Source: a plasmid. From it: 64,000 bases of DNA. Of this stretch, positions 1 through 64,000 are shown one piece after another. The translations under genes and the position numbers were made by a program. The stretch lies in the sequence record NZ_CP044066.1. One strand, written 5' to 3'. A model generated the notes under the pieces. It had not been told where the DNA came from. It did no database searches and saw only the letters and a program-made list of their open reading frames with translations. The first letter of the stretch is position 1. Each line of letters begins with the position of its first letter.

Positions 1-56
1 AGGCTCTGTCATGGATACCTTGCCTGCGTTATTACAACCAGACCAAGGGAGTTGCC

Positions 57-1136
57 ATGAGAATTGCACAGATCGCGCCCCTCGCTGAGCGCTGCCCCCC
101 CAGCCTCTATGGCGGGACGGAGCGGATTGTTTCCTATCTGACGGAAGAGTTGGTTAGGCAAGGCCACGAAGTGACATTGTTCGCTAGCGGGGACTCTATT
201 ACCCACGCGGCACTCGTTTCGAGTTGTGATGTTGCGCTGCGACTGGGTGTTCGAATGCGAGACCCGCTGCCGTATTACATGATGATGCTCGATGAGGTAG
301 CCGCTAGAGCCGGGGACTTCGACATACTTCACTTCCACATCGACATGACGCATTACCCGTTGATGCGGCAGGTGCCTGCTGGGTTTGTCACGACCCTGCA
401 TGGACGTCTTGACCTCCCGGACATTTCGCCCTTCTACGCTCACTTTCCGAACTTCCCATTGGTGTCCGTGTCCACCGCGCAGCGTTCGCCGATGCCGGCG
501 GTGAATTGGGCCGGCACTGTTCTCCACGGCATCCCGGGTGCGCTGCTGGCGTACCGTGCAAAACCCGCCGGTGGCTACCTTGCGTTTCTAGGCCGCATCT
601 CGCCGGAGAAGCGCCCTGATCATGCTATCGCCATCGCGGCGAAAGCCGGTCTTCCCCTCAAGATTGCCGCAAAGATCGACGAAGTAGACCGCGCCTATTG
701 GGAGAGCACCATTCAGCCGCTGTTGGCGGCGTATCCCCAGGCGGAATACATCGGTGAGATCAACGAGCACGAGAAAGCAGAGTTTCTAGGGAATGCTTCT
801 GCCCTGCTCTTCCCGATTGCCTGGCCAGAGCCCTTCGGACTGGTAATGATCGAGGCGATGGCGTGCGGCACACCGGTGATCGCGTTCGACTGCGGCTCTG
901 TCTGCGAGGTCGTTGATCCCGGTGTAACTGGCTATATCGTCCGGACAGTCGAGGAGGCAGTTGCCGCCGTGCGAAAGATTCCAGACCTCCCGCGCGCAGC
1001 TGTCCGATCGGCGTTCGAGGCCCGTTTCACTGTCGAGCGGATGGCTCGCGATTACGTTCGAATCTATCGGCAATTGTCACTATCCGATACCAGCGATGCG
1101 CCGCGCGATGCGCCCGATGAACTCGTGCTCGCCTAA
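57..1136 (+). CDS. Glycosyltransferase family 1 (GT4-type)
   Basis: 359-aa ORF with N-terminal GT-B fold signature (MRIAQIAPL..YGGTERIV..LV.QGHEVTLFA) and C-terminal EPFGLVMIEAMACGTPVIA motif. Its stop TAA overlaps the ATG of the next gene (gccTAATGagg). Confidence 0.8.
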   Translation: MRIAQIAPLAERCPPSLYGGTERIVSYLTEELVRQGHEVTLFASGDSITHAALVSSCDVALRLGVRMRDPLPYYMMMLDEVAARAGDFDILHFHIDMTHYPLMRQVPAGFVTTLHGRLDLPDISPFYAHFPNFPLVSVSTAQRSPMPAVNWAGTVLHGIPGALLAYRAKPAGGYLAFLGRISPEKRPDHAIAIAAKAGLPLKIAAKIDEVDRAYWESTIQPLLAAYPQAEYIGEINEHEKAEFLGNASALLFPIAWPEPFGLVMIEAMACGTPVIAFDCGSVCEVVDPGVTGYIVRTVEEAVAAVRKIPDLPRAAVRSAFEARFTVERMARDYVRIYRQLSLSDTSDAPRDAPDELVLA

Positions 1137-3364
1137 TGAGGGACAAGAATCCCATGCCTTTAGAATCGCCCCCCCGGCTCGCCAATGCTGCACTGGTCAA
1201 AGGTGCCCCCCATGTTGCACAGTTTTATATTCCTACGTCGGCCTCCTTGCAAGAGCGCCGGCCGCGGACGCTGAAGCACGGAGATACTTTCGGGCTGTTC
1301 GATCATAACGGCGACGCGGTTGGCGCATTAGGCAGCCCTGAAGGGTTGTACCACTTAGATACGCGCCATCTGTCTTTCCTACAACTTACGCTCGACGGCG
1401 CCCGACCCATGTTGCTGTCTTCCACCTTGAGCGACGACAACTCGGCATTGACCTGTGATCTCACCAATCCCGATCTATCGGACGTGGAAGGAAATCTGAG
1501 GTTGGAGCGCGATTTGATTCATATACGCCGCACCCGATTCCTCTGGAATGGCACGTGCTACGAACGCATTATCGTGCGGAATTTTGACGAGTATCCCCGT
1601 CGCGTGCGATTCGACATAAGCTTCGATACCGATTTTGCCGACCTCTTTGAGGTGCGTGGAGCTCTGCGCCCGCGTCGGGGAACATTGCATGCGGTAAAGA
1701 TGTCCGAAGAAACGGCAACCTTGGGCTACACCGGCCTGGACAACGTTGTCCGAACTACGCAGGTGAGCTTTCATCCAGTCCCGCTTAACATGACCGGAGA
1801 CTGCGCGAGTTATGAGTTGATGCTTGAGCCGATGTCGGCGCAAAGACTCAGTGTCGAGATTCGATGTGCATCGCTCTCTGAAGAGCCCACAGGGCCAAGA
1901 ACGTTTCTGATGGCATTGCGCCAGTCCCGGCGAGAGTTGCAACGTATGTGTCGCCCCGAGGCTTTCGTCACTTCGTCCAGCGAGATGTTCAACGAACTGG
2001 CACGTCGCAGTGTGTCCGATCTGCATATGCTGCTGACCAATACGCCGTACGGCTTGTATCCGTATGCTGGGATCCCTTGGTTCAGTACGGCCTTCGGGCG
2101 CGACGCGATCATTACTGCCTTGCAGACACTATGGATGGACCCTCATCTCGCACGGGGTGTACTGCAATACCTCGGAGCGAAACAGGCTAAGTTCGTTGAC
2201 CACAAGGCTGACGCAGAACCAGGGAAAATTCTGCACGAGACACGCCACGGTGAGATGGCGCTGCTTGGGGAGGTTCCGTTCGGCCTTTATTATGGGAGTG
2301 TCGACGCCACGCCTCTGTATGTGGTTCTTGCAGGCGCGTACCTGCAGCGAACGGGAGACGTCAAGACCATCGCCGCGCTATGGCCGAATATTCTCGCTGC
2401 TCTTAACTGGATCACGGAATATGGCGACCGTGACGGAGATATGCTCGTTGAGTATGGCCGACAATCGCCGGATGGCCTCATCAATCAAGGGTGGAAGGAT
2501 AGTCGCGACTCCGTGTTCCACGCGGACGGCAAGCTCGCCCCCGGCCCTATCGCCCTCGTCGAAGTGCAAGCATATGTCTACGGTGCATGGCTAGCTGCTG
2601 CGGCAATCTGCGCGGCGCTTCAAGACACGTCGGGGGCTGCAACCTATACTTCCAAGGCTGAAGCACTACGCGAGGCTTTCGACGCGCGATTCTACGACGC
2701 AGAGCTGGGGACCTACGTTCTTGCTCTCGATGGGGACAAGCGCCCGTGCAGGGTGAGCACCTCCAATGCGGGACATGCACTCTTTACGGGTATCGCACGG
2801 CCTGATCGCGTGCCATCGGTCATCGCCAAGCTGATGGGCAACACGAGCTTTTGTGGTTGGGGAGTTCGGACAGTATCCACAGATGCGCCGCGCTTCAATC
2901 CTATGAGCTATCACAACGGCTCCGTGTGGCCACACGACAATTCGCTGATTGCGGCAGGTATGGCCCGTTATGGCTATCATGGCGAGGCTGGGCGAATCTT
3001 CGAAGGCCTGTTCGCAGCCTCTGGATACATCGATCAACGCCGTCTGCCAGAGCTTTTTTGCGGATTTCCTCGCCAGCGCAGCCAAGGCCCGACCTTTTAC
3101 CCTGTGGCATGCGCCCCACAAGCTTGGGCAGCTGCGGCGCCACTTCTGCTTCTGCAGGCTTGTCTCGGCTTGGACTTTGATCCGCACGGGCCTGTCATCA
3201 CCTTCGATGCACCATCCCTGCCCGGATTCCTCGATGAAGTCTTTCTCGGCAACCTGAGTGTCGGCGATGGGAGTGCGGATGTTGCGATCCGCCGTATGGG
3301 CGGTCGAGTGGTCGTTGATGTGATGGCACGCCGAGGTGAAGTCCGGGTGCTGACGCGAACCTAA
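1136..3364 (+). CDS. Amylo-alpha-1,6-glucosidase / glycogen-debranching-enzyme-like (GDE_N + GDE_C six-hairpin glycosidase)
   Basis: 742-aa ORF translationally coupled to the upstream GT. Conserved GDE_C-type segments are present (GIPWFSTAFGRDAIIT, GKILHE.RHGEMA, INQGWKDS, YHNGSVWPHDN). A GT plus GDE pair is a common arrangement. Confidence 0.8.
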   Translation: MRDKNPMPLESPPRLANAALVKGAPHVAQFYIPTSASLQERRPRTLKHGDTFGLFDHNGDAVGALGSPEGLYHLDTRHLSFLQLTLDGARPMLLSSTLSDDNSALTCDLTNPDLSDVEGNLRLERDLIHIRRTRFLWNGTCYERIIVRNFDEYPRRVRFDISFDTDFADLFEVRGALRPRRGTLHAVKMSEETATLGYTGLDNVVRTTQVSFHPVPLNMTGDCASYELMLEPMSAQRLSVEIRCASLSEEPTGPRTFLMALRQSRRELQRMCRPEAFVTSSSEMFNELARRSVSDLHMLLTNTPYGLYPYAGIPWFSTAFGRDAIITALQTLWMDPHLARGVLQYLGAKQAKFVDHKADAEPGKILHETRHGEMALLGEVPFGLYYGSVDATPLYVVLAGAYLQRTGDVKTIAALWPNILAALNWITEYGDRDGDMLVEYGRQSPDGLINQGWKDSRDSVFHADGKLAPGPIALVEVQAYVYGAWLAAAAICAALQDTSGAATYTSKAEALREAFDARFYDAELGTYVLALDGDKRPCRVSTSNAGHALFTGIARPDRVPSVIAKLMGNTSFCGWGVRTVSTDAPRFNPMSYHNGSVWPHDNSLIAAGMARYGYHGEAGRIFEGLFAASGYIDQRRLPELFCGFPRQRSQGPTFYPVACAPQAWAAAAPLLLLQACLGLDFDPHGPVITFDAPSLPGFLDEVFLGNLSVGDGSADVAIRRMGGRVVVDVMARRGEVRVLTRT

Positions 3365-3384
3365 TTCGTCCCGCTTAAAGAAAA

Positions 3385-3410
3385 GGGCGGGCGTAGCCGC
3401 CCTTCTCCGT
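3385..3410 (+). terminator. Putative intrinsic terminator after the GDE-like gene
   Basis: GC hairpin GGGCGG-gcgtag-CCGCCC followed by a pyrimidine/T-rich tract (ttctccgtct), 20 nt after the stop. Confidence 0.4.
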
Positions 3411-3428
3411 CTGCTGTTCTTCGCTATC

Positions 3429-3450
3429 GGCGCGTCACGAGTGACGCGCC
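3429..3450. repeat. Perfect 22-bp palindrome (10-bp arms, 2-nt centre)
   Basis: ggcgcgtcac-ga-gtgacgcgcc reads identically on both strands. It lies in the intergenic region between the GDE-like gene and a small minus-strand gene. Confidence 0.6.
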
Positions 3451-3584
3451 TGGTGCGAAAACGAACGGCAAATCAGAACATGGCACATGGGCGCGTATCC
3501 CTGCTACAGAGGAGGCCCGCTCACCGTAGGAAATCCGGGGCAGCGACAGTCATATGCTTTGCCGCCTCTGCATAGGGGCGCGCA

Positions 3585-3818
3585 TTACACGCTTTGATCG
3601 CCTTTTTCGCGGCCAGCGGTTTGCTGGGGTTCGCGTTGTTCTTTCTTGTCATCGTCTTCGAGCTGCGCATCGGTACCGCCCTCCTCCTCTTCTGGCTGCG
3701 TTCCCTGCTCGTCCTGCTCCTGAATTGGGAGCGCCCCGCTCTTGTCCTTTGCGCCGTCAACTTCGTCAGGTTGCTGCGGCTTGCCCTGCTGCTGATTCTG
3801 TCCAGGTTGCTGTGCCAT
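3585..3818 (-). CDS. Small (77 aa) highly acidic, Q/E/D-rich low-complexity hydrophilic protein
   Basis: Internal ATG of the 87-aa track ORF is preceded by a strong SD (AAGGAGttcatcATG). The sequence is disordered (MAQQPGQNQQQGKPQQPDEVDG...EEEEGGTDAQLEDDDKKEQ). The longer overlapping 217-aa minus and 186-aa plus ORFs look like GC artefacts. Confidence 0.5.
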   Translation of the reverse strand: MAQQPGQNQQQGKPQQPDEVDGAKDKSGALPIQEQDEQGTQPEEEEGGTDAQLEDDDKKEQREPQQTAGREKGDQSV

Positions 3819-4230
3819 GATGAACTCCTTGTCGTGGCTGAATGCCACATGAGGGTAGTCGCAAGGCGCGTACCAACTTGGGAACGTTCGTCTCCCAGAA
3901 AGAAAAGAATCCGCGACGAGCCATGGTCATGCTGTGGAGAGTCTTCCTCAAAAGCGACGGCCATTGACCAGTTCCACATCTCTCGTATTTGTACCGGTAA
4001 CGAACCTTCTTCTTGTAGTAATCGGTGGACCGACGGTGCGTTGCCCTCCCCGGTTCGATGCCCTTCTGGTTGCCCGGATAGTGGACGAGATCCGCTCATC
4101 CAAGGGAATCTCAAGGCCCGTAGCGGGACGCTAGTGATTTTCCGGCCGGGGTAACTGAGCTCGTGAAGCATCAACGTGGGCTGGGTACAGAGCTTGCGTT
4201 GGTGTTCAGACTAATGAAGGGGCATCGTCC

Positions 4231-5442
4231 ATGAGTCATCCGAGCGGCATGCATCAGAAATCGTTCCATATTCTGCTGGGGGTGGTGACGATTGCCTTCT
4301 TCTGGCTCTTGCTTCCTTTCTATGGAGCAGTGTTCTGGGGCGCGGTGCTCGCCGTCATCTTTGCGCCGGTCCAGCGGCGCCTCGTTAAGCGCCTTCACGG
4401 CCGACGAACCATCTCGGCACTGCTGACGCTGCTACTTGTACTTGTGCTGGTCATCCTGCCACTCTCTCTCGTCACAATCTCATTGGTGGATGAAGGCGCA
4501 AATCTGTACGAGAAAATTCGAGTAGGTCAGATCGACTTTGGCGTCTACTTTCAGCAAGCCTTCGAAGCGCTACCACAGTCTGTGCGAGCGACATTGCTGC
4601 GCTTTGACATCGGAGGTGTTTCAGACATCCAGGACAAGCTAAGTGCGAGCGTGATGCAGGCAAGTCAATTCTTAGCCACGCGCGCCTTGAGCATCGGCCA
4701 GAACGCCGTACACCTTATGATCGGGTTCGGGATCATGCTTTACCTGTTGTTCTTCTTGTTGCGCGATGGCCCGGCGCTGTCGCTCAGGCTGCAGCTTGTC
4801 GCACCACTCAGCCCATCACATCAGCAGCATCTCATTCGCAAGTTCACCACGGTGGTTCGCGCGACAGTCAAAGGCAACATCGCGGTTGCGCTTGCACAGG
4901 GAGTCCTGGGCGGAGCGATTTTTGGAGTGCTCGGAATCCAGGGCTCCCTTCTGTGGGGCGCGCTCATGGCGGTGCTGTCGCTTCTCCCAGCGATTGGGGC
5001 GGCACTCATCTGGGCTCCGGTCGCGATCTACTTCTTGCTGACAGGAGAACTGGTGAGCGGATTTATCCTGCTGGGATTCGGTGTGCTGGTCATTGGCCTG
5101 GTGGACAACGTTCTGCGACCGATTCTCGTCGGAAAGGACACCCAGATGCCGGACTACGTCATCTTGATTGCCACGCTGGGCGGTATGGCGCTTTTTGGAC
5201 TCAACGGTTTCGTCATCGGGCCGCTCATCGCGGCCCTCTTCATCGCAGCCTGGGACTTGACCAGCTTCAGTACCAGCACGACCACCACTCTGTCGCAGGA
5301 CGACCGCGGTGCCTATGCAGGGTCACTGGATGAACTGACGCCATCCGAAGTTGGTGGCGTGTACGCAAAACCCTCGTTGCAAGGCTCGCTTCACCAGCAG
5401 GTGGACCTGGGCCAGCCTCGTTATCTTCTCACGAGGCGCTGA
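4231..5442 (+). CDS. AI-2E family transporter (PerM/YdiK/YhhT, UPF0118)
   Basis: 403 aa with about 8 TM helices and a conserved G-rich C-terminal half (LIGLVDNVLRPILVGKDTQMP, GGMALFGLNGFVIGPL). SD aagggg lies 9 nt upstream. Confidence 0.85.
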   Translation: MSHPSGMHQKSFHILLGVVTIAFFWLLLPFYGAVFWGAVLAVIFAPVQRRLVKRLHGRRTISALLTLLLVLVLVILPLSLVTISLVDEGANLYEKIRVGQIDFGVYFQQAFEALPQSVRATLLRFDIGGVSDIQDKLSASVMQASQFLATRALSIGQNAVHLMIGFGIMLYLLFFLLRDGPALSLRLQLVAPLSPSHQQHLIRKFTTVVRATVKGNIAVALAQGVLGGAIFGVLGIQGSLLWGALMAVLSLLPAIGAALIWAPVAIYFLLTGELVSGFILLGFGVLVIGLVDNVLRPILVGKDTQMPDYVILIATLGGMALFGLNGFVIGPLIAALFIAAWDLTSFSTSTTTTLSQDDRGAYAGSLDELTPSEVGGVYAKPSLQGSLHQQVDLGQPRYLLTRR

Positions 5443-5634
5443 GTCGGTTTGTCGGACATGGCATCGGCAAAGGATGCGCTATCCGGGCATGAGTCCCCCG
5501 AATCCGCCCGAGGTGCGAGTACGCTCTGGTACGACTATTGCGGGACAGATAGCGGCAAGCAAGCGGGAGTCTCAGTCGTGAGGGTGGCAGTGCCGAGGCT
5601 TCCTGCGGTAGTTCAGTGGCTAGGAGATGATGTC

Positions 5635-5895
5635 ATGGAACGGACAACAGAGTATCGCGGTTTCGGCATTCGCGTCGAGCTCGAGAACGTAGCTAAGGAT
5701 ATGTTTGATGTATGGTTTCAGATCGAGGGGCCGGCATCGTCGCAAGGTACGAAGTCGATTGGGGAACGTACAAAAGTCTTCGCTGGCCCATATAGCCGAC
5801 GCTGGGCCTATCTCGTTGCAGAGCTTGGCGGCCGAGCTGCGGTGGATGTCGTCCTCAGTCTGGGCTTACTCCCGCAACAGAAGGACGTAATCTGA
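5635..5895 (+). CDS. Hypothetical small protein (86 aa)
   Basis: Internal ATG preceded by GGAGAtgatgtcATG. No recognisable family. Part of the 148-aa track ORF. Confidence 0.3.
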   Translation: MERTTEYRGFGIRVELENVAKDMFDVWFQIEGPASSQGTKSIGERTKVFAGPYSRRWAYLVAELGGRAAVDVVLSLGLLPQQKDVI

Positions 5896-6014
5896 AGCGT
5901 CGGCGGTGTAGCGAAACCGCAGACGCGAAAGGCTCTGCCCGTGTGAGCCAATCGACGAACGCAGAACGTTGAACTCGCTAGCTATAACGACGCCAGCACG
6001 AAGCCGGGGCGGTG

Positions 6015-6875
6015 TTACCAGGTGGAGATGGCCTTTGCTGTGAAAACCGGCATCTCGATTCCAGCGGGCAAATCGACACATGCTTGGACGGTTACCTGAG
6101 GACGCTCAGAATCCACACTACCAAAGATTGCGGCAAATGGCATGGCGGAGGCATCAACGCCGGTGCCGATGCGTAGCAATCCGGTTGGGATCGAGATGCC
6201 GGACGGATCTAGCAGGTACCATCGGTGAGAAAGATAGACTTCCACCACCGCATGAAAGTCAGATGGGCTTCTTCTGGTGTCTGCTCCATAGTCCAGGCTG
6301 CTTGACATGCGTGCGGGAATGCTCAGCGCACGACAGATTGCTATCATCAGGTGCGCGTAGTCGCGGCAAACGCCGGCACGTTCGACAACAGTATCCAAGG
6401 CCGATGTCCGCTCGTTAGTTGAATGCGAGAGAAAGCGGACGTGATTTCGGACCCATTCTCGGATCGCGTAGACGCGGGCATATCCCTGGCGCATGGTGCC
6501 GAACTCACGCATCGAGAATTCCATGAGACGGTCCGATTCGCAGTAGCGACTGGGGGTTATGTACCTGAGAACTTCGAACGGAAGTTCCGCAACTGGGATC
6601 TCAGCTAACGATTCGGTCTCGTCGAGCGCGTGGTCGATGTTTACTACGGCCTCGTAGCTTACCGTGAAGGGTCCTCTGGGGACTCTCAGCCTCAGCAGCC
6701 GATTGCACAAGACAGGATCGGTATAACGGCTCGCTATGACTGAGGGCGGAACTTCCATTCGTTCGAATACCACGGACTGCCGAGCAGTATTCGCCGCTTC
6801 AATATTAAGAATGAAGTCCGCCCAAGCATCCTTAACGTTGTAAGAAAGTTGCACAGTGTATTGAAGTCGATTCAT
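6015..6875 (-). CDS. Transglutaminase-like family protein (Bact_transglu_N + transglutaminase core)
   Basis: The Cys-His-Asp core is recognisable (GVCRDYAHLMIAICRALSIPAR, HAVVEVYL, LLDPSG). Start chosen at MNRLQ with SD ttaaGGGGAAGccagATG. The upstream extension of the track ORF overlaps nhaA. Confidence 0.8.
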   Translation of the reverse strand: MNRLQYTVQLSYNVKDAWADFILNIEAANTARQSVVFERMEVPPSVIASRYTDPVLCNRLLRLRVPRGPFTVSYEAVVNIDHALDETESLAEIPVAELPFEVLRYITPSRYCESDRLMEFSMREFGTMRQGYARVYAIREWVRNHVRFLSHSTNERTSALDTVVERAGVCRDYAHLMIAICRALSIPARMSSSLDYGADTRRSPSDFHAVVEVYLSHRWYLLDPSGISIPTGLLRIGTGVDASAMPFAAIFGSVDSERPQVTVQACVDLPAGIEMPVFTAKAISTW

Positions 6876-6954
6876 CTGGCTTCCCCTTAAGTGAGCGAGT
6901 CTGGTTCCCGAGTCCCGTTCCTCGCCCGGTGCTGAACGCCATCTAGATCTTCGC

Positions 6955-8271
6955 TCACGTTGAGCTTCGCGCCGCAAACAGGAACCTCAACGCCAGCATT
7001 CCAATCGACGCGGAGATCAGCGAAGCGGCCAAGATGCCAACCTTCACCGAGCCTATCAGTTCGGGGCTAAACGACAGCCCCCCAATGAACAGCGCCATGG
7101 TAAATCCGATGCCAGCTAGCACGCTGCCTGCTGCCAGGATCGGCCAGGGAAGATCGTTTGGCCGATGGGCGAGCCCCAGTTCTACGAATAGTGCGCAGCA
7201 CACGACGATTCCTACGGGCTTGCCCACCACAAAGCTAAGGAAGATAGCGGTCGCGAGTGCGGGATCCACCGTAGCGGGAACGAAGGTAACGCCCGCGTTT
7301 GCTAACGCAAACACTGGCATGACAGCAAAAGCGATCCAGGGGTGAAGGGCGATTTCGAGCCGTTCGATAGGAGACATTGCTTCCCGAGTTGCCACTTCCG
7401 CACGTTGCAGGTCTCGTCGTCCCGCCGTATCGCCGCTCCAATGCCGCCCAGGGGGATAGGCGACTACCCTGTCGAGGATGGCGTGTAGGCGATCATCACT
7501 GACCCAGCTACGTGCAGGGGTCATCAATCCTAAGACTACGCCGGTCAAAGTGGCATGAATGCCTGACGCATCGACTGCGAGCCAGATTGCTACGCCGAGC
7601 ACAAAGTAGAACGGAAAGCTTCGAATCCCAACTTGCGCTGCTCCCAGAACAACCGCAAAACCGGATGACGCAAGAGCTAGTGGCAACCACTGCAAAGCGC
7701 CGCTATAGCTGACAGCGACCACGACGATCGCTGCAATATCGTCGAAGATGGCAAGAGCCAGCAGGAACAGTCGCAGGCTTTCGGGGATACGACGCCCGAG
7801 TAGGGCGAGGCAACCGATCACAAAAGCAGTGTCGGTGGACATCACTGTCCCCCACCCTCCCGCGCTAGGGTTGTCACCTACCAAGCCCAGAAAGATTGCC
7901 ACAGGAAATATCATTCCGCCGAAGGCGCCGGCCAGAGGCATCACCGCGATCCTGAGGTCGCGGAGCTCTCCGAGCACCATTTCTCGCTTCAACTCCAGCG
8001 CGACGACAAAGAAGAACAGAGTCATCAAGCCGTCATTGATCCAGTGCTGTATCGAGCGGGTGAATTCGAGATTCCCCAATGAGAAGCCAAAGCGCGTCTC
8101 CCAAAGTGAGAAATACTGAGAGGCCCATCCGGAGTTCGCTAGGGAAAGCGCAACGACAACGCAAACGAAGAGCACAGCCCCGGCCATCGCTTCAATGCGA
8201 AGAAAGCGCATGAATGGGCCGGTGAAGTGGTCTGCCAGCTCCCGCGGGAGGTGTCCAATATCTTCGTTCAT
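6955..8271 (-). CDS. nhaA: Na+/H+ antiporter NhaA
   Basis: 438-aa polytopic membrane protein with typical NhaA segments (FFVVALELKRE, AIFDDIAAIVVVA, ALANAGV). Confidence 0.9.
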   Translation of the reverse strand: MNEDIGHLPRELADHFTGPFMRFLRIEAMAGAVLFVCVVVALSLANSGWASQYFSLWETRFGFSLGNLEFTRSIQHWINDGLMTLFFFVVALELKREMVLGELRDLRIAVMPLAGAFGGMIFPVAIFLGLVGDNPSAGGWGTVMSTDTAFVIGCLALLGRRIPESLRLFLLALAIFDDIAAIVVVAVSYSGALQWLPLALASSGFAVVLGAAQVGIRSFPFYFVLGVAIWLAVDASGIHATLTGVVLGLMTPARSWVSDDRLHAILDRVVAYPPGRHWSGDTAGRRDLQRAEVATREAMSPIERLEIALHPWIAFAVMPVFALANAGVTFVPATVDPALATAIFLSFVVGKPVGIVVCCALFVELGLAHRPNDLPWPILAAGSVLAGIGFTMALFIGGLSFSPELIGSVKVGILAASLISASIGMLALRFLFAARSST

Positions 8272-8883
8272 CCCTCTCTTCCGTTAAGGGTGCAGCGGAC
8301 CATGCCTGCTTCATCACCACGATGCGAAAAGCCGTCGCCGGGGTCGGCTTTCGCCGAGTCGCCGACGTGAGAACGAACGCGACCAGGATGTTTGATTGGT
8401 AACAGCGAACGATCGCTGACGCGGACATAGTTGCGACATTCGTGCCACCAAGCAGCGCACGACGAATGCACAGCCGTCATAGCCGAAGTGTTACTTCCTC
8501 GCGAGGCTCCGCGTATTTGGGGTCAGAAAAAGTGGGGGTATCACGCCGGTGGGCGAGGAGCGCCGTCTGCATCATCGGCAATCTAGGGTTGGCGCTTTCT
8601 TCATCCGCGTTGAGTCAAGGCGTGGACTGCGACGTTGTCTGGCGTCCGAACGTGACTTCTGAAATCACCCCTCATTTTGCGGTGCAGAGGGCGTGTGTGT
8701 GCTTGAGACACGAATGACGTCTGCTGAGGTTCCGTGATCGCAACGCGTCAGCCGCGAAATGCGCGGGAGGCGAAGAGGCCAAAACCGCCGCCGAAGCCAA
8801 AGGTTCCCGCAAGCCCCGCCGGTAATGCTCAGCGTCCTACTATGAACAAGGATGTGGCGAGTAAGAGATCGGCCTGACCCGTT

Positions 8884-9096
8884 TCAGGTCTTCGTGCGCC
8901 GTTTAGGCTTCAGAGTCTTGGGCGCGAGTACCGCGGTCCAGAATTTGGTCACCTGCGTAGCGGCTTCGGTAGCCGCTGTCACACTCTGACGTTTCGCCTC
9001 GGCAGTGATTCGCCCGCGCGCGCTACTCGAAACCCGATTGGCCTGGCTCAGCCACATACTCATAAAAGGGTTCTTCTTAATCCATGGATTTTTCAT
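8884..9096 (-). CDS. Hypothetical small basic protein (70 aa)
   Basis: ORF with GGAG 7 nt upstream of the ATG. Sequence MKNPWIKKNPFMSMWLSQANRVSSSARGRITAEAKRQ...; family not recognised. Confidence 0.35.
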   Translation of the reverse strand: MKNPWIKKNPFMSMWLSQANRVSSSARGRITAEAKRQSVTAATEAATQVTKFWTAVLAPKTLKPKRRTKT

Positions 9097-9149
9097 GAGA
9101 GCTCCAGTACGGTCGTCGCTTTCGAAAATTTGATGGCGTCCGCCATCAG

Positions 9150-9449
9150 TTAGATGTTGGCTTTCTCGATCCCGCCGGCATCGGAAGGGCGGAGGCCACT
9201 AAGTGCGCTGGATAAGGTCTTGCCCTCGTGAGACCCTATGATGCCTCTCAACATGTCCGTTGCGGCCACGACCTCGCCCAGATCCTCCCCATTGCGTTCG
9301 AAGCGGAGCATTTCGTCGTACTCCTTGGCAATGCGCTTCGCTATTGACCGAACGAATCCCGGGTGCAGCTCGCCTTTGATTGACCCAGCGACAACATGCC
9401 GGGTCAACGTTGCAAGGCCCTCGAAGGTCGTTTCAGTCTTGATCGACAA
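9150..9449 (-). CDS. Hypothetical protein (99 aa, TTG start)
   Basis: ORF of reasonable composition. The start is TTG with no convincing SD. Confidence 0.3.
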   Translation of the reverse strand: MSIKTETTFEGLATLTRHVVAGSIKGELHPGFVRSIAKRIAKEYDEMLRFERNGEDLGEVVAATDMLRGIIGSHEGKTLSSALSGLRPSDAGGIEKANI

Positions 9450-9830
9450 ACTTTGTTCGATGATTCTCCCCTGGAGGCGACGGCCTCGTTCGCGGCGAAA
9501 TTCTCATGGTCTGCCAAGACTACCTGGCAGTAATTCGGCGAGTCGCAGCTGTCGCAGATCAATATCGGACGTTGACCGCATTGCCTACATCCCGAAATCA
9601 GATAATCTGGCTACGCGCTGCTTTGACCGGTGCATGCGAATGACAACTGCGAGTTGTGGTGGCCGATGTCCAGGCGATCCAATTTGCTCGCGACAAGCCT
9701 GACAGCGCGGCATAGTCTTCCATTCTGGTGATGGCTCCTAACGAGAAGGATGCCGGGATAATTAAGGTCTTCGCGGCGATCGCAGAACGGTGCCCACTTA
9801 TGACGACGGCCGGTTGGCCGTAGGTGTAGA

Positions 9831-9862
9831 CCCTAGCGCAATGATCCCCTAGCGCAATGATC
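9831..9862. repeat. Perfect 16-bp tandem duplication (ccctagcgcaatgatc x2)
   Basis: Two identical adjacent 16-mers inside an approximately 750-bp stretch (9450-10200) that lacks convincing ORFs. Confidence 0.7.
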
Positions 9863-10205
9863 GTGCCGTGTGGGGTGCCTGACGGTCCAGACATTCCCTT
9901 AGAGCGTTCAGCGCATCGTGCTCAGCCCCCTGGCTCTGCGGGGAGCGGCGTGATTGTTATTCCCGCTAGGGCAGCGATTCCGAAGATACAGTCACGACAG
10001 GCAGCTCGTTCGACTGCGGTGTGCGGATATCGCAGACCTCCCCGATGGTGACCGTCCCGTCCAAACTGTACGTTTGCAGAAAGGTTCGGTACGTCCGGTT
10101 GACGATTGCAAAGATGGGTAGGCGCGTCGCGCGCCTCATTCGCTTGAGACGCCAGTACTTACGACTGAAATTGATGCCCATGTAGGACGCCAGCGGCTAC
10201 CGTCG

Positions 10206-10700
10206 TTGAAGAATTCGGAGAATGATCGAGCATCGTTTGCGGCGGCCTGCGCGCTACACCACCCTCTGCCGAACGGAACTCTGACGGAGGCTTCCATGAT
10301 GTTTCATCGATTCCTGATCGGATCAACGACCTCTGAGGCTGTGGTGGAGGTTCATCTCATTCAGTCTCTTCCGGCAGACTGGGACGTCCTAGTTCGGATA
10401 GAGACGGGCATCCAGGCTTTGCGCGAGACGCACCAAGCAATCCCTCCCTATCTGCTAGTGCACGATCGATCTTGGCAGCAAGTGGTTTTCCAATGCGAGA
10501 GAATGATCAAAAGGGTTCATCGTTTTTCTTATGATTCACTTCCCGATTTTCTAGACCAGCATATCCGGCACAATTTTCACGCGCACGATTTGCAGGCCTT
10601 GGGTTGCCGGGAACTTTTGAGTGAAAAGCCTGATCCGCCAGCCCCTTTGCGCCAGAAAGCAAGCATTAGGAACACGAGACGTAGCCGCCCGGTGGCATGA
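10206..10700 (+). CDS. Hypothetical protein immediately upstream of the KaiC-like gene (probable start at MMFHRF, about 133 aa)
   Basis: ORF ending 37 nt before the KaiC-like start. No family recognised and no KaiB-like thioredoxin fold is evident. Confidence 0.3.
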   Translation: MKNSENDRASFAAACALHHPLPNGTLTEASMMFHRFLIGSTTSEAVVEVHLIQSLPADWDVLVRIETGIQALRETHQAIPPYLLVHDRSWQQVVFQCERMIKRVHRFSYDSLPDFLDQHIRHNFHAHDLQALGCRELLSEKPDPPAPLRQKASIRNTRRSRPVA

Positions 10701-10736
10701 ACGTTGCCTCTGGCAGGGGACCAGGGGAATCGAACC

Positions 10737-12212
10737 ATGACGCAATCCGATCGACTAGAAACAGGAATCCGCGGATTGGACACTATCCTCTGCGGAGGCC
10801 TCTTGCGCGGTGCATCGTTTATCGTCCAGGGGAGCCCCGGGGCTGGGAAAACGATACTCGCCAACCAAGTGGCCTTCTTCCAGGCACGGCAGGGAACTCG
10901 GGTCTTGTACGTGACTCTCCTCGCGGAATCCCACGACAGACTTCTTCGGTCACTTTCGGCGTTCGATTTCTACGATGCATCGATCGTCGACACGGAAATA
11001 CTCTATATCAGCTTGTCCAAGGTTCTCCGCGAAGCTGGATTGACCGGGCTCATCCGAGCGCTTCGCACCGAGCTCGTTCGTCAGCGCTGCACCATGCTGA
11101 TCCTGGACGGCTTTCTAATGGCAAAGGATGGCGGCGCGGCGGCGTCAGAGATCAAGACGTTTATCGCGGAGCTTCAGAGTCATGCCGCTCTCATCGGCAG
11201 CACCGTGCTTTTGCTCACTAGTGCGCAGACAGAAGCCGGAAGTTTCGAGCACACGATGGTCGATGGTGTGCTCCAACTCGAGGAAGAATTGGTTGGCATA
11301 CGCGGCGTACGTCTGATTCGCGTTGCAAAGTCTCGCGGCAGCGCATGTGTTGCCGGACTTCATCAGTTCTCCATTTCAAGCGGTGGCATCGAGGTCTTTC
11401 CTCGCCTTGAGGCGCTAGGTAGCACATCAAATGACGAGACGCACGGTATCGAAGAGCGGGTCGCAAGCGGAGTCCAGGGATTCGAAAAGATATCAGGCGG
11501 AGGACTTCTCGGTCCGTCCGTTACCCTCCTTATGGGTCCTCCGGGGAGTGGGAAGACGACATTTGGTCTGAACTTTGTTAGCACCGCTACGCCCGAGTAT
11601 CCAGCGCTGTTCTTCGGTTTTTATGAATCCCCGACACGACTCCGCATAAAGGCCCGGGAGCTTCGCCTCTCAATAGAAACACTTGAGCACGGTGGCGCGC
11701 TCCATGTCTACTGGAATCCGTTGCGCGAGAACCTGCTCGATTTCTTAGGGCACAGACTGCTCGACACCATCCGCACACATCGGATCCGGCGGTTGTTCAT
11801 CGACGGAATCGCGGGCTTCCAGCGCGCCGCGGTCCATCCTGCCCGCCAGATCGAGTTCTACTCCGCTCTTACGACCGAGCTGCGAGAGATGGGCACAACA
11901 ACCGTAGTTTCACTCGAAATGCGCGGCAGTTCTGGATCTGCTCATACGCCGCTGCCAGAGTACTCGAGCTTGATGGAAAACCTGGTGCATTTACGGCATG
12001 TCGTAATCGATGGCGAACTACGGCGCTCGTTTCACATCGTCAAGATGCGAGACAGCGTATTCGACAACGGGCTGCACGAAGTGCACATTGGGCAGGGAGG
12101 GTTGCGCATTGGCGGCCGGCTGGCGATTCCGCCCGATTGCCCTTTCGGGTGTCCTTTGGCCGCCGACTCCGGCCAGCCACTTAAATCCGGGCGCGAGCCA
12201 TGGCAACCGTAG
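10737..12212 (+). CDS. KaiC-like tandem RecA-superfamily ATPase (two KaiC domains)
   Basis: Two Walker-A-containing KaiC-type modules: GIRGLDTILCGGLLRGASFIVQGSPGAGKT in the first and GVQGFEKISGGGLLGPSVTLLMGPPGSGKT in the second. Start at ATG 10737 with SD GGGGAA. Confidence 0.8.
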   Translation: MTQSDRLETGIRGLDTILCGGLLRGASFIVQGSPGAGKTILANQVAFFQARQGTRVLYVTLLAESHDRLLRSLSAFDFYDASIVDTEILYISLSKVLREAGLTGLIRALRTELVRQRCTMLILDGFLMAKDGGAAASEIKTFIAELQSHAALIGSTVLLLTSAQTEAGSFEHTMVDGVLQLEEELVGIRGVRLIRVAKSRGSACVAGLHQFSISSGGIEVFPRLEALGSTSNDETHGIEERVASGVQGFEKISGGGLLGPSVTLLMGPPGSGKTTFGLNFVSTATPEYPALFFGFYESPTRLRIKARELRLSIETLEHGGALHVYWNPLRENLLDFLGHRLLDTIRTHRIRRLFIDGIAGFQRAAVHPARQIEFYSALTTELREMGTTTVVSLEMRGSSGSAHTPLPEYSSLMENLVHLRHVVIDGELRRSFHIVKMRDSVFDNGLHEVHIGQGGLRIGGRLAIPPDCPFGCPLAADSGQPLKSGREPWQP

Positions 12213-12565
12213 TCGTCGTCGACGATGAAACTATCAACGCCGATGCGTTGGCTGTCATGCTTGCATTGGAGGGCATCCGGACAATCACTGCAGCTGACGG
12301 CGCGGAGGGGCTGCGAATCATCGCGGCGGAAAAGCCCGACGCCGTCATTACCGACTTCATGATGCCAATCATGTCTGGGCTCGAGATGGCAAAGGCGATG
12401 CGCGCGGATTCTTTGCTCGCGAAAATACCGCTGGTCTTACTCACTGCCGCACAGGCGGAAATCGGATACCGTCACCCTGACCTATTTGATGCGGTGTTCA
12501 AGAAGCCTTGCGCCCCAGGCCACGTGATCGCGAGGCTTCTGGAGCTGATGGCGAGGTCCGCGTAG
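12200..12565 (+). CDS. Single-domain response regulator (CheY-like receiver)
   Basis: 121 aa with VVVVDDE...D(F)MMP...KIPLVLLTA. Overlaps the KaiC-like stop by 13 nt, so the two are likely co-translated. Confidence 0.8.
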   Translation: MATVVVVDDETINADALAVMLALEGIRTITAADGAEGLRIIAAEKPDAVITDFMMPIMSGLEMAKAMRADSLLAKIPLVLLTAAQAEIGYRHPDLFDAVFKKPCAPGHVIARLLELMARSA

Positions 12566-12867
12566 TTGGTTTCCGGGGCGAGAAAGCGTCGATGCGTCGG
12601 CTACTATCGTCGAAGAGTGCCCCGGTGCTGCGAAGGGCGCCCGCCAACAGGCAAGCTATGTCCTCTCTATCTTCCTGGATTGTTCACTGCTGACTACTTC
12701 GTACGGGCCCTTTGACGAAGCGTACGCCCGTCATTGGCAGCCGAGGCGCGTCGAAGACGCGTGGGCTTGTGTAGGAGGCGCTTTCAGTATATAAATTTAT
12801 CCATAAAACTACGACCTGCGAGAAAGCGGCTTCCTCCAGAGCCAGCACCCCTCAGGACCCTCGCTAC

Positions 12868-13782
12868 ATGGATAGTTTGTGGCTAACCGATCCAGGCCGC
12901 GCTTATTCTGACTGGCAGCACCGTGAAGCCGCCGGCGCGGATCGGCGACCATTCTCGGAGCGTTCAATCGTCCAACATCGTGCAATGTTTGATCGGTTTT
13001 ACCGTCACCTTTTGCGGCATGGAGCAACACTATCCAGCTTTGGCCCCGAGCTTCTGGACGGGTTCTGGCTAAACAAAGATGTCGCGGACCACAGCTTGTC
13101 CACGCGCATGCGTTATCTCAAGCTGGTAGACCGTCTGTGCCGGCAGTTGATGCTTGCCGGCGTGCGCACGAGCAACCCTGCCGCAGAACTGGTTCTGCGC
13201 ATGCAGTGGCCGCAGGACGACCCGCCGCTGCATTTCCTGCCCAAGGACGTCGAACTGCGACTGCAGGCCTTTACGCAGCCGGTCGCAGGCGATGACCTTG
13301 TGGCAACTCGATGTCGCGCGATCGTGGCAATGTTTCTCGGTACCGGCGTGACGGCACGAGAAGGCCGGCATGCCCTCATGCATGACTTGCATCTTCGTGG
13401 GCGTTCGCCCTATTTGCACATACCCGCGAAGCGGCCCCGCATTGCTCGAACTGTGCCCGTCGAGCCGTTTGCCATCGCCCCCCTCTCACGGTGGCTGAAA
13501 ATTCGCGGGAGGCTGGCAGTTCAAGGCGAACTCCTATTTACTCTTCGGCAACTGGGTACCCCCGTCACTGACATGAGTTTGGGGAATATTATCCGCACGG
13601 CTTTCGTCAGTATCGGCCACACGGCGGCGGAAATGGGGCCACAGATTCTTCGAAACACGTACAGCCGACGGCTGCTTTCAGAAGGCCTTGCACCCCCGGA
13701 AGTCTCGCTGCGGTTGGGGCTGACCAGTCGCCGTACGGTCGATAGGATTTGCGCAACACTTCCTAGACCACGAAGCGATTAG
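12868..13782 (+). CDS. Tyrosine-recombinase/phage-integrase-family protein (divergent)
   Basis: N-terminal core-binding-like region and a C-terminal ILRNTYSRRLL box resembling HxLRHT(F/Y)A. No obvious nucleophilic Tyr is visible in the last 40 aa. Confidence 0.55.
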   Translation: MDSLWLTDPGRAYSDWQHREAAGADRRPFSERSIVQHRAMFDRFYRHLLRHGATLSSFGPELLDGFWLNKDVADHSLSTRMRYLKLVDRLCRQLMLAGVRTSNPAAELVLRMQWPQDDPPLHFLPKDVELRLQAFTQPVAGDDLVATRCRAIVAMFLGTGVTAREGRHALMHDLHLRGRSPYLHIPAKRPRIARTVPVEPFAIAPLSRWLKIRGRLAVQGELLFTLRQLGTPVTDMSLGNIIRTAFVSIGHTAAEMGPQILRNTYSRRLLSEGLAPPEVSLRLGLTSRRTVDRICATLPRPRSD

Positions 13783-13971
13783 TCGTCAGATGCGTCTCAA
13801 GGAAAAGGCGGCGCTGCTGCAGCGCTTGACCTGCGCGCAAATACCCGTTTGGGTTAGACGTAACGTCAGTCGTCGCACTACGGTGAGCCGTAAGTGAGTA
13901 CTGAACAACGGTACTTTAAGCTGACATTGTGGACAGTGGACGGGTCCCCGTTTGCACATAGACTCAAGTGC

Positions 13972-14037
13972 CCCTCCCGCTTTTGGAGGGTTTATCCAGT
14001 CTAAATCGGTTGCCCGTCTTCGGACGGGCTTTTTTTT
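13972..14037 (+). terminator. Tandem intrinsic terminators
   Basis: First hairpin is CCCTCC-cgctttt-GGAGGG+TTT. Second hairpin is GCCCGTC-ttcg-GACGGGC followed by T8. They sit between the convergent integrase-like and resolvase-like genes. Confidence 0.7.
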
Positions 14038-14056
14038 GCGGGTCAAGAGTTCTTAC

Positions 14057-14662
14057 TTACCGTCGCTGGGACTCAACGGTATCGGTCAGTTTCTCATCCC
14101 TGATACGCATGATCGTCTGCCGAGATACGCAGAACGATCGAGCGATCTCGGTAACAGATGCGCCTGTTCGAAGCGATGCGAGGATATCGGTACGCGCCGA
14201 GGCAGAGAGGGTGGGCTTGCGGCCGAGGCGACGTCCAAGCTCCGTAGATGCCGTGGCGCTCTCCTTCATGCGCAAGCTGCGAGTCTGGTAGTCAAGTTGA
14301 CTGACTGCCGCCAATGTAAGCATGGCCGGCGAACAAGCAGATGTCAGGAGATCGCCACCACCCAGCTCTATACATTGGGCGCTCGCACCAAGTGCCTTAA
14401 AACGTTCAAGTGTCTCCAGCACGTCCCGGACATTGCGCCCAAGACTCGCCAACTTCAGCGTGAAAATGGTGTCGCCTGCGCGAATGCGCCGCAGCATACT
14501 TTGCATTCCGGGCCTTTCGAGTGCGGAGCGCGATTGAGACTCACGCTCACACCACGCACGCCGCAGATCTACCACGATGCCCGCCGCGTCGAACGCACGG
14601 ATCTCCTCCTCGAATTCCTCGAGGGTGGCGGCACCATTTGTGTAGAAGTAGTTCGCACTCAT
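14057..14662 (-). CDS. Serine-recombinase (resolvase/invertase) homologue with apparently substituted catalytic residues
   Basis: Clear resolvase C-terminal HTH (GRRLGRKPTLSASARTDILASLRTGASVTEIARSFCVSRQTIMRI) and core (DTIFTLKLASLGR, ERFKALG). Aligned to Tn3/gamma-delta resolvase, the YARVST nucleophile box reads YTNGAAT (R8 to N, S10 to A) and KLDRLGR reads KLASLGR (D67 to A, R68 to S). Confidence 0.6.
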   Translation of the reverse strand: MSANYFYTNGAATLEEFEEEIRAFDAAGIVVDLRRAWCERESQSRSALERPGMQSMLRRIRAGDTIFTLKLASLGRNVRDVLETLERFKALGASAQCIELGGGDLLTSACSPAMLTLAAVSQLDYQTRSLRMKESATASTELGRRLGRKPTLSASARTDILASLRTGASVTEIARSFCVSRQTIMRIRDEKLTDTVESQRR

Positions 14663-15950
14663 GGGATCTCCGAGCGGACCATGCATGGCCCGCTCTCTGA
14701 ATCATACTATCTTGCGTATCTCGCATGCTACAGGAGTGGGCCCTCCTTGCAGGGGGCGCAGATGACCTCATGTCAATCGATTAGGAAGGTCCTTGCTGCT
14801 ACCAAGTAGACGGGAGTGGACCGCAGGGTCCCAAGAAGCGTTGTTGATCAACGTGAGGGGAAGACCGCGCCGAAACTCATACTCCTTGCGTAGGGATCAG
14901 CAAGAGAAGACGCGAAAAATTCTGAAGTCGGCCACCCCGCCTACGGGCGGCGGCGGGAACGCATAGCTTCAACACGGATCCCAAATCGCCGTTGCTGTGC
15001 GATTGTTATCGCCAAGCCAGCGCATTAGGAATAAACCCATTCAATCGATTCTCGATGTGAACCAATAATACGTGCCAGTAGGTGCGATCGAGCTGTAGGA
15101 CGCGCTACATCAACCGCCGCAGAGGTTGCGGCTTCACGCGTTGTCGTGGCTTAAGTCCAAGCAGGAAAAATTTGAGTGCACATGCCTCGCCGAAGCCACG
15201 GATATATGTATATCAACAGGCCATATGTCCCTCTCTAACATCACCTGACGCATTTCCTCCTTTCTCGCGGACTCCATCCAACTAATTCCCAGTCATCTTG
15301 AATTTAGTGCACTCCTAATCGACGCATGGTTCGTGCCCCTCGTCTTTCGGTGCTACGGATCCATCCGAGGAACCTTGCACCTGATCCGTCCCCGGAACTG
15401 CGCAGACTTGTAACGCCCAGTCGCTGGACTCTGGTTCTATCCCACGACTCTTACATTGCAAGCAAGCCTAGGCGGCCGCCGCGATGTGCTGGAACCTCGA
15501 GCAGCCAAGTAAGAACCCCCGATGGTTGGCCCTCGTTGCGCTCCAATCAAACGATGTGACCGAACTAATCTCTCATAGCGTCGCGAAGAAACATGCCAGA
15601 TCCGATTCCAGTTGTCGTGCTGGGATGACTGGCCAGGGACGTGCAGATCAGAAGTCTAAAACTCAGCGCCGCAGTGCTCAAAGACGCCCTACCCCGCGCG
15701 GTCACCACCGCCGAGAACATGCGAATACGAGCCATGATGTACATACGACTGATCAACAAGCAGCTGGCAAGGATGTCTCTTAAGGCCAAGGCCATAGGCT
15801 GCTGAGGATCGGTTCTGTCTCCGTATGTTAATCACGGCTCGTGCTATCAGTACCCCGCGCTATTCGTGGCAACGGTCTACCGATCTACCGGGCGACGGGC
15901 ATGCAACGCTCCCGCGGAGCCGCCTAGCTTGATAAGGCAGGTCACAGCCA

Positions 15951-16865
15951 TCACGCCGGCAGCGTGGCGTCCCGGTGCCGGAACGCGGCTTGCCGGACGC
16001 AGTGGATGAAGTAGTCGGACGGTGCGCTCAGGATCGCGCCTTCACGTTGCAGCAAAGCCATCTGCAGCGTGGGTGGGTCCTCCGGCAGATTCAATTGGAC
16101 CAACTGAGAGTCGGGGTCGAGAATCAGCACGTGCCGCGTCAGCGCCATCACGGTGTCAACGTTGAGCAGCAACTTGCTCGTCAGCAGGTTCGAGGTGCAA
16201 CGCGTGATGCGGCGGGGCGGCGGCAGGCCATAGCGCGCGAACGCCGCTTCGAGATAGCGCGGAAACTGTTCCGTACCATCGGCGTGCAGCCATTCGGCAT
16301 CCTGCAGCTCGGCGAAGCTGGTCGCGCTGGCATGACGGCTGCCCCGGCGCGTCGCGAAGGCGGTCGGAAACGATAACAGCGGCTCGCAGGTCACGAAGGC
16401 ATCGGCCGGCGGTGCGCCCGGTATCGCCGCCAAAGCGAAGTCCAGGCGGCTATTGCGAAGGTTGTCGAGCAACTTCGGCAGGTTCCACTCGCGGAACTCG
16501 ACGGCCACCTCAGGCATAGCCGAGCGAAACGGCACAAACGCCTCCGCAATTAGCGTAGCACCAGCTAGCGGCGATAGACCGATGCGCAATTGTCCGCCCA
16601 CCACGCCGCGCAACTCCGCCATATCTGCCTCGGCGCGCTCGAACTCATGCACGATCAGACGCGCGCGCGTCAGCAGTCGGCGGCCCTCGTCGGTAATCGA
16701 TACCCCCCACGAGTTGCGAGTGATCAATGACACCCCAACTTCGGATTCCAGCTCGCGCATGGTACGCGTGACGGCAGGCTGACTCACGCACAGGGTTCGC
16801 GCGGCCGCATTGATGCTGCCTTGTTCGGCGATGGCGGTGAGGGCCCGCAAATGGTGCAACTTCAT
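15951..16865 (-). CDS. LysR-family transcriptional regulator
   Basis: N-terminal HTH (MKLHHLRALTAIAEQGSINAAARTLCVSQPAVTRTMRELE). Divergent from the M20 peptidase gene. Confidence 0.85.
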   Translation of the reverse strand: MKLHHLRALTAIAEQGSINAAARTLCVSQPAVTRTMRELESEVGVSLITRNSWGVSITDEGRRLLTRARLIVHEFERAEADMAELRGVVGGQLRIGLSPLAGATLIAEAFVPFRSAMPEVAVEFREWNLPKLLDNLRNSRLDFALAAIPGAPPADAFVTCEPLLSFPTAFATRRGSRHASATSFAELQDAEWLHADGTEQFPRYLEAAFARYGLPPPRRITRCTSNLLTSKLLLNVDTVMALTRHVLILDPDSQLVQLNLPEDPPTLQMALLQREGAILSAPSDYFIHCVRQAAFRHRDATLPA

Positions 16866-17121
16866 GTCTACACGGCTCTAGGTAGGGGCGACGATCACGC
16901 GCTCGCGACGCTATAACGCATCGTTATCCACATCCGGATTTATGCGTACTCGCCTGCTAGTTATTTTCATAGCATGACGTCTTTGTATCAACGGCGTTAC
17001 AACGTGTGAAACGCGAGCGAGATACTACCGCGCCCCTGTGGCCGACAGCAACGCATTCCAGGTGTCCGCGCTTACCGGTCGATCGCTTGCAGACACCCCG
17101 TATTCATCAAGAGGAGAAGTC

Positions 17122-18378
17122 ATGAAACGTTTGGTTCTCTGCGCGCTGGCCTTGGCTGCTGCCATAGCAGTCTCGTCCGGGTGTTCCGATAGCAATGCGG
17201 CCAGCCCCACCTATGACAGCGCGCTCGACAGCGCCTCCAGAGCACAACAACCGGCCCTTATGCAGATGCTGGAGCAGTTGGTCAATATCGAAACCGGTAC
17301 AGGCGACCCCGTTGGCATGCCGCAAATGGCTGACTATCTCGCCCAGCAGTTGGCGGGACTCGGCGCGACGGTCAGTCGCCAGCAGGCTGCTGCCGGTGTC
17401 GTCGGCGAGAACATCGTTGGACGGCTCAAGGGCACGGGCTCGGTCAGAATCCTGATGATCGCGCATATGGACACGGTATACCCGCGCGGCTATCTCGCGA
17501 AGGCACCGTTTCGCGTTGACGGCAATCGCGCCTACGGACCAGGCATCGCGGACGACAAAGGCGGCATCGCGGTTATCCTCAATTCGCTCGCTATTCTCAA
17601 GGCGCGCGGCTTCAGCGAGTATGGCGAGATCGTCGTCATGTTCAACACCGACGAAGAGAAGGGCTCCTTCGGTTCGCGCGATCTCATTCAACAGCTGGCG
17701 GCCGGGGCCGACTATGTCATTTCGCATGAGCCCAGCGGCGAAACGGAAGGCATCGGCCTGGCCACCTCGGGTATTGCTTACGTCGAAGCCAAAATCACGG
17801 GCAAGGCGGCCCACGCCGGCGTCGCCCCAGAACTCGGTGTCAACGCGCTGACGGAAGCGGCCGATCTGATTCTGCGCACGCAGGACATCGACGACAAAGC
17901 CAAGGAGATGCGCTTCAACTGGACGCTGGCCAAGGCGGGCAGCGCATCGAATGCGATTCCTGATTCCGCTACACTGAACGCCGACGTCCGCTATGGACGG
18001 AACGAAGACCTCGACGCAATCCAGTCAATGCTTTCCGAGCGGGCGCAACGCAAGCGCCTAGCGGCTGCCACGGTGGAGGTCAGCATCACGCCCGGACGTC
18101 CGGCATTCAACGCCAACGATGGCGGCAAGTTCCTCGCCAGCAAGGCGGCAGCCATCTATCAGGAGCTGGGCTATACGCTGACCGTATCCGATACCCGCAC
18201 CGGTGGCGGCACGGACGCCGCTTACGCAGCGCTCTCAGGAAAACCAGTCGTCGAGAGCATGGGACTGCCCGGCTTCGGTTATCACACCTCGTCGGCGGAA
18301 TACGTGCTGATCGATGCGATCCCGCGTCGCCTTTATCTGAGCACGCGCATGCTGATGGACCTCAGCCGCGGCCGCTGA
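17122..18378 (+). CDS. M20-family metallopeptidase, carboxypeptidase G2 / glutamate carboxypeptidase-like, secreted or lipoprotein
   Basis: Signal peptide with ...AVSSGC. M20 motifs AHMDTVYP, GIADDKGG and HEPSGE are present. Start at MKRLVL with SD GGAGAA. The track ORF's N-terminal extension is spurious. Confidence 0.8.
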   Translation: MKRLVLCALALAAAIAVSSGCSDSNAASPTYDSALDSASRAQQPALMQMLEQLVNIETGTGDPVGMPQMADYLAQQLAGLGATVSRQQAAAGVVGENIVGRLKGTGSVRILMIAHMDTVYPRGYLAKAPFRVDGNRAYGPGIADDKGGIAVILNSLAILKARGFSEYGEIVVMFNTDEEKGSFGSRDLIQQLAAGADYVISHEPSGETEGIGLATSGIAYVEAKITGKAAHAGVAPELGVNALTEAADLILRTQDIDDKAKEMRFNWTLAKAGSASNAIPDSATLNADVRYGRNEDLDAIQSMLSERAQRKRLAAATVEVSITPGRPAFNANDGGKFLASKAAAIYQELGYTLTVSDTRTGGGTDAAYAALSGKPVVESMGLPGFGYHTSSAEYVLIDAIPRRLYLSTRMLMDLSRGR

Positions 18379-18902
18379 GTATGGAGCTGCCCCATTTAAC
18401 GGATAGCTACCAGATACAGGCAATGGGCGCAATCAAGGGGTTCCAAAAGGCCAGAAATAGGGGCACTGATGCCAACTCGTGGTTACATATACCTACCCGT
18501 GTTTCGCGGGCTTTCCGGCGAGGTCCTGCAGCGCTCGGCGTAGTGCGACCGTGGTGACCTTGTTGAGTCCCTTTTCATGAATCAGGGCCCGTTCGCTCGC
18601 CCACGGGTACCAAAGCTCTTTTTGGCTACGATCATTCCCGCGCTATACCAATCGACCATCAGTATCCGATCGCAAGAGCTGACGGGTCGCCTTGGCGAAT
18701 GGACGAGCGCATCGAGGCGGCCCGATACTCAATGCGCAACCAAAAATGCCTCTTAAAGCATTTTTATACTCGTTTAAGAGGCCAGAAGCTCACAAAGCAC
18801 AAACTTGACTGATCCGGAGAATTTCCTAATGTGAAAATCCGACCGCACCGCGTCCGCTGCGTCTGTTTCGCTGCCCTATGCAGCCCCTAGACTCCCGCTG
18901 AC

Positions 18903-19205
18903 ATGAACATCGTTCTGCTTCGCAATCAAAGCCGCGCGCTGATTTTGCCTGCTGGCAAGGATCTATTAGCGTGCCCGCCGGTGGTGCGCTATTGGTTAGG
19001 CCAACCGTACTCCGAATGCGTGACCGAACTTACCCCGGACACTCCGATGCCGGGGATTTTTCCACCGCTAGTACTCGCAGAAGTCTTGCAGAAGGGATAT
19101 TGCGCGCTCGATATCTACGGTGTGGTGCGTGCCTTCAAGGAAGCACCGATGGTCGAGGCGAGGGAGCAGGACGCTAGGGATCTGCTGCGACGCGAGAAAC
19201 CTTAG
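18903..19205 (+). CDS. Hypothetical protein (100 aa)
   Basis: ORF with no SD and no recognised family. Confidence 0.3.
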   Translation: MNIVLLRNQSRALILPAGKDLLACPPVVRYWLGQPYSECVTELTPDTPMPGIFPPLVLAEVLQKGYCALDIYGVVRAFKEAPMVEAREQDARDLLRREKP

Positions 19206-19404
19206 CCGGAACCCGCTGATAGTCCTGTCAGGCCACGCCCGCAGCTAGGTATGCGCCAGGCCCATCGACGGGCGAAGGCTCAGGCGAGTTGCACAACCTG
19301 ATCGGCATCGCACTCGCCTAACGAGACGACTAACAGTCCGAATAATCCGTTGGATGCCGCCAGGGGCCCTCCGGGCAAACGCGAACCGTCATCCTGCCGG
19401 CTGA

Positions 19405-19689
19405 TCAGCTAAGCTTACGCTGCGGTGGCAAGAGGCCAAATCTGGCCAGCGCCCTAACGTTGGTCTCGACGTACGTGACCATGCCATCGATCTTTATCGC
19501 TAGGTAATGATCGAAGCAGGCTGCGTCTTGCGAGACGGCCACGGTCTCCGCGGCATCGAATGCCGCCAACAGCTTCTCGCGCTCAACGTGCCCTCCCAAC
19601 CAGCCAAACATGCGGATGAACGTGTGAACCTTTGGCCTGCGCGGGATGAGCTTCTCTGCCTCGTCGGCAGTGATAAAAATCTGAGACAT
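19405..19689 (-). CDS. Conserved 94-aa protein of unknown function, paralogue A
   Basis: About 70% identical over its full length to the ORF at 61232..61516 (MSQIFITADEAEKLIPRRPKVHTFIRMFGW...DAACFDHYLAIKIDGM). Both have a conserved AAGGCTC-N5-ATG upstream region. Confidence 0.55.
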   Translation of the reverse strand: MSQIFITADEAEKLIPRRPKVHTFIRMFGWLGGHVEREKLLAAFDAAETVAVSQDAACFDHYLAIKIDGMVTYVETNVRALARFGLLPPQRKLS

Positions 19690-20142
19690 GATGATGAGCC
19701 TTGAACAGGGCGGCGCCTGTGTAGTTATCGGCGTGAAAGCGACTCAAGTCAGCCCATCCGAAGTGGGATGAAGGGATGGTGGAATGTTGCCGCGGCCTCT
19801 GTTACCTCGGAATTGAGCTTGACGACGCCCTTGAGATGGCGGAGCAGACTGAAGCGTGACAAACCGCCGGCCGGCGCGCGTGCGCGCTACGATCTGCTAA
19901 TCATGCCCAACACGCCGATAAGCGCACCCCGCATCGACGAAGGAGAAACCCTAATCGATGGCGACCGCTAGGAAACGAGAGCGGCTCTCCTGAGTCTGGC
20001 CAGCGCTTGGAGCGCCACGGAGCTCTCGGCGCTTACTTGCCCGCCCGTTGCGTCGTGTGGCTTCCTGTCGGAGGGCAAATCATCGCGTCTTCCGCGCGCG
20101 ACGAGTGACTTTTCTGGATATTTGCATCTCGCTCTGACTTCG

Positions 20143-20440
20143 CTATCTCATTCCGGGCTCAAAGTTGCAGGGTTGTCGTCCTCGCCATGGAAGCGGGGCG
20201 TGGTGAGCTCGGAAAGCTCGCTTGTCAGCCTTGCCGAAACGAAAATTGACGAAGGCCCGCACCTTTGGCAGGGGATGGCGGGTTGCCGGCCACAAAAGAG
20301 ACAGCGAACCACCTTGATTGAAGTTACCTGAGAGAAGCTCGACAAGCGATCCCTGAGCGATATGGAGCCGCACGGCAAAATCCGGAACGCATGCAATGCC
20401 GTGACCGCGCATCGCGCTGGCGAGCCACCATCGATACGGT
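20143..20440 (-). pseudogene. LysR-family regulator, C-terminal effector-domain fragment only
   Basis: Ends with a typical LysR C-terminus (IACVPDFAVRLHIAQGSLVELL...LLWPATRHPLPKVRAFVNF) but has no N-terminal HTH. It abuts an IS66 TnpA fragment. Confidence 0.5.
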
Positions 20441-20560
20441 CTTGCCCGGCTCCAGGCTCTCTCGAACCCTCGCCGCCTTTTCCTCCGCCGACCACCGCCG
20501 CCGACGCTCCGGCCCCGTCAATACTTCCATCACTTCCTGCTTGCTATTAGGTCTAAACAC
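20440..20560 (-). pseudogene. IS66-family TnpA (orf1) N-terminal fragment
   Basis: EVLTGPERRRRWSAEEKAARVRESLEPGKTVSMVARQ matches the hallmark IS66 orf1 N-terminus (ITG.ERRRRWS.E.K..IV.ES..PG..VS.VARRHG). Similarity stops after about 40 aa. Confidence 0.4.
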
Positions 20561-20761
20561 AGTCGTATGCCTACCCGCTATTTTAAGGTAGAGACCATGT
20601 CCGGCGATTCAGGGGCTGATCCAGTCGGCTGGCTGATGGAGGGGAAATAGTGGCATACGAACTGAGGCGAGCTTCCCCGTGTGCTGCGTTGCCGTCTTAG
20701 TGTCAACGCCAATCGAATGTTGCATGAATATGGCGGACGAAAATTGCATGGCCGAGTCGGG

Positions 20762-21589
20762 TCACGTCATAGATCTCGTTCGTCGGGCGCGACGATCTGA
20801 ATCTGGAGGGTCCAATAGGTCGTCGCGCAGCGCACGAAGATGCTCGGCGTGTTCACGCATGCGATAGCTGTTGCCGCGGATGTTCACCAAATGGCAGTGA
20901 TGAAGGACTCGATCAATGAGCGCCGCTGCCATGACTTCGTCTCCGAACACAGAGCCCCATTCTTCGAATCCTTTGTTCGACGTCAGCACTGTCGATGCTC
21001 GCTCGTAACGCCGGTTCATGAGCTGGAAGAAGAGGACTGCACCCGCGTGAGTGATAGGTAGATAGCCGATCTCGTCGACAACCAGAACTGCAGGGTGGGA
21101 GAGCACGGCGAGTCGGCGCATTAGCTGGCCGGCAGCTTGAGCCTCTTCGAGAGACGCGATCAGATCGATCAGTGTGCCGTAGTACACGCGGCGACCGCGC
21201 TGCGCGGCGGCGATGGCAAGGCTGATCGCGAGATGGCTCTTGCCTACGCCTGGAGGGCCGAGGAGGACAACGTTCTCCTTGCGTTCTACGAAACCAAGCT
21301 CATGCAGGCTCTCGATCTGCTCGCGCTTGATTGAGGGCTGGAAGGCGAAATCGAAGCCCTCCAGCGTCTTTATTGCAGGTAGCCGGGAAGAACGCATTGC
21401 TGCCTGAAGCCGGCGATTGTTACGTAGCGTGATCTGAGCGCCGAGCAGGCGTTGGATAGCTTCCGAGGCAGTGAGCTGGCCACCATCGACTTCGCTGAGA
21501 ATCTGATCCGCCGCTTCCAGCGCGCCGGGCATCTTGAGGTCTGCCAGCATGCTCCGAATTGATTCCCGCGGGGAGCGTGCATTGTTCAT
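20762..21589 (-). CDS. istB: IS21-family helper ATPase IstB
   Basis: Walker A LLGPPGVGKSHLA and Walker B LVVDEIGY. Overlaps the istA stop by 4 nt. Confidence 0.85.
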   Translation of the reverse strand: MNNARSPRESIRSMLADLKMPGALEAADQILSEVDGGQLTASEAIQRLLGAQITLRNNRRLQAAMRSSRLPAIKTLEGFDFAFQPSIKREQIESLHELGFVERKENVVLLGPPGVGKSHLAISLAIAAAQRGRRVYYGTLIDLIASLEEAQAAGQLMRRLAVLSHPAVLVVDEIGYLPITHAGAVLFFQLMNRRYERASTVLTSNKGFEEWGSVFGDEVMAAALIDRVLHHCHLVNIRGNSYRMREHAEHLRALRDDLLDPPDSDRRARRTRSMT

Positions 21590-22647
21590 CGAAAGCCTCC
21601 CGTCAGATTGCGATAAACACTCAGCGGGCGACGCTCTACTTGCGGCAAAGACGGCGGCAGCTTGGCGCGTCCCGTGTCCGGTATGGCGACAACACTGCGA
21701 TACGCCGTTCGCGCCAACGGCTGCAGCGTGGCAAGTTCACCTCGCAGAAATCGAGCGTCTGGCGCCTCTCCCGTGGTCCGATGAATACGTCGATTGGCCT
21801 TCTGGGTGACCCATGACATCGCTTGTGTGTTCAGGTCGGCATCATTGAGGAACGATCGGCCATAGAAGAAGCTCTGGCGAACGTAGCCAATCGGTCGTTC
21901 GACCTTGCCCTTCGTCTGAGCGCGGTACGGACGACATGCACGGATGCGGAAGCCCCAGTGTCCGGCGAAGCGCGCGAACTCTGCGTTCTCGAGCACCTTC
22001 CCGCCATTGGGACGTTGGTCTTCCACCACCACGGCCTTCATCTGGTCGAACAACAGCTCGACAGGCACACCGCCGAAAAAGGCGAATGCCTGCTCCAGGC
22101 CGCGCATCAGAACCTCCATGCTCTGACGCGGATAGAACTGCAGCCAAAGGCGGCGCGAGTAGCTCAGCACGACGAGCAAGGCGTAGCGCCGACCCCACGG
22201 CAAGCGGAATTCGGCGAAGTCGACTTGAGCCTGGCGGCCTGCGGGCGTCTCGAAGCGCACGACCGGCTCCGGCACTGCGCCAGGACGAGCCTTGCGCACG
22301 AACTCCTTGACCTGCGTATAGCCCCCCTCGTAGCCGGCCGCGCGGATCTCCTCGAACAAGCGCGTGGCGCTCAGCCTTGGATACTCCGCCAGTCTCGCTG
22401 TGATGATGCCGCCGAAGCGATCGATCTTGTGCGACACCTGCGGCCGCGGGCTGTAGCGCACGGGGGCATGATCCTGGCCTCGATCTAGCTCGCCGGAATC
22501 GATCCAGTAGTAAAGCGTGCGAAGGCTCACGCCCAGTTGCCGGGCGATCTCAGCCTTGGGCAGCCCTTGCTCCAGGTAGTGACGCAATAGCACGCGTTGT
22601 TCCCTCCCGTACATGGCCGGCTCCACACTCTCTCGTGAAGCTTCCAC
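21586..22647 (-). CDS. istA: IS21-family transposase IstA
   Basis: N-terminal HTH (KAEIARQLGVSLRTLYYW) and DDE integrase core (...VDFAEF...YSRR...). Confidence 0.85.
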   Translation of the reverse strand: MEASRESVEPAMYGREQRVLLRHYLEQGLPKAEIARQLGVSLRTLYYWIDSGELDRGQDHAPVRYSPRPQVSHKIDRFGGIITARLAEYPRLSATRLFEEIRAAGYEGGYTQVKEFVRKARPGAVPEPVVRFETPAGRQAQVDFAEFRLPWGRRYALLVVLSYSRRLWLQFYPRQSMEVLMRGLEQAFAFFGGVPVELLFDQMKAVVVEDQRPNGGKVLENAEFARFAGHWGFRIRACRPYRAQTKGKVERPIGYVRQSFFYGRSFLNDADLNTQAMSWVTQKANRRIHRTTGEAPDARFLRGELATLQPLARTAYRSVVAIPDTGRAKLPPSLPQVERRPLSVYRNLTGGFR

Positions 22648-23252
22648 CTTGCACGACCGTGCAAAATTCGTCCGCCAATACCATGCAATTTACGTCCGCC
22701 ACCCACACTTAGCCGGTAGAAGCGCGATAATTACTCGCTCAATCAGCACTCGTAGCCGCGAGCTGTGGATATTCGGGGCGACGCCGGTGGTCCGCTGAAA
22801 GACCCCAAAACAGCTTGCGCCAGCTAGTGCCTCCGCCACTAGCAGAAGGGTTCAACCGTCACCTTAAACCTTGAGTGTTCCGCAATAAACGCCGTGCCAG
22901 CACGTGCCTGTATTGCTCCCAGATCGGTCATCACGCTTCCCGTGCGGGCCACAGAATCAGGCGTTCGCGAGCAGCTAGCATCAAGTGGCAGCAGACTGCC
23001 GTAGAGAAATAGCCGGTCTGCCACGACTCCCTACCCATTACCCTTTTAGGGGGCGCCTACTTATCGGCGCCGCAGCCCGATCTTTACCGCGATTTACCTC
23101 ATTTAACTTCTGTCGAATCACATAAAAGTATATCGTAAGGCACTACGTGCACCTCACGTGTGAACCCCCGGCACCCGTTATCTAAGGCGAGAGCGATGCG
23201 CGGAGATGAGACCAGGGCGCCCGCTTACTGTCGATTGGAGACGAGTCTTGCC

Positions 23253-23654
23253 ATGAGCGCATTCTACGTGTTCGACAATTGTCAGCTTATCCCCGCGCGT
23301 CAACTTCTGCTTCGCGCCGGCCAGCCAGTTAAAGTTGGAGGGCGCGCATTCTCGATCCTCCTAGCACTGGTGCAACGACCGGGAGAGATCGTTAGCGCCG
23401 CTTACCTGCTCCAAGAAGTTTGGCAAGCGACGGTGGTCGAACCAAGCAATCTGAAGGTGCATGTTGCCGCCCTGCGACGTGCTCTAGGTGACCAGAACAA
23501 CGAGCCGCGGCTGATCTCGACCATAGTGGGACGCGGATATCGGTTCATTGCGCCCGTCGTCCAGTACGAAGTACCCGCCAGTTTTCAACAGGCCACCTCC
23601 AGCGTGCGACCAAGAATCGTGGACCCCATCACCATGTTTGAAATTTCGATATAG
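23253..23654 (+). CDS. Stand-alone CadC/ToxR (OmpR/PhoB-type) winged-helix DNA-binding domain protein
   Basis: trans_reg_C-like sequence (RAFSILLALVQRPGEIVSAAYLLQEVWQATVVEPSNLKVHVAALRRALGD...RGYRF). No TM or sensor domain follows. Confidence 0.6.
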   Translation: MSAFYVFDNCQLIPARQLLLRAGQPVKVGGRAFSILLALVQRPGEIVSAAYLLQEVWQATVVEPSNLKVHVAALRRALGDQNNEPRLISTIVGRGYRFIAPVVQYEVPASFQQATSSVRPRIVDPITMFEISI

Positions 23655-24182
23655 GGATGTATGTCCGGGCAGCAACTTTAAGTCAGGACTGCGACTCTGC
23701 TCAGCGCAAACCTCTCAGGGCATGACACTCGGCCAGTGAGATTGTGCAGCCTACCTTCACCCTCGTCGCTGAAGGTCGCCCCTCGCCTCCCCCAGATTAC
23801 CACTGAGCGCCAGGCACGAAGAGTCTCTGCGAGAAACACTGAATTCAAGAGATTTATAAGTAACTTATGGCATGTCGGATTTTTGGGCGCGGATGCGCTT
23901 ATGCCGTAGTCGCAGATTGAACCGACGCAAGTGAGCACCATTCTCATCGAACGCATGCGTGTTTGCTCAACAGTGCGGATCGACCAATATTATTAGGGTT
24001 ACAAGAGGAATCGCCTGCGCGCTTCACCGCTTCAGTTCCGCGTTTATTGGCAGCGACTCGCCCCTCGAACAGGGCGGTGATCTTTAGTGCGCTAGAATCG
24101 CGCGCAGGCGACCCAGATTGGACGCCACCGACCTCGCTGAACGCGGCAGGACGGTACATATCTATAACCTCGGGTACGGTCC

Positions 24183-26177
24183 ATGTCTTGCCACTTTCCC
24201 CCTGGCGCTTGCGCTCGCCACTTCGCCTTATTCCCCGCCACCCACCGCAAACGCCGGTTGCTTGCGAAGCTCCAAAGGCACCGCACGATACTCTGGGTGC
24301 TATTGGCGTTGCTACTCACCTACGTGCTGTCCGGCTGCGGCAATGACGATGCGGGGCTTCAGTCCCCCTCCGGGCTGACCTACAGCATGACCTCGTCTAC
24401 CTATCAGGTCGGCGCTGCGATTGTGGCGAATCGCCCAACCGCAAGTGGTGGCGCAGTCGACCACTATACGATCACGCCCGCACTGCCAGCCGGCCTCTTG
24501 ATCGATCCGGTCACCGGCGTCATCAGCGGCACACCCATTATCGCGAGTGTGCCGACCGTCTATATGGTCACGGCGCACAACGCGACCGGCAGCGCCACCG
24601 CACGCGTAGAGATCGAAGTGCGCAGCATCGCAGCCGTTCCGGCGACGCTGACCTATCGCGAAGCGACAGTCACCTACTCGATCGGCGTCGCCATCACCGC
24701 CAACACACCCACGAGTAGCGGTGGCCCGATCACGTCCTACAGCGTCACGCCGGCGCTTCCGGCCGGTCTTTCGCTTGACCCCCAGTCCGGCGTAATCACC
24801 GGCACGCCAACCGCTATCACGCCGGAGGCGATCTACACTGTAACCGGAAGCAACGCGGCAGGAAGCACCACGGCACAGCTGCAGATTACTGTGCAGGCCA
24901 GCGTCCTCGCCCCCACCGGCCTGACGTTTTCCACGCTGTCTGCCCTCTACGTCACGACCGAACCGATTACGCCGAACGCGCCCATGGCGACTGGCGGCCC
25001 GATTGCCACATTCAGCGTCTCACCAGCGCTACCTTCCGGCCTGAGCCTCAACGCGACTACGGGGGTCATTAGCGGTACGCCTGCGGCAGTCCAATCGTCG
25101 GTTGTCTACACCATTACCGGCAGTAACGCTGCCGGCAGCGTGCAGGCACAGGTGCGAATCACTGTGACCTCGCGGGGCACCTGGAGCACAGCCGCGCCAC
25201 TCCTTGTGCCTGTGCATTACTTCACAGCCACCCGCCTGAACGACGGCCGCGTGCTGGTCGCTGGCGGATTTGGCGCCAGTGGCATTACCGCCCGGGCGGA
25301 ACTCTTTGACCCCGCAACCAATACCTGGCAGCTTACCGGCACAATGCAATCCGCGCGCAGTGGGCACACAGCGACGCTGCTGCCCGACGGCCGCGTGCTG
25401 GTTGCGGGCGGTGAGGCCACCTTTCCGGTGGCCATCGACAGCGCCGAAACCTACGATCCGGCTACCGGCGTCTGGACGCCGGCTGGCAACATGAGCGAGG
25501 CGCGAGAGAACCATACCGCCACGCTGCTGCAAAACGGCAAGGTGCTAGTCGCAGGCGGCTTTGCTCTGAGCGGCAGCGTGACCTTTCGAAACAGCATGGA
25601 CCTTTTCGATCCAGCCACCAATGCGTGGACGCCGATGACAACGGCATTGGCTGTCCCACGCGGACAGCATGCGGCGGGCCTCCTGCCGGATGGCAACGTT
25701 TTGCTGATGGGTGGAGTGAACGGACTCGGCTTTATTGCAAATGCCGAGCGAGTCGCAGTCGACGATAGCGGTACGACGACCGAGGCATTCCCTATATCTG
25801 GCAACGTGACCGTAGCAACTCGACTTGCCGATGGGACCTTCCTTGCCTCGACCGACGGCTCTATCAATGCCCAGCGCTACACACCGTCCGCATCCACCTG
25901 GACTACCAGCACGATGCTATTACAACGGTCGATACCAACGATCACAACGCTCGCAGACGGGCGCGTACTTGTAGCGGGCGGCACCACGGCCGGTGGCATT
26001 CGTACAACGTCGACCGAAATCTACAACCCCGATACCAATACTTGGACCGTCGGCGCCCCAATGGCTACCGGCCGGAACGCGGCCCAAGCTGTACTGCTTG
26101 CCGACGGCACCGTGCTTATGATCAGCGGATTCAGCGGCAGTGGCGAAGTGCCCACCGTCGAGCGCTTCCAGCCTTAG
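24183..26177 (+). CDS. Large lipoprotein with four putative-Ig (He_PIG) repeats followed by a Kelch/galactose-oxidase-type beta-propeller
   Basis: Lipobox LLTYVLSGCGND. Four roughly 80-aa repeats each contain (Y/F)(T/S)(I/V)(T/S)PALP(A/S)GL(L/S)(I/L)DP.(T/S)GVI(S/T)GTP. Repeated DGRVLVAGG, ATLLPDG and LFDP.TN.W Kelch blades follow. The true start may be a non-ATG codon nearer the signal peptide. Confidence 0.7.
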   Translation: MSCHFPPGACARHFALFPATHRKRRLLAKLQRHRTILWVLLALLLTYVLSGCGNDDAGLQSPSGLTYSMTSSTYQVGAAIVANRPTASGGAVDHYTITPALPAGLLIDPVTGVISGTPIIASVPTVYMVTAHNATGSATARVEIEVRSIAAVPATLTYREATVTYSIGVAITANTPTSSGGPITSYSVTPALPAGLSLDPQSGVITGTPTAITPEAIYTVTGSNAAGSTTAQLQITVQASVLAPTGLTFSTLSALYVTTEPITPNAPMATGGPIATFSVSPALPSGLSLNATTGVISGTPAAVQSSVVYTITGSNAAGSVQAQVRITVTSRGTWSTAAPLLVPVHYFTATRLNDGRVLVAGGFGASGITARAELFDPATNTWQLTGTMQSARSGHTATLLPDGRVLVAGGEATFPVAIDSAETYDPATGVWTPAGNMSEARENHTATLLQNGKVLVAGGFALSGSVTFRNSMDLFDPATNAWTPMTTALAVPRGQHAAGLLPDGNVLLMGGVNGLGFIANAERVAVDDSGTTTEAFPISGNVTVATRLADGTFLASTDGSINAQRYTPSASTWTTSTMLLQRSIPTITTLADGRVLVAGGTTAGGIRTTSTEIYNPDTNTWTVGAPMATGRNAAQAVLLADGTVLMISGFSGSGEVPTVERFQP

Positions 26178-26932
26178 TTGGAGTATCGAGAGTCCAGTGC
26201 TGGCGAGGGCAGCGTGCTTACGCTGTCCCCGCCACTAGGTATTCGGATTTGGTCGCTCCTCGGTTATGCAGGGTGCCGCACGCCTGTGCGTTCATTGCAG
26301 TGCGATCCGGAAGTTACGCCTGCAAATCCAACTCGACTTTCGCAGCCGATAACAACGGGCGCTATGTGAAGATTCGGTTGATGACGAAGCAAAGTGTGCC
26401 TGTTCCCCGCTGCAGTCGGCAATCTGCCTGTTCCCAATGGACGGCGGCGAAGGGTCCGCGTCTGCGAATGGCCGCCACTTTGCGAAGTTCTCCTGGCAAA
26501 CGGTCGCTTGCCGGCCAAAAGCGGCGGAAAGACGTTTTGGCGTAACGCCGCAACAGTACCGCCCCAACTCTCGGCCCCCGAATGAAGGCGACAAGGACTG
26601 AGGTGTCTGTTGAGTGTTGGCCAAACTATCAGCTCGCTCATGAGACCGCGGAACTCCCACGCGCCGCGCTGCCGGTTTTGGGAGGGGTCGTCCGCCTGAT
26701 CTACACCTTGTGTGTTGATAGGTGCGACGAGAGGTATGCCCGTACCAGCATACGATGATCGACGGCATATCGGAGACTCGTTGCGCAACTGATTCTTGGC
26801 ATCGGAGTCGGCGGTATGCAGAGGTCGCTGTTCGCAAGGCACACGCGAGCGTCCGATTCTGTACGATATGTCGGATTCAGACGTGCCGCCCTACGCTCCA
26901 ATTTGTTCGCCCGATGATAAGCTGTTGCGACC

Positions 26933-27562
26933 ATGTCCGTCATCGATATCCCCGACAGCGCTCTTGCTCGTGCCGCGACCCAACTGATCCGCGATACCGA
27001 AAGCGAGATGCTGTTTGCTCACTCGGTGCGCGTCTACCTCTGGGGCGCCATGATCGGCCGGCGCCGCGCGCAGAGCTTCGATCTCGAGATGCTTTACATC
27101 GCGGCGATGTTCCATGACATCGGTCTCACCGACCAATATCGCGACAGCGAGTTGCGCTTCGAAGTCGATGGTGCTCACGCAGCACGCGATTTCCTGCGTA
27201 GCCATGGCATCGCGGAAGCGGACGTCGAGCGGGTATGGCTGGCCATCGCGCTTCACACCACGCCCGGCATTCCCGAGCATCTGCATCCCGAAATCGCACT
27301 TGTGCAGGCCGGCGCTGGCATGGATGTGGCAGGGCGCGGCTACGACGACTTCACCGATGCGCAGCGCAATGCAGTAGTGTCTGCTTACCCGCGAGGCGAC
27401 GGCTTCGGCGCGCGCATGATCGATGCGTTTTACGCAGGCATGGCGCACCGTCCGGCGAGCACCTTCGGCACGTTCAACGACGACTTCCTGGCGCACAAGG
27501 ATTCCGGCTTCCAGCGCGTCGATCTGTGTCGCATCATCCTGAGTTCCCGCTGGGAGACCTGA
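26933..27562 (+). CDS. HD-domain phosphohydrolase family protein
   Basis: HD motif context AAMFHDIGL with downstream His/Asp (LHT, D). Confidence 0.75.
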   Translation: MSVIDIPDSALARAATQLIRDTESEMLFAHSVRVYLWGAMIGRRRAQSFDLEMLYIAAMFHDIGLTDQYRDSELRFEVDGAHAARDFLRSHGIAEADVERVWLAIALHTTPGIPEHLHPEIALVQAGAGMDVAGRGYDDFTDAQRNAVVSAYPRGDGFGARMIDAFYAGMAHRPASTFGTFNDDFLAHKDSGFQRVDLCRIILSSRWET

Positions 27563-27585
27563 TCCCCTGAGGTGAGCCTTCTCGC

Positions 27586-28449
27586 TCAAGTGACGGCCGG
27601 ATGATCAGCAAACGTCCTTAGCAGGAAGTCCATAACCACCCGTATCTGCGGCGAATAGCGCAGGTCTCGATGCACCGCCATCCAGATGTCCTGAAAGAAG
27701 GCTTCGCCGTTGTGCGAGAGGCGCTGTAATGTCATATCGCGCTCAGCAAGGAAGTCCGGTAGGCCCGCCACACCAGCGCCTGCTCGCGCTGCTATCAGGT
27801 GGTTGTTGATATCCTTGATCTCGCAGGATATGGGCCTTCCCTTTGCAACCCCCATTAGCCATGCGCGCTGCCGCACGCCAGCAAATCCTGCGTCGTAGGC
27901 GATGAATTCCCATGCGGATGGATCGTGCAGATGTGCATAGTCCTTGCTGGCGTACAAGCTAAACGACACGCGTCCTAGCTTTCTTACGACACTCGTCGGC
28001 TCATCCGGCCGCGTCATTCTCAGGACGACATCCGCCTCCCGCCGGCTGAGAGACACCTGCCGCGCCTCGCCGCGGACAGAAAGCTGTATGCCGGGATTTT
28101 CATGCCGAAAACCCGCAAGATGCTTTAGCAGGAAATTCGCCATCAGCGCGGGCGGTGCGCTCACCGTTACCTTGCCGCTGGGTGGACTACGGCTCGCATC
28201 GAGGAGGCGTTCGATTGCGTCGGCGGCCTCTTCCATCGCCTGCGCGAGTTCATATACACGTTGGCCCAGCGGCGTGAGGCTGCAAGCCCTGGGCAGCCGT
28301 TCGATCAGGCGCGCGTGGATTTTCGCCTCCAGTGCAGCGAGACGACGACTGATCGTGGCGTGATCTACCTCGAGGTGTCGTGCCGCACCTGACATCGTTC
28401 CCAGGCGAGCAACGGCCAGAAAGTAACGAATGCTTTCCCAATCGGTCAT
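27586..28449 (-). CDS. LysR-family transcriptional regulator
   Basis: Start at MTDWESIRYFLAVARLGTMSGAARHLEVDHATISRRL. Divergent from the MBL hydrolase gene. Confidence 0.85.
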   Translation of the reverse strand: MTDWESIRYFLAVARLGTMSGAARHLEVDHATISRRLAALEAKIHARLIERLPRACSLTPLGQRVYELAQAMEEAADAIERLLDASRSPPSGKVTVSAPPALMANFLLKHLAGFRHENPGIQLSVRGEARQVSLSRREADVVLRMTRPDEPTSVVRKLGRVSFSLYASKDYAHLHDPSAWEFIAYDAGFAGVRQRAWLMGVAKGRPISCEIKDINNHLIAARAGAGVAGLPDFLAERDMTLQRLSHNGEAFFQDIWMAVHRDLRYSPQIRVVMDFLLRTFADHPAVT

Positions 28450-28552
28450 CTGTGCATTTTCGCGGGGATGGGTTGCGAGTCTGGGGAGTATCCGCGCAGT
28501 CCGGAGATCCGTATGCTCACTGCTATTCATCATTCCCGCAAGGAAGTTCCTC
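28450..28552. promoter_or_regulatory. Divergent LysR/target intergenic control region
   Basis: 103-bp intergenic region between the divergent LysR (start 28449) and MBL (start 28553) genes. SD aggaag precedes the MBL ATG. Confidence 0.4.
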
Positions 28553-29536
28553 ATGTCTCGTCTGAATACCACCAAAATGTCCGAATTGAAGCTATCCGCC
28601 GCACGGGCACTGGTGCTGCTTGCATTTGGCGCTTCACATGCGTACGCGGCCGCCGCACCGGATGATTACTTCCATACCGGAGCCGGCGCCAGATATCTGC
28701 GCCGTGCCGATGAAGACATCGTCGCGAAGCCGCTGCGCGGCGGTGTGACCGTCCTGATGGGTTCCGGCGGCAACATTACCGTCCTGACGGGCGAAGACGG
28801 CAAGTTCCTCGTTGACGCTGGCATCAGCAAGAAGCATGAGAAGGTTCGGGCCGCGCTCGATCGGCTAGGAGACGCACCGATCCGTTACGTGGTCAACACG
28901 CATTGGCATTGGGACCACACCGACGGCAATGCGTGGATGCATGAAGCCGGGGCCACTATTGTTGCCCATGAGAATACAGCGCGGCACTTGACCGAGACGA
29001 CGCATGTGAACGCGTGGAATTGGACCTTCGATCCCGTCCCCGCGGCGGCACGCCCGACCGTATTGATTGACGACAGAAAGGAGTTCGACTTCGCAGGCAC
29101 CACGATTGATGTCGAGAACTTCGGATACGGCCATACCGACGGCGACTTGTGGGTCTATTTCAAGGATGCCGATGTTCTGGCGCTTGGCGATACCTTCTGG
29201 AACGGCTTCTATCCGTACATCGATAACGAGGACGGTGGCAGCATCGACGGCGCCATCAAATGGGCCAGCGAAGCCGTCGCTCGGACGACGGACCACACGA
29301 TCGTGGTACCCGGTCACGGCGCGGTGGGTACTCGCGCTCAGTTGATCGCATTCCGCGATATGCTCGTCACCGTCCGCGCAAATGTGGCAGCGCTAAAACA
29401 TCAGGGCAAGACCATCGACGAAATCGTTGCTGCTCGACCGACAGCTGCCTTCGATGACAAATGGGGAAATTTCGTCTTCAACGGCGAGCAGTTTACCCGG
29501 ATGGTTTTTGCAGGCCTGAATTCCCGCGGGAGTTAA
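28553..29536 (+). CDS. MBL-fold metallo-hydrolase (secreted)
   Basis: Signal peptide and HxHxDH motif (NTHWHWDHTDGN), then GHTDGD and VVPGHG. Confidence 0.8.
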   Translation: MSRLNTTKMSELKLSAARALVLLAFGASHAYAAAAPDDYFHTGAGARYLRRADEDIVAKPLRGGVTVLMGSGGNITVLTGEDGKFLVDAGISKKHEKVRAALDRLGDAPIRYVVNTHWHWDHTDGNAWMHEAGATIVAHENTARHLTETTHVNAWNWTFDPVPAAARPTVLIDDRKEFDFAGTTIDVENFGYGHTDGDLWVYFKDADVLALGDTFWNGFYPYIDNEDGGSIDGAIKWASEAVARTTDHTIVVPGHGAVGTRAQLIAFRDMLVTVRANVAALKHQGKTIDEIVAARPTAAFDDKWGNFVFNGEQFTRMVFAGLNSRGS

Positions 29537-29953
29537 CCCTTCGCGGCGCTCGCCGCTATCTGGAGATCTCGAGTCGCCGGCAAATACGCTGGTGACGCGC
29601 TCCACGTTGCTGTACTCGCGATCGCCGCGTTGACCGATGTGACCGTACCCCGCGCACATGCCCCTCTTGCTGATCTGCGTCAGCTGGCGGCGCTGAGTAC
29701 AAACAGCCACGCCCGTTGAATAGAAAAGAACCGCCGTGGCTACCGTGAGAGCCAGTGGCGGTTGAACTACTATTGGGACAACGCCGCCAGTATCAATGTG
29801 GAAGTCAACGCTTTCAATTCAATTCTGACTGGCCAGAATCTCGGCCAATAGGCCGATCGCCGAGCGGCGGACGGAGTACGAAGCAGACACCTCGTTGCAG
29901 AGTGGTTCGATCGCTGTCAGGGCCGTATGGTCCGCGCCTCTTGACCTGCTGCC

Positions 29954-30820
29954 TCAAGGGTTGGACGGCGTCGGGTAGTCGGTCGACTCTGCCAAGGACC
30001 TCCACGCTTCCGTCTCCGTCGTGACATACGCGTTCTTCGCGCCAATCGCCTTCAGCGTATCTGTGCCCAGCGGCAGACGCAGTGGCACTGCGGGAGCGTC
30101 GACCAGTTTGACGACGGCGGCCGCAAGCCGTGCCGGATCCCCAGGTTGATGGTGATTGATCACGGGCGCGAGTTCGCGCAGCTTGCCCGACGTCTCCGCA
30201 TAGTCGGCAATGACCTCTTCCGCGATGAGAACAGATGAGCGATCGAGGAAGTCGGTACGAAAAAAACCGGGTTCGATCATGGTTGCGTGAATGCCGAGCG
30301 GCTTGAGCTCGGCATGTATCGCTTCCGTAATGCCCTCGACGGCGAATTTCGTTGCGCTATACACGCCCACGCCCGCAGCGGCCTGATAGCCAACGATCGA
30401 CGAGAGGTTGATGACGTGACCGGCCCGCTGCTGGCGCATGATGGGCAGCACGGCGCGCGTCACGCTCAGCAGCCCGAACACGTTGGTCTCGAAGATGCGG
30501 CGGACATCGGCATCGCTCGACTCCTCGACCGCGCCGAGCAATCCGAAGCCGGCATTGTTGACCAGTACGTCGATGCGGCCGAACTTGTCGATCGCGGCGG
30601 CAACGGCGGCGTGGACTTGCTGTGCGTCGGTGACGTCGAGCGGGAGAGTCAGCAAGGCCGGCGCGTCGCCGAGGCGTTCGATGACGGCATTCACATTGCG
30701 GCCGGTGGCGACTACCGCGTTCCCGTCCGCCAGCGCGGCTTTGGCGATGAGCGCACCCAAGCCACGGGAGGCGCCAGTCACGAACCAGACTCGCTTGAAC
30801 TGTGGGAGATGGGGATTCAT
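29954..30820 (-). CDS. SDR-family oxidoreductase
   Basis: TGASRGLG Rossmann motif, NNAG, and YSATK catalytic YxxxK. Strong SD AAGGAG. Confidence 0.85.
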   Translation of the reverse strand: MNPHLPQFKRVWFVTGASRGLGALIAKAALADGNAVVATGRNVNAVIERLGDAPALLTLPLDVTDAQQVHAAVAAAIDKFGRIDVLVNNAGFGLLGAVEESSDADVRRIFETNVFGLLSVTRAVLPIMRQQRAGHVINLSSIVGYQAAAGVGVYSATKFAVEGITEAIHAELKPLGIHATMIEPGFFRTDFLDRSSVLIAEEVIADYAETSGKLRELAPVINHHQPGDPARLAAAVVKLVDAPAVPLRLPLGTDTLKAIGAKNAYVTTETEAWRSLAESTDYPTPSNP

Positions 30821-31053
30821 TCGGACTCCTTCGATTGGATTGGCCGAACTATGGATCACGGCGTGACAGGAAACTAGCGGGAAAAATAGAGAATCTATTT
30901 TCCATCCACGCAAAAATCCCGAAGATCGTTCTGTGGCGCCGGTTGGGAGGAGATGTCAGTCGCCGGGGTCGCTCGAGTGGGAAATATTGCGTTTTACTTC
31001 GCGCCTCGCATTCCTATAGTTCGCCTCAACAAACTTTCGCTATAGGTGTGGAT

Positions 31054-32244
31054 ATGAAACTCGCCGTTCCCCTTCTCGCCGCTGCCGCATTCGCGATGCT
31101 GACCAACGAATTCAACATCATCGGCATCATCCCGTTGATTGCTCGCGACCTCGACGTGCCGATACCAAAGGTCGGCTTGCTGGTGACTGCGTTCGCCTTC
31201 ACGGTCGCTATCGCCGGCCCATTCCTGACCTTGCGGCTACGCGGCTTGGAACGACGCCTGTTGTTCACGGGCGTGCTCGCCGTCACCGCCGTCGGCGCCG
31301 CGGTCGCCGCCTTCGCTCCCAGCTACGCCGTCTTGGCCGCGGGAAGAATAGTCTCCGCGCTTGCGCTGCCAGTGTTCTGGAGTATGGCCACTTCGACGGC
31401 CGCGCGGATCGCCGGGCCAGACCATGCGGGCCGCGCCATCGCGACGGTATTTTCAGGTGTGTCCATCGCGAGCGTCGTCGGGTCGCCCATCGCGACGATT
31501 CTCGCGGACGCGTTCGGATGGCGCGTGGCATTCGGTACCGGCGCAGCGATCTGCGCGCTGGTGGCCGTGCTCATCTGGACGCTATTCCCTCGCATGACCG
31601 TCGAGGCCGAAGCGCATCCGGTGTCCCCTGTGAAGGTGCTCGCGCATCCCATCATTCTGGTGAACCTCCTGATGTCGTTCTTCGCGCTGACGGCGATGTT
31701 CACGTCGTACACCTACCTTGCCGACACCCTCACGCGTCTGGGCAACTTCACCGATGGAGCAGCGGGATGGATCCTGATGGGTTTCGGTGTCGCCGGTATC
31801 GTCGGCAATGAGGTCGCCGGTCGCTTTGTCGATGGCAGCCCGATTCGCGCGGCCATCGCCTCGATTGCGGTTGCGGGCGCCGCCATGGCGATGTTCCCCA
31901 GCGCCTTGGGGAGCGTGGCGGCAACAACCCTCACGCTCGCCATATGGGGCGCGGCACATGCGGCCGGCTTCGTGACCAATCACGTCCGCGCGATGCGCTC
32001 CGCGCCGGCGGCGCTTCAGGATCTGACAGCGTCGCTGAATGTGTCGGTGTTCAACGCGGGCATCGGCATGGGCGCAGTGGTCGGCGGCAAGGTCATCGAC
32101 GCCGCGGGACTGTCGGATGTCGGTCCTGCCGGCGCGATCGTTGGCGCCCTCGCATTGAGCGTGGCCGCGGTCATCGTCATCGTTGCCCGCCGCCAGTCAC
32201 GGATCAGCGTGAAGGCAGCCATAGCGGCCCGTCCCACGCTTTGA
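31054..32244 (+). CDS. MFS transporter
   Basis: 12-TM hydrophobic profile. Start at MKLAVPLL. Its 3' end overlaps the convergent LysR by 41 nt. Confidence 0.8.
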   Translation: MKLAVPLLAAAAFAMLTNEFNIIGIIPLIARDLDVPIPKVGLLVTAFAFTVAIAGPFLTLRLRGLERRLLFTGVLAVTAVGAAVAAFAPSYAVLAAGRIVSALALPVFWSMATSTAARIAGPDHAGRAIATVFSGVSIASVVGSPIATILADAFGWRVAFGTGAAICALVAVLIWTLFPRMTVEAEAHPVSPVKVLAHPIILVNLLMSFFALTAMFTSYTYLADTLTRLGNFTDGAAGWILMGFGVAGIVGNEVAGRFVDGSPIRAAIASIAVAGAAMAMFPSALGSVAATTLTLAIWGAAHAAGFVTNHVRAMRSAPAALQDLTASLNVSVFNAGIGMGAVVGGKVIDAAGLSDVGPAGAIVGALALSVAAVIVIVARRQSRISVKAAIAARPTL

Positions 32245-33115
32245 GCGCGTCGAGAAACGCCTTCAGTCGGGAAGGCATGAAGCGCCGCGTTGGATATAGC
32301 GCGTGAACGTGGACCTGCGGCGACGACCAATCCGGGAGGACTCGCACGAGGTCACCCGTCGTGAGGCGGGTGTCGGCGTATCCGGATGGGAGCAAGGCGA
32401 TGCCGTGTCCGCGTAGTGCAAACGCCGTGACGATGTGGAAATCATGGGCCGCCACAGGGCCCGAGACGCGGACGGTCACCTCCCGCCGCCCCTTTACGAG
32501 ATGCCAATCCGCTTCGTTGTTGCGGCCGTTGATCATCACACACGGATACTGGCTCAACTGCTCGGGCCGCGTTGGAAGGTCGTGCCGCGCGACATAGTCC
32601 GGCGAGGCGACCAGATACCGCACACTCCTGCCAAGCCGCTGCGCGACCAGGCTCGAATCCCGCAAATCCCCGAAGCGGATCGCCATATCGATGTTGTCGG
32701 CGATCAGGTCGAGAAACTCATTGGTGAAATGAAGATCGACGTGGATGCCGGGGTAACTCGTCAGGAACGCCGATAAGAAGTTGTAGAACGGGTCCTGCTC
32801 AAGCATCACGGGACCGGATACGCGCAATAGCCCTTCCGGCCTGTTCTGCGTCTGGGTAATCACGCGCTCGGCATCGTATAGGTGGCTGAGCGGCTCGCTG
32901 CACTGATCGAAATACGCCCGCCCCTGGGCCGTCAGATTGAGCTTGCGCGTTGTACGCTGCAACAGCGTCACGCCAAGGCGCTCTTCCAGGGTCGTCACCT
33001 TGCGACTGACTGTGGAAACCGGCATGCCAAGTGCCCGCGCGGCGCGGCTGAAACTCTCCAATTGCACCACCCGGACAAACACCGCGATGTCGTTCAAGTC
33101 GGTCTGCTCGGCCAT
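32204..33115 (-). CDS. LysR-family transcriptional regulator
   Basis: HTH IAVFVRVVQLESFSRAARALGMPVSTVSRKV. Divergent from the SDR/HAD pair. Confidence 0.85.
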   Translation of the reverse strand: MAEQTDLNDIAVFVRVVQLESFSRAARALGMPVSTVSRKVTTLEERLGVTLLQRTTRKLNLTAQGRAYFDQCSEPLSHLYDAERVITQTQNRPEGLLRVSGPVMLEQDPFYNFLSAFLTSYPGIHVDLHFTNEFLDLIADNIDMAIRFGDLRDSSLVAQRLGRSVRYLVASPDYVARHDLPTRPEQLSQYPCVMINGRNNEADWHLVKGRREVTVRVSGPVAAHDFHIVTAFALRGHGIALLPSGYADTRLTTGDLVRVLPDWSSPQVHVHALYPTRRFMPSRLKAFLDALKAWDGPLWLPSR

Positions 33116-33237
33116 ATCGTCTCCGCCTTTGATTTTTCCGTAGGTGGAAAAAAGAATCCATATATTCCATTCTAATCAAAGCCGCTTCCATCGACCAAAC
33201 TTCCTTCCACGCAGTTCAACAACCCTTGGAGGGAATC
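33116..33237. promoter_or_regulatory. Divergent LysR/SDR intergenic region with a LysR-box-like dyad
   Basis: TTCC-gtaggt-GGAA dyad (T-N11-A-like) in an AT-rich 122-bp intergenic region. SD GGAGGG precedes the SDR ATG. Confidence 0.35.
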
Positions 33238-33969
33238 ATGTCAAGCAAAGTCATTGTCATTACCGGCGCGTCCAGCGGCATCGGCGAAGCCACCGCCAAA
33301 CGCCTTGCATCGGAAGGAGCGATCGTCGCGCTCGCCGCCCGTCGGGTCCACAAGCTAAAGGAAATCGCAGCTGAGATCGAGGAGAAAGGCGGCAAGGCTT
33401 CCATCCATCAGGTCGACGTCACCGACCAGGCGCAGGTAGTCCGTCTGATCGAGGACGTGGTGGCGCGCCACGGCCGTATTGATGTCATGGTCAACAACGC
33501 CGGTCTCATGGCCATTGCACCACTGACGCTGCGGCAAACGGCTGAATGGGACCGCATGATCGACATCAACATCAAAGGCTTGCTGTACGGCATCGCCGCA
33601 GCCTTGCCGGTGTTCGAAGCGCAGCAGTCCGGCCATTTCATCAATATCGCGTCGGTCGTGGGCCTGAAGGTATTCAGCCCCGGTGGCACGGTGTACTCGG
33701 GCACCAAGTTCGCCGTGCGGGCAATCTCGGAGGGGCTGCGTCACGAGGTAGGCGGAAACATCCGCACGACTGTGATCTCACCGGGCGCGGTAGACACAGA
33801 GCTGAAATACGGCTCCGGCCATGACGATAGCCGCAATTTCGTCGTCGACTTCTACAAGATGGCCATTCCGTCTGACGCCATCGCTCAGGCCATCGCCTAC
33901 GCCATCGCGCAACCTCAGTCCGTTGACGTCAACGAGATCGTGATCCGGCCGACCGTGCAGGACTTCTGA
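33238..33969 (+). CDS. SDR-family oxidoreductase
   Basis: TGASSGIG, NNAG, and YSGTKFAV (YxxxK). Confidence 0.85.
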   Translation: MSSKVIVITGASSGIGEATAKRLASEGAIVALAARRVHKLKEIAAEIEEKGGKASIHQVDVTDQAQVVRLIEDVVARHGRIDVMVNNAGLMAIAPLTLRQTAEWDRMIDINIKGLLYGIAAALPVFEAQQSGHFINIASVVGLKVFSPGGTVYSGTKFAVRAISEGLRHEVGGNIRTTVISPGAVDTELKYGSGHDDSRNFVVDFYKMAIPSDAIAQAIAYAIAQPQSVDVNEIVIRPTVQDF

Positions 33970-33979
33970 GAGACGCGCC

Positions 33980-34714
33980 ATGACGCTTCAGACATCCAAA
34001 GCGCGGCGGATCAAGGCGCTGGCCTTCGACATGCAGGGCACCATCTTCAACTTCTACGATCCGATGATGGAGGCGCTGGCGCGGGTCCCTGCCGCGGCGG
34101 CCGATCTGGCGCAATGGTCGACCTTTGCGGGTGTCTGGAGTGCAGCGGCGTATATCGCGTTCGCCGATATCGCCGCCAGGCGGAAGGCGTGGATGCCTGC
34201 CGCCGCCGTCTACGCGGACGAACTGCCCCGCGTGCTTGCGCGCTTTCCCGGTGGCGCAAGCGTGTCGAAGGCCGACCGGGCGCTTCTGCTGGCAGTTTGG
34301 GGCAACGTGAGGCCATGGGACGACGTGCTGCCGGGCCTGACCGCGCTACGGGAATCGTTCGTGCTGGCGACGCTGACCAATGCTTCGATGCGCGGCACGA
34401 TCGACCTTGTCAGGCGGACGGGACTGCCGTTCGACGCCATCCTCTCAGCCGAACTGGCGGGCGCGCTGAAGCCGGATCCGCAGGTGTATCGGCTGGGCTG
34501 CAAGCACCTCGGTTGCGAACCGGAAGAAGCCATGATGGTGTCGGCGCACAAGTGGGATCTGAGAGCCGCGAAGCAATGCGGCATGCAGACGGCGCTGGTG
34601 CTGCGTCCTCGCGAATATGGTCCCGCCACGACGCTCGACGCATCGCCTGACGATCTCATAGACGTAATCGCGCCGGACCTGCCGTCACTAGCATCCCTCC
34701 TCGCGTATAGCTGA
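33980..34714 (+). CDS. HAD-superfamily hydrolase (type II haloacid-dehalogenase-like)
   Basis: Motif I AFDMQGTIF and an HAD-like C-terminal half. The gene is 10 nt downstream of the SDR. Confidence 0.65.
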   Translation: MTLQTSKARRIKALAFDMQGTIFNFYDPMMEALARVPAAAADLAQWSTFAGVWSAAAYIAFADIAARRKAWMPAAAVYADELPRVLARFPGGASVSKADRALLLAVWGNVRPWDDVLPGLTALRESFVLATLTNASMRGTIDLVRRTGLPFDAILSAELAGALKPDPQVYRLGCKHLGCEPEEAMMVSAHKWDLRAAKQCGMQTALVLRPREYGPATTLDASPDDLIDVIAPDLPSLASLLAYS

Positions 34715-35147
34715 GCACCAGCACGGCAGGGCACGGACGCGAGTGCTGTGGAGCATAAGTTCCGCTTGCAGCGAAGAAAAGTGTGACCGAAAGATCAGTG
34801 TCCCATTGATGGGCTGCAGCGGATATTCGCCGGCGGTTGCTCGGTGTCTGCCATGGGTCGGAGAGCGTCCATGCAGCGACGGAGTTGAGTCCCGAGTAGC
34901 AAAGAAAGAGACCGCCGCGCGCCCGTGAGCGCACGGCGGTCGAAGTACTTCAGGGTGGACGCGACCAGTATCAACGCCCGCGCCTCCGGTTTCAATTCGA
35001 ATCTGACGCACCAGAATCTCACGCGCGGTGCAGCGCTCGGCGACTCCGCCTATTCACGCCACGACGCGGGAAAAGGCCTCACACACGCTTCAGGCAGAAT
35101 CGCCACCGGCGCAAACTTGATCTCCCTTCATTTGAACGGAGATCATC

Positions 35148-35774
35148 ATGGATACGCCGAACTCTCAATCGACCCAACATGTTCCGTGGAACAAGGGGAA
35201 GCTCACCGGGCAGAAGCCGCCGCTCAAGCTCTGCGAGATCTGGGCGATTCGCACGAGACTGCAGATATCGTCAAACCTACGCGAGCTAGTGCTGTTCAAC
35301 CTCGCGATCGACAGCAAACTCCGGGCGTGCGATCTCACTAGGTTGCTCGTACGGGACGTCTGCCACGGCACCCGCGTCAGTGCTCGGGCAACAGTGGTCC
35401 AACAGAAGACCCATAGACCGGTCCAGTTTGAGATCACAGAACAAACTAGGGCGAGCGTCGAAGCATGGATAGCTGCCCGAGGATTGAGCCCGTCGGATGC
35501 GTTATTCCCGAGTCGCATACAGACTTCGGCCCACCTTTCTACCCGGCAGTACGCCCGATTGGTACACAGATGGGTCGCCTCGATTGGCCTGGATGACACC
35601 GCCTATGGCACGCACACCATGCGTCGAACCAAAGCATCGTTGATCTACCGTCGAACCAAGAACCTCCGAGCCGTGCAATTACTGCTCGGCCACACGAAGC
35701 TCGAAAGTACTGTGCGCTACCTTGGCATAGAAGTCGACGATGCGCTGGAGATGGCTGAGCAGACTGAAGTCTAG
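35148..35774 (+). CDS. Small (208 aa) tyrosine-type site-specific integrase
   Basis: Box I Arg (LRACDLTRLLVRDV), HTMRRT (HxxR) and LLGHTKLESTVRYLG (catalytic Y). SD GGAGAT. Confidence 0.75.
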   Translation: MDTPNSQSTQHVPWNKGKLTGQKPPLKLCEIWAIRTRLQISSNLRELVLFNLAIDSKLRACDLTRLLVRDVCHGTRVSARATVVQQKTHRPVQFEITEQTRASVEAWIAARGLSPSDALFPSRIQTSAHLSTRQYARLVHRWVASIGLDDTAYGTHTMRRTKASLIYRRTKNLRAVQLLLGHTKLESTVRYLGIEVDDALEMAEQTEV

Positions 35775-35782
35775 TAGGTTCG

Positions 35783-35812
35783 ATGGCCGGCGAGCGGTCG
35801 CTCACCGGCCAT
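35783..35812. repeat. 30-bp near-perfect palindrome (11-bp arms around an 8-bp spacer) immediately 3' of the small integrase
   Basis: atggccggcga-gcggtcgc-tcaccggccat, with 1 mismatch between the arms. There is no T-tract, so it does not look like a terminator. Confidence 0.5.
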
Positions 35813-36272
35813 TTCCGGTCAATCAGACGAACTCTGTGTGTGGCCGAACCGCAACCAAAATCTGCCTGTCGATAGTGACACGGAGTCCACAATGGCTCAC
35901 TTCGCTGCGCCATTCCGACAAGTTTTAAGTTTGGGCGAGGGCTTCCGCGTTCTAGCTGACCTAGGTGCAAAATCACTCTGATGGTTCTTGTTCTTCCTCC
36001 AGTCGGTTGATTGAAAACTCACCGTGCGCTGTCAATGCCCAGCGCTAAGTTCAGTCGAGGTTCCCTCGTGGCAAGGTTCTGCGATAGTCCAGAACAGCCT
36101 GCCGAAGTAAATTGACGAGAGTTGGAGCGAAAGCTTTCTCTTCTTCAAACGTCGATCCATGACATCGTGCGGCAGGTTGCCAGAAAGGCGAGCGTTTCTA
36201 GAACGGAGCGCCCGCCGGGATCGACCAGTTGCCCGTGCCGCAAACGTAGGGAAATCGCGGCAGAGCAATCCC

Positions 36273-36854
36273 TCACTTGACGGTAAGCCGCTCCGCAGTG
36301 CGATGCAACGCGACACCGACGTTGATGACGGCCTTTTCCGCAGCTTTGTCCTTGAGACCGATCCCGCCGTCGAATGCTTGATGGGCAAGTCCGAGCGTAA
36401 ATGCCTCCGGAACAACCACGACACCCAGCTTGTCCAGCACCGTGCGCAACGCAAGCTGCGAACGCAGGCCACCCAGTTGCCCTGGCGATGCAGAAACCAT
36501 TGCCGCTACCTTTCCTGCAAGCAGCGCAACGCCCGAGGTGCCGTCTTCCTGCGGGCGACTTACCCAATCCAGCGCATTCTTCAGCGCGGCGGTATAGCCG
36601 CCGTTGAACTCGGGCGTTGCAATCAGCAATGCATCGTGCTCGGCGAACACCGCCTGCAGCCGACGCACTTCTGCGGGAATCCCTTGATCGGCTTCCAAGT
36701 CGCCGTCATAGATCGGCAACGCAAAATCGCGCAGCCGGATTGACGTCACGGATGCACCCGCATCGCGCGCGCCATTTGCGGCGATATCGAGCAGCTTCTG
36801 ATTCAGCGAGCCGCGACGAGAACTGCCGCTCACCGCAAGGATTCTGATACTCAT
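36273..36854 (-). CDS. NADPH-dependent FMN reductase family protein (possible NbaA-like nitroreductase)
   Basis: MSIRILAVSGSSRRGSLNQKL...LIATPEFNGGY, typical of the NADPH-dependent FMN reductase family. Last gene of the catabolic operon. Confidence 0.75.
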   Translation of the reverse strand: MSIRILAVSGSSRRGSLNQKLLDIAANGARDAGASVTSIRLRDFALPIYDGDLEADQGIPAEVRRLQAVFAEHDALLIATPEFNGGYTAALKNALDWVSRPQEDGTSGVALLAGKVAAMVSASPGQLGGLRSQLALRTVLDKLGVVVVPEAFTLGLAHQAFDGGIGLKDKAAEKAVINVGVALHRTAERLTVK

Positions 36855-36879
36855 GCCATCTCCTGAAGAGGTCTTGAAG

Positions 36880-37374
36880 TTACTGCGCCGGCGGGGGTCG
36901 GTATTCGATTTCACCGCCCGGCAAGAAATACATCATCAGGGCCCTGCCCTTGACGGTCGGAAAATGCTCGCTCATCGGCGCAAAGACGCGCCAGCCCGCG
37001 CCATGCTCGCAGAACTGGGCGCCGGGTTCGAGCGGGATGATCATGTTGATTTCGCCTCGCGTGTGGCAGTGATACTGGCCCTTGACGTCGCGCAGCAGCC
37101 CGCTTTCCACGCTCATCTCCGCCGTCTGGTAACCAGGTTCGGCGATCCGACCCCGGCGGTACGCGGCACCGTCGATCTCGACGTAACCCGCCCATCCCTC
37201 TTCCACGCCCAGCTTCAACAGCCTGCACATCTCCTCGTACGCTTGCGTCCCGGCACCGTAGTGTTCGTTCAGGTGCGCTTCGAGTTCTTCATCGAGTGGG
37301 CGCGAACGCATGTCGTCGCACAGGCGACGCACCCATTGAAGCAACTCCTCCTTGTGTGGACCTTGCGGCAGCAT
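36880..37374 (-). CDS. DUF4863-like small protein (possible hydroxylaminobenzoate mutase/lyase-type)
   Basis: 164 aa. SD AAGGAGAG precedes the MLPQ start. Sits between the ACMSD and FMN reductase genes. Family assignment is from memory. Confidence 0.5.
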   Translation of the reverse strand: MLPQGPHKEELLQWVRRLCDDMRSRPLDEELEAHLNEHYGAGTQAYEEMCRLLKLGVEEGWAGYVEIDGAAYRRGRIAEPGYQTAEMSVESGLLRDVKGQYHCHTRGEINMIIPLEPGAQFCEHGAGWRVFAPMSEHFPTVKGRALMMYFLPGGEIEYRPPPAQ

Positions 37375-37406
37375 CTGGCTCTCCTTATTTATCTGCATCG
37401 TCTGCC

Positions 37407-38420
37407 TCAGCCTACGGCCTGGGGCAGACTGAAAAACCTGGCGGCATTACCGCCAAGAATACGGCCTTTGGCCTGATCGCTCAGACCGCCGTGGTTTTCT
37501 ACCAACGCGCCGATTGACTGCTCACCCAGCGGATACGGGTAATCGGACCCCAGTAGCACCCGTTCCTCGCCCATGACGTCTACCAGCAGGCTGAGGGATT
37601 TCGCGTCGAATACCGCGCTGTCCACGGAGAAGCGGTCCACATAGGACGACGGCAGTTTCGGGCAATCCTCACGGACGATGTCGCGATGGCGCCATGCGTT
37701 GTCGACACGCCCCAGCAGGAACGCGAAGCTGCCGCCGCCATGCGCAAAGCACAGCTTCAGGGATCGTGGAATCCGCTCGAATGCACCGGACAGGATCAGC
37801 GACAGGATGCCCAGCTGGGTTTCCGCCGGCATCGCCACCAGCCACGGCAACATCCATTTCTTCATCCGGCCATCAGTCATCATGTCCCACGGATGCACGA
37901 GTACGGGGATGCCTTCGTTGGCGCAGTGACACAGAAACTGGACCAGGCCCTCGTCGTCGAGATCGCGCGCACCCACGTGGTTGCCGATCTGCACGCCGCA
38001 ATGTCCCGAAGCGTGCGCACGCGATGCCTCCTGGCATGCCAGTTCGATATCCTGCAGCGGAACCTGCGCGAGTGCCCTGAGCCGATCCGGTGCGACCGCG
38101 CAGAGTTCGAGCGCCTTGTCGTTTATGCGCTGCGCCCACTGCCACGCCGTGCTGGCGTCGTAGCGATAGCCGAACATCACCGGTGTAGCGCACATCAGTT
38201 GCACATCGATCCGTTGTTCGTCCATCTGTTCCAGACGTCGACGCGGGTCCCACAGCGGACGGTTGACCGGCCGGAACGCCCGGTCGCCCAGCATGATCGT
38301 TCCCGTTTCGCCATCGTCCGAGACGGCAAGCCACGGCACATCCGGCTGGCCGACTTGCGCAGCTTCCTCCCGCGAAATCGTCGGGAAAAAGTGGGAGTGC
38401 ATATCAATTCGCAAGGTCAT
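37407..38420 (-). CDS. nbaD: 2-amino-3-carboxymuconate-6-semialdehyde decarboxylase (ACMSD, amidohydrolase-2 family)
   Basis: N-terminal metal-binding [13 protein letters not shown] plus amidohydrolase-2 His/Asp residues. Confidence 0.8.
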
Positions 38421-38439
38421 GGTTTCGCTATGGAAAAGC

Positions 38440-39207
38440 CTACAGGCGGGTTGTGATATCGACTTCGCCAACCCCGCTCACCAGCACCTGCACATGGCTG
38501 GCCGGCACCAGCGGGTGGGCGGCCGTGGCCGCGCCGGCCATGATGAGCGAGCCTGCCGGCAATGCCGTCTCAGACTCGCTGGCAAGCCGCGAGGCTTCCA
38601 CGACAGCGCGAACCGGATGACCGAGAATGGCCGCGGTCGAGCCGATCTGCATGTCCCTGCCGTCCACGCGCATGATCACGCCCGCATTGCCCAGGCTATC
38701 GAGGTTTCGCGCCCAGTTGCCTACGACGAGTCCGGCGCTGGAACAGTTGTCGGCTACCACATCTTCCAGCGTGAAGCGGAAGTCCTGGTAGCGGGAATCG
38801 ATGATCTCCATTGCCGGCGCCACGGCCTCCAGGTAGTCCTTCGCCTCTAGCGCCGTCAGTGGCCGGTCAATCGTCCTGCGCGTCAGGAAGCAGACCTCGG
38901 GCTCGACACGCGGATGGATGAATCGCCGCAGACTGACGTTACCGCCGTCGTCCTCCAGCATGGCGTCGGTGAGCCAGCCCCAGATCAGATCCGACACTCC
39001 CATCTGCATCATCTTGGCGCGGCTCGTGAAGCCGAGCTTGATGCCGATGCGACGCTCGCCGCGCTGCACGCGGCGATCGATAGACATACGCTGGATGCGA
39101 TACGCGTCATGCACGGAAAACGCATCGACCGTCGTGAGTTGATGGATCGCGGTCGCTTTCACCGCCGCCTCGTCGACCAGGCGCGCGGCATCCTCGATAT
39201 CGATCAT
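38440..39207 (-). CDS. 4-oxalocrotonate decarboxylase (MhpD/DmpH family)
   Basis: 255-aa hydratase/decarboxylase-family protein, in the dmpH position after the aldolase. Confidence 0.7.
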
Positions 39208-40244
39208 GCGGCCCTCGCTTGCTGTGCATTGCGATGGACGAGATCCAGCGCCACGTCGACGATCATGTCCTCCTGCCCCCCAACCATCCGGCGGTTGCCG
39301 AGTTCGACCAGAATGTCGAACGTCGAGATCCCGTATTTGACCGAGGCCGCTTCCGCATGGCGCAGGAAACTCGAATAGACACCGGCATAGCCAAGTGCGA
39401 GCGTCTCTCTGTCGACGCGCACCGGACGCTCCTGCAACGGCCGGACAATATCGTCTGCGGCATCAATCAGTGTCTTGACGTCGCAACCATGGTTCAACCC
39501 CATGCGATCTACGGCCGCGATGAAGACCTCCAGCGGCGCATTGCCAGCGCCGGCGCCCATTCCGGCCAGCGACGCATCCACGCGGTCGCAACCCTCCTGG
39601 ACCGCGACAATCGAGTTGGCCACGCCCAGCGAGAGATTGTGGTGCGCATGCATGCCAGTCTGCGTTGCAGGATCGAGCGTGGCTTTCAGCGCGCGAAAGC
39701 GTGCCGCCACGTCATCCATGTTCAGTGCACCACCGGAGTCCACCACGTAGACACACTGCGCACCGTATGTTTCCATCAGCTTGGCCTGCTGGGCGAGCAG
39801 TGCCGGCGTGGTCATGTGGCTCATCATCAGGAAGCCAACCGTATCCATGCCGAGCGAGCGCGCGTACTCGATGTGTTGCCGCGAGATATCGGCTTCCGTG
39901 CAATGCGTGGCCACGCGCACCACGCGTGCACCGGCCTCGTAGGCTTCGCGCAAGTCATGCAGCGTGCCGATGCCCGGGATCAGCAGCGTTGCGACCTGGG
40001 CGCGCCGGACCGCTCCGCTCACGGCGGCGATCCAGTCGTAATCCGTGTGTGCGCCGAGACCATAGTTGAAGCTCGATCCGGCCAGGCCGTCACCGTGCGC
40101 CACCTCGATGCTGTCGACACCGGCGGCGTCGAGCGCTTTGGCAATTCGCACGGCCTGGTCCACGGTGTACTGGTGACGGATGGCGTGCATGCCATCGCGC
40201 AGCGTCACATCGGAAACGTAGAGCTTTTTCGTGTGGGTCGTCAT
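39204..40244 (-). CDS. 4-hydroxy-2-oxovalerate aldolase
   Basis: [17 protein letters not shown]...[13 protein letters not shown] (DmpG/MhpE family). SD AAGGAGA before ATG(MTTH). Confidence 0.85.
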
Positions 40245-40255
40245 TGTGATCTCCT

Positions 40256-41191
40256 TCACATAGCCAGCCGCTTGGCCATCATTTCATCTGCAGTGCGCAG
40301 TGCAGCCGAGGTCATGATGTCGAGGTTCCCGGCATAGGCGGGCAGGTAGTGCGCGGCGCCTTCGACCTCCAGGAACACACTCACCTTGAGCCCGGTGGCG
40401 GGGGCCCCCGTCTTCAGGAAACGCGCCGGCAGATCGACACGATCGAACTGCACCGCCTGCTTCAGCCGATACCCCGGTACATAGGCCGATACGTGTGCTA
40501 CCTGTGCGTGAATTGCCTCGTCGATCCGCACGGTGTCTGCGTCCGCATCCACCAGGCAATACACGGTGTCGCGCATGAGCAGCGGCGGTTCGGCGGGATT
40601 CAGGACGATGATGGCCTTCCCCACGGTGGCGCCACCAATGATCTCGATGGCGCGTGACGTCGTCTCGGTGAACTCGTCGATGTTGGCGCGCGTACCCGGA
40701 CCCGCCGAGCGGCTGGAGATCGAGGCAACGATCTCCCCGTAGTGGACGGATGCAACGTCGGAGACCGCGCGGACGATGGGAATCGTGGCCTGCCCGCCGC
40801 ACGTCACCATGTTGACGTTCGTGGAATCAAGATTCGCCTCCAGATTGACGCACGGTACGACGAAAGGCCCGAGTGCGGCCGGCGTCAGGTCGATGACCGT
40901 CACGCCATGCTGCGCAAGTATCTCGGCGTGATGCGCATGCGCACTGGCCGACGTGGCATCGAACGCGATGCGCACGTCGCGGAACTCCGGCATCGCGACC
41001 AGCCCCTCGATACCATCGGCCGTGGTCGCCACACCAAGCCGCTGGGCACGTGCCAGGCCATCGGAAGCGGGATCGATGCCCACCATGGCCGCCATCTTGA
41101 GATGACGGGCGTTGCGCATCACTTTGATCATCAGATCAGTGCCGATGTTGCCGGACCCGATGATGGCTACAGAAAATTTATTGTCGCTCAC
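40256..41191 (-). CDS. Acetaldehyde dehydrogenase (acetylating)
   Basis: GTG start (SD GGAG). [16 protein letters not shown]-binding motif and a Cys in [11 protein letters not shown]. The upstream extension of the 398-aa track ORF is an artefact. Confidence 0.85.
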
Positions 41192-42018
41192 GATTGAAAC
41201 TCCGATGACTTCGAGAAGACGGCGCGCACTTCGCCCAGGCCTTCGATCCTCGCGGAGAAGACATCCCCGGCATGTACCGCAACCATGGGCCCCAATGCGC
41301 CGGTCAGCACCACATCGCCGGCCTGCAAGGGTTGCCCGACGCGAACCATCATGTCGGCAAGCCATACGGCAGCATTCAACGGATTGCCCAGGCATGCGGC
41401 GCCCGCCCCCACGCTGACCTGCTCGCCCCTGCGTTCCATGACCATGCCGCAACGCACGAGATCCAGATCACCCAGCTTGACGGGGCGCGTTCCGAGCACA
41501 AAGAGTCCGCTCGACGCGTTGTCCGCCACGGTATCGAGCAGTCGGATATCCCAGTTCGCGATGCGGCTGCCCACGACCTCGATGGCCGGCAGCGCATAGG
41601 CCGTGGACCCAACGATATCGGCAATCGTATGGCGCTCGTGCGGCAGGTCGTACTCGATCATCAGCGCAATCTCCGCTTCGACCTTGGGCTGATGGGTCCG
41701 GCCGAAGGGTATTTCCTCGCCGTCGCCGAAAGCCATGGTGTCCAGCAGCGTGCCGAAGTCCGGCGTGTCTACACCCAACTGCGCCTGCACGATCTTCGAC
41801 GTCAGGCCAATCTTGCGCCCCACGGTGCGCCCGCCGGCAGCCAACTGCCGTTGAATGTTGATCTGCTGGATGCGGTAGGCGTGTTCGAGCGCCACACCCC
41901 CACGCTTGGCCAATGCTTCGATGGCATCGCGAACAGGAGGAACGGGGCTGAACGGCTGCGCCCCATGCGGCTGCCACAGCGAATCGGCAATGCCCTGCAG
42001 TGTCGGATGACTGTCCAT
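41188..42018 (-). CDS. 2-keto-4-pentenoate (2-oxopent-4-enoate) hydratase
   Basis: MhpD/DmpE-family sequence. Start at MDSHPT. Overlaps the next start by 4 nt. Confidence 0.75.
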
Positions 42019-42020
42019 GT

Positions 42021-43511
42021 TCAATCGACCCTCACGCAGATGTTCGTGATCTCGGAATAGAAGTCCATGGAGTGGCGTCCCCCCTCCCGTCCGAATCCCG
42101 AGAGCTTTGCGCCGCCGAAGGGCGTACGCAGGTCCCGCGCATACCAAGCGTTGACCCACACGATGCCGGTCTCGATCTGCTGTGCAACGCGGTGGCCTCT
42201 TGCAAGGTGCGTGGTCCACACGCTGGCTGCCAGGCCGTACTTGCTGTTGTTCACCCGTGCCACCACTTCGTCCTCGGCGTCGAACGGCGCGATATGGCAA
42301 ACGGGCCCGAATACTTCTTCGGTGACACACCGTGCGGTATCCGGCAGTCCGGTCCAGATCGTGGGCTGGACGAAGGCGCCGTTGTCGCAGTCATCGCCAA
42401 AATGCGGTACGTCACCGCCAGTCACCACGGTTGCGCCCTCTTCGACGGCGAGCCTGAAGTAGCTCAGCACCTTATCGCGATGACCCTTGGAAATCATGGG
42501 GCCGGTAGTGTTGCCAGCCACGTACGGCGACCCGACGCGCAGCGCCTTCGTGCGCGCCTTCAACTCGGAGACGAAGCGCTCGAAGATCGAACGTTCGACA
42601 TAGACGCGCTCCGTGCACATGCAGACCTGCCCCGCATTGGTGAAGCTGGAGCGCAGGATGCCTTCGACCGCAGCGTCGAAATCCGCGTCGGCGAACACGA
42701 TCGCCGCATTCTTGCCGCCGAGTTCGAAGGACACGTTCTTCACGCCATCGGCCACGGCCTTCATGATGGTGCTGCCGGTCCTGGACTCGCCGGTGAAGGT
42801 AATGGCATCGATCTCCGGATGCCGGGTCAGCCATTCCCCCGCGGCGTTGGGGCCGTGCCCATGAATCAGGTTGAACACACCGTTGGGCAGTCCGGCGTCG
42901 CGAATGACGTCCGCCAGCAGCGTTGCGCTGGTCGGCGACTCCTCCGACGGCTTGGCCACCACCGTGTTGCCCATGGCCAGTGCCGGAGCCACTTTCCACG
43001 TCAGCAGGAGCAGCGGCAGGTTCCAGGGCGATATCACGCCGACCACACCCAGCGGTTTGCGCGTGACGTAGTTGAGCAATTGCGTGCCATCCGCGCCGCT
43101 CGACTCGAAACACTCGCTGTGCGCGGTGCTGACAAGATCGGCAAAGGTCCGGAAGTTCGAGATCGCGCGGGCGACATCGAGCGCCCTGGCCTGTGCAATG
43201 GGCCGGCCGGTATCTGCGACTTCCGCCGCCACGAACTCGTCAAAGCGATCCAGTATCCCGTCTGCGATGCGGCGCAAGGCTTCGGCCCGCTGTGCAGGCG
43301 TGGTCTTGCGCCACGGTCCGTTGTGCGCACGTCGTGCCGCGCGCACCGCCGCGTCGACCGTCGCGGCATCCGCCTCGGTCACCTGCGAAAGCTCCCGGCC
43401 ATCGACGGGACTGAGCTTGGGAAAAGAATCCTTCCATGCGACAAATTCGCCGTCGACGAAACATCGCAATTGCCTGGGCAATCGCTGTGCGATCTCTGCG
43501 TAATAATCCAT
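42021..43511 (-). CDS. 2-aminomuconate-6-semialdehyde (or 2-hydroxymuconate semialdehyde) dehydrogenase, ALDH family
   Basis: ALDH motifs ([22 protein letters not shown], catalytic Cys in GQVCMCTER). Start at MDYYAE with SD GCAGGAG. Confidence 0.8.
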
Positions 43512-43636
43512 GAGCACTCCTGCAACGGGTAGTGAGGCAAGTCTAGAAGTGCTGGCCCGGCTTGAATAATCAAACCTTGGGCGGTTGATATAAGGCCGTG
43601 GAATAGCAATAGCCGGGCACGCCCGTGGCGCCACGC

Positions 43637-43682
43637 AAAAAAAAAAGCGCCAGGGCGCTTCTGAAGCAAAGCGCCCTGGCGT
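43637..43682 (-). terminator. Strong intrinsic terminator for the porin gene
   Basis: On the minus strand, a 12-bp GC stem (GCGCCCTGGCGC / GCGCCAGGGCGC) with a 12-nt loop is followed by T10. Confidence 0.75.
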
Positions 43683-43717
43683 TGCAACGCACCGCAACGG
43701 GTGCGCGTCACCCAATG

Positions 43718-44803
43718 TCAGAAGATGTGCTTGATGCCTGCGGTGACACCCAGCTGGTTGCCGCCTGCCGTGGGCATGGCGGCGGGCGTGGCGCCGGAAC
43801 TGACAGACATCGCAAGCTGGCCGCCGTTATCGATAAATCCAACAGCGGTGTAGACGGTGGTCCGCTTCGAGAACGCGTAGTTGGCGCGCGCCGCATAAAG
43901 CCATGCCTTGTCCGCGCTTTGGTGGTAGCGCAGATAGAGCAGCTCGCCGTCGACGCTGAAGGCTGGCGTGACGGCGTAGGACATCCCACCGTACAGGAGA
44001 TCGCTACGCGGCGTTGCCGCATTGCCATCATTGTCCCGGCGAATCCAGCCGCCGCCGACCTTCGCGCGCCCGATGTTTGTGTAGCCGCTCAACGAGAGGC
44101 GATCATCCTTCAAGCCGCTGCTGGTGAGGCCGCCTGCAGCGCCAGCGCCGCCGCGCAAGGAATCGTAGGCCGCATAGACGCCCCATTGACTGTTGCTGTA
44201 ACCCACCAACGCCGACCACTCGCGACAGGCATTGTGATCGCCGGCGTTTTCACCCGCACAAGACATCCCGGCCGGTGCGGCGTCGCGGCCGAAGCTGTAC
44301 GTTGCACCAAGGGTGAATCCGCCGAACGTACCCTTGTAGGAAATCGCATTGTCCGTGCGCGGATTCGCCATGTAGCTGTCGAGCGACGATGTGCCGAAGG
44401 TATTGGGTCCCAGCATGTCGGCATCGAGGGTTGCCCAGAACAGCATGGTGTACTGACGGCCTAGCGCCACCTGCCCCCAGGGGCCGCTGAGTCCCACCCA
44501 CGCTTGCCGGCCGAACAGCCGGCTGGCCTGATTCGATACGCCAGAGTCGGGCGCAAAGCCGGACTCCAGCACGAACGCGGACTTCAACCCGCCTCCCAAA
44601 TCCTCCGTACCGCGCAGACCCCAGCGCGAAGGGACGGTCCCCGAGAGATTGTTCATTCTCACCAGCCCGTGGTGGTCGTGGCCGACACGATTGACGTACT
44701 CGACGCCGGTATCGACCACGCCATACAGCGTGACGGACTGCGCCATGGCGCAGATTGGCGCCATGGCCAGACCCGCGCAAACCATTTTTCCAAACGTCTT
44801 CAC
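43718..44803 (-). CDS. Gram-negative general porin (OmpC/Omp38-type)
   Basis: Signal peptide MKTFGKMVCAGLAMAPICAMAQ, Gly-rich beta-barrel pattern and a C-terminal F. Confidence 0.85.
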   Translation of the reverse strand: MKTFGKMVCAGLAMAPICAMAQSVTLYGVVDTGVEYVNRVGHDHHGLVRMNNLSGTVPSRWGLRGTEDLGGGLKSAFVLESGFAPDSGVSNQASRLFGRQAWVGLSGPWGQVALGRQYTMLFWATLDADMLGPNTFGTSSLDSYMANPRTDNAISYKGTFGGFTLGATYSFGRDAAPAGMSCAGENAGDHNACREWSALVGYSNSQWGVYAAYDSLRGGAGAAGGLTSSGLKDDRLSLSGYTNIGRAKVGGGWIRRDNDGNAATPRSDLLYGGMSYAVTPAFSVDGELLYLRYHQSADKAWLYAARANYAFSKRTTVYTAVGFIDNGGQLAMSVSSGATPAAMPTAGGNQLGVTAGIKHIF

Positions 44804-44935
44804 TGCTTTCTCCCTCTTCGCATATCACTGCTGTTGGCTCTTGTACTGCGGAAAAAAAGCAAAGCGATGCCCTTCCAGCCTGGCTGGAACAGCATGTCAA
44901 AAGGTTGGTTGTGGGCTGCTGCGGAAACCGATGCG

Positions 44936-45898
44936 TCAACCGACCTCGTTGCGACCGGCGACCTCCCTCAGGCACTGGATGAACACTTCACATGCGGGCG
45001 TGAGTGGCTTGTTGGCGCGAACCGAGTAGCCGACCGTCCCGAAGGCGCCCAGTTCCGGAAGGGAAAGCGTTCGCAGCAGGCCGGCTTCGACGAACTGCCG
45101 GGCCGCTACGCGCGGCATGACCGCGATGCGGTGGGTGGTGAGCAGCAGGCCAAGGTTGGTCAGCACGGACATCGACTCCACGAGGTCGCGAGGCAGATCA
45201 ATCCCGGCACTGCGGAACATGCGTTCCACCGCGTAGCGCAACGGTGAATCCGGTGTGGGCAGGATCCACGGAAGGTGACCCAATTCGCGCAACGATGTGA
45301 CCGTTGGCCCCACGGCATCGTTTGCACTGCCCGCGACAACGTCGAGCGAGTCTTCGAAGAGCGGCTGATGGGCAAGTGGAAACGCCTCGGCGAGCGGCAA
45401 CTCCCGCTCTGGCAGGCGTCCGACGACAATATCGACTTCGCCCGTGGCCAGGGCGGGAAAGAGTTGCGCGGTCGGACCTTCGCGCACGGTGACGATGACG
45501 TTCGGCGCGCGCGCCTTCAGCCTGGCAATCGTCGACGGGAGCAGATGCGCGGAAGCGGCGATCATGGTGCCGACAATCACCCTGCCCGCCGTTCCGAAAC
45601 GGAACTGATCGAGTTCCTCCGTCATGTATCGGAACTCCGCGAGCAGCGATTTGACGCGGCGTGCCAGCAGGAGACCCAGGTCCGTTGGCACTACGCCACG
45701 ATTGGAGCGGGCAAACAAGGCCCCGTCCACGCCCGCTTCCAACTCCTGGATGATCTTGGTCACCGCCGGCTGGGTCAAGCCCATGTCGTTGGCCGCGTGC
45801 AGGATCGATCCCGTCTCAATGACACGATCGAAGACCAGCAACTGACTCAGCTTCAGGTTTCGGCTCAGTCGGATTTGCGTTAGCGGATGAACGGGCAT
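44936..45898 (-). CDS. LysR-family transcriptional regulator (within the catabolic island)
   Basis: Start at MPVHPLTQIRLSRNLKLSQLLVFDRVIETGSILHAANDMGLTQPAVTKIIQELE. The longer track ORF overlaps the upstream gene. Confidence 0.85.
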   Translation of the reverse strand: MPVHPLTQIRLSRNLKLSQLLVFDRVIETGSILHAANDMGLTQPAVTKIIQELEAGVDGALFARSNRGVVPTDLGLLLARRVKSLLAEFRYMTEELDQFRFGTAGRVIVGTMIAASAHLLPSTIARLKARAPNVIVTVREGPTAQLFPALATGEVDIVVGRLPERELPLAEAFPLAHQPLFEDSLDVVAGSANDAVGPTVTSLRELGHLPWILPTPDSPLRYAVERMFRSAGIDLPRDLVESMSVLTNLGLLLTTHRIAVMPRVAARQFVEAGLLRTLSLPELGAFGTVGYSVRANKPLTPACEVFIQCLREVAGRNEVG

Positions 45899-45932
45899 GG
45901 CAGCACCATCTCTTGAAGATCCGACAGTCGAT

Positions 45933-47122
<1,190 letters not shown>

Positions 47123-47135
47123 TCAGGCTGATCGA

Positions 47136-47582
47136 TCAGCCTGCTTTCACTTGGGGCGCGTAGGCGATGGCCTTGATCTCGATGACCAGCAACGGGTGCG
47201 GCAACTGGTGCACTGCCACCGTGGTGCGCGTGGGACCGCCTTCGTCGAAGTATTCGGCATAGGTTTCGTTGTAACCCCCGAAATCGTTCATGTTGACCAG
47301 GAATGTGGTGATCTCCACCACATTCGCAAGATCCGCACCTTCGGCCTGGAGGATGTCGCGAATGTTCTCGATCACCGCTCGCGTCTGCTGCCGGATATCG
47401 ACAGTCGTGGTACCGAACGCGTCGCTGGATGCTCCGATGAAGGTGTTGTCCGGACGCCTCGAACTGGTGCCCGACACGAAGAGAAAGTCACCGGCGCGCA
47501 CCACATGGGGAAACCGCCCCCGGGGTGTTGCCTTGCCTTGCACCAGGCGCGCCTGACTGGACTGCGTCATTACCTGCTCCAT
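47136..47582 (-). CDS. RidA/YjgF-family protein, probable 2-aminomuconate deaminase
   Basis: 148-aa YjgF-family sequence in an operon with nbaC. AmnD/NbaF deaminases belong to this family. Confidence 0.65.
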
Positions 47583-47622
47583 TGATGTTGTCGTTGAGGA
47601 AATTGATTGGGAAAGGCGCGCC

Positions 47623-49224
47623 CTACTGGTTCACATCGACGTCTTTGGTTTCCTTGAGCACAAAGATGCCGAGAGCGACCGAGACACCACCCACGATGAT
47701 TGCGTACCAGAGTCCGCCCAGCACATCGCCTGACTTCACGGCGAGCGCAGTCGACATGAACGGAGCCAGTCCGCCGAAATATCCGGCGCCGATGTTGTAG
47801 GGAATGGAGATCGACGTGTAGCGAATGGCGGCCGGAAACAGTTCCACGTAATAGGCAGACATCGGGCCATAAGCCATCGCACCCCAGATCATCAGCAGAA
47901 ACAGGAGGCCATACATGACGGGACGATTGATCGCGTCCGTGTCGGCCGCTGGCGGATAACCGGCGGCAACCAGTGCTTCCTTGAACGTGCTGGCATCAAA
48001 CCCGTAGAGCGGCTTGTCGCCGATGTAGGTCACCAGAGGTTCCCCAGCTAGGCCCGGCTCCACGCGGTACGACAAACCCGCTTGTGTCAGGAAGTCTCGT
48101 GCCTTGTCACAGGCGGTATGGGCGTCGGAGAACATGCTGTCATTGCACTCGGATGAGGCGATGCGGATCGTCACGGATTGCTGGAAGTGAGCGAGTCCCG
48201 GATTCACGGCCTTGCTCAGTTGGGAAAAGATCGGGAGGAACGTCACGACTGCCATGCCGCAACCAATCAGGACGATCCATTTGCGGCCCACCTTGTCCGA
48301 CAGCCAGCCAAAGAACACGTAGAGCGGCAGCGAGAAAATCAGCGCGACAACCAAGTAACCGTAGGCGTCGCTGGCTGGCACCTTGAGCGTGGAGGTCAGG
48401 AAGTACAGGACATAGAAGTTGCATGTGTACCAGACCACGCCAACTGCGGCTTGCGCGCCAAACAACACCGCCAGCATGCGGCGCACGTTCTGCCCAACCA
48501 TCAGGCTGTCGCGTAGCGGGGCACTGGACGTCCGGTTCTCCGCTTTCATGCGCCTGAATACGGGAGACTCCGAAAGCGTCGTGCGGATGTACGTGGATAC
48601 GGCCAGGAGTAGCAGGGACGCGAGGAACGGGACACGCCAACCCCACGATGCAAAGTCTTCCGTCGAGATCCAGATCCGGCAGATCTGCGTCACCGCAAGA
48701 GACAACAGGAAGCCGAAAGTTGCGGTGGTCTGAAGCCAGCCCGTCGCGTAACCGCGGCGACCCGACGGCGTGTGTTCCGCGATATAGGCCGCGGCACCGC
48801 CGTACTCACCACCCAATGCCAACCCCTGGAGCAGACGCAGCACAATCAGGATGGCAGGCGACGCCCAGCCGAGCGTCTCGTAGGAAGGCAAGAGGCCGAT
48901 ACCGGCCGTGGAGACACCCATCAATACGACCGTGGCGAGAAACGTTGCCTTGCGCCCGGCCTTGTCGCCAAACCGGCCGAACAAGACCGCACCGAGCGGG
49001 CGGATGATAAAGCCGATACCGAATGTCGCCAGTGAGGCGAGATAACTCGCCGTGGAATTACCGGCGGGAAAAAAATGCGAGGAAAAGAAAATGGCCAGAC
49101 TTCCGTAGAGAAAGAAGTCATACCATTCGAGAACAGTACCGACACACGCCCCTACGACAACCTTGACTTCTTCACGCCTGGCCGTGCCACGCGGCCGCAC
49201 CTCTGCTGTTAGTTCGCTGCTCAT
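47623..49224 (-). CDS. MFS transporter, metabolite:H+ symporter (MHS) family
   Basis: MHS signature N-terminus ([13 protein letters not shown]...[10 protein letters not shown]) with an unusually long hydrophilic insert of about 100 aa between the two 6-TM halves. First gene of the catabolic island. Confidence 0.8.
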
Positions 49225-49942
49225 TCAGGTCTCCTCCACCCTATTGGCTACAGGCTACGGCGCACACTTGCTACCGTTGCAGAGGAGTCTAAAAGCTGGG
49301 TTTCGCGAACCATAATCAATCATGGAGGCACTACTATTCCACGCTGTTATATCAGCGGGATGGTCGCAATTTTTCGTATTTGCACGCACTTTTCATGTGC
49401 GCCTGCACTATGCGCCGCAGGGAAATCCCTCCCTTTTCTGCACCGAAAACAGTCGCGATTTTTGGCGGCAGATGAATTGCACACACCGGCGGTGCAGACG
49501 ATCGGTGTTCCTTCGGTGATTCGCGGTACTTTCGCCTCCTCCTCGATGTATCGCGAAAGCGACATCGTTACCTAACATGTCACGCCGCTTTTTGTAACGA
49601 GCGCCGTTCCAGGAGTTCTTCCAGCGGAGGAAAGCTGTTGATCTGACGGTATTTGTCTTCTATGCGCACGATGCCAGTCATTTCATGACTTAACACCACT
49701 GACCTAGTTGGGTCGATCGCTGCCACTTGAGTAGGTACCGGTCGGCGGTCATCGACCAGGTTCGCTAGTTCGATATGGCCGACGTCAATGACCGGTTATG
49801 TCCGCGGAATGCGAAGAAGGCGACCGCATTGCCTACCGTGAGCGCCAGCGGTGGGCTGGCTCCTGGGCCTATAATCCGCAACCAGCGGCGGGGCACTGAC
49901 CGGCGCCGAGCCCTTCATCCCATTCCTGCCACCTGCCTAGCC

Positions 49943-50989
49943 ATGCGCCCCTTTCGCCGACGTAGCGCCCACGCCGTTCTCTCGCTTGCCCTGAGCACGG
50001 GTATGGCCATCACGGTACCCGGGCTACTTGCGCCAGCTGCGCATGCGCAGCTGGCGCCCGTGGTGTGGCAGATGGCCACTGAGTATCCGGCCACATCGAT
50101 GCCCGGCGAGGGGCTGAGCACGTTTGCCCAGGAAATTGCTGCACGCACGCAGGGTGCGCTGGCCCCGCAGCCAACGTTTGATGCGGTCGCCGGCTTCAAA
50201 TCGGCGCAGATGCCGGCAGCAATCCGAGATGGCAGGCTGCAGGCCGGCGATGCATTCGGCGGGGCGCTGGGCGAGATCGACCCGATCTTCCTGCTGTCTT
50301 CGCTGCCGTTCGTTGCCACGACGGTGGACCAGGCCCACCGACTTGCCGATCTGGCCCGCGCCGATTACGCCCAGGCCTTCGCAAGGCAGGGCCAGCACCT
50401 GATCTACATCACCCCTTGGCCGCCGACCGGCCTGTGGTCGCGCAACGCGGTGGGCTCGCTCGACGCACTGCGGGCACTTTCAGTGCGCGCCTATGACGAG
50501 ACCTCGGCCGAAGTCATGCGCGCAGCCGGCGCCAAGGCGCAGAGCCTGTCGTTTGCCGATGCCATGCCGCGCCTCAAGGACGGCTCGGTGAATGCCGTGC
50601 TGTCGTCGGGCGATGGCGGCGCCGGGCGAAAGTTGTGGGATTACCTGCCCCACTTCACAGCCATCGGCTACGCCATGCCGTTGTCATTTACGACGATCAA
50701 TCTCGCCGCGTGGCAGGCGCTGACGCCTGCGCAACGCGATGCCGTCGCCGCCGCGGGCCGGGCAACCGAAGACCGCCAGTGGGCACGCCTTGACACACGA
50801 CTGGCCGAAAACACTGCTCGCATGCGCGCCAACGGCGTCACGATCGAAGACCATGCCGCTCCAGCCGTGCAGCAGGCCCTGCGCGACGCGGGCATGAGCG
50901 CCGTGGGCGTTTGGCAAGCGCGCGTCGGCGAACGCGGCGCGGACTTGCTGAGGACCTATCTGGGCAACGAGTCGGGGTCACCGCGCTAA
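49943..50989 (+). CDS. TRAP-transporter DctP-family periplasmic solute-binding protein (orphan)
   Basis: Signal peptide MRPFRRRSAHAVLSLALS...AHAQ followed by a DctP-like fold. No dctQM genes are adjacent. Confidence 0.55.
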   Translation: MRPFRRRSAHAVLSLALSTGMAITVPGLLAPAAHAQLAPVVWQMATEYPATSMPGEGLSTFAQEIAARTQGALAPQPTFDAVAGFKSAQMPAAIRDGRLQAGDAFGGALGEIDPIFLLSSLPFVATTVDQAHRLADLARADYAQAFARQGQHLIYITPWPPTGLWSRNAVGSLDALRALSVRAYDETSAEVMRAAGAKAQSLSFADAMPRLKDGSVNAVLSSGDGGAGRKLWDYLPHFTAIGYAMPLSFTTINLAAWQALTPAQRDAVAAAGRATEDRQWARLDTRLAENTARMRANGVTIEDHAAPAVQQALRDAGMSAVGVWQARVGERGADLLRTYLGNESGSPR

Positions 50990-51418
50990 GCCGTGAAGGG
51001 ACTCACCCTCCCGTCCCATCCCGTCCGGATGATCGGCCGCCCCGTCCCCCCTTCACTTCCCACTCCTTAGCCTTCCCGTCCCGATGCAAGTTGCGCACGC
51101 GCGTTGGGCTTGAGCTGAGCGTCGCCGCCCAACTGACGCCGGCTGGCGCAAAAACAGCTTGGACCTCCTTTCCAGCATACGAAGATAAAAAATCCGCAAT
51201 TAACTCGTCATCCCGGTCGCGGCAGACGCGCCGGCCGTACACTTTCGAGGCGGATTTATTGCGTTTCCCGGTCACTCTATTTGCCGTCAGCGGATGGTCG
51301 CGCTATATCCCCACCGGCCCTCGGAAGCAGTGCTCCAGGAAGGCGAAATCGGGATGCGGCCTAAATCGTTGCCATCTTCGAACAAGTCCCAACGTTTCGC
51401 ATTCGGTCCGCCGGACGC

Positions 51419-52615
51419 CTACTCTTTCCCTACACCATGCCTCCAACCAGGCACGCTAATGTAATAACGCACCGCTTTGCCCACGCCCTGGCTCCACAGT
51501 TGACCACCCTTCACCATGTCACTCAGGTCGCGAGTAGCCGTCGCCTTCGAGACCCCGGTCATTTTCATGTACTTCTCAGCGTTCAGTCCACCCAAGAAGC
51601 CGCCGTCACCGTCGTCCAAAAGCCGTTGCAGTACTTTGCGCTGCCGTTCGTGAAGACCGCTCCCTTTCTGCTTCTCCCAAAACTGCTTTTTTTCAATTGC
51701 TTGATCGATAACTCCGCTGGCTGCATGGCAAGCAGCCGTGATTTGACGAGCAAACCACTTCACCCATGCCGTGACGTCGCTTTCGCCGCGCTGCGCTCGG
51801 TTCAATTCGTCGTAGTACGCCGAACGGAGAGTGAGGAGTTGCCGCGAAAGACTGTATAGCCGCACTGGCTGCCGCAGGTGCTGCGCCATTGCCATGTCAA
51901 CGATAGCTCGACCAATGCGCCCATTTCCGTCCTCGAACGGGTGGATGCTCTCAAACCACAGGTGCGCAATGGCGGCCCGAGCAAAGCCGTCGGTGGGCTT
52001 CCTACCAACCGCTGGCAAGAGCGAGGCCCGCGCCGGCGTGGTGTCTGCGAACCAGTTGAGGAAGCGATTCATCTGCTCGGGGACGTCCTTTGAAGGCGGA
52101 GCCTCGTAGTGGACAATCTCGCGACCCGGTTGGCCACTAACGATTTGCATTGGATCGGGGTGGTCCCGATAGCGACCAACTGCGATCCGATGGATGCCTG
52201 ACGTCCCGCCGGGAAAAAGCGCGGATTGCCAGCGGCACAGGCGGTCTTCGTCCAAAGGCGTATCGATCGCGGTCGTTGCGTCACTGATAACTTCCACAAG
52301 CCCATCGACGCTGCGGTTGATTGGGCCAGACGTGGACAACCCAAGCCGCCTCATGACGGAGGAGCGTACCGCGTCTAAGGAAAGGCGCTCTCCCTCGATC
52401 GCTGCAGTCGCCAACACTTCATCGGACAGCGCATTCAGGGCCACTTGGCTTGTCGTGCCTATGCCGATGGCGGCTGCCTTGCCTTCCAAAACACCGTGCA
52501 TACGGTAGGCTTCAGCCAGCTCGAGCGCGACCGCGCTGGCATCATAGGCGAGAGCCGCCTCAGGCCAATCCGGGCGCAGCCAGATCCATGGGGAGGTCGA
52601 GCGTGATGTCGTCAT
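51419..52615 (-). CDS. Fic-family protein (Fido domain + C-terminal winged helix)
   Basis: Canonical Fic motif HPFEDGNGRIGR. The start may be ATG 52615 (MTTS) or 52627. Confidence 0.8.
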   Translation of the reverse strand: MTTSRSTSPWIWLRPDWPEAALAYDASAVALELAEAYRMHGVLEGKAAAIGIGTTSQVALNALSDEVLATAAIEGERLSLDAVRSSVMRRLGLSTSGPINRSVDGLVEVISDATTAIDTPLDEDRLCRWQSALFPGGTSGIHRIAVGRYRDHPDPMQIVSGQPGREIVHYEAPPSKDVPEQMNRFLNWFADTTPARASLLPAVGRKPTDGFARAAIAHLWFESIHPFEDGNGRIGRAIVDMAMAQHLRQPVRLYSLSRQLLTLRSAYYDELNRAQRGESDVTAWVKWFARQITAACHAASGVIDQAIEKKQFWEKQKGSGLHERQRKVLQRLLDDGDGGFLGGLNAEKYMKMTGVSKATATRDLSDMVKGGQLWSQGVGKAVRYYISVPGWRHGVGKE

Positions 52616-53207
52616 GAGGCGCATCATACTATATACGGCTCAATGTATGAGCCGTTTTTGGAGTTTTGCGGCTCAACCGAACGGCCGCTCCCTGACAATG
52701 CGACGCATGCGCAGATCTAACGCGAAAATCTCGCCCCGCGGCAGCGGGCTGGACAGGGCATCAAGCACGCCGAGCCTTTCTCGCACAAGGTTCCCCTGTA
52801 TCTCCGGCATGGAGCGCCCTCTTTGTCAGTTGCGGAACTCTTGCTGCCACCAGACCGTTCGGTGAGCTTTAGACACCTCGCAAGTCCCTCGTCGCAGGGT
52901 CGCGGCACGGAATGCATCGCCGCCGGGGACAGATGGGCGGAGGAATCGCTTATGCCCAGCGCGCTATCGGCGGCTGGCGCCGCAGGCAAGCAAAAAGCGC
53001 TCGCATCTTCGGGCAAGGTCGACCGCGCCGTCTCGCAGGGCGCGGAATCGCCCGACTGTAGATTTGCACCGAAAACTGACCCACAGGCCCTAATGGGTCA
53101 GGTTCGGATGCAACTCAACAGCCCGACCTCGGCGCGACTGTTGCATGTCAACAATGCTCTTACCGCCGCCGAGAAGGGGGAGCCGATAAGCGCGGCCTTG
53201 GCCTCAG

Positions 53208-53591
53208 TTACTGTATCGGGGGAACGATACCGATCTTCTCAGCCAACATACGTTCGTACACGCCAAAGTGCAGGTCTACCTCAGTCTGGTTAACGACGGT
53301 CATCTCCATATTTATCTGATCTGCCTTTAGCCCGAACATCATGGCGAGCGCCCTCTCGAGCTCGGGGACAACATGCTTGTCCTTCGGAAAAGTGGTGCCG
53401 ATACTTATCGAGTACGCGTTGGAGCGATCCGCCACGACTTCGAGCAAACGCGCTGCGGCACTCATATTGTGTTCAATTCCAATGCGGGCCAGCTCCGCAA
53501 TACTGCGCAACTTCTCGGTGGGAAATCCTCGGACACATCGCAGCCGTATCCGATGAGGGCCTAATGTCATCCAATCGGTATCAAAATCCAT
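53208..53591 (-). CDS. Hypothetical protein (127 aa)
   Basis: SD GAGG lies 6 nt before ATG(MDFDTDW). Possible HTH-like segment SIAELARIGIEHNMSAAARLL. Confidence 0.35.
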   Translation of the reverse strand: MDFDTDWMTLGPHRIRLRCVRGFPTEKLRSIAELARIGIEHNMSAAARLLEVVADRSNAYSISIGTTFPKDKHVVPELERALAMMFGLKADQINMEMTVVNQTEVDLHFGVYERMLAEKIGIVPPIQ

Positions 53592-53750
53592 AACAACCTC
53601 AGCAGGTAGATCTGGGGGTCCACTCAAACACCAAAGGGGTGTTGTAAATCTTGGTCAAGGCAGTCGCCGCAAAATACTTCGCCGAGTCTTCGCCGCGCGG
53701 CGCGTTCCTCCGTCAGCAGCCGGCATGCCATGCCTAGGTGTCCAGAGCCA

Positions 53751-54317
53751 TTATTGAATGTCGATCTTGCGAATAGAAGACGACGGGCGGTCTATCTTCG
53801 GAAAGCGCATCGTCAATACGCCGTTCGCAAATCGCGCGTCGACATGGTCAAAATCCAGTCCGTCGGGCAAAGGTACGCTCCGCATGAAAGCACCGTATGC
53901 GCGTTCCAGACGGTAGCATCCGTTTTCCTCAGTCTCGGCATCCTGTCTTTTCTCGCCCCGGAGAACCAGAGCGCCATCCTCAATGGTGGTCTGCACCTCG
54001 TTGCGCTCCATTCCGGGCAGTTCGGCCGTGACCCTCAGCACGTTTCCATCATCCACGACGTCGATGCGCGGCTGGAAACGCGCGGAACTATAGTCGCCAA
54101 ACCAACGATCCAAGCCCGGAAAGCTGGCGAAGGGCTCCTGCAACAATCCTCCCATCGCCCGCCAGGGCTCAATGGAAAACAACCGAGACACGTCCGGGAA
54201 GTCTGTCAGACGATGGCGAGGCGCCGGCGTCTCGGCGGCTTGACTGCCGCGCTCCTCGGTACCGGAGGATTTGCGCAGAAACTTGAAAGGATTCCACTTC
54301 CCAACTTCGGTTTTCAT
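53751..54317 (-). CDS. Hsp20/alpha-crystallin family small heat-shock protein
   Basis: ACD core (PRIDVVDDGNVLRVTAELPGMERNEVQ..IEDGALVLRGEK, ANGVLTMRFPK). Confidence 0.8.
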   Translation of the reverse strand: MKTEVGKWNPFKFLRKSSGTEERGSQAAETPAPRHRLTDFPDVSRLFSIEPWRAMGGLLQEPFASFPGLDRWFGDYSSARFQPRIDVVDDGNVLRVTAELPGMERNEVQTTIEDGALVLRGEKRQDAETEENGCYRLERAYGAFMRSVPLPDGLDFDHVDARFANGVLTMRFPKIDRPSSSIRKIDIQ

Positions 54318-54412
54318 CTCGCACTCCTATATTCATGACTGAAACACGAGACAGGCTCGGCCTGCTGGGGACAAGATCGAATACGACGACTCGCCCCCTC
54401 GCACACCGAGCG

Positions 54413-54817
54413 CTAAGACAGATTAACTGCAATTCGCCGCGGCCTCGCTTCCTCGCGCCGAGCGATAGTCAGCTTCAGGACGCCGTCCTTCAGTTGCGCG
54501 TCGATGTGCCCAGCATCCAGATCAGGGCTCAACGAGAATGACCTCGCAAAGTGCGGCTGACGAATTTCCGCATGTTGCACGCGGAGCCCCGATGGCGTGG
54601 CCACGACCGCTTGTCCTTCGATGTGCAATGCGCCGTCATTGAAACTGACCTGGAGGTTTTCCCGGCTCACGCCCGGGAGGTCAGCCCACAGCGTGACGCC
54701 ATTAGCGTCTTCCACGATGTCCACGGCCGGTACAACAGTGACTCGCGGCGCGCCCTTGTCTTCGGCGCGTTGAGCAATCGCACTGCCATTACGTTGCGCA
54801 AGTTGGGTGTCGTTCAT
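54413..54817 (-). CDS. Hsp20/alpha-crystallin family small heat-shock protein
   Basis: PAVDIVEDANGVTLWADLPGVSRENLQVSFNDGALHIEG...KDGVLKLTIAR. Confidence 0.8.
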   Translation of the reverse strand: MNDTQLAQRNGSAIAQRAEDKGAPRVTVVPAVDIVEDANGVTLWADLPGVSRENLQVSFNDGALHIEGQAVVATPSGLRVQHAEIRQPHFARSFSLSPDLDAGHIDAQLKDGVLKLTIARREEARPRRIAVNLS

Positions 54818-54833
54818 GACAGCCTCCGTGACG

Positions 54834-55274
54834 TTACTGTACAGAGATCGCGCGTGGCTTCGATGCCTCTCTTTTGCCCACGCTCACCGAGAGACAACCG
54901 TTGGCATACCGGGCCTGAACTTTGTCGGGATCGGCGCTGTCGGGCAGTTCCACCACCCTTCTGAACCCGCCGACAAAGCGTTCCTGGGCGTAATGTCGAA
55001 ACTCCGGCATGGAGTCTTGCCAGAGTGGTCGTCGTTCACCGCTGATCGTCAACAGCCCGCGGTCGATGGTGACTTCGATGTCTTCCTGCTTGAGCCCAGG
55101 CGCAAAGGCCACGATCTCGATAGAGTCGTCCGTTGTCCCAATGTTGATCGCAGGAAATGCGCCGGCTCGCCCGGCGCGGATGCTGGACGGAAACCCGCCG
55201 AACAGGCTCGTCATCTGCCTTTGCAAACGATCGAAGTCACTGAAAAGGTCGGCTCCGTAGAGTGCGTCAGTCAT
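54834..55274 (-). CDS. Hsp20/alpha-crystallin family small heat-shock protein
   Basis: PAINIGTTDDSIEIVAFAPGLKQEDIEVTIDRGLLTISGER...ANGCLSVSVGK. SD AGGAGG. Confidence 0.8.
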   Translation of the reverse strand: MTDALYGADLFSDFDRLQRQMTSLFGGFPSSIRAGRAGAFPAINIGTTDDSIEIVAFAPGLKQEDIEVTIDRGLLTISGERRPLWQDSMPEFRHYAQERFVGGFRRVVELPDSADPDKVQARYANGCLSVSVGKREASKPRAISVQ

Positions 55275-55440
55275 GGTCGTATCCTCCTGTAACGCGCAGC
55301 GAGGAGTGAAGGGCATCACGCGCTCCCATTCACCTGCCTCACCGCTGGCAAACAAACAGAAACACGCAGCGCGACATCGCGACTGCCTGAGCGGAAATAA
55401 AAATAGCAACAGTAAGCGACGATTTCAAGAGTCTAATAAA

Positions 55441-56532
55441 TCACTCATTCAGTATCATCGCGGGGGCGATGTGGATCGTCAATGTCGGAATCTTCCCCGT
55501 CTTGAAGGACCACGAGAAACTCACCGGCTGGCCGGCGCGTCGCCCTGAAAAGGTGGCGGTGTAAGTTTCACGGGCAGCGAGCTGCGCCAGTGGCAACAGA
55601 AATGCAGCATTATTCCGAACATAAGCATCAGCCAATCCTTCAGAACCATCCCCCTTTGCCGCGGGCAACACCAGGATCCTTGCCGGTACGGCGACACCGT
55701 CTGAATTGACGATCTTGAACGTCCCAACCGACAGGACCTCTCCAAACGCCCCATTTGCATAAACCATCAGCGGGCGGCCCGGCGTCTTCAGGTCCGGAGC
55801 AGGATCAGGTGTCTCACTGTCAGCGTTAAAGGCGGGATCTACGTCCGTTTCGCCGTTATGCGGTACTGTCACGAGCAACCCGACATCAAATTGCTGGCCG
55901 CCAACATAGGGCACGCCATTTGGAGCGGGGTCTGCCTGCGCAGCGGTCGACGTTCCGAAATCCAGCACGCAGAGGTTCAGCCCAAGAGCCCCCCTATGGC
56001 TGTAGCCGACGCCTACGGACTCCTGATTACCAACCAGCGACTGCAAGTGGTACACCGTGTGATACAGCTGCCGGAAGCACTTCTCCCCGATGTCGCTATC
56101 ATTCCCACCCTTGGCCGCCGCGACAACCTCTCCCACCCACTGCGCCGCTGGTGCGCCAGCCTTGCGTGCCCTAGACAGCGGGCTGACCTCATAGAAGTCG
56201 GGATTCTCGACGGCCTCATCGTGCTGAGCCAGACTATTGCTGCTCAGGTAGACCGCATGGGCCTGCGCCGCGGCATCGAGGGTCGCGTCCTGCATCAGCA
56301 AGCCCACACCCAGCTGTTCACGTAGCGCGTTTATCGCCTTATACAGAGCAAGGTGTCCTGAGTCTTTTGCATAAGTCGGATCGGAAATGCTCTTGCGAAG
56401 AGTAAAGTCTCCGGGTGCCGGTGAGCTCGCGGAACTTACCGGAGCATCGCCCACCGGCGCTGAAGCGCTGGCAGAGCCGACCCATAGTGCGCTCGCCACA
56501 AGCCCCGGCAGATAGAAGGCCTTGTCGTTCAT
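55441..56532 (-). CDS. Secreted protein, possibly CAP/SCP-like
   Basis: Signal peptide MNDKAFYLPGLVASALWVGSASASA. There is weak resemblance to CAP-domain proteins, and the domain call is tentative. Confidence 0.45.
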   Translation of the reverse strand: MNDKAFYLPGLVASALWVGSASASAPVGDAPVSSASSPAPGDFTLRKSISDPTYAKDSGHLALYKAINALREQLGVGLLMQDATLDAAAQAHAVYLSSNSLAQHDEAVENPDFYEVSPLSRARKAGAPAAQWVGEVVAAAKGGNDSDIGEKCFRQLYHTVYHLQSLVGNQESVGVGYSHRGALGLNLCVLDFGTSTAAQADPAPNGVPYVGGQQFDVGLLVTVPHNGETDVDPAFNADSETPDPAPDLKTPGRPLMVYANGAFGEVLSVGTFKIVNSDGVAVPARILVLPAAKGDGSEGLADAYVRNNAAFLLPLAQLAARETYTATFSGRRAGQPVSFSWSFKTGKIPTLTIHIAPAMILNE

Positions 56533-57054
56533 CGTGCCGCGTGTTCGTTGTCCAATAGCCGGAAGTGCTATCTCGGCATTACGGACACGCAGTGGGGTTT
56601 TTTGAGGTCGCGGCTTCCTAGTCAGTCGCAATTCCCGTGGAGCCGAGCGAATGCCGAGCTTCCGTAGATCCGATTTCGCTCAAACTCGCTAATGAGCTAT
56701 CCAGTAGCCACCCGCTCCCCGAATCCGCACCGGCGGTGTGAAAGCGTCGGGGCGACGTCCAGATCAGGCCCGAGCTTTCACGCCCGCGCTGCGGATACGT
56801 CTTGCCGCAGCGCGGGCTGTGTCACCGACTGAAGACCAGTCGTGGTGCCACCACGTAATTATCGCTGCCGCCTCACTAAGAGTACGCGCGGCGAGGACGC
56901 CGGATAACTCCGCGCCAACCTCCGACCACCATGCATCGCCCTCACCGTCACTCGCGCTCGGGTCGATTGCTTGACGATAAATAGCTTTAACGATGTGGGG
57001 ATGGAGGAGAGCCGTCATTCGCGGATAGTTGGGTAGTAGTTTGGGTCCACGGCA

Positions 57055-57360
57055 TCAGGCGTTAATGAGGAATCGACTGCGTTTCTTGCAGGCGATCCAG
57101 CCAGGCTCACGCCCGCGGCCTGACCAAGTCTTTCCTGTCTTAGGGTCCTAATACAGCGCTACAGGCACAGCCATGTGAGTGCTCTTGCTACCCGGCTTCC
57201 TGCCTCGCCGCCTCATAATGATGTCATCAGGCAAGAGGCTATGTTGGGCCATCAGCTCTTGGATGCGCGCAATCACCGCACCGACCTCCTGCTCACGCAT
57301 CGCTGCGATTCGTTGTTCAAGCTCGGCGCGTTGCGCGAGAAGTTCCTTGCATGTGGACAT
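57055..57360 (-). pseudogene. H-NS-family (Burkholderia Bv3F-type) nucleoid protein gene interrupted by an in-frame TAG at codon 71
   Basis: N-terminal MSTCKELLAQRAELEQRIAAMREQEVGAVIARIQELMAQH... reads through ...AVPVALY then TAG (57148-57150). The same frame continues DPKTGKTWSGRGREPGWIACKKRSRFLINA* (57058-57147), which is the H-NS C-terminal DNA-binding motif (RDPxTGxTWSGRGxxPxWI). Confidence 0.65.
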
Positions 57361-58165
57361 ATGCTCCCCTGTCTGTGTTCAGTGGTAGCGCGATGGAAAC
57401 TGTCGGCAAGACTAATCCGAGCCCGAGCTTGAATCCGGCGCCTTCCACAACTTGCAGGCTCGGCAACCTCACTCTATGCAGGAGGACCCCAGTTGAAGCA
57501 ATTTCGATCGTCGAGATCTCCTTTAATTACAGCACAGTGATCGACGAACGGAAAATGAGCGGGCGTGGAGTTCGTTACCGCTCCACTCCGCTCCGCTCCG
57601 GAGCAACTTGCTCCTTGAACTGGCTAGAATAGCAATCAAGCGGAACTGCGCACCACAAGATTCAGCTGGTCTAGGACAGGCGCCCAGTCGGCGTCATCAG
57701 TGAACTAGTCGCGTAGCAAGGCTGCCTGAGAATACGTCCAAAAGGAGGCCTCGCACAGGTTGATGCTGCGTGGCAAAGGAGAATGGACGGCAAGGAACTT
57801 CGCGATCGAGACTTCGTGGCGGGTAGCCCGAGTTGAGCAAAGAGGTCGCCGAAGGTCGGAAACTGCTGCGTCATGATGCGTTTCTCAATGAGAGTACGCG
57901 CCTCTGATTCCTGTCGTCCTGCTTGCCGATAACAACATTGTACCTGCCGACGGCGCGCGATCAAGGCACAAACCTTGAAAGTGCCAGCCAAGACGCCGAG
58001 GGAGGACGAAGTGTGTGGGTCGTGAATCCTGTCGCGAAGGCGACGGCGGCCGTTTTTTAGGGTGCGGCCGAGTTTTTGGTTGCGTATCTTAGCGGTGTGC
58101 GCCCGTCACCTGCGTGATCGTTCATGGTGGCGCAGCTTTGATGCCGCGCCACCGCTCGTGTGACA

Positions 58166-58864
58166 TCAGTATTCGGTCACCGGCGCGTGGACCGGTGCGA
58201 TCGATGCGTGCGGGGTCTGCGTGCGCTGGGCGGCCTTGTGGACCATCGTGTAGGCGTAGTCGATGCCCATGCCGTAGGCGCCCGAGTGTTCCTTGGCCAG
58301 GCCCGTCACGGCATCGTACGTTTCCTTGTTCTTCCAGTCGCGCTGCCACTCGAGCAGCACCTGCTGCCACGTCACGGGCACCACGCCGGCCTGGATCATG
58401 CGCTGCATCGCGTAGTCGTGCGCTTCCTTGGTCGTGCCGCCCGAGGCGTCGGCCACCATGTAGATCTCGTAGTCGCCTTCGAGCATCGCGCTCAGCGCGA
58501 AGGTCGTGTTGCAGACTTCGGTCCACAGGCCGGCCACGACGATCTTCCTGCGGCCATTGGCGGCCAGCGCGTCACGCACCTTCTGGTCGTCCCACGAGTT
58601 CATCGAGGTGCGCTCCAGCGTTTCCTTGCCGGGGAACACGTCGAGCAGCTCGGGGTAGGTGTAGCCGGAGAACGAATCGGACTCGACCGTGGTGATGGTG
58701 GTCGGCACGTCGAAGATCTTTGCTGCCTTGGCCAGGCCCACGACATTGTTCTTCATGGTCTGGCGGTCCATCGACTGCACGCCGAAGGCCATCTGGGGCT
58801 GGTGGTCGATGAAGATCAGCTGGCTGTTGCGCGGGGTCAGGACTTGCAGCTTGGCGTTCGACAT
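58166..58864 (-). CDS. Isochorismatase-family cysteine hydrolase (YcaC-like)
   Basis: LIFIDHQPQMAF...catalytic Cys in VVAGLWTEVCNTTF. The long plus-strand ORFs overlapping it are GC artefacts. Confidence 0.85.
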   Translation of the reverse strand: MSNAKLQVLTPRNSQLIFIDHQPQMAFGVQSMDRQTMKNNVVGLAKAAKIFDVPTTITTVESDSFSGYTYPELLDVFPGKETLERTSMNSWDDQKVRDALAANGRRKIVVAGLWTEVCNTTFALSAMLEGDYEIYMVADASGGTTKEAHDYAMQRMIQAGVVPVTWQQVLLEWQRDWKNKETYDAVTGLAKEHSGAYGMGIDYAYTMVHKAAQRTQTPHASIAPVHAPVTEY

Positions 58865-59772
58865 GGTTCCTCTCCGGAAAAAGGTAATTCAATAAGTTTG
58901 AGGTTGTTGTTGGCAGTGCTGGCTGTTGCTGCGCTGTCCATGGGTTGAACTATAGCGGTCGCCCTCCCGGAGAAAGTCGGCTATCGCTGTCATAGTTATT
59001 CAAAAAAATTGAATATTTGTAATGCGAACGACTCAGCGGAAAAGCCGCCCCCGCGTCGGTCGGAGAAGGCGTCAACAACAGTCGTTGGCGCTTATTAATC
59101 CCTTGGCCTCGCCCCCGAAAGCAGTTCACGCTTGGGCCGGCCAGCAATCGGACAGCTAACCGTATTGCCGCCACTATCGAGGCCGCAGATATCCAAGTGT
59201 GATTCCGCTTTTCATCCTATGCATGCCGCCTCAAACTTTCGAGGTCCTGACGAGACGACTGATGGCACATTCGGATAGCTGCCAAGGTCACCATACTCTC
59301 GCGTGGGGATCTACGCCCTTAGCTATCATCGCTGCGCCAATTACTTCCTGCGCCCGATTTTCCAGAGCAACATCGACTAGGCTCGGTCAAACGCCGTCCC
59401 GTATAGCCTGTCGCACCGTGACAAACAATTCCGATAAAGCATCGCCCCGCGGTAGCTTCCCTTGCCCGCCTTCATGCCGCGACCAGGCTGCAGGGCTTCG
59501 TCTGCCACACGGCCGTATGGCACAGCGTCAGCGCGACGGTTATCCTCGAATGTGCCAACGGCCATCAATTCGAGCGCCGCGCGTATGGCGTCCTATACAA
59601 GGAGTCCAACTGCCCCGAATGCAGCCGCGCCAGCATTGCGGCGAAGTTCGCCGCCGTCGTAGCCGCTCGAGGCGGCAAGTGTCTGAACCAAGGGGGCTTT
59701 CTCGGCGGAGCGGCTATCCACAGAATCCGCTGCGAGCGCGGCCATGAATGGGCTCCGGAGGGCCGCAGCGTA

Positions 59773-60474
59773 TTGGCTGGCTATTGGTGTCCCCGCTGCG
59801 CGGGCAAGCCGATCAAGCCGGCCTCGCAAGCTCGCGCTTCGAAGTACGGTCTCGCCGATCTACAGGCGGCAGCCGCTACTCGCGGGGGTAAATGTCTCGC
59901 GACAACTTGGAAGACGGGGCGCGATCACTACTCATTCGAATGCGCAGCTGGCCACCGCTGGAACGCGATGGGCTATAAGGTACTCAGGCAGGGGAACTGG
60001 TGCCGAGCGTGCACCGACGCGAAACTTGGAGCGCAAAGGAGCAATCCCGACGGCTTGGCGCGCGTACGCGAGATCGCCCAAGCGCGCGGTGGCCAGTGTC
60101 TGAGCCGCTCCTACCACGGAACCAGTGCTTCTTACAGGTTCCGGTGTTGGGCCGGTCACGAGTTGGATGCGCTCGGCAATAACATCCTGCAGGGCGGCTG
60201 GTGCCGGCTGTGTCGCAACGAAGGACAGAAGCTGGGCATCGAGGCCATGCGCGCACTCGCGCGGGAGCGTGGGGGCATTTGCCACTCTGAGGTCTATCTC
60301 CACGGAAAATCCAAACTCAAGTGGGAATGCCATCGCGGCCACCTCTGGAACGCAACGCCCTCCGGCGTCAAGAGGGGTCACTGGTGCCCGTCCTGCGCGA
60401 TCCTCAATACTATCGACGCAAAGAATGAGCACAAGCGGAAGCGCTATGAGGCTGTGGGAAAAACACCAAAATAG
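59773..60474 (+). CDS. Tandem zinc-ribbon (Cys4/His) repeat protein; the open frame and repeat homology extend upstream to about 59422 with no in-frame ATG/GTG/TTG
   Basis: At least 4 repeats of about 60 aa with the pattern A..RGG.C(L).........(F/Y).F.C..GH.W.A.......G.WC..C. The track ORF starts at TTG 59773, but a further full repeat (AAVVAARGGKCLNQGGFLGGAAIHRIRCERGHEWAPEGRSVLAGYWCPRCAG) and a partial one are encoded in-frame upstream. Confidence 0.5.
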   Translation: MAGYWCPRCAGKPIKPASQARASKYGLADLQAAAATRGGKCLATTWKTGRDHYSFECAAGHRWNAMGYKVLRQGNWCRACTDAKLGAQRSNPDGLARVREIAQARGGQCLSRSYHGTSASYRFRCWAGHELDALGNNILQGGWCRLCRNEGQKLGIEAMRALARERGGICHSEVYLHGKSKLKWECHRGHLWNATPSGVKRGHWCPSCAILNTIDAKNEHKRKRYEAVGKTPK

Positions 60475-60560
60475 CGCTTCTTCACCGTTGCAAAGTGCAG
60501 GTCCTCTTCGCTAAGCTTTGCGATCCGGCCGCGTGCCGGCATTCTCAACACAGGAGCTCC

Positions 60561-60983
60561 ATGGCAACGAAGAAGACAGCCGCCCCGAAGACTGCGGCAA
60601 AGAAACCGGCAGCCCCGGCGAAGAAGGTTGCGCCCGCAGCCAAGAAAGCTGCAACCGCCCTTGTCGCCAAGCCGCTGAAGGAAACGTTCAACAAGTCGAG
60701 CCTGCTGGCACATCTGGTCGCACAAACCGAGCTGGACAAGAAGACGGTACAAACCGTGCTCGTCCACCTCGAGAACACGATCGCCAGTGCCATCCACAAG
60801 AAGGGAGCGGGCGAATTCACGTTCCCGGGCCTGTTCAAGGTGGCGGCCATCCAGGTGCCCGCGACTAAGAAGCGCTTCGGGAAAAATCCCTTCACTGGCC
60901 AGGACCAATGGTTCGCCGCGAAGCCGGCTTCCGTGAAGGTGAAAGTGCGCCCGCTGAAGAAGCTCAAGGATGCGGCCCTGTAA
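60561..60983 (+). CDS. HU/IHF-fold DNA-binding protein with an N-terminal Lys/Ala/Pro-rich histone-H1-like tail
   Basis: SD AGGAG. Tail MATKKTAAPKTAAKKPAAPAKKVAPAAKKAA followed by an HU-like core (KSSLLAHLVAQTELDKKTVQTVLVHLENTIASAI...GKNPFTGQDQWFAAKPASVKVKVRPLKKLKDA). Confidence 0.8.
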   Translation: MATKKTAAPKTAAKKPAAPAKKVAPAAKKAATALVAKPLKETFNKSSLLAHLVAQTELDKKTVQTVLVHLENTIASAIHKKGAGEFTFPGLFKVAAIQVPATKKRFGKNPFTGQDQWFAAKPASVKVKVRPLKKLKDAAL

Positions 60984-61007
60984 AACGGTACGCTGCCCGT
61001 AAGCAGA

Positions 61008-61031
61008 GGCCTGGCAATGCCAGGCCTTTTC
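61008..61031 (+). terminator. Intrinsic terminator after the HU-like gene
   Basis: GGCCTGGCA/TGCCAGGCC hairpin followed by TTTT, 25 nt after the stop. Confidence 0.7.
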
Positions 61032-61231
61032 GTTTGTACGCCGTCCACGAAAAAAAAAGCCCCTGACGTCCGATTAGACGTAGGGGTTGTTTGAAGGGAT
61101 GAGCGGCGCGCAAACTGCGCTCGCTCACTAACGGGCCCAACTGCCGCTTGACCCGTTAAATTGGCAAATGGAAATGCCCACCGTCCTTCTGGATATGCGG
61201 GCATTGGGATGCAGAGATGGTCCGCCCGACT

Positions 61232-61516
61232 TCAAGCCTCCTTGCGCGGCAGTGGCAACAGGCCATACTTGGCCAGCGCTTTCAGGTTGGTTTCGATGTA
61301 CGTTTCCATGCCATCGATCTTCACCGCAAGGTAGTGATCGAAACAGGCCGCGTCTTGCGAAACCTCCACGTTCTTGGCAGCTTGAAATGCGTCCAGCAGC
61401 TTCTCGCGGTCCATATCAGCGCCCATCCAGCCAACGACGCGGATGAACGTGTGAACCCTCCGCCGACGCGGCAGCAGCTTTTCGGCCTCTTCGGCCGTGA
61501 CAAATACTTTAGACAT
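61232..61516 (-). CDS. Conserved 94-aa protein of unknown function, paralogue B
   Basis: MSKVFVTAEEAEKLLPRRRRVHTFIRVVGW...DAACFDHYLAVKIDGM, about 70% identical to the ORF at 19405..19689. Confidence 0.55.
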   Translation of the reverse strand: MSKVFVTAEEAEKLLPRRRRVHTFIRVVGWMGADMDREKLLDAFQAAKNVEVSQDAACFDHYLAVKIDGMETYIETNLKALAKYGLLPLPRKEA

Positions 61517-61558
61517 GGTTAGAGCCTTAGAGCAGGGCTAGGCCTGCATGGTTAACGG

Positions 61559-61885
61559 TCAATCCGGCCGAACATCCTGCCCTTCAGAAGGGGGATAAAA
61601 GCCAACGGGCATTTCGGTTTCTGCGTCGATGCCGTACTGGCAAACAGAACCCGTGCCGCAATAGCCACCGCCGCAGATCTGCTGGCAGTAGCTCTCAATG
61701 CCATGGGCCCGGAGTTGGGCAAAGGCTTCCTCACGATTCCGGTCGCTGGGATTTCGTTCCCAAGAATCTTTGGCAACATCGCCGAGCCGACTCCAGCTTG
61801 GTCTTCGCGGTCCATCCTGGTAGTTTGGCCGCGCTGCCAGATCGCGCTCATATGCAAGCTGCCCAGGTGACTTCCACAGATTCAT
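61559..61885 (-). CDS. Hypothetical small Cys-rich protein (about 108 aa)
   Basis: Strong SD AAGGAAG before ATG(MNLWKS). Contains C-x3-C-x4-C-x5-C (YCQQICGGGYCGTGSVCQYG). The longer 195-aa track ORF upstream of this start is R/S-rich junk. Confidence 0.4.
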   Translation of the reverse strand: MNLWKSPGQLAYERDLAARPNYQDGPRRPSWSRLGDVAKDSWERNPSDRNREEAFAQLRAHGIESYCQQICGGGYCGTGSVCQYGIDAETEMPVGFYPPSEGQDVRPD

Positions 61886-61991
61886 AACATGCTTCCTTGC
61901 TTGAAGTTTCAGACCTACGCCAGGAGCGGGGTTATCCCGTCTGAATTGGATTGAATGACGCCGTTGCCGGCGGTTCCGGGACAAGCCGCGG

Positions 61992-62543
61992 CTAGCCGAG
62001 ACTTCCCGTCGACTCACGCGCGTGCGCAGGGTGCGGGTCGAGCGCCCGGAGCTCGCAGACAACGTAGCGACGCAGAATCTCTTCAATGGTCCGCTGTTCC
62101 TGGTCCACGAAGAACGCCGCGGCCGTATCGCCGCTGCGGATATCAAGCTGGCTCTGAACGGAGCGGCACGCCGAATTCAGAGCGTCGTCGACAAGCTTGG
62201 TAATCAGGTCGGCGTTGCGCTCATCGAAACTCGGGAGCCAATCGTCGAGCGCATCCATCACGCTCTTCACGGCTACAGCGAAAGCCTCGACGCCGCCCGC
62301 GTCTGACTTTGGGAACAACGCCGAGATTTCTTCGACCTCGCCGAGCACCGCTGTGATCTCACCGATCGTGACGTGATCGCGGACCGCGAGCAGGCTTGCG
62401 GCAGTCGGCGGGATGCGCCCTTCTGCGATGGCTCGCTGGATGTAGGCCGTGCCGCGCTCGACCGCGCGCGACACAAAGGCCTCCTGCACGGCGTTGAGCG
62501 TGGTTCGTGATTCGAGCGCATTGGGGTAGTTGATAAATTTCAT
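61992..62543 (-). CDS. Hypothetical protein (183 aa) immediately downstream of the SMC-like ATPase
   Basis: GGAG 7 nt upstream of the start. Acidic and helical. No family recognised. Confidence 0.45.
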   Translation of the reverse strand: MKFINYPNALESRTTLNAVQEAFVSRAVERGTAYIQRAIAEGRIPPTAASLLAVRDHVTIGEITAVLGEVEEISALFPKSDAGGVEAFAVAVKSVMDALDDWLPSFDERNADLITKLVDDALNSACRSVQSQLDIRSGDTAAAFFVDQEQRTIEEILRRYVVCELRALDPHPAHARESTGSLG

Positions 62544-62702
62544 GAAGTGCTCCAGGAAGATGAGGATTGCCCACCGTGTTCAGTGGCTAGGGATGCCGCC
62601 AGCGGCCTTACCCGATGCGGGATAGACGCCAACGTGCATGCAGAGAAAAGAAAGCCCGCTCCCTTTCGGTGAGCGGGCAGAGTGAAGAGAGCCGCGGGCG
62701 AA

Positions 62703-64000
62703 CTACGACTGCGCCAGCGCGACGACATCGATGACGCCGTCGGCGTCGTCCACGAGATCGGGCGTCTGCGAGATGAAGAACTCCCGCTGATACCCGCCAA
62801 CCCGCAGCACTTCGCGCTTCATCTTCATGAAGGCACGCTTGCGCTCCGGATCCAGCGGACCGTCAGCCTCATCGGTGAACAGCGTCTGGAAAGGCTGCTG
62901 CGCGTCCTGCGCCCGATACAGGGCAATTCCGCGCGTCAGGCACTCGTTGATCCAGACCTTCTGGCCCCCTGACATCACACCGAACTCCTTCATGGTGTCG
63001 TTGTCGGCATCGATCACGTTGATGGAGAAGCCCTCGCGCATCTCGCCGCTGGCCAGCGCCGTCTGCGTCTGGATCGCGATAGTGAATCGCGGTCCATAGC
63101 AGGCCAGGAGCAGGTCATTGACGATCTGCGTGATAGCCGGGCCCGCGTCATCGATGGACAACGCGATCACACCATCGTTGCCAAGGCCTTTCGCAAGCAG
63201 CTTCCACTTCGCGATCTCGTCAGAGATGGCCTGCGCCTTGGTCTCGAGCGCCGGCATGCCGGCGAGCTCAAGATCCAAACGACCGCGCTCGACCACCAGC
63301 ATGCTCTCCTGCCGAATCAGCGCTTCGATCCGGCCGGCAATGGCAGCGACAGCCTCACGGCCCGCTGCAATCTGGCGATCCAGCTGCGCCAGCATGCCGG
63401 TCACGTCCTCCGTGGCCAACGTTGCCAGCTCCCGACGCACCGTTTCGAGCTGGGATTGCACGTCCGCAACGTCGCGCTTGTGACGCTCAACTCGCGATGC
63501 ATCCTCCTCGATCAATGCCGCCAGATCTCGCTCGGCCTGCGCCAATCCTTCCCGCGCGGTAGCCATTAGCGGCATCTTGGCAGCCGTCGCGGTGAGGCGC
63601 TGCAAAAGCTGCTGATCGCGCAACAGATCCGCCTCGAGGGCGGAAAGCGCAGCCCGCGCCGTGGCACGTTCAGACACCTGCCCTTGCATCGACTGCATCT
63701 GCTCAAGCTTCTTGCGATAGCTTTCACGCAGCGCCTTGACGGATACGACCTGATCGCCGAGTTTCGCCTTGGCATTGCGGGCTTGCGCCAGCAATGGACA
63801 GGCGGCGTGCATCGGATCATCCCGGCATGGCACGGTGTCGATGACATCGGCCTGCAGCTTCAACGAGTCGGCCAATTTCGCGCCGGCAACGCCTTGCTGC
63901 TCCAGGCCCTTGAGCTCGGTGCTGAGCGAGGCATGCTCGACATAAGCCGCGTCGAACTTCTCCACGATGGCACGCTGGCTGGCAATGGCGTCCTGCCGCC
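62703..64000 (-). CDS. SMC/SbcC/Rad50-like ABC-type ATPase, C-terminal portion (5' end lies beyond the window)
   Basis: A long coiled-coil (Q/L/A/E/R-rich heptads) is followed by the ABC signature (VMSGGQKVWINECL) and Walker B/D-loop (LFTDEADGPLD). The frame is still open at position 64000. Confidence 0.7.
   Translation of the reverse strand, partial: RQDAIASQRAIVEKFDAAYVEHASLSTELKGLEQQGVAGAKLADSLKLQADVIDTVPCRDDPMHAACPLLAQARNAKAKLGDQVVSVKALRESYRKKLEQMQSMQGQVSERATARAALSALEADLLRDQQLLQRLTATAAKMPLMATAREGLAQAERDLAALIEEDASRVERHKRDVADVQSQLETVRRELATLATEDVTGMLAQLDRQIAAGREAVAAIAGRIEALIRQESMLVVERGRLDLELAGMPALETKAQAISDEIAKWKLLAKGLGNDGVIALSIDDAGPAITQIVNDLLLACYGPRFTIAIQTQTALASGEMREGFSINVIDADNDTMKEFGVMSGGQKVWINECLTRGIALYRAQDAQQPFQTLFTDEADGPLDPERKRAFMKMKREVLRVGGYQREFFISQTPDLVDDADGVIDVVALAQS

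Follow-up and report, generated by a model that had tools for sequence, protein, structure and literature searches.

A gene for a KaiC-like ATPase and a gene for a CheY-like receiver form a genuine two-gene signaling cassette, organized as one operon, on a 249-kb plasmid of Cupriavidus pauculus (record NZ_CP044066.1), of which we analyzed a stretch of 64 kb, hereafter the window. Both proteins were identified and are intact, their catalytic and phospho-acceptor residues are kept, and the two genes are strictly paired and co-diverge among their relatives; no KaiB, KaiA, or histidine kinase was found nearby. The plasmid cassette is one more member of a widespread, previously described family, and its arrangement is not new. 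We consider it fairly probable that the plasmid carries here a second copy of a KaiC-like/receiver stress-signaling cassette of proteobacteria, which is independent of KaiB and KaiA and is not a self-sustained circadian oscillator. The features of the locus are as follows (positions in the window).

10296..10700, plus strand: small orphan gene, 134 aa from ATG 10296 (frame open from TTG 10206)
10737..12212, plus strand: KaiC-like double-domain RecA-superfamily ATPase, putative serine autokinase, 491 aa (PF06745 matched twice)
10830..10853, plus strand: CI Walker A motif GSPGAGKT, residues 32-39
11535..11558, plus strand: CII Walker A motif GPPGSGKT, residues 267-274
11964..11969, plus strand: Ser410-Ser411, at the positions of KaiC phosphorylation sites S431/T432 when aligned residue by residue with KaiC chains from the PDB
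12200..12565, plus strand: single-domain CheY-like response regulator, 121 aa (Pfam PF00072, 62 bits against a cut-off of 30.2)
12353-12355, plus strand: predicted phospho-acceptor Asp52 of the receiver
12868..13782, plus strand: tyrosine recombinase, 304 aa (Pfam Phage_integrase, 28.3 bits; weak XerC/D matches)
14012..14029, plus strand: terminator-like GC-rich hairpin, then T8 (consensus match only)
14057..14686, minus strand: serine recombinase of the resolvase/invertase type, 209 aa (Pfam Resolvase, E = 1.5e-10, and HTH domains)

The open reading frame of the KaiC-like gene (10704-12212) opens at a TTG and would encode 502 aa, and an internal ATG at 10737 gives the 491-aa form, which is the annotated protein QET03960/WP_150374025. 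An exact look-up of this protein identified the plasmid, while a megablast of positions 9000-15000 against PLSDB had no match. The earlier note had described this protein as two KaiC/RecA modules and the next gene as a 121-aa CheY-like receiver overlapping it by 13 nt, and both descriptions were borne out. Pfam KaiC matched two stretches of the protein (186.6 bits, E = 5.7e-55); the CI domain comprises about residues 1-228 and the CII domain about residues 240-461, followed by a disordered and poorly conserved tail (residues 467-491, pLDDT below 50). The catalytic glutamate of CI is E64 in the invariant motif LLAE[ST]H, with D124 as the Walker B residue, and that of CII is E297 in FGFYE[ST], with D356. 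In each domain, both Walker motifs and one catalytic glutamate are invariant in the family (91 members). All of the top 41 matches in a phmmer search of the PDB were KaiC (best E = 7e-36), and Foldseek with the AF2 model (pLDDT 82.8, pTM 0.80) returned full-length KaiC for all of the top 50 (TM 0.72-0.80). An NCBIfam KaiC model covered residues 14-470 with E = 1e-49, although the KaiC equivalog cut-offs were missed widely (169.5 bits against 408 and 107.2 bits against 546.25; NF006799, TIGR02655). The KaiC assignment also prevailed over RadA/Sms, the comparison named in the earlier note, as the RadA model reached only E = 1e-15 in the P-loop region. RadA/Sms consists of a zinc finger, a single RecA domain, and a Lon-like C-terminal domain; its model TIGR00416 scored 57.3 bits against a cut-off of 403, with a best stretch of residues 14-72 only.

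The Ser-Ser pair at the aligned phosphorylation sites is found in 58 of the 91 family members, including all nine from Pseudomonas and Phytopseudomonas, and S411 is nearly invariant. The position of KaiC T426 is occupied by proline in the alignment to PDB KaiC chains. Moreover, the Glu-Glu pairs of KaiC, E77/E78 in CI and E318/E319 in CII, appear as A63-E64 and Y296-E297, so that the second glutamate alone is kept and the first is replaced by Ala63 and Tyr296, respectively. Since E318, the residue implicated in KaiC autophosphorylation, is replaced by Tyr296, autokinase activity is not guaranteed.

The receiver gene begins before the stop codon of the KaiC-like gene (12210-12212), and the overlap also occurs in the closest relatives. 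The acidic pocket is complete (D8/D9/E10, D52, T82, and K102), an output domain is absent, and the top matches in the PDB are standard receiver domains. Of 91 orthologues, mostly 118-140 aa long, at least 97% retain D9, E10, D52, K102, and P103. Relatives of the cassette were found in at least 586 alpha-, beta-, and gammaproteobacterial species. When neighboring genes were identified by profile searches over all open reading frames, a receiver homologue lay directly 3' of the KaiC-like gene on the same strand at 90 of 90 examined loci from about 25 genera. The pairwise identities of the two proteins were correlated with r = 0.85, the maximum in 500 label permutations being 0.11.

In the reading we favor, the KaiC-like protein would be a hexameric ATPase and serine autokinase needing neither KaiB nor KaiA, encoded by a gene that would be co-transcribed and, at this locus, probably translationally coupled with the receiver gene. 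It would hydrolyze ATP slowly and autophosphorylate at Ser410/Ser411 with time or energy state, and the receiver would read its phosphorylation and conformational state by direct contact. A histidine kinase with a PAS domain, encoded at another genomic site, might also contact the KaiC-like protein, and the receiver, with Asp52 and devoid of an output domain, could serve as a phosphate shuttle, a sink, or a KaiC-binding adaptor. Such a phosphorelay would tune stress and stationary-phase gene expression and would not sustain a circadian oscillation by itself. We infer the autokinase activity, the contact between the two proteins, the remote kinase, and the physiological role. KaiC-like proteins without KaiB have been described in Pseudomonas (Terrettaz et al., bioRxiv 10.1101/2022.01.26.477890, the same work as Environ Microbiol 25:894, 2023; cited in PMC11372060). 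In P. putida, the KaiC-like protein was found phosphorylated in stationary-phase cells; it confers protection from osmotic and oxidative stress and binds itself, the kinase, and the receiver (bioRxiv 10.1101/2022.01.26.477890). A non-circadian KaiC-based signaling or stress module without KaiB and KaiA, as initially proposed from the sequence, fits all our tests; for the Cupriavidus cassette, the notions of "not a clock" and "stress module" are drawn by analogy from these Pseudomonas homologues and not read from the sequence.

Alternatively, the receiver might be an input regulator, the Asp-phosphorylated form of which docks on the KaiC-like hexamer and toggles its activity between autokinase and autophosphatase. 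The receiver would then take the roles of KaiA and KaiB, and the core would be a two-protein hourglass gated by phospho-Asp. We regard this scenario as unlikely. It would account for the receiver being the sole invariant partner, with a kinase adjoining at only about half of the loci and at none of those in Cupriavidus, as well as for the co-divergence and the 13-nt overlap. Binding of the P. putida KaiC-like protein to its receiver in a two-hybrid assay (Terrettaz et al., bioRxiv 10.1101/2022.01.26.477890) is also in line with it, and receiver folds regulating KaiC have precedents in the KaiA pseudo-receiver domain and in the receiver-KaiA chimera KaiA3 (PMC11372060). However, the receiver carries no KaiA-like C-terminal module, and an output partner would equally show co-divergence and synteny. 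We also considered, as a quite unlikely variant, that the ATPase and the receiver constitute a self-contained timer, in which the Asp-phosphorylated receiver binds the hexamer, gates the autokinase/autophosphatase cycle, and replaces KaiA and KaiB, with the orphan protein as a lineage-specific modulator on the plasmid. If true, this two-protein timer would represent a minimal KaiC hourglass under phospho-Asp control, conserved across hundreds of species of proteobacteria.

The other components of Kai systems and of two-component signaling were searched for around the cassette. Among the neighboring open reading frames of the window, none matched KaiB in Pfam at E <= 10, and tblastn with a KaiB query found nothing in the window or at the 90 loci. 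No KaiA domain occurred among the Pfam-scanned neighbor genes. The upstream open reading frame had no match in Pfam, NCBIfam, and PDB profile searches at E <= 10, and the AF2 model of its product is all-helical but unreliable (pLDDT 45), KaiB being an alpha/beta protein. The earlier note had asserted the lack of KaiB and KaiA as well as the lack of KaiB features in the upstream frame, and at the level of sequence these assertions held. For the histidine kinase, ten kinase seeds of several types matched no open reading frame in the 64-kb window, and none of the 11 loci of the Cupriavidus clade had a kinase within 6-8 kb of the pair. Outside Cupriavidus, about half of the loci have an HWE or PAS histidine kinase next to the pair, on the upstream side in Rhizobium and Pseudomonas and downstream in sphingomonads, which suggests that the module normally works with a kinase. 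An HWE-biased profile detected a kinase within 800 nt at 35 of 80 loci. One Pseudomonas lineage has the pair without a kinase. A CsrA/RsmA neighbor was found neither in the window nor at the 90 loci in a tblastn search with an E. coli CsrA query, a weak test.

It is very unlikely that the cassette belongs to a true KaiBC-type timer driving daily rhythms, with KaiB encoded elsewhere as in the hourglass clocks of Rhodopseudomonas and Rhodobacter. Such a timer would be compatible with the fold of the two KaiC domains (TM about 0.8 against S. elongatus KaiC) and with the phosphorylatable residues at the S431/T432 positions. On the other hand, KaiB is found beside none of the 90 family members, and it is present in none of 1255 Pseudomonas genomes with family members (Terrettaz et al., bioRxiv 10.1101/2022.01.26.477890). 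The CI region matching the KaiB-binding B-loop is six residues shorter than in cyanobacterial-type KaiC, and the scores lie below the KaiC equivalog cut-offs. The match to R. sphaeroides KaiC (75 bits) is lower than those to cyanobacterial KaiC (115-127 bits), and the long C-terminal extension of the 568-aa R. sphaeroides protein is missing. Furthermore, phosphorylation of the Pseudomonas protein tracks culture age rather than circadian cues (bioRxiv 10.1101/2022.01.26.477890).

Could the plasmid copy be a decaying, non-functional duplicate? C. pauculus is a bacterium of soil and clinical sources, and its strains also have a chromosomal paralogue with 62-63% identity. The plasmid copy is a second one, its surroundings are rearranged with IS21 and recombinases, and the locus lacks some genes of its relatives, all of which would suit decay. 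Nevertheless, we find decay highly improbable because both frames are intact with every catalytic residue kept, and dN/dS values near 0.1 in all three genes (KaiC-like, receiver, and upstream) indicate purifying selection (approximately 0.13 for the KaiC-like gene and 0.11 for the receiver gene against the closest relative). In addition, the plasmid-type copy is retained in C. pampae and in metagenomes. In C. plantarum and C. pampae, the chromosomal copy is bordered by He_PIG/Kelch and LysR genes, which are lineage-specific and lie outside the module.

The KaiC-like, receiver, and upstream open reading frames are all real genes, far beyond chance. The upstream gene lies 36 nt 5' of the KaiC-like gene and has a GGAGG 7 nt ahead of ATG 10296, exactly where homology begins to its orthologue at loci L001 and L012 (66% amino acid identity). 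Compared with the closest relative, pN is 0.18 and pS 0.71 in frame, as opposed to 0.34/0.26 and 0.32/0.24 in the shifted frames, so purifying selection is seen in the coding frame only. An exhaustive HMMER search with the orphan protein retrieved three true relatives among 1.84 billion representative proteins, plus one repetitive protein. Judged by its sequence, 10296-10700 is a real, lineage-restricted gene. Its clusters contain Logan-assembly sequences only, and the gene is therefore apparently unannotated in the GenBank record.

The tyrosine recombinase gene starts 300 nt 3' of the receiver gene on the same strand, and the serine recombinase gene follows on the opposite strand; both are context outside the core cassette. 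The former shares 80% DNA identity with loci L001 and L012 and adjoins the cassette in the closest relatives only, the other loci lacking it; the latter shares 70% with L001. The plus-strand transcription unit may end at the hairpin at 14012..14029. Scanning the window for tRNA genes and Rfam families gave no matches. The plasmid region around the cassette is rearranged, with IS21 and recombinases present. The cassette had originally been viewed as cargo next to recombinase genes. The adjacency is real, and cargo is plausible given the plasmid location, the neighboring recombinases, and DNA comparison with the closest relatives, in which the cassette block beside both recombinases is more diverged than its flanks. 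Against cargo, a search for mobile-element boundaries around 8000-16200 found none, only short repeats at chance level, of which one 15-nt pair happens to fall on both edges of the divergent block. In other genomes, moreover, the gene pair lies on the chromosome and has no recombinase close by. PADLOC returned sub-threshold P-loop noise only, and a defence-system reading was dropped on this ground.

It is scarcely credible that the KaiC-like protein is a RecA/RadA-type ATPase of DNA repair or recombination, or a helper of the neighboring recombinases or of a defence system, resembling KaiC through the shared RecA fold: the adjacent tyrosine and serine recombinases, the NCBI label "RAD55 family ATPase" on some family members, and weak matches to RadA, RadB, DnaB, and IstB P-loops point that way, but the RadA-type matches cover the Walker A region only (about residues 14-90) and fall far under the cut-offs while the KaiC models span residues 14-470, recombinases are absent from loci beyond the closest relatives, PADLOC was empty, and the constant partner is a receiver and not a DNA enzyme.

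The plasmid locus alone adds little, as the cassette, the absence of KaiB, and the stress role have already been published for Pseudomonas. For work on non-cyanobacterial KaiC proteins, it may be useful that the invariant and co-diverging partner is the receiver (90 of 90 loci) and not the histidine kinase, and that the family retains one glutamate per catalytic pair, with a tyrosine at the E318 position. These results direct experiments to how the KaiC-like protein contacts the receiver and how it could autophosphorylate without E318. The Cupriavidus copies, having no kinase nearby, would be well suited to finding out if the pair signals alone.

The KaiC-like protein shares with S. elongatus KaiC (PDB 2GBL, 1TF7, and others) the two-domain fold (TM 0.78-0.80, about 25% identity), a Walker A and a Walker B motif in each half, and hydroxyl residues at the phosphorylation sites. 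It differs in that no KaiA or KaiB was found nearby, in the EE pairs changed to AE (CI) and YE (CII), in proline in place of T426, in the six-residue deletion in the B-loop region, in a short, unrelated, and disordered tail, and in scores below the equivalog cut-offs. The hourglass KaiBC timers of purple bacteria (R. sphaeroides KaiC, PDB 8DBA/8FWI; Rhodopseudomonas palustris) are likewise built on a proteobacterial KaiC homologue without KaiA, but they require KaiB, which is absent near the Cupriavidus cassette. Rhodobacter KaiC (568 aa) also needs its long C-terminal coiled-coil extension; the Cupriavidus protein has no extension of this type and matches Rhodobacter KaiC weakly (E = 8e-20). 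Archaeal KaiC-like ATPases (ArlH, PH0284, SSO2452) were reportedly proposed by Makarova, Galperin and Koonin in 2017 to be signal-transduction hubs. They resemble the Cupriavidus protein as KaiC-type members of the RecA superfamily with a genomic link to two-component signaling proteins; unlike it, they are mostly single-domain and match one half of it (E 1e-8 to 1e-10).

The Legionella pneumophila KaiBC stress module reported by Loza-Correa et al. offers a similar non-circadian, stress-linked reading of a proteobacterial KaiC homologue, although there kaiB adjoins kaiC, where the Cupriavidus locus has the receiver gene. In Synechocystis, KaiA3 is another case of a phosphorylatable receiver domain encoded beside a KaiC paralogue, on which it acts. 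In its C-terminal KaiA-like four-helix module and its cooperation with KaiB3 (PMC11372060), it differs from the bare 121-aa receiver of the Cupriavidus locus.

The closest counterpart is Pseudomonas group III, the P. putida KT2440 type, in which the KaiC-like protein carries an SS pair (sometimes CS or SG), the kinase and a single-domain receiver adjoin, and a CsrA/RsmA neighbor has been reported (bioRxiv 10.1101/2022.01.26.477890). The Cupriavidus locus differs from this group in lacking an adjacent histidine kinase and, by the weak test above, CsrA/RsmA, in being plasmid-borne beside recombinases, in the orphan gene upstream, and in the 13-nt gene overlap. Both have a stand-alone double-domain KaiC homologue without KaiB, SS at the S431/T432 positions, and the receiver in the operon, and the nearest relatives of group III outside Pseudomonas were reported among Rhizobiales, as also seen in our analysis. 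Over more than 90% of its length, the Cupriavidus protein is 48-50% identical to Pseudomonas members other than the KT2440 protein. A protein search started from a Pseudomonas family member gave no match explicitly named P. putida KT2440. The SS signature, the gene context, and this degree of identity together link the Cupriavidus cassette, indirectly, to Pseudomonas group III.

An ORF scan of the window placed three reading frames in a row on the plus strand, at 10206-12565, and two recombinase genes lie beyond them:

10206-10700, plus strand: upstream frame, 164 codons open from TTG
10737-12212, plus strand: KaiC-like gene, 491 aa from ATG (a longer ORF, 10704-12212, opens at TTG)
12200-12565, plus strand: receiver gene, 121 aa, QET03961
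12868-13782, plus strand: tyrosine recombinase, downstream of the receiver
14012-14029, plus strand: strong terminator-like hairpin, GCCCGTC-TTCG-GACGGGC followed by T8, between integrase and resolvase
14057-14686, minus strand: serine recombinase, downstream of the tyrosine recombinase

The scan and Pfam confirmed the 491-aa double KaiC protein, the 121-aa receiver and the 13-nt overlap of the receiver gene start with the KaiC-like stop codon, all of which had been read from the sequence in the earlier note. In the family alignment, the homologues all start at the position equivalent to the ATG at 10737, and the 491-aa sequence is annotated identically as QET03960/WP_150374025 on the 249,232-bp C. 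pauculus plasmid. The tRNA and Rfam scans returned no match in the window. Upstream of the cassette, the 16-mer CCCTAGCGCAATGATC is exactly duplicated in tandem in an intergenic stretch (9831-9862). Pfam matched neither of two small minus-strand ORFs, 8884-9096 (70 aa) and 9150-9449 (99 aa); the latter, conserved in C. plantarum, is annotated as hypothetical protein QET03959.

The evidence says that the 491-aa protein is KaiC-like rather than another RecA-fold ATPase. The Pfam KaiC family (PF06745) matched both halves (186.6 bits, E = 5.7e-55), and the top 41 matches of a PDB sequence search were all KaiC (8zn5 best, 7e-36; S. elongatus KaiC about 5e-32; R. sphaeroides KaiC 8e-20). From a 20-sequence alignment, AlphaFold2 produced a confident model (pLDDT 82.8, pTM 0.80), which is poorly defined only in the tail (467-491) and at residues 231-235 and 397-403. 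Foldseek searches with this model returned only full-length KaiC chains among the top 50 (TM 0.72-0.80), in alignments about 470-480 columns long with about 25% identity. NCBIfam KaiC models spanned residues 14-470 (E = 1e-49), whereas the RadA/Sms, RadB, DnaB and IstB models reached only the Walker A neighbourhood, far under their cut-offs. An identity as RadA/Sms, the alternative raised in the earlier note, was rejected on this difference in coverage, and neither the PDB nor the Foldseek search gave it a better alignment. The protein is not an equivalog of clock KaiC, as it fell below both equivalog cut-offs in NCBIfam (169.5 bits against 408 and 107.2 bits against 546).

The residue anatomy was derived from HMMER alignment to PDB KaiC chains and from 20- and 91-sequence family alignments. 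The N-terminal domain (CI) carries the Walker A motif GSPGAGKT at residues 32-39 and the Walker B aspartate D124; their counterparts in the C-terminal domain (CII) are GPPGSGKT at residues 267-274 and D356. The family departs from KaiC at the catalytic Glu-Glu pairs, each of which is left with one glutamate: E77/E78 of KaiC corresponds to A63/E64 in the motif LLAE[ST]H (A63 is Ser in four of the 91 sequences), and E318/E319 to Y296/E297 in the nearly invariant motif FGFYE[ST]. The phosphosites S431/T432 of KaiC become S410/S411, a pair that reads SS in 58 and LS in 19 of the 91 family members, with a nearly invariant second serine, and T426 of KaiC is replaced by proline. Compared with cyanobacterial-type KaiC, CI has a 6-residue gap at the position of the KaiC B-loop, which binds KaiB and SasA. 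The last 25 residues are unconserved and predicted to be disordered.

The 121-aa protein matched Pfam Response_reg with 62 bits (cut-off 30.2), and its nearest solved structures are ordinary receiver domains (VicR-like, PhoP, MtrA, DivK). The pocket residues D9 and E10, the phospho-acceptor D52 and K102-P103 are at least 97% conserved in 91 orthologues, and there is no output domain. From these sequence features we infer a bona fide, phosphorylatable single-domain response regulator and no pseudo-receiver.

Homologues of the KaiC-like protein number in the thousands. Those of Cupriavidus are nearest, at 56-78% identity; next, at 47-54%, come Paraburkholderia, Caballeronia, Robbsia, Rhizobium and Microvirga. 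When one genome per species was scanned, at least 586 species gave a match; the 80 best loci come from Alpha-, Beta- and Gammaproteobacteria, Pseudomonas among them. Each of the 90 collected loci has, directly 3' of the KaiC-like gene and on the same strand, a homologue of the receiver in the window, usually at a spacing of 3-67 nt; the 13-nt overlap is common only to the window and its closest relatives. Pairwise identities of the two proteins correlated with r = 0.85 over 83 loci (maximum of 500 permutations, 0.11), so the two genes are inherited together. A chromosomal copy at 62-63% identity also exists in C. pauculus and C. pampae (loci L011, L015 and L016), which makes the plasmid copy a second paralogue. 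In most genomes the pair is chromosomal, with no recombinase alongside.

Some lineages extend the pair. At the chromosomal paralogue of C. plantarum (locus L004, 9468-10822), the end of the receiver gene and the start of a LysR-family regulator gene share 4 nt, which points to a KaiC-like/receiver/LysR operon confined to this lineage. In eight loci (L020, L021, L023, L024, L026, L032, L043 and L044) from Caballeronia, Trinickia, Paraburkholderia and Pararobbsia, another receiver homologue lies about 100 nt 3' of the first, and in some of these a kinase-like ORF comes next.

The upstream frame contains a real 134-aa gene under purifying selection, since comparison with the orthologue of the closest relatives gave pN 0.18 and pS 0.71 in the coding frame, an asymmetry that disappeared in the two shifted frames. 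Homology to that orthologue starts precisely at a Met-Met at 10296, and GGAGG lies 7 nt 5' of this start. At the sequence level, the frame has no KaiB features, as the earlier note had held: it matched nothing in Pfam or NCBIfam even at E <= 10, nor in a PDB profile search at the same threshold. AlphaFold2 returned an all-helical, low-confidence model (pLDDT 45). The protein is an orphan, with two clusters among 5.8 billion proteins and three true relatives among 1.84 billion representatives. All of these come from Logan assemblies, and the plasmid's GenBank record thus apparently has no annotation for the gene (10296-10700).

An HWE/PAS-type histidine kinase adjoins the pair in many lineages: upstream and divergent in Rhizobium, downstream of the receiver in sphingomonads, and, in several Pseudomonas, upstream in the same orientation. 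An HWE-biased profile placed a kinase within 800 nt of the pair in 35 of 80 loci, and ten seeds covering several kinase types found one within the flanks of about half of all loci. The multi-type seeds detected none in the 11 Cupriavidus-clade loci, and in the 64-kb window no ORF of 100 aa or more is kinase-like. A bare pair also occurs in a fluorescens-type Pseudomonas lineage (loci L091/L092, 3669-6829), where its neighbours are DUF1206 and the general-stress family CsbD, a context that fits a stress role. A tblastn search with a KaiB sequence found nothing similar in the window or in any collected locus. The earlier description of a non-circadian, KaiC-based module lacking KaiB was essentially right. 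Membership in a defence system was rejected because no PADLOC family fits.

Two relatives, C. pampae L012 and the metagenomic contig L001, show synteny with the window, in which two stretches differ sharply in their identity to these:

2477-8279: 91-93% identity; sugar enzymes, AI-2E transporter, transglutaminase-like protein, NhaA
8919-14671: 70-80% identity; small ORFs, orphan gene, KaiC-like gene, receiver, both recombinases

The relatives' block carries additional genes for HU, an HTH protein and a 999-aa CheB-CheR-PAS-GAF protein. Together with the identity step, these genes suggest that the divergent block is a hot spot of recombination or exchange. No inverted or direct repeats above chance bound it, and the view of the cassette as cargo is therefore reasonable but unproven. 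A near-identical 15-nt direct repeat, AGCGGACCATGC[C/A]TG, lies at both edges (8294-8308 and 14673-14687); it may mean nothing, as chance alone predicts about 1-2 such pairs per 8 kb. Farther downstream, an IS21-family element occupies 20762-22647 on the minus strand (istA, 21586-22647, with rve and HTH; istB, 20762-21589). A plus-strand gene at 24183-26177 encodes a 664-aa He_PIG and Kelch-repeat protein. In C. plantarum and C. pampae, a protein about 65% identical to it is encoded directly 5' of the KaiC-like gene on the chromosome, an adjacency that is lineage-specific.

Beyond the domain identity, residue conservation, pairing, co-divergence, purifying selection and lack of a nearby KaiB or kinase observed directly, the best-supported mechanism is a phosphorelay. 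The KaiC-like protein would form a hexamer that hydrolyses ATP and autophosphorylates on S410/S411, and its state would be passed by protein-protein contact to a relay comprising the co-encoded receiver, as shuttle, sink or adaptor, and a kinase presumably encoded elsewhere. The output would be a stress or stationary-phase adjustment with no circadian rhythm. In the main alternative, the receiver would serve as an input gate on KaiC and take over the function of KaiA and KaiB; its invariance across loci, against the variable kinase, speaks for this role, and receiver folds in KaiA and KaiA3 provide a precedent (PMC11372060). We favor the phosphorelay of hexamer, receiver and remote kinase. Of most use as by-products are the receiver pairing in 90 of 90 loci, the AE/YE signature of the catalytic pairs, the Cupriavidus clade without a nearby kinase and the apparently unannotated orphan gene (10296-10700).

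The KaiC-like/receiver arrangement is common and already described. A survey of 1255 Pseudomonas genomes detected no KaiB, and its 222 KaiC homologues fall into three groups (Terrettaz et al., Environ Microbiol 2023, cited in PMC11372060; preprint bioRxiv 10.1101/2022.01.26.477890). Group III carries SS at S431/T432 and has its nearest outside relatives in Rhizobiales; the P. putida protein accumulates and is phosphorylated in stationary phase, protects against osmotic and oxidative stress, and interacts with itself, the kinase PAS domain and the receiver (10.1101/2022.01.26.477890). A stress or stationary-phase function of the plasmid cassette would be an extrapolation from P. putida. Unlike group III, the window locus shows neither an adjacent kinase nor a CsrA neighbour. 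It shares the SS signature, the receiver and the phyletic neighbourhood, and the Pseudomonas members of its family are all SS. On these grounds, and by comparison with Pseudomonas members other than KT2440, the cassette is filed, with reservations, as a further example of the described group III kind.
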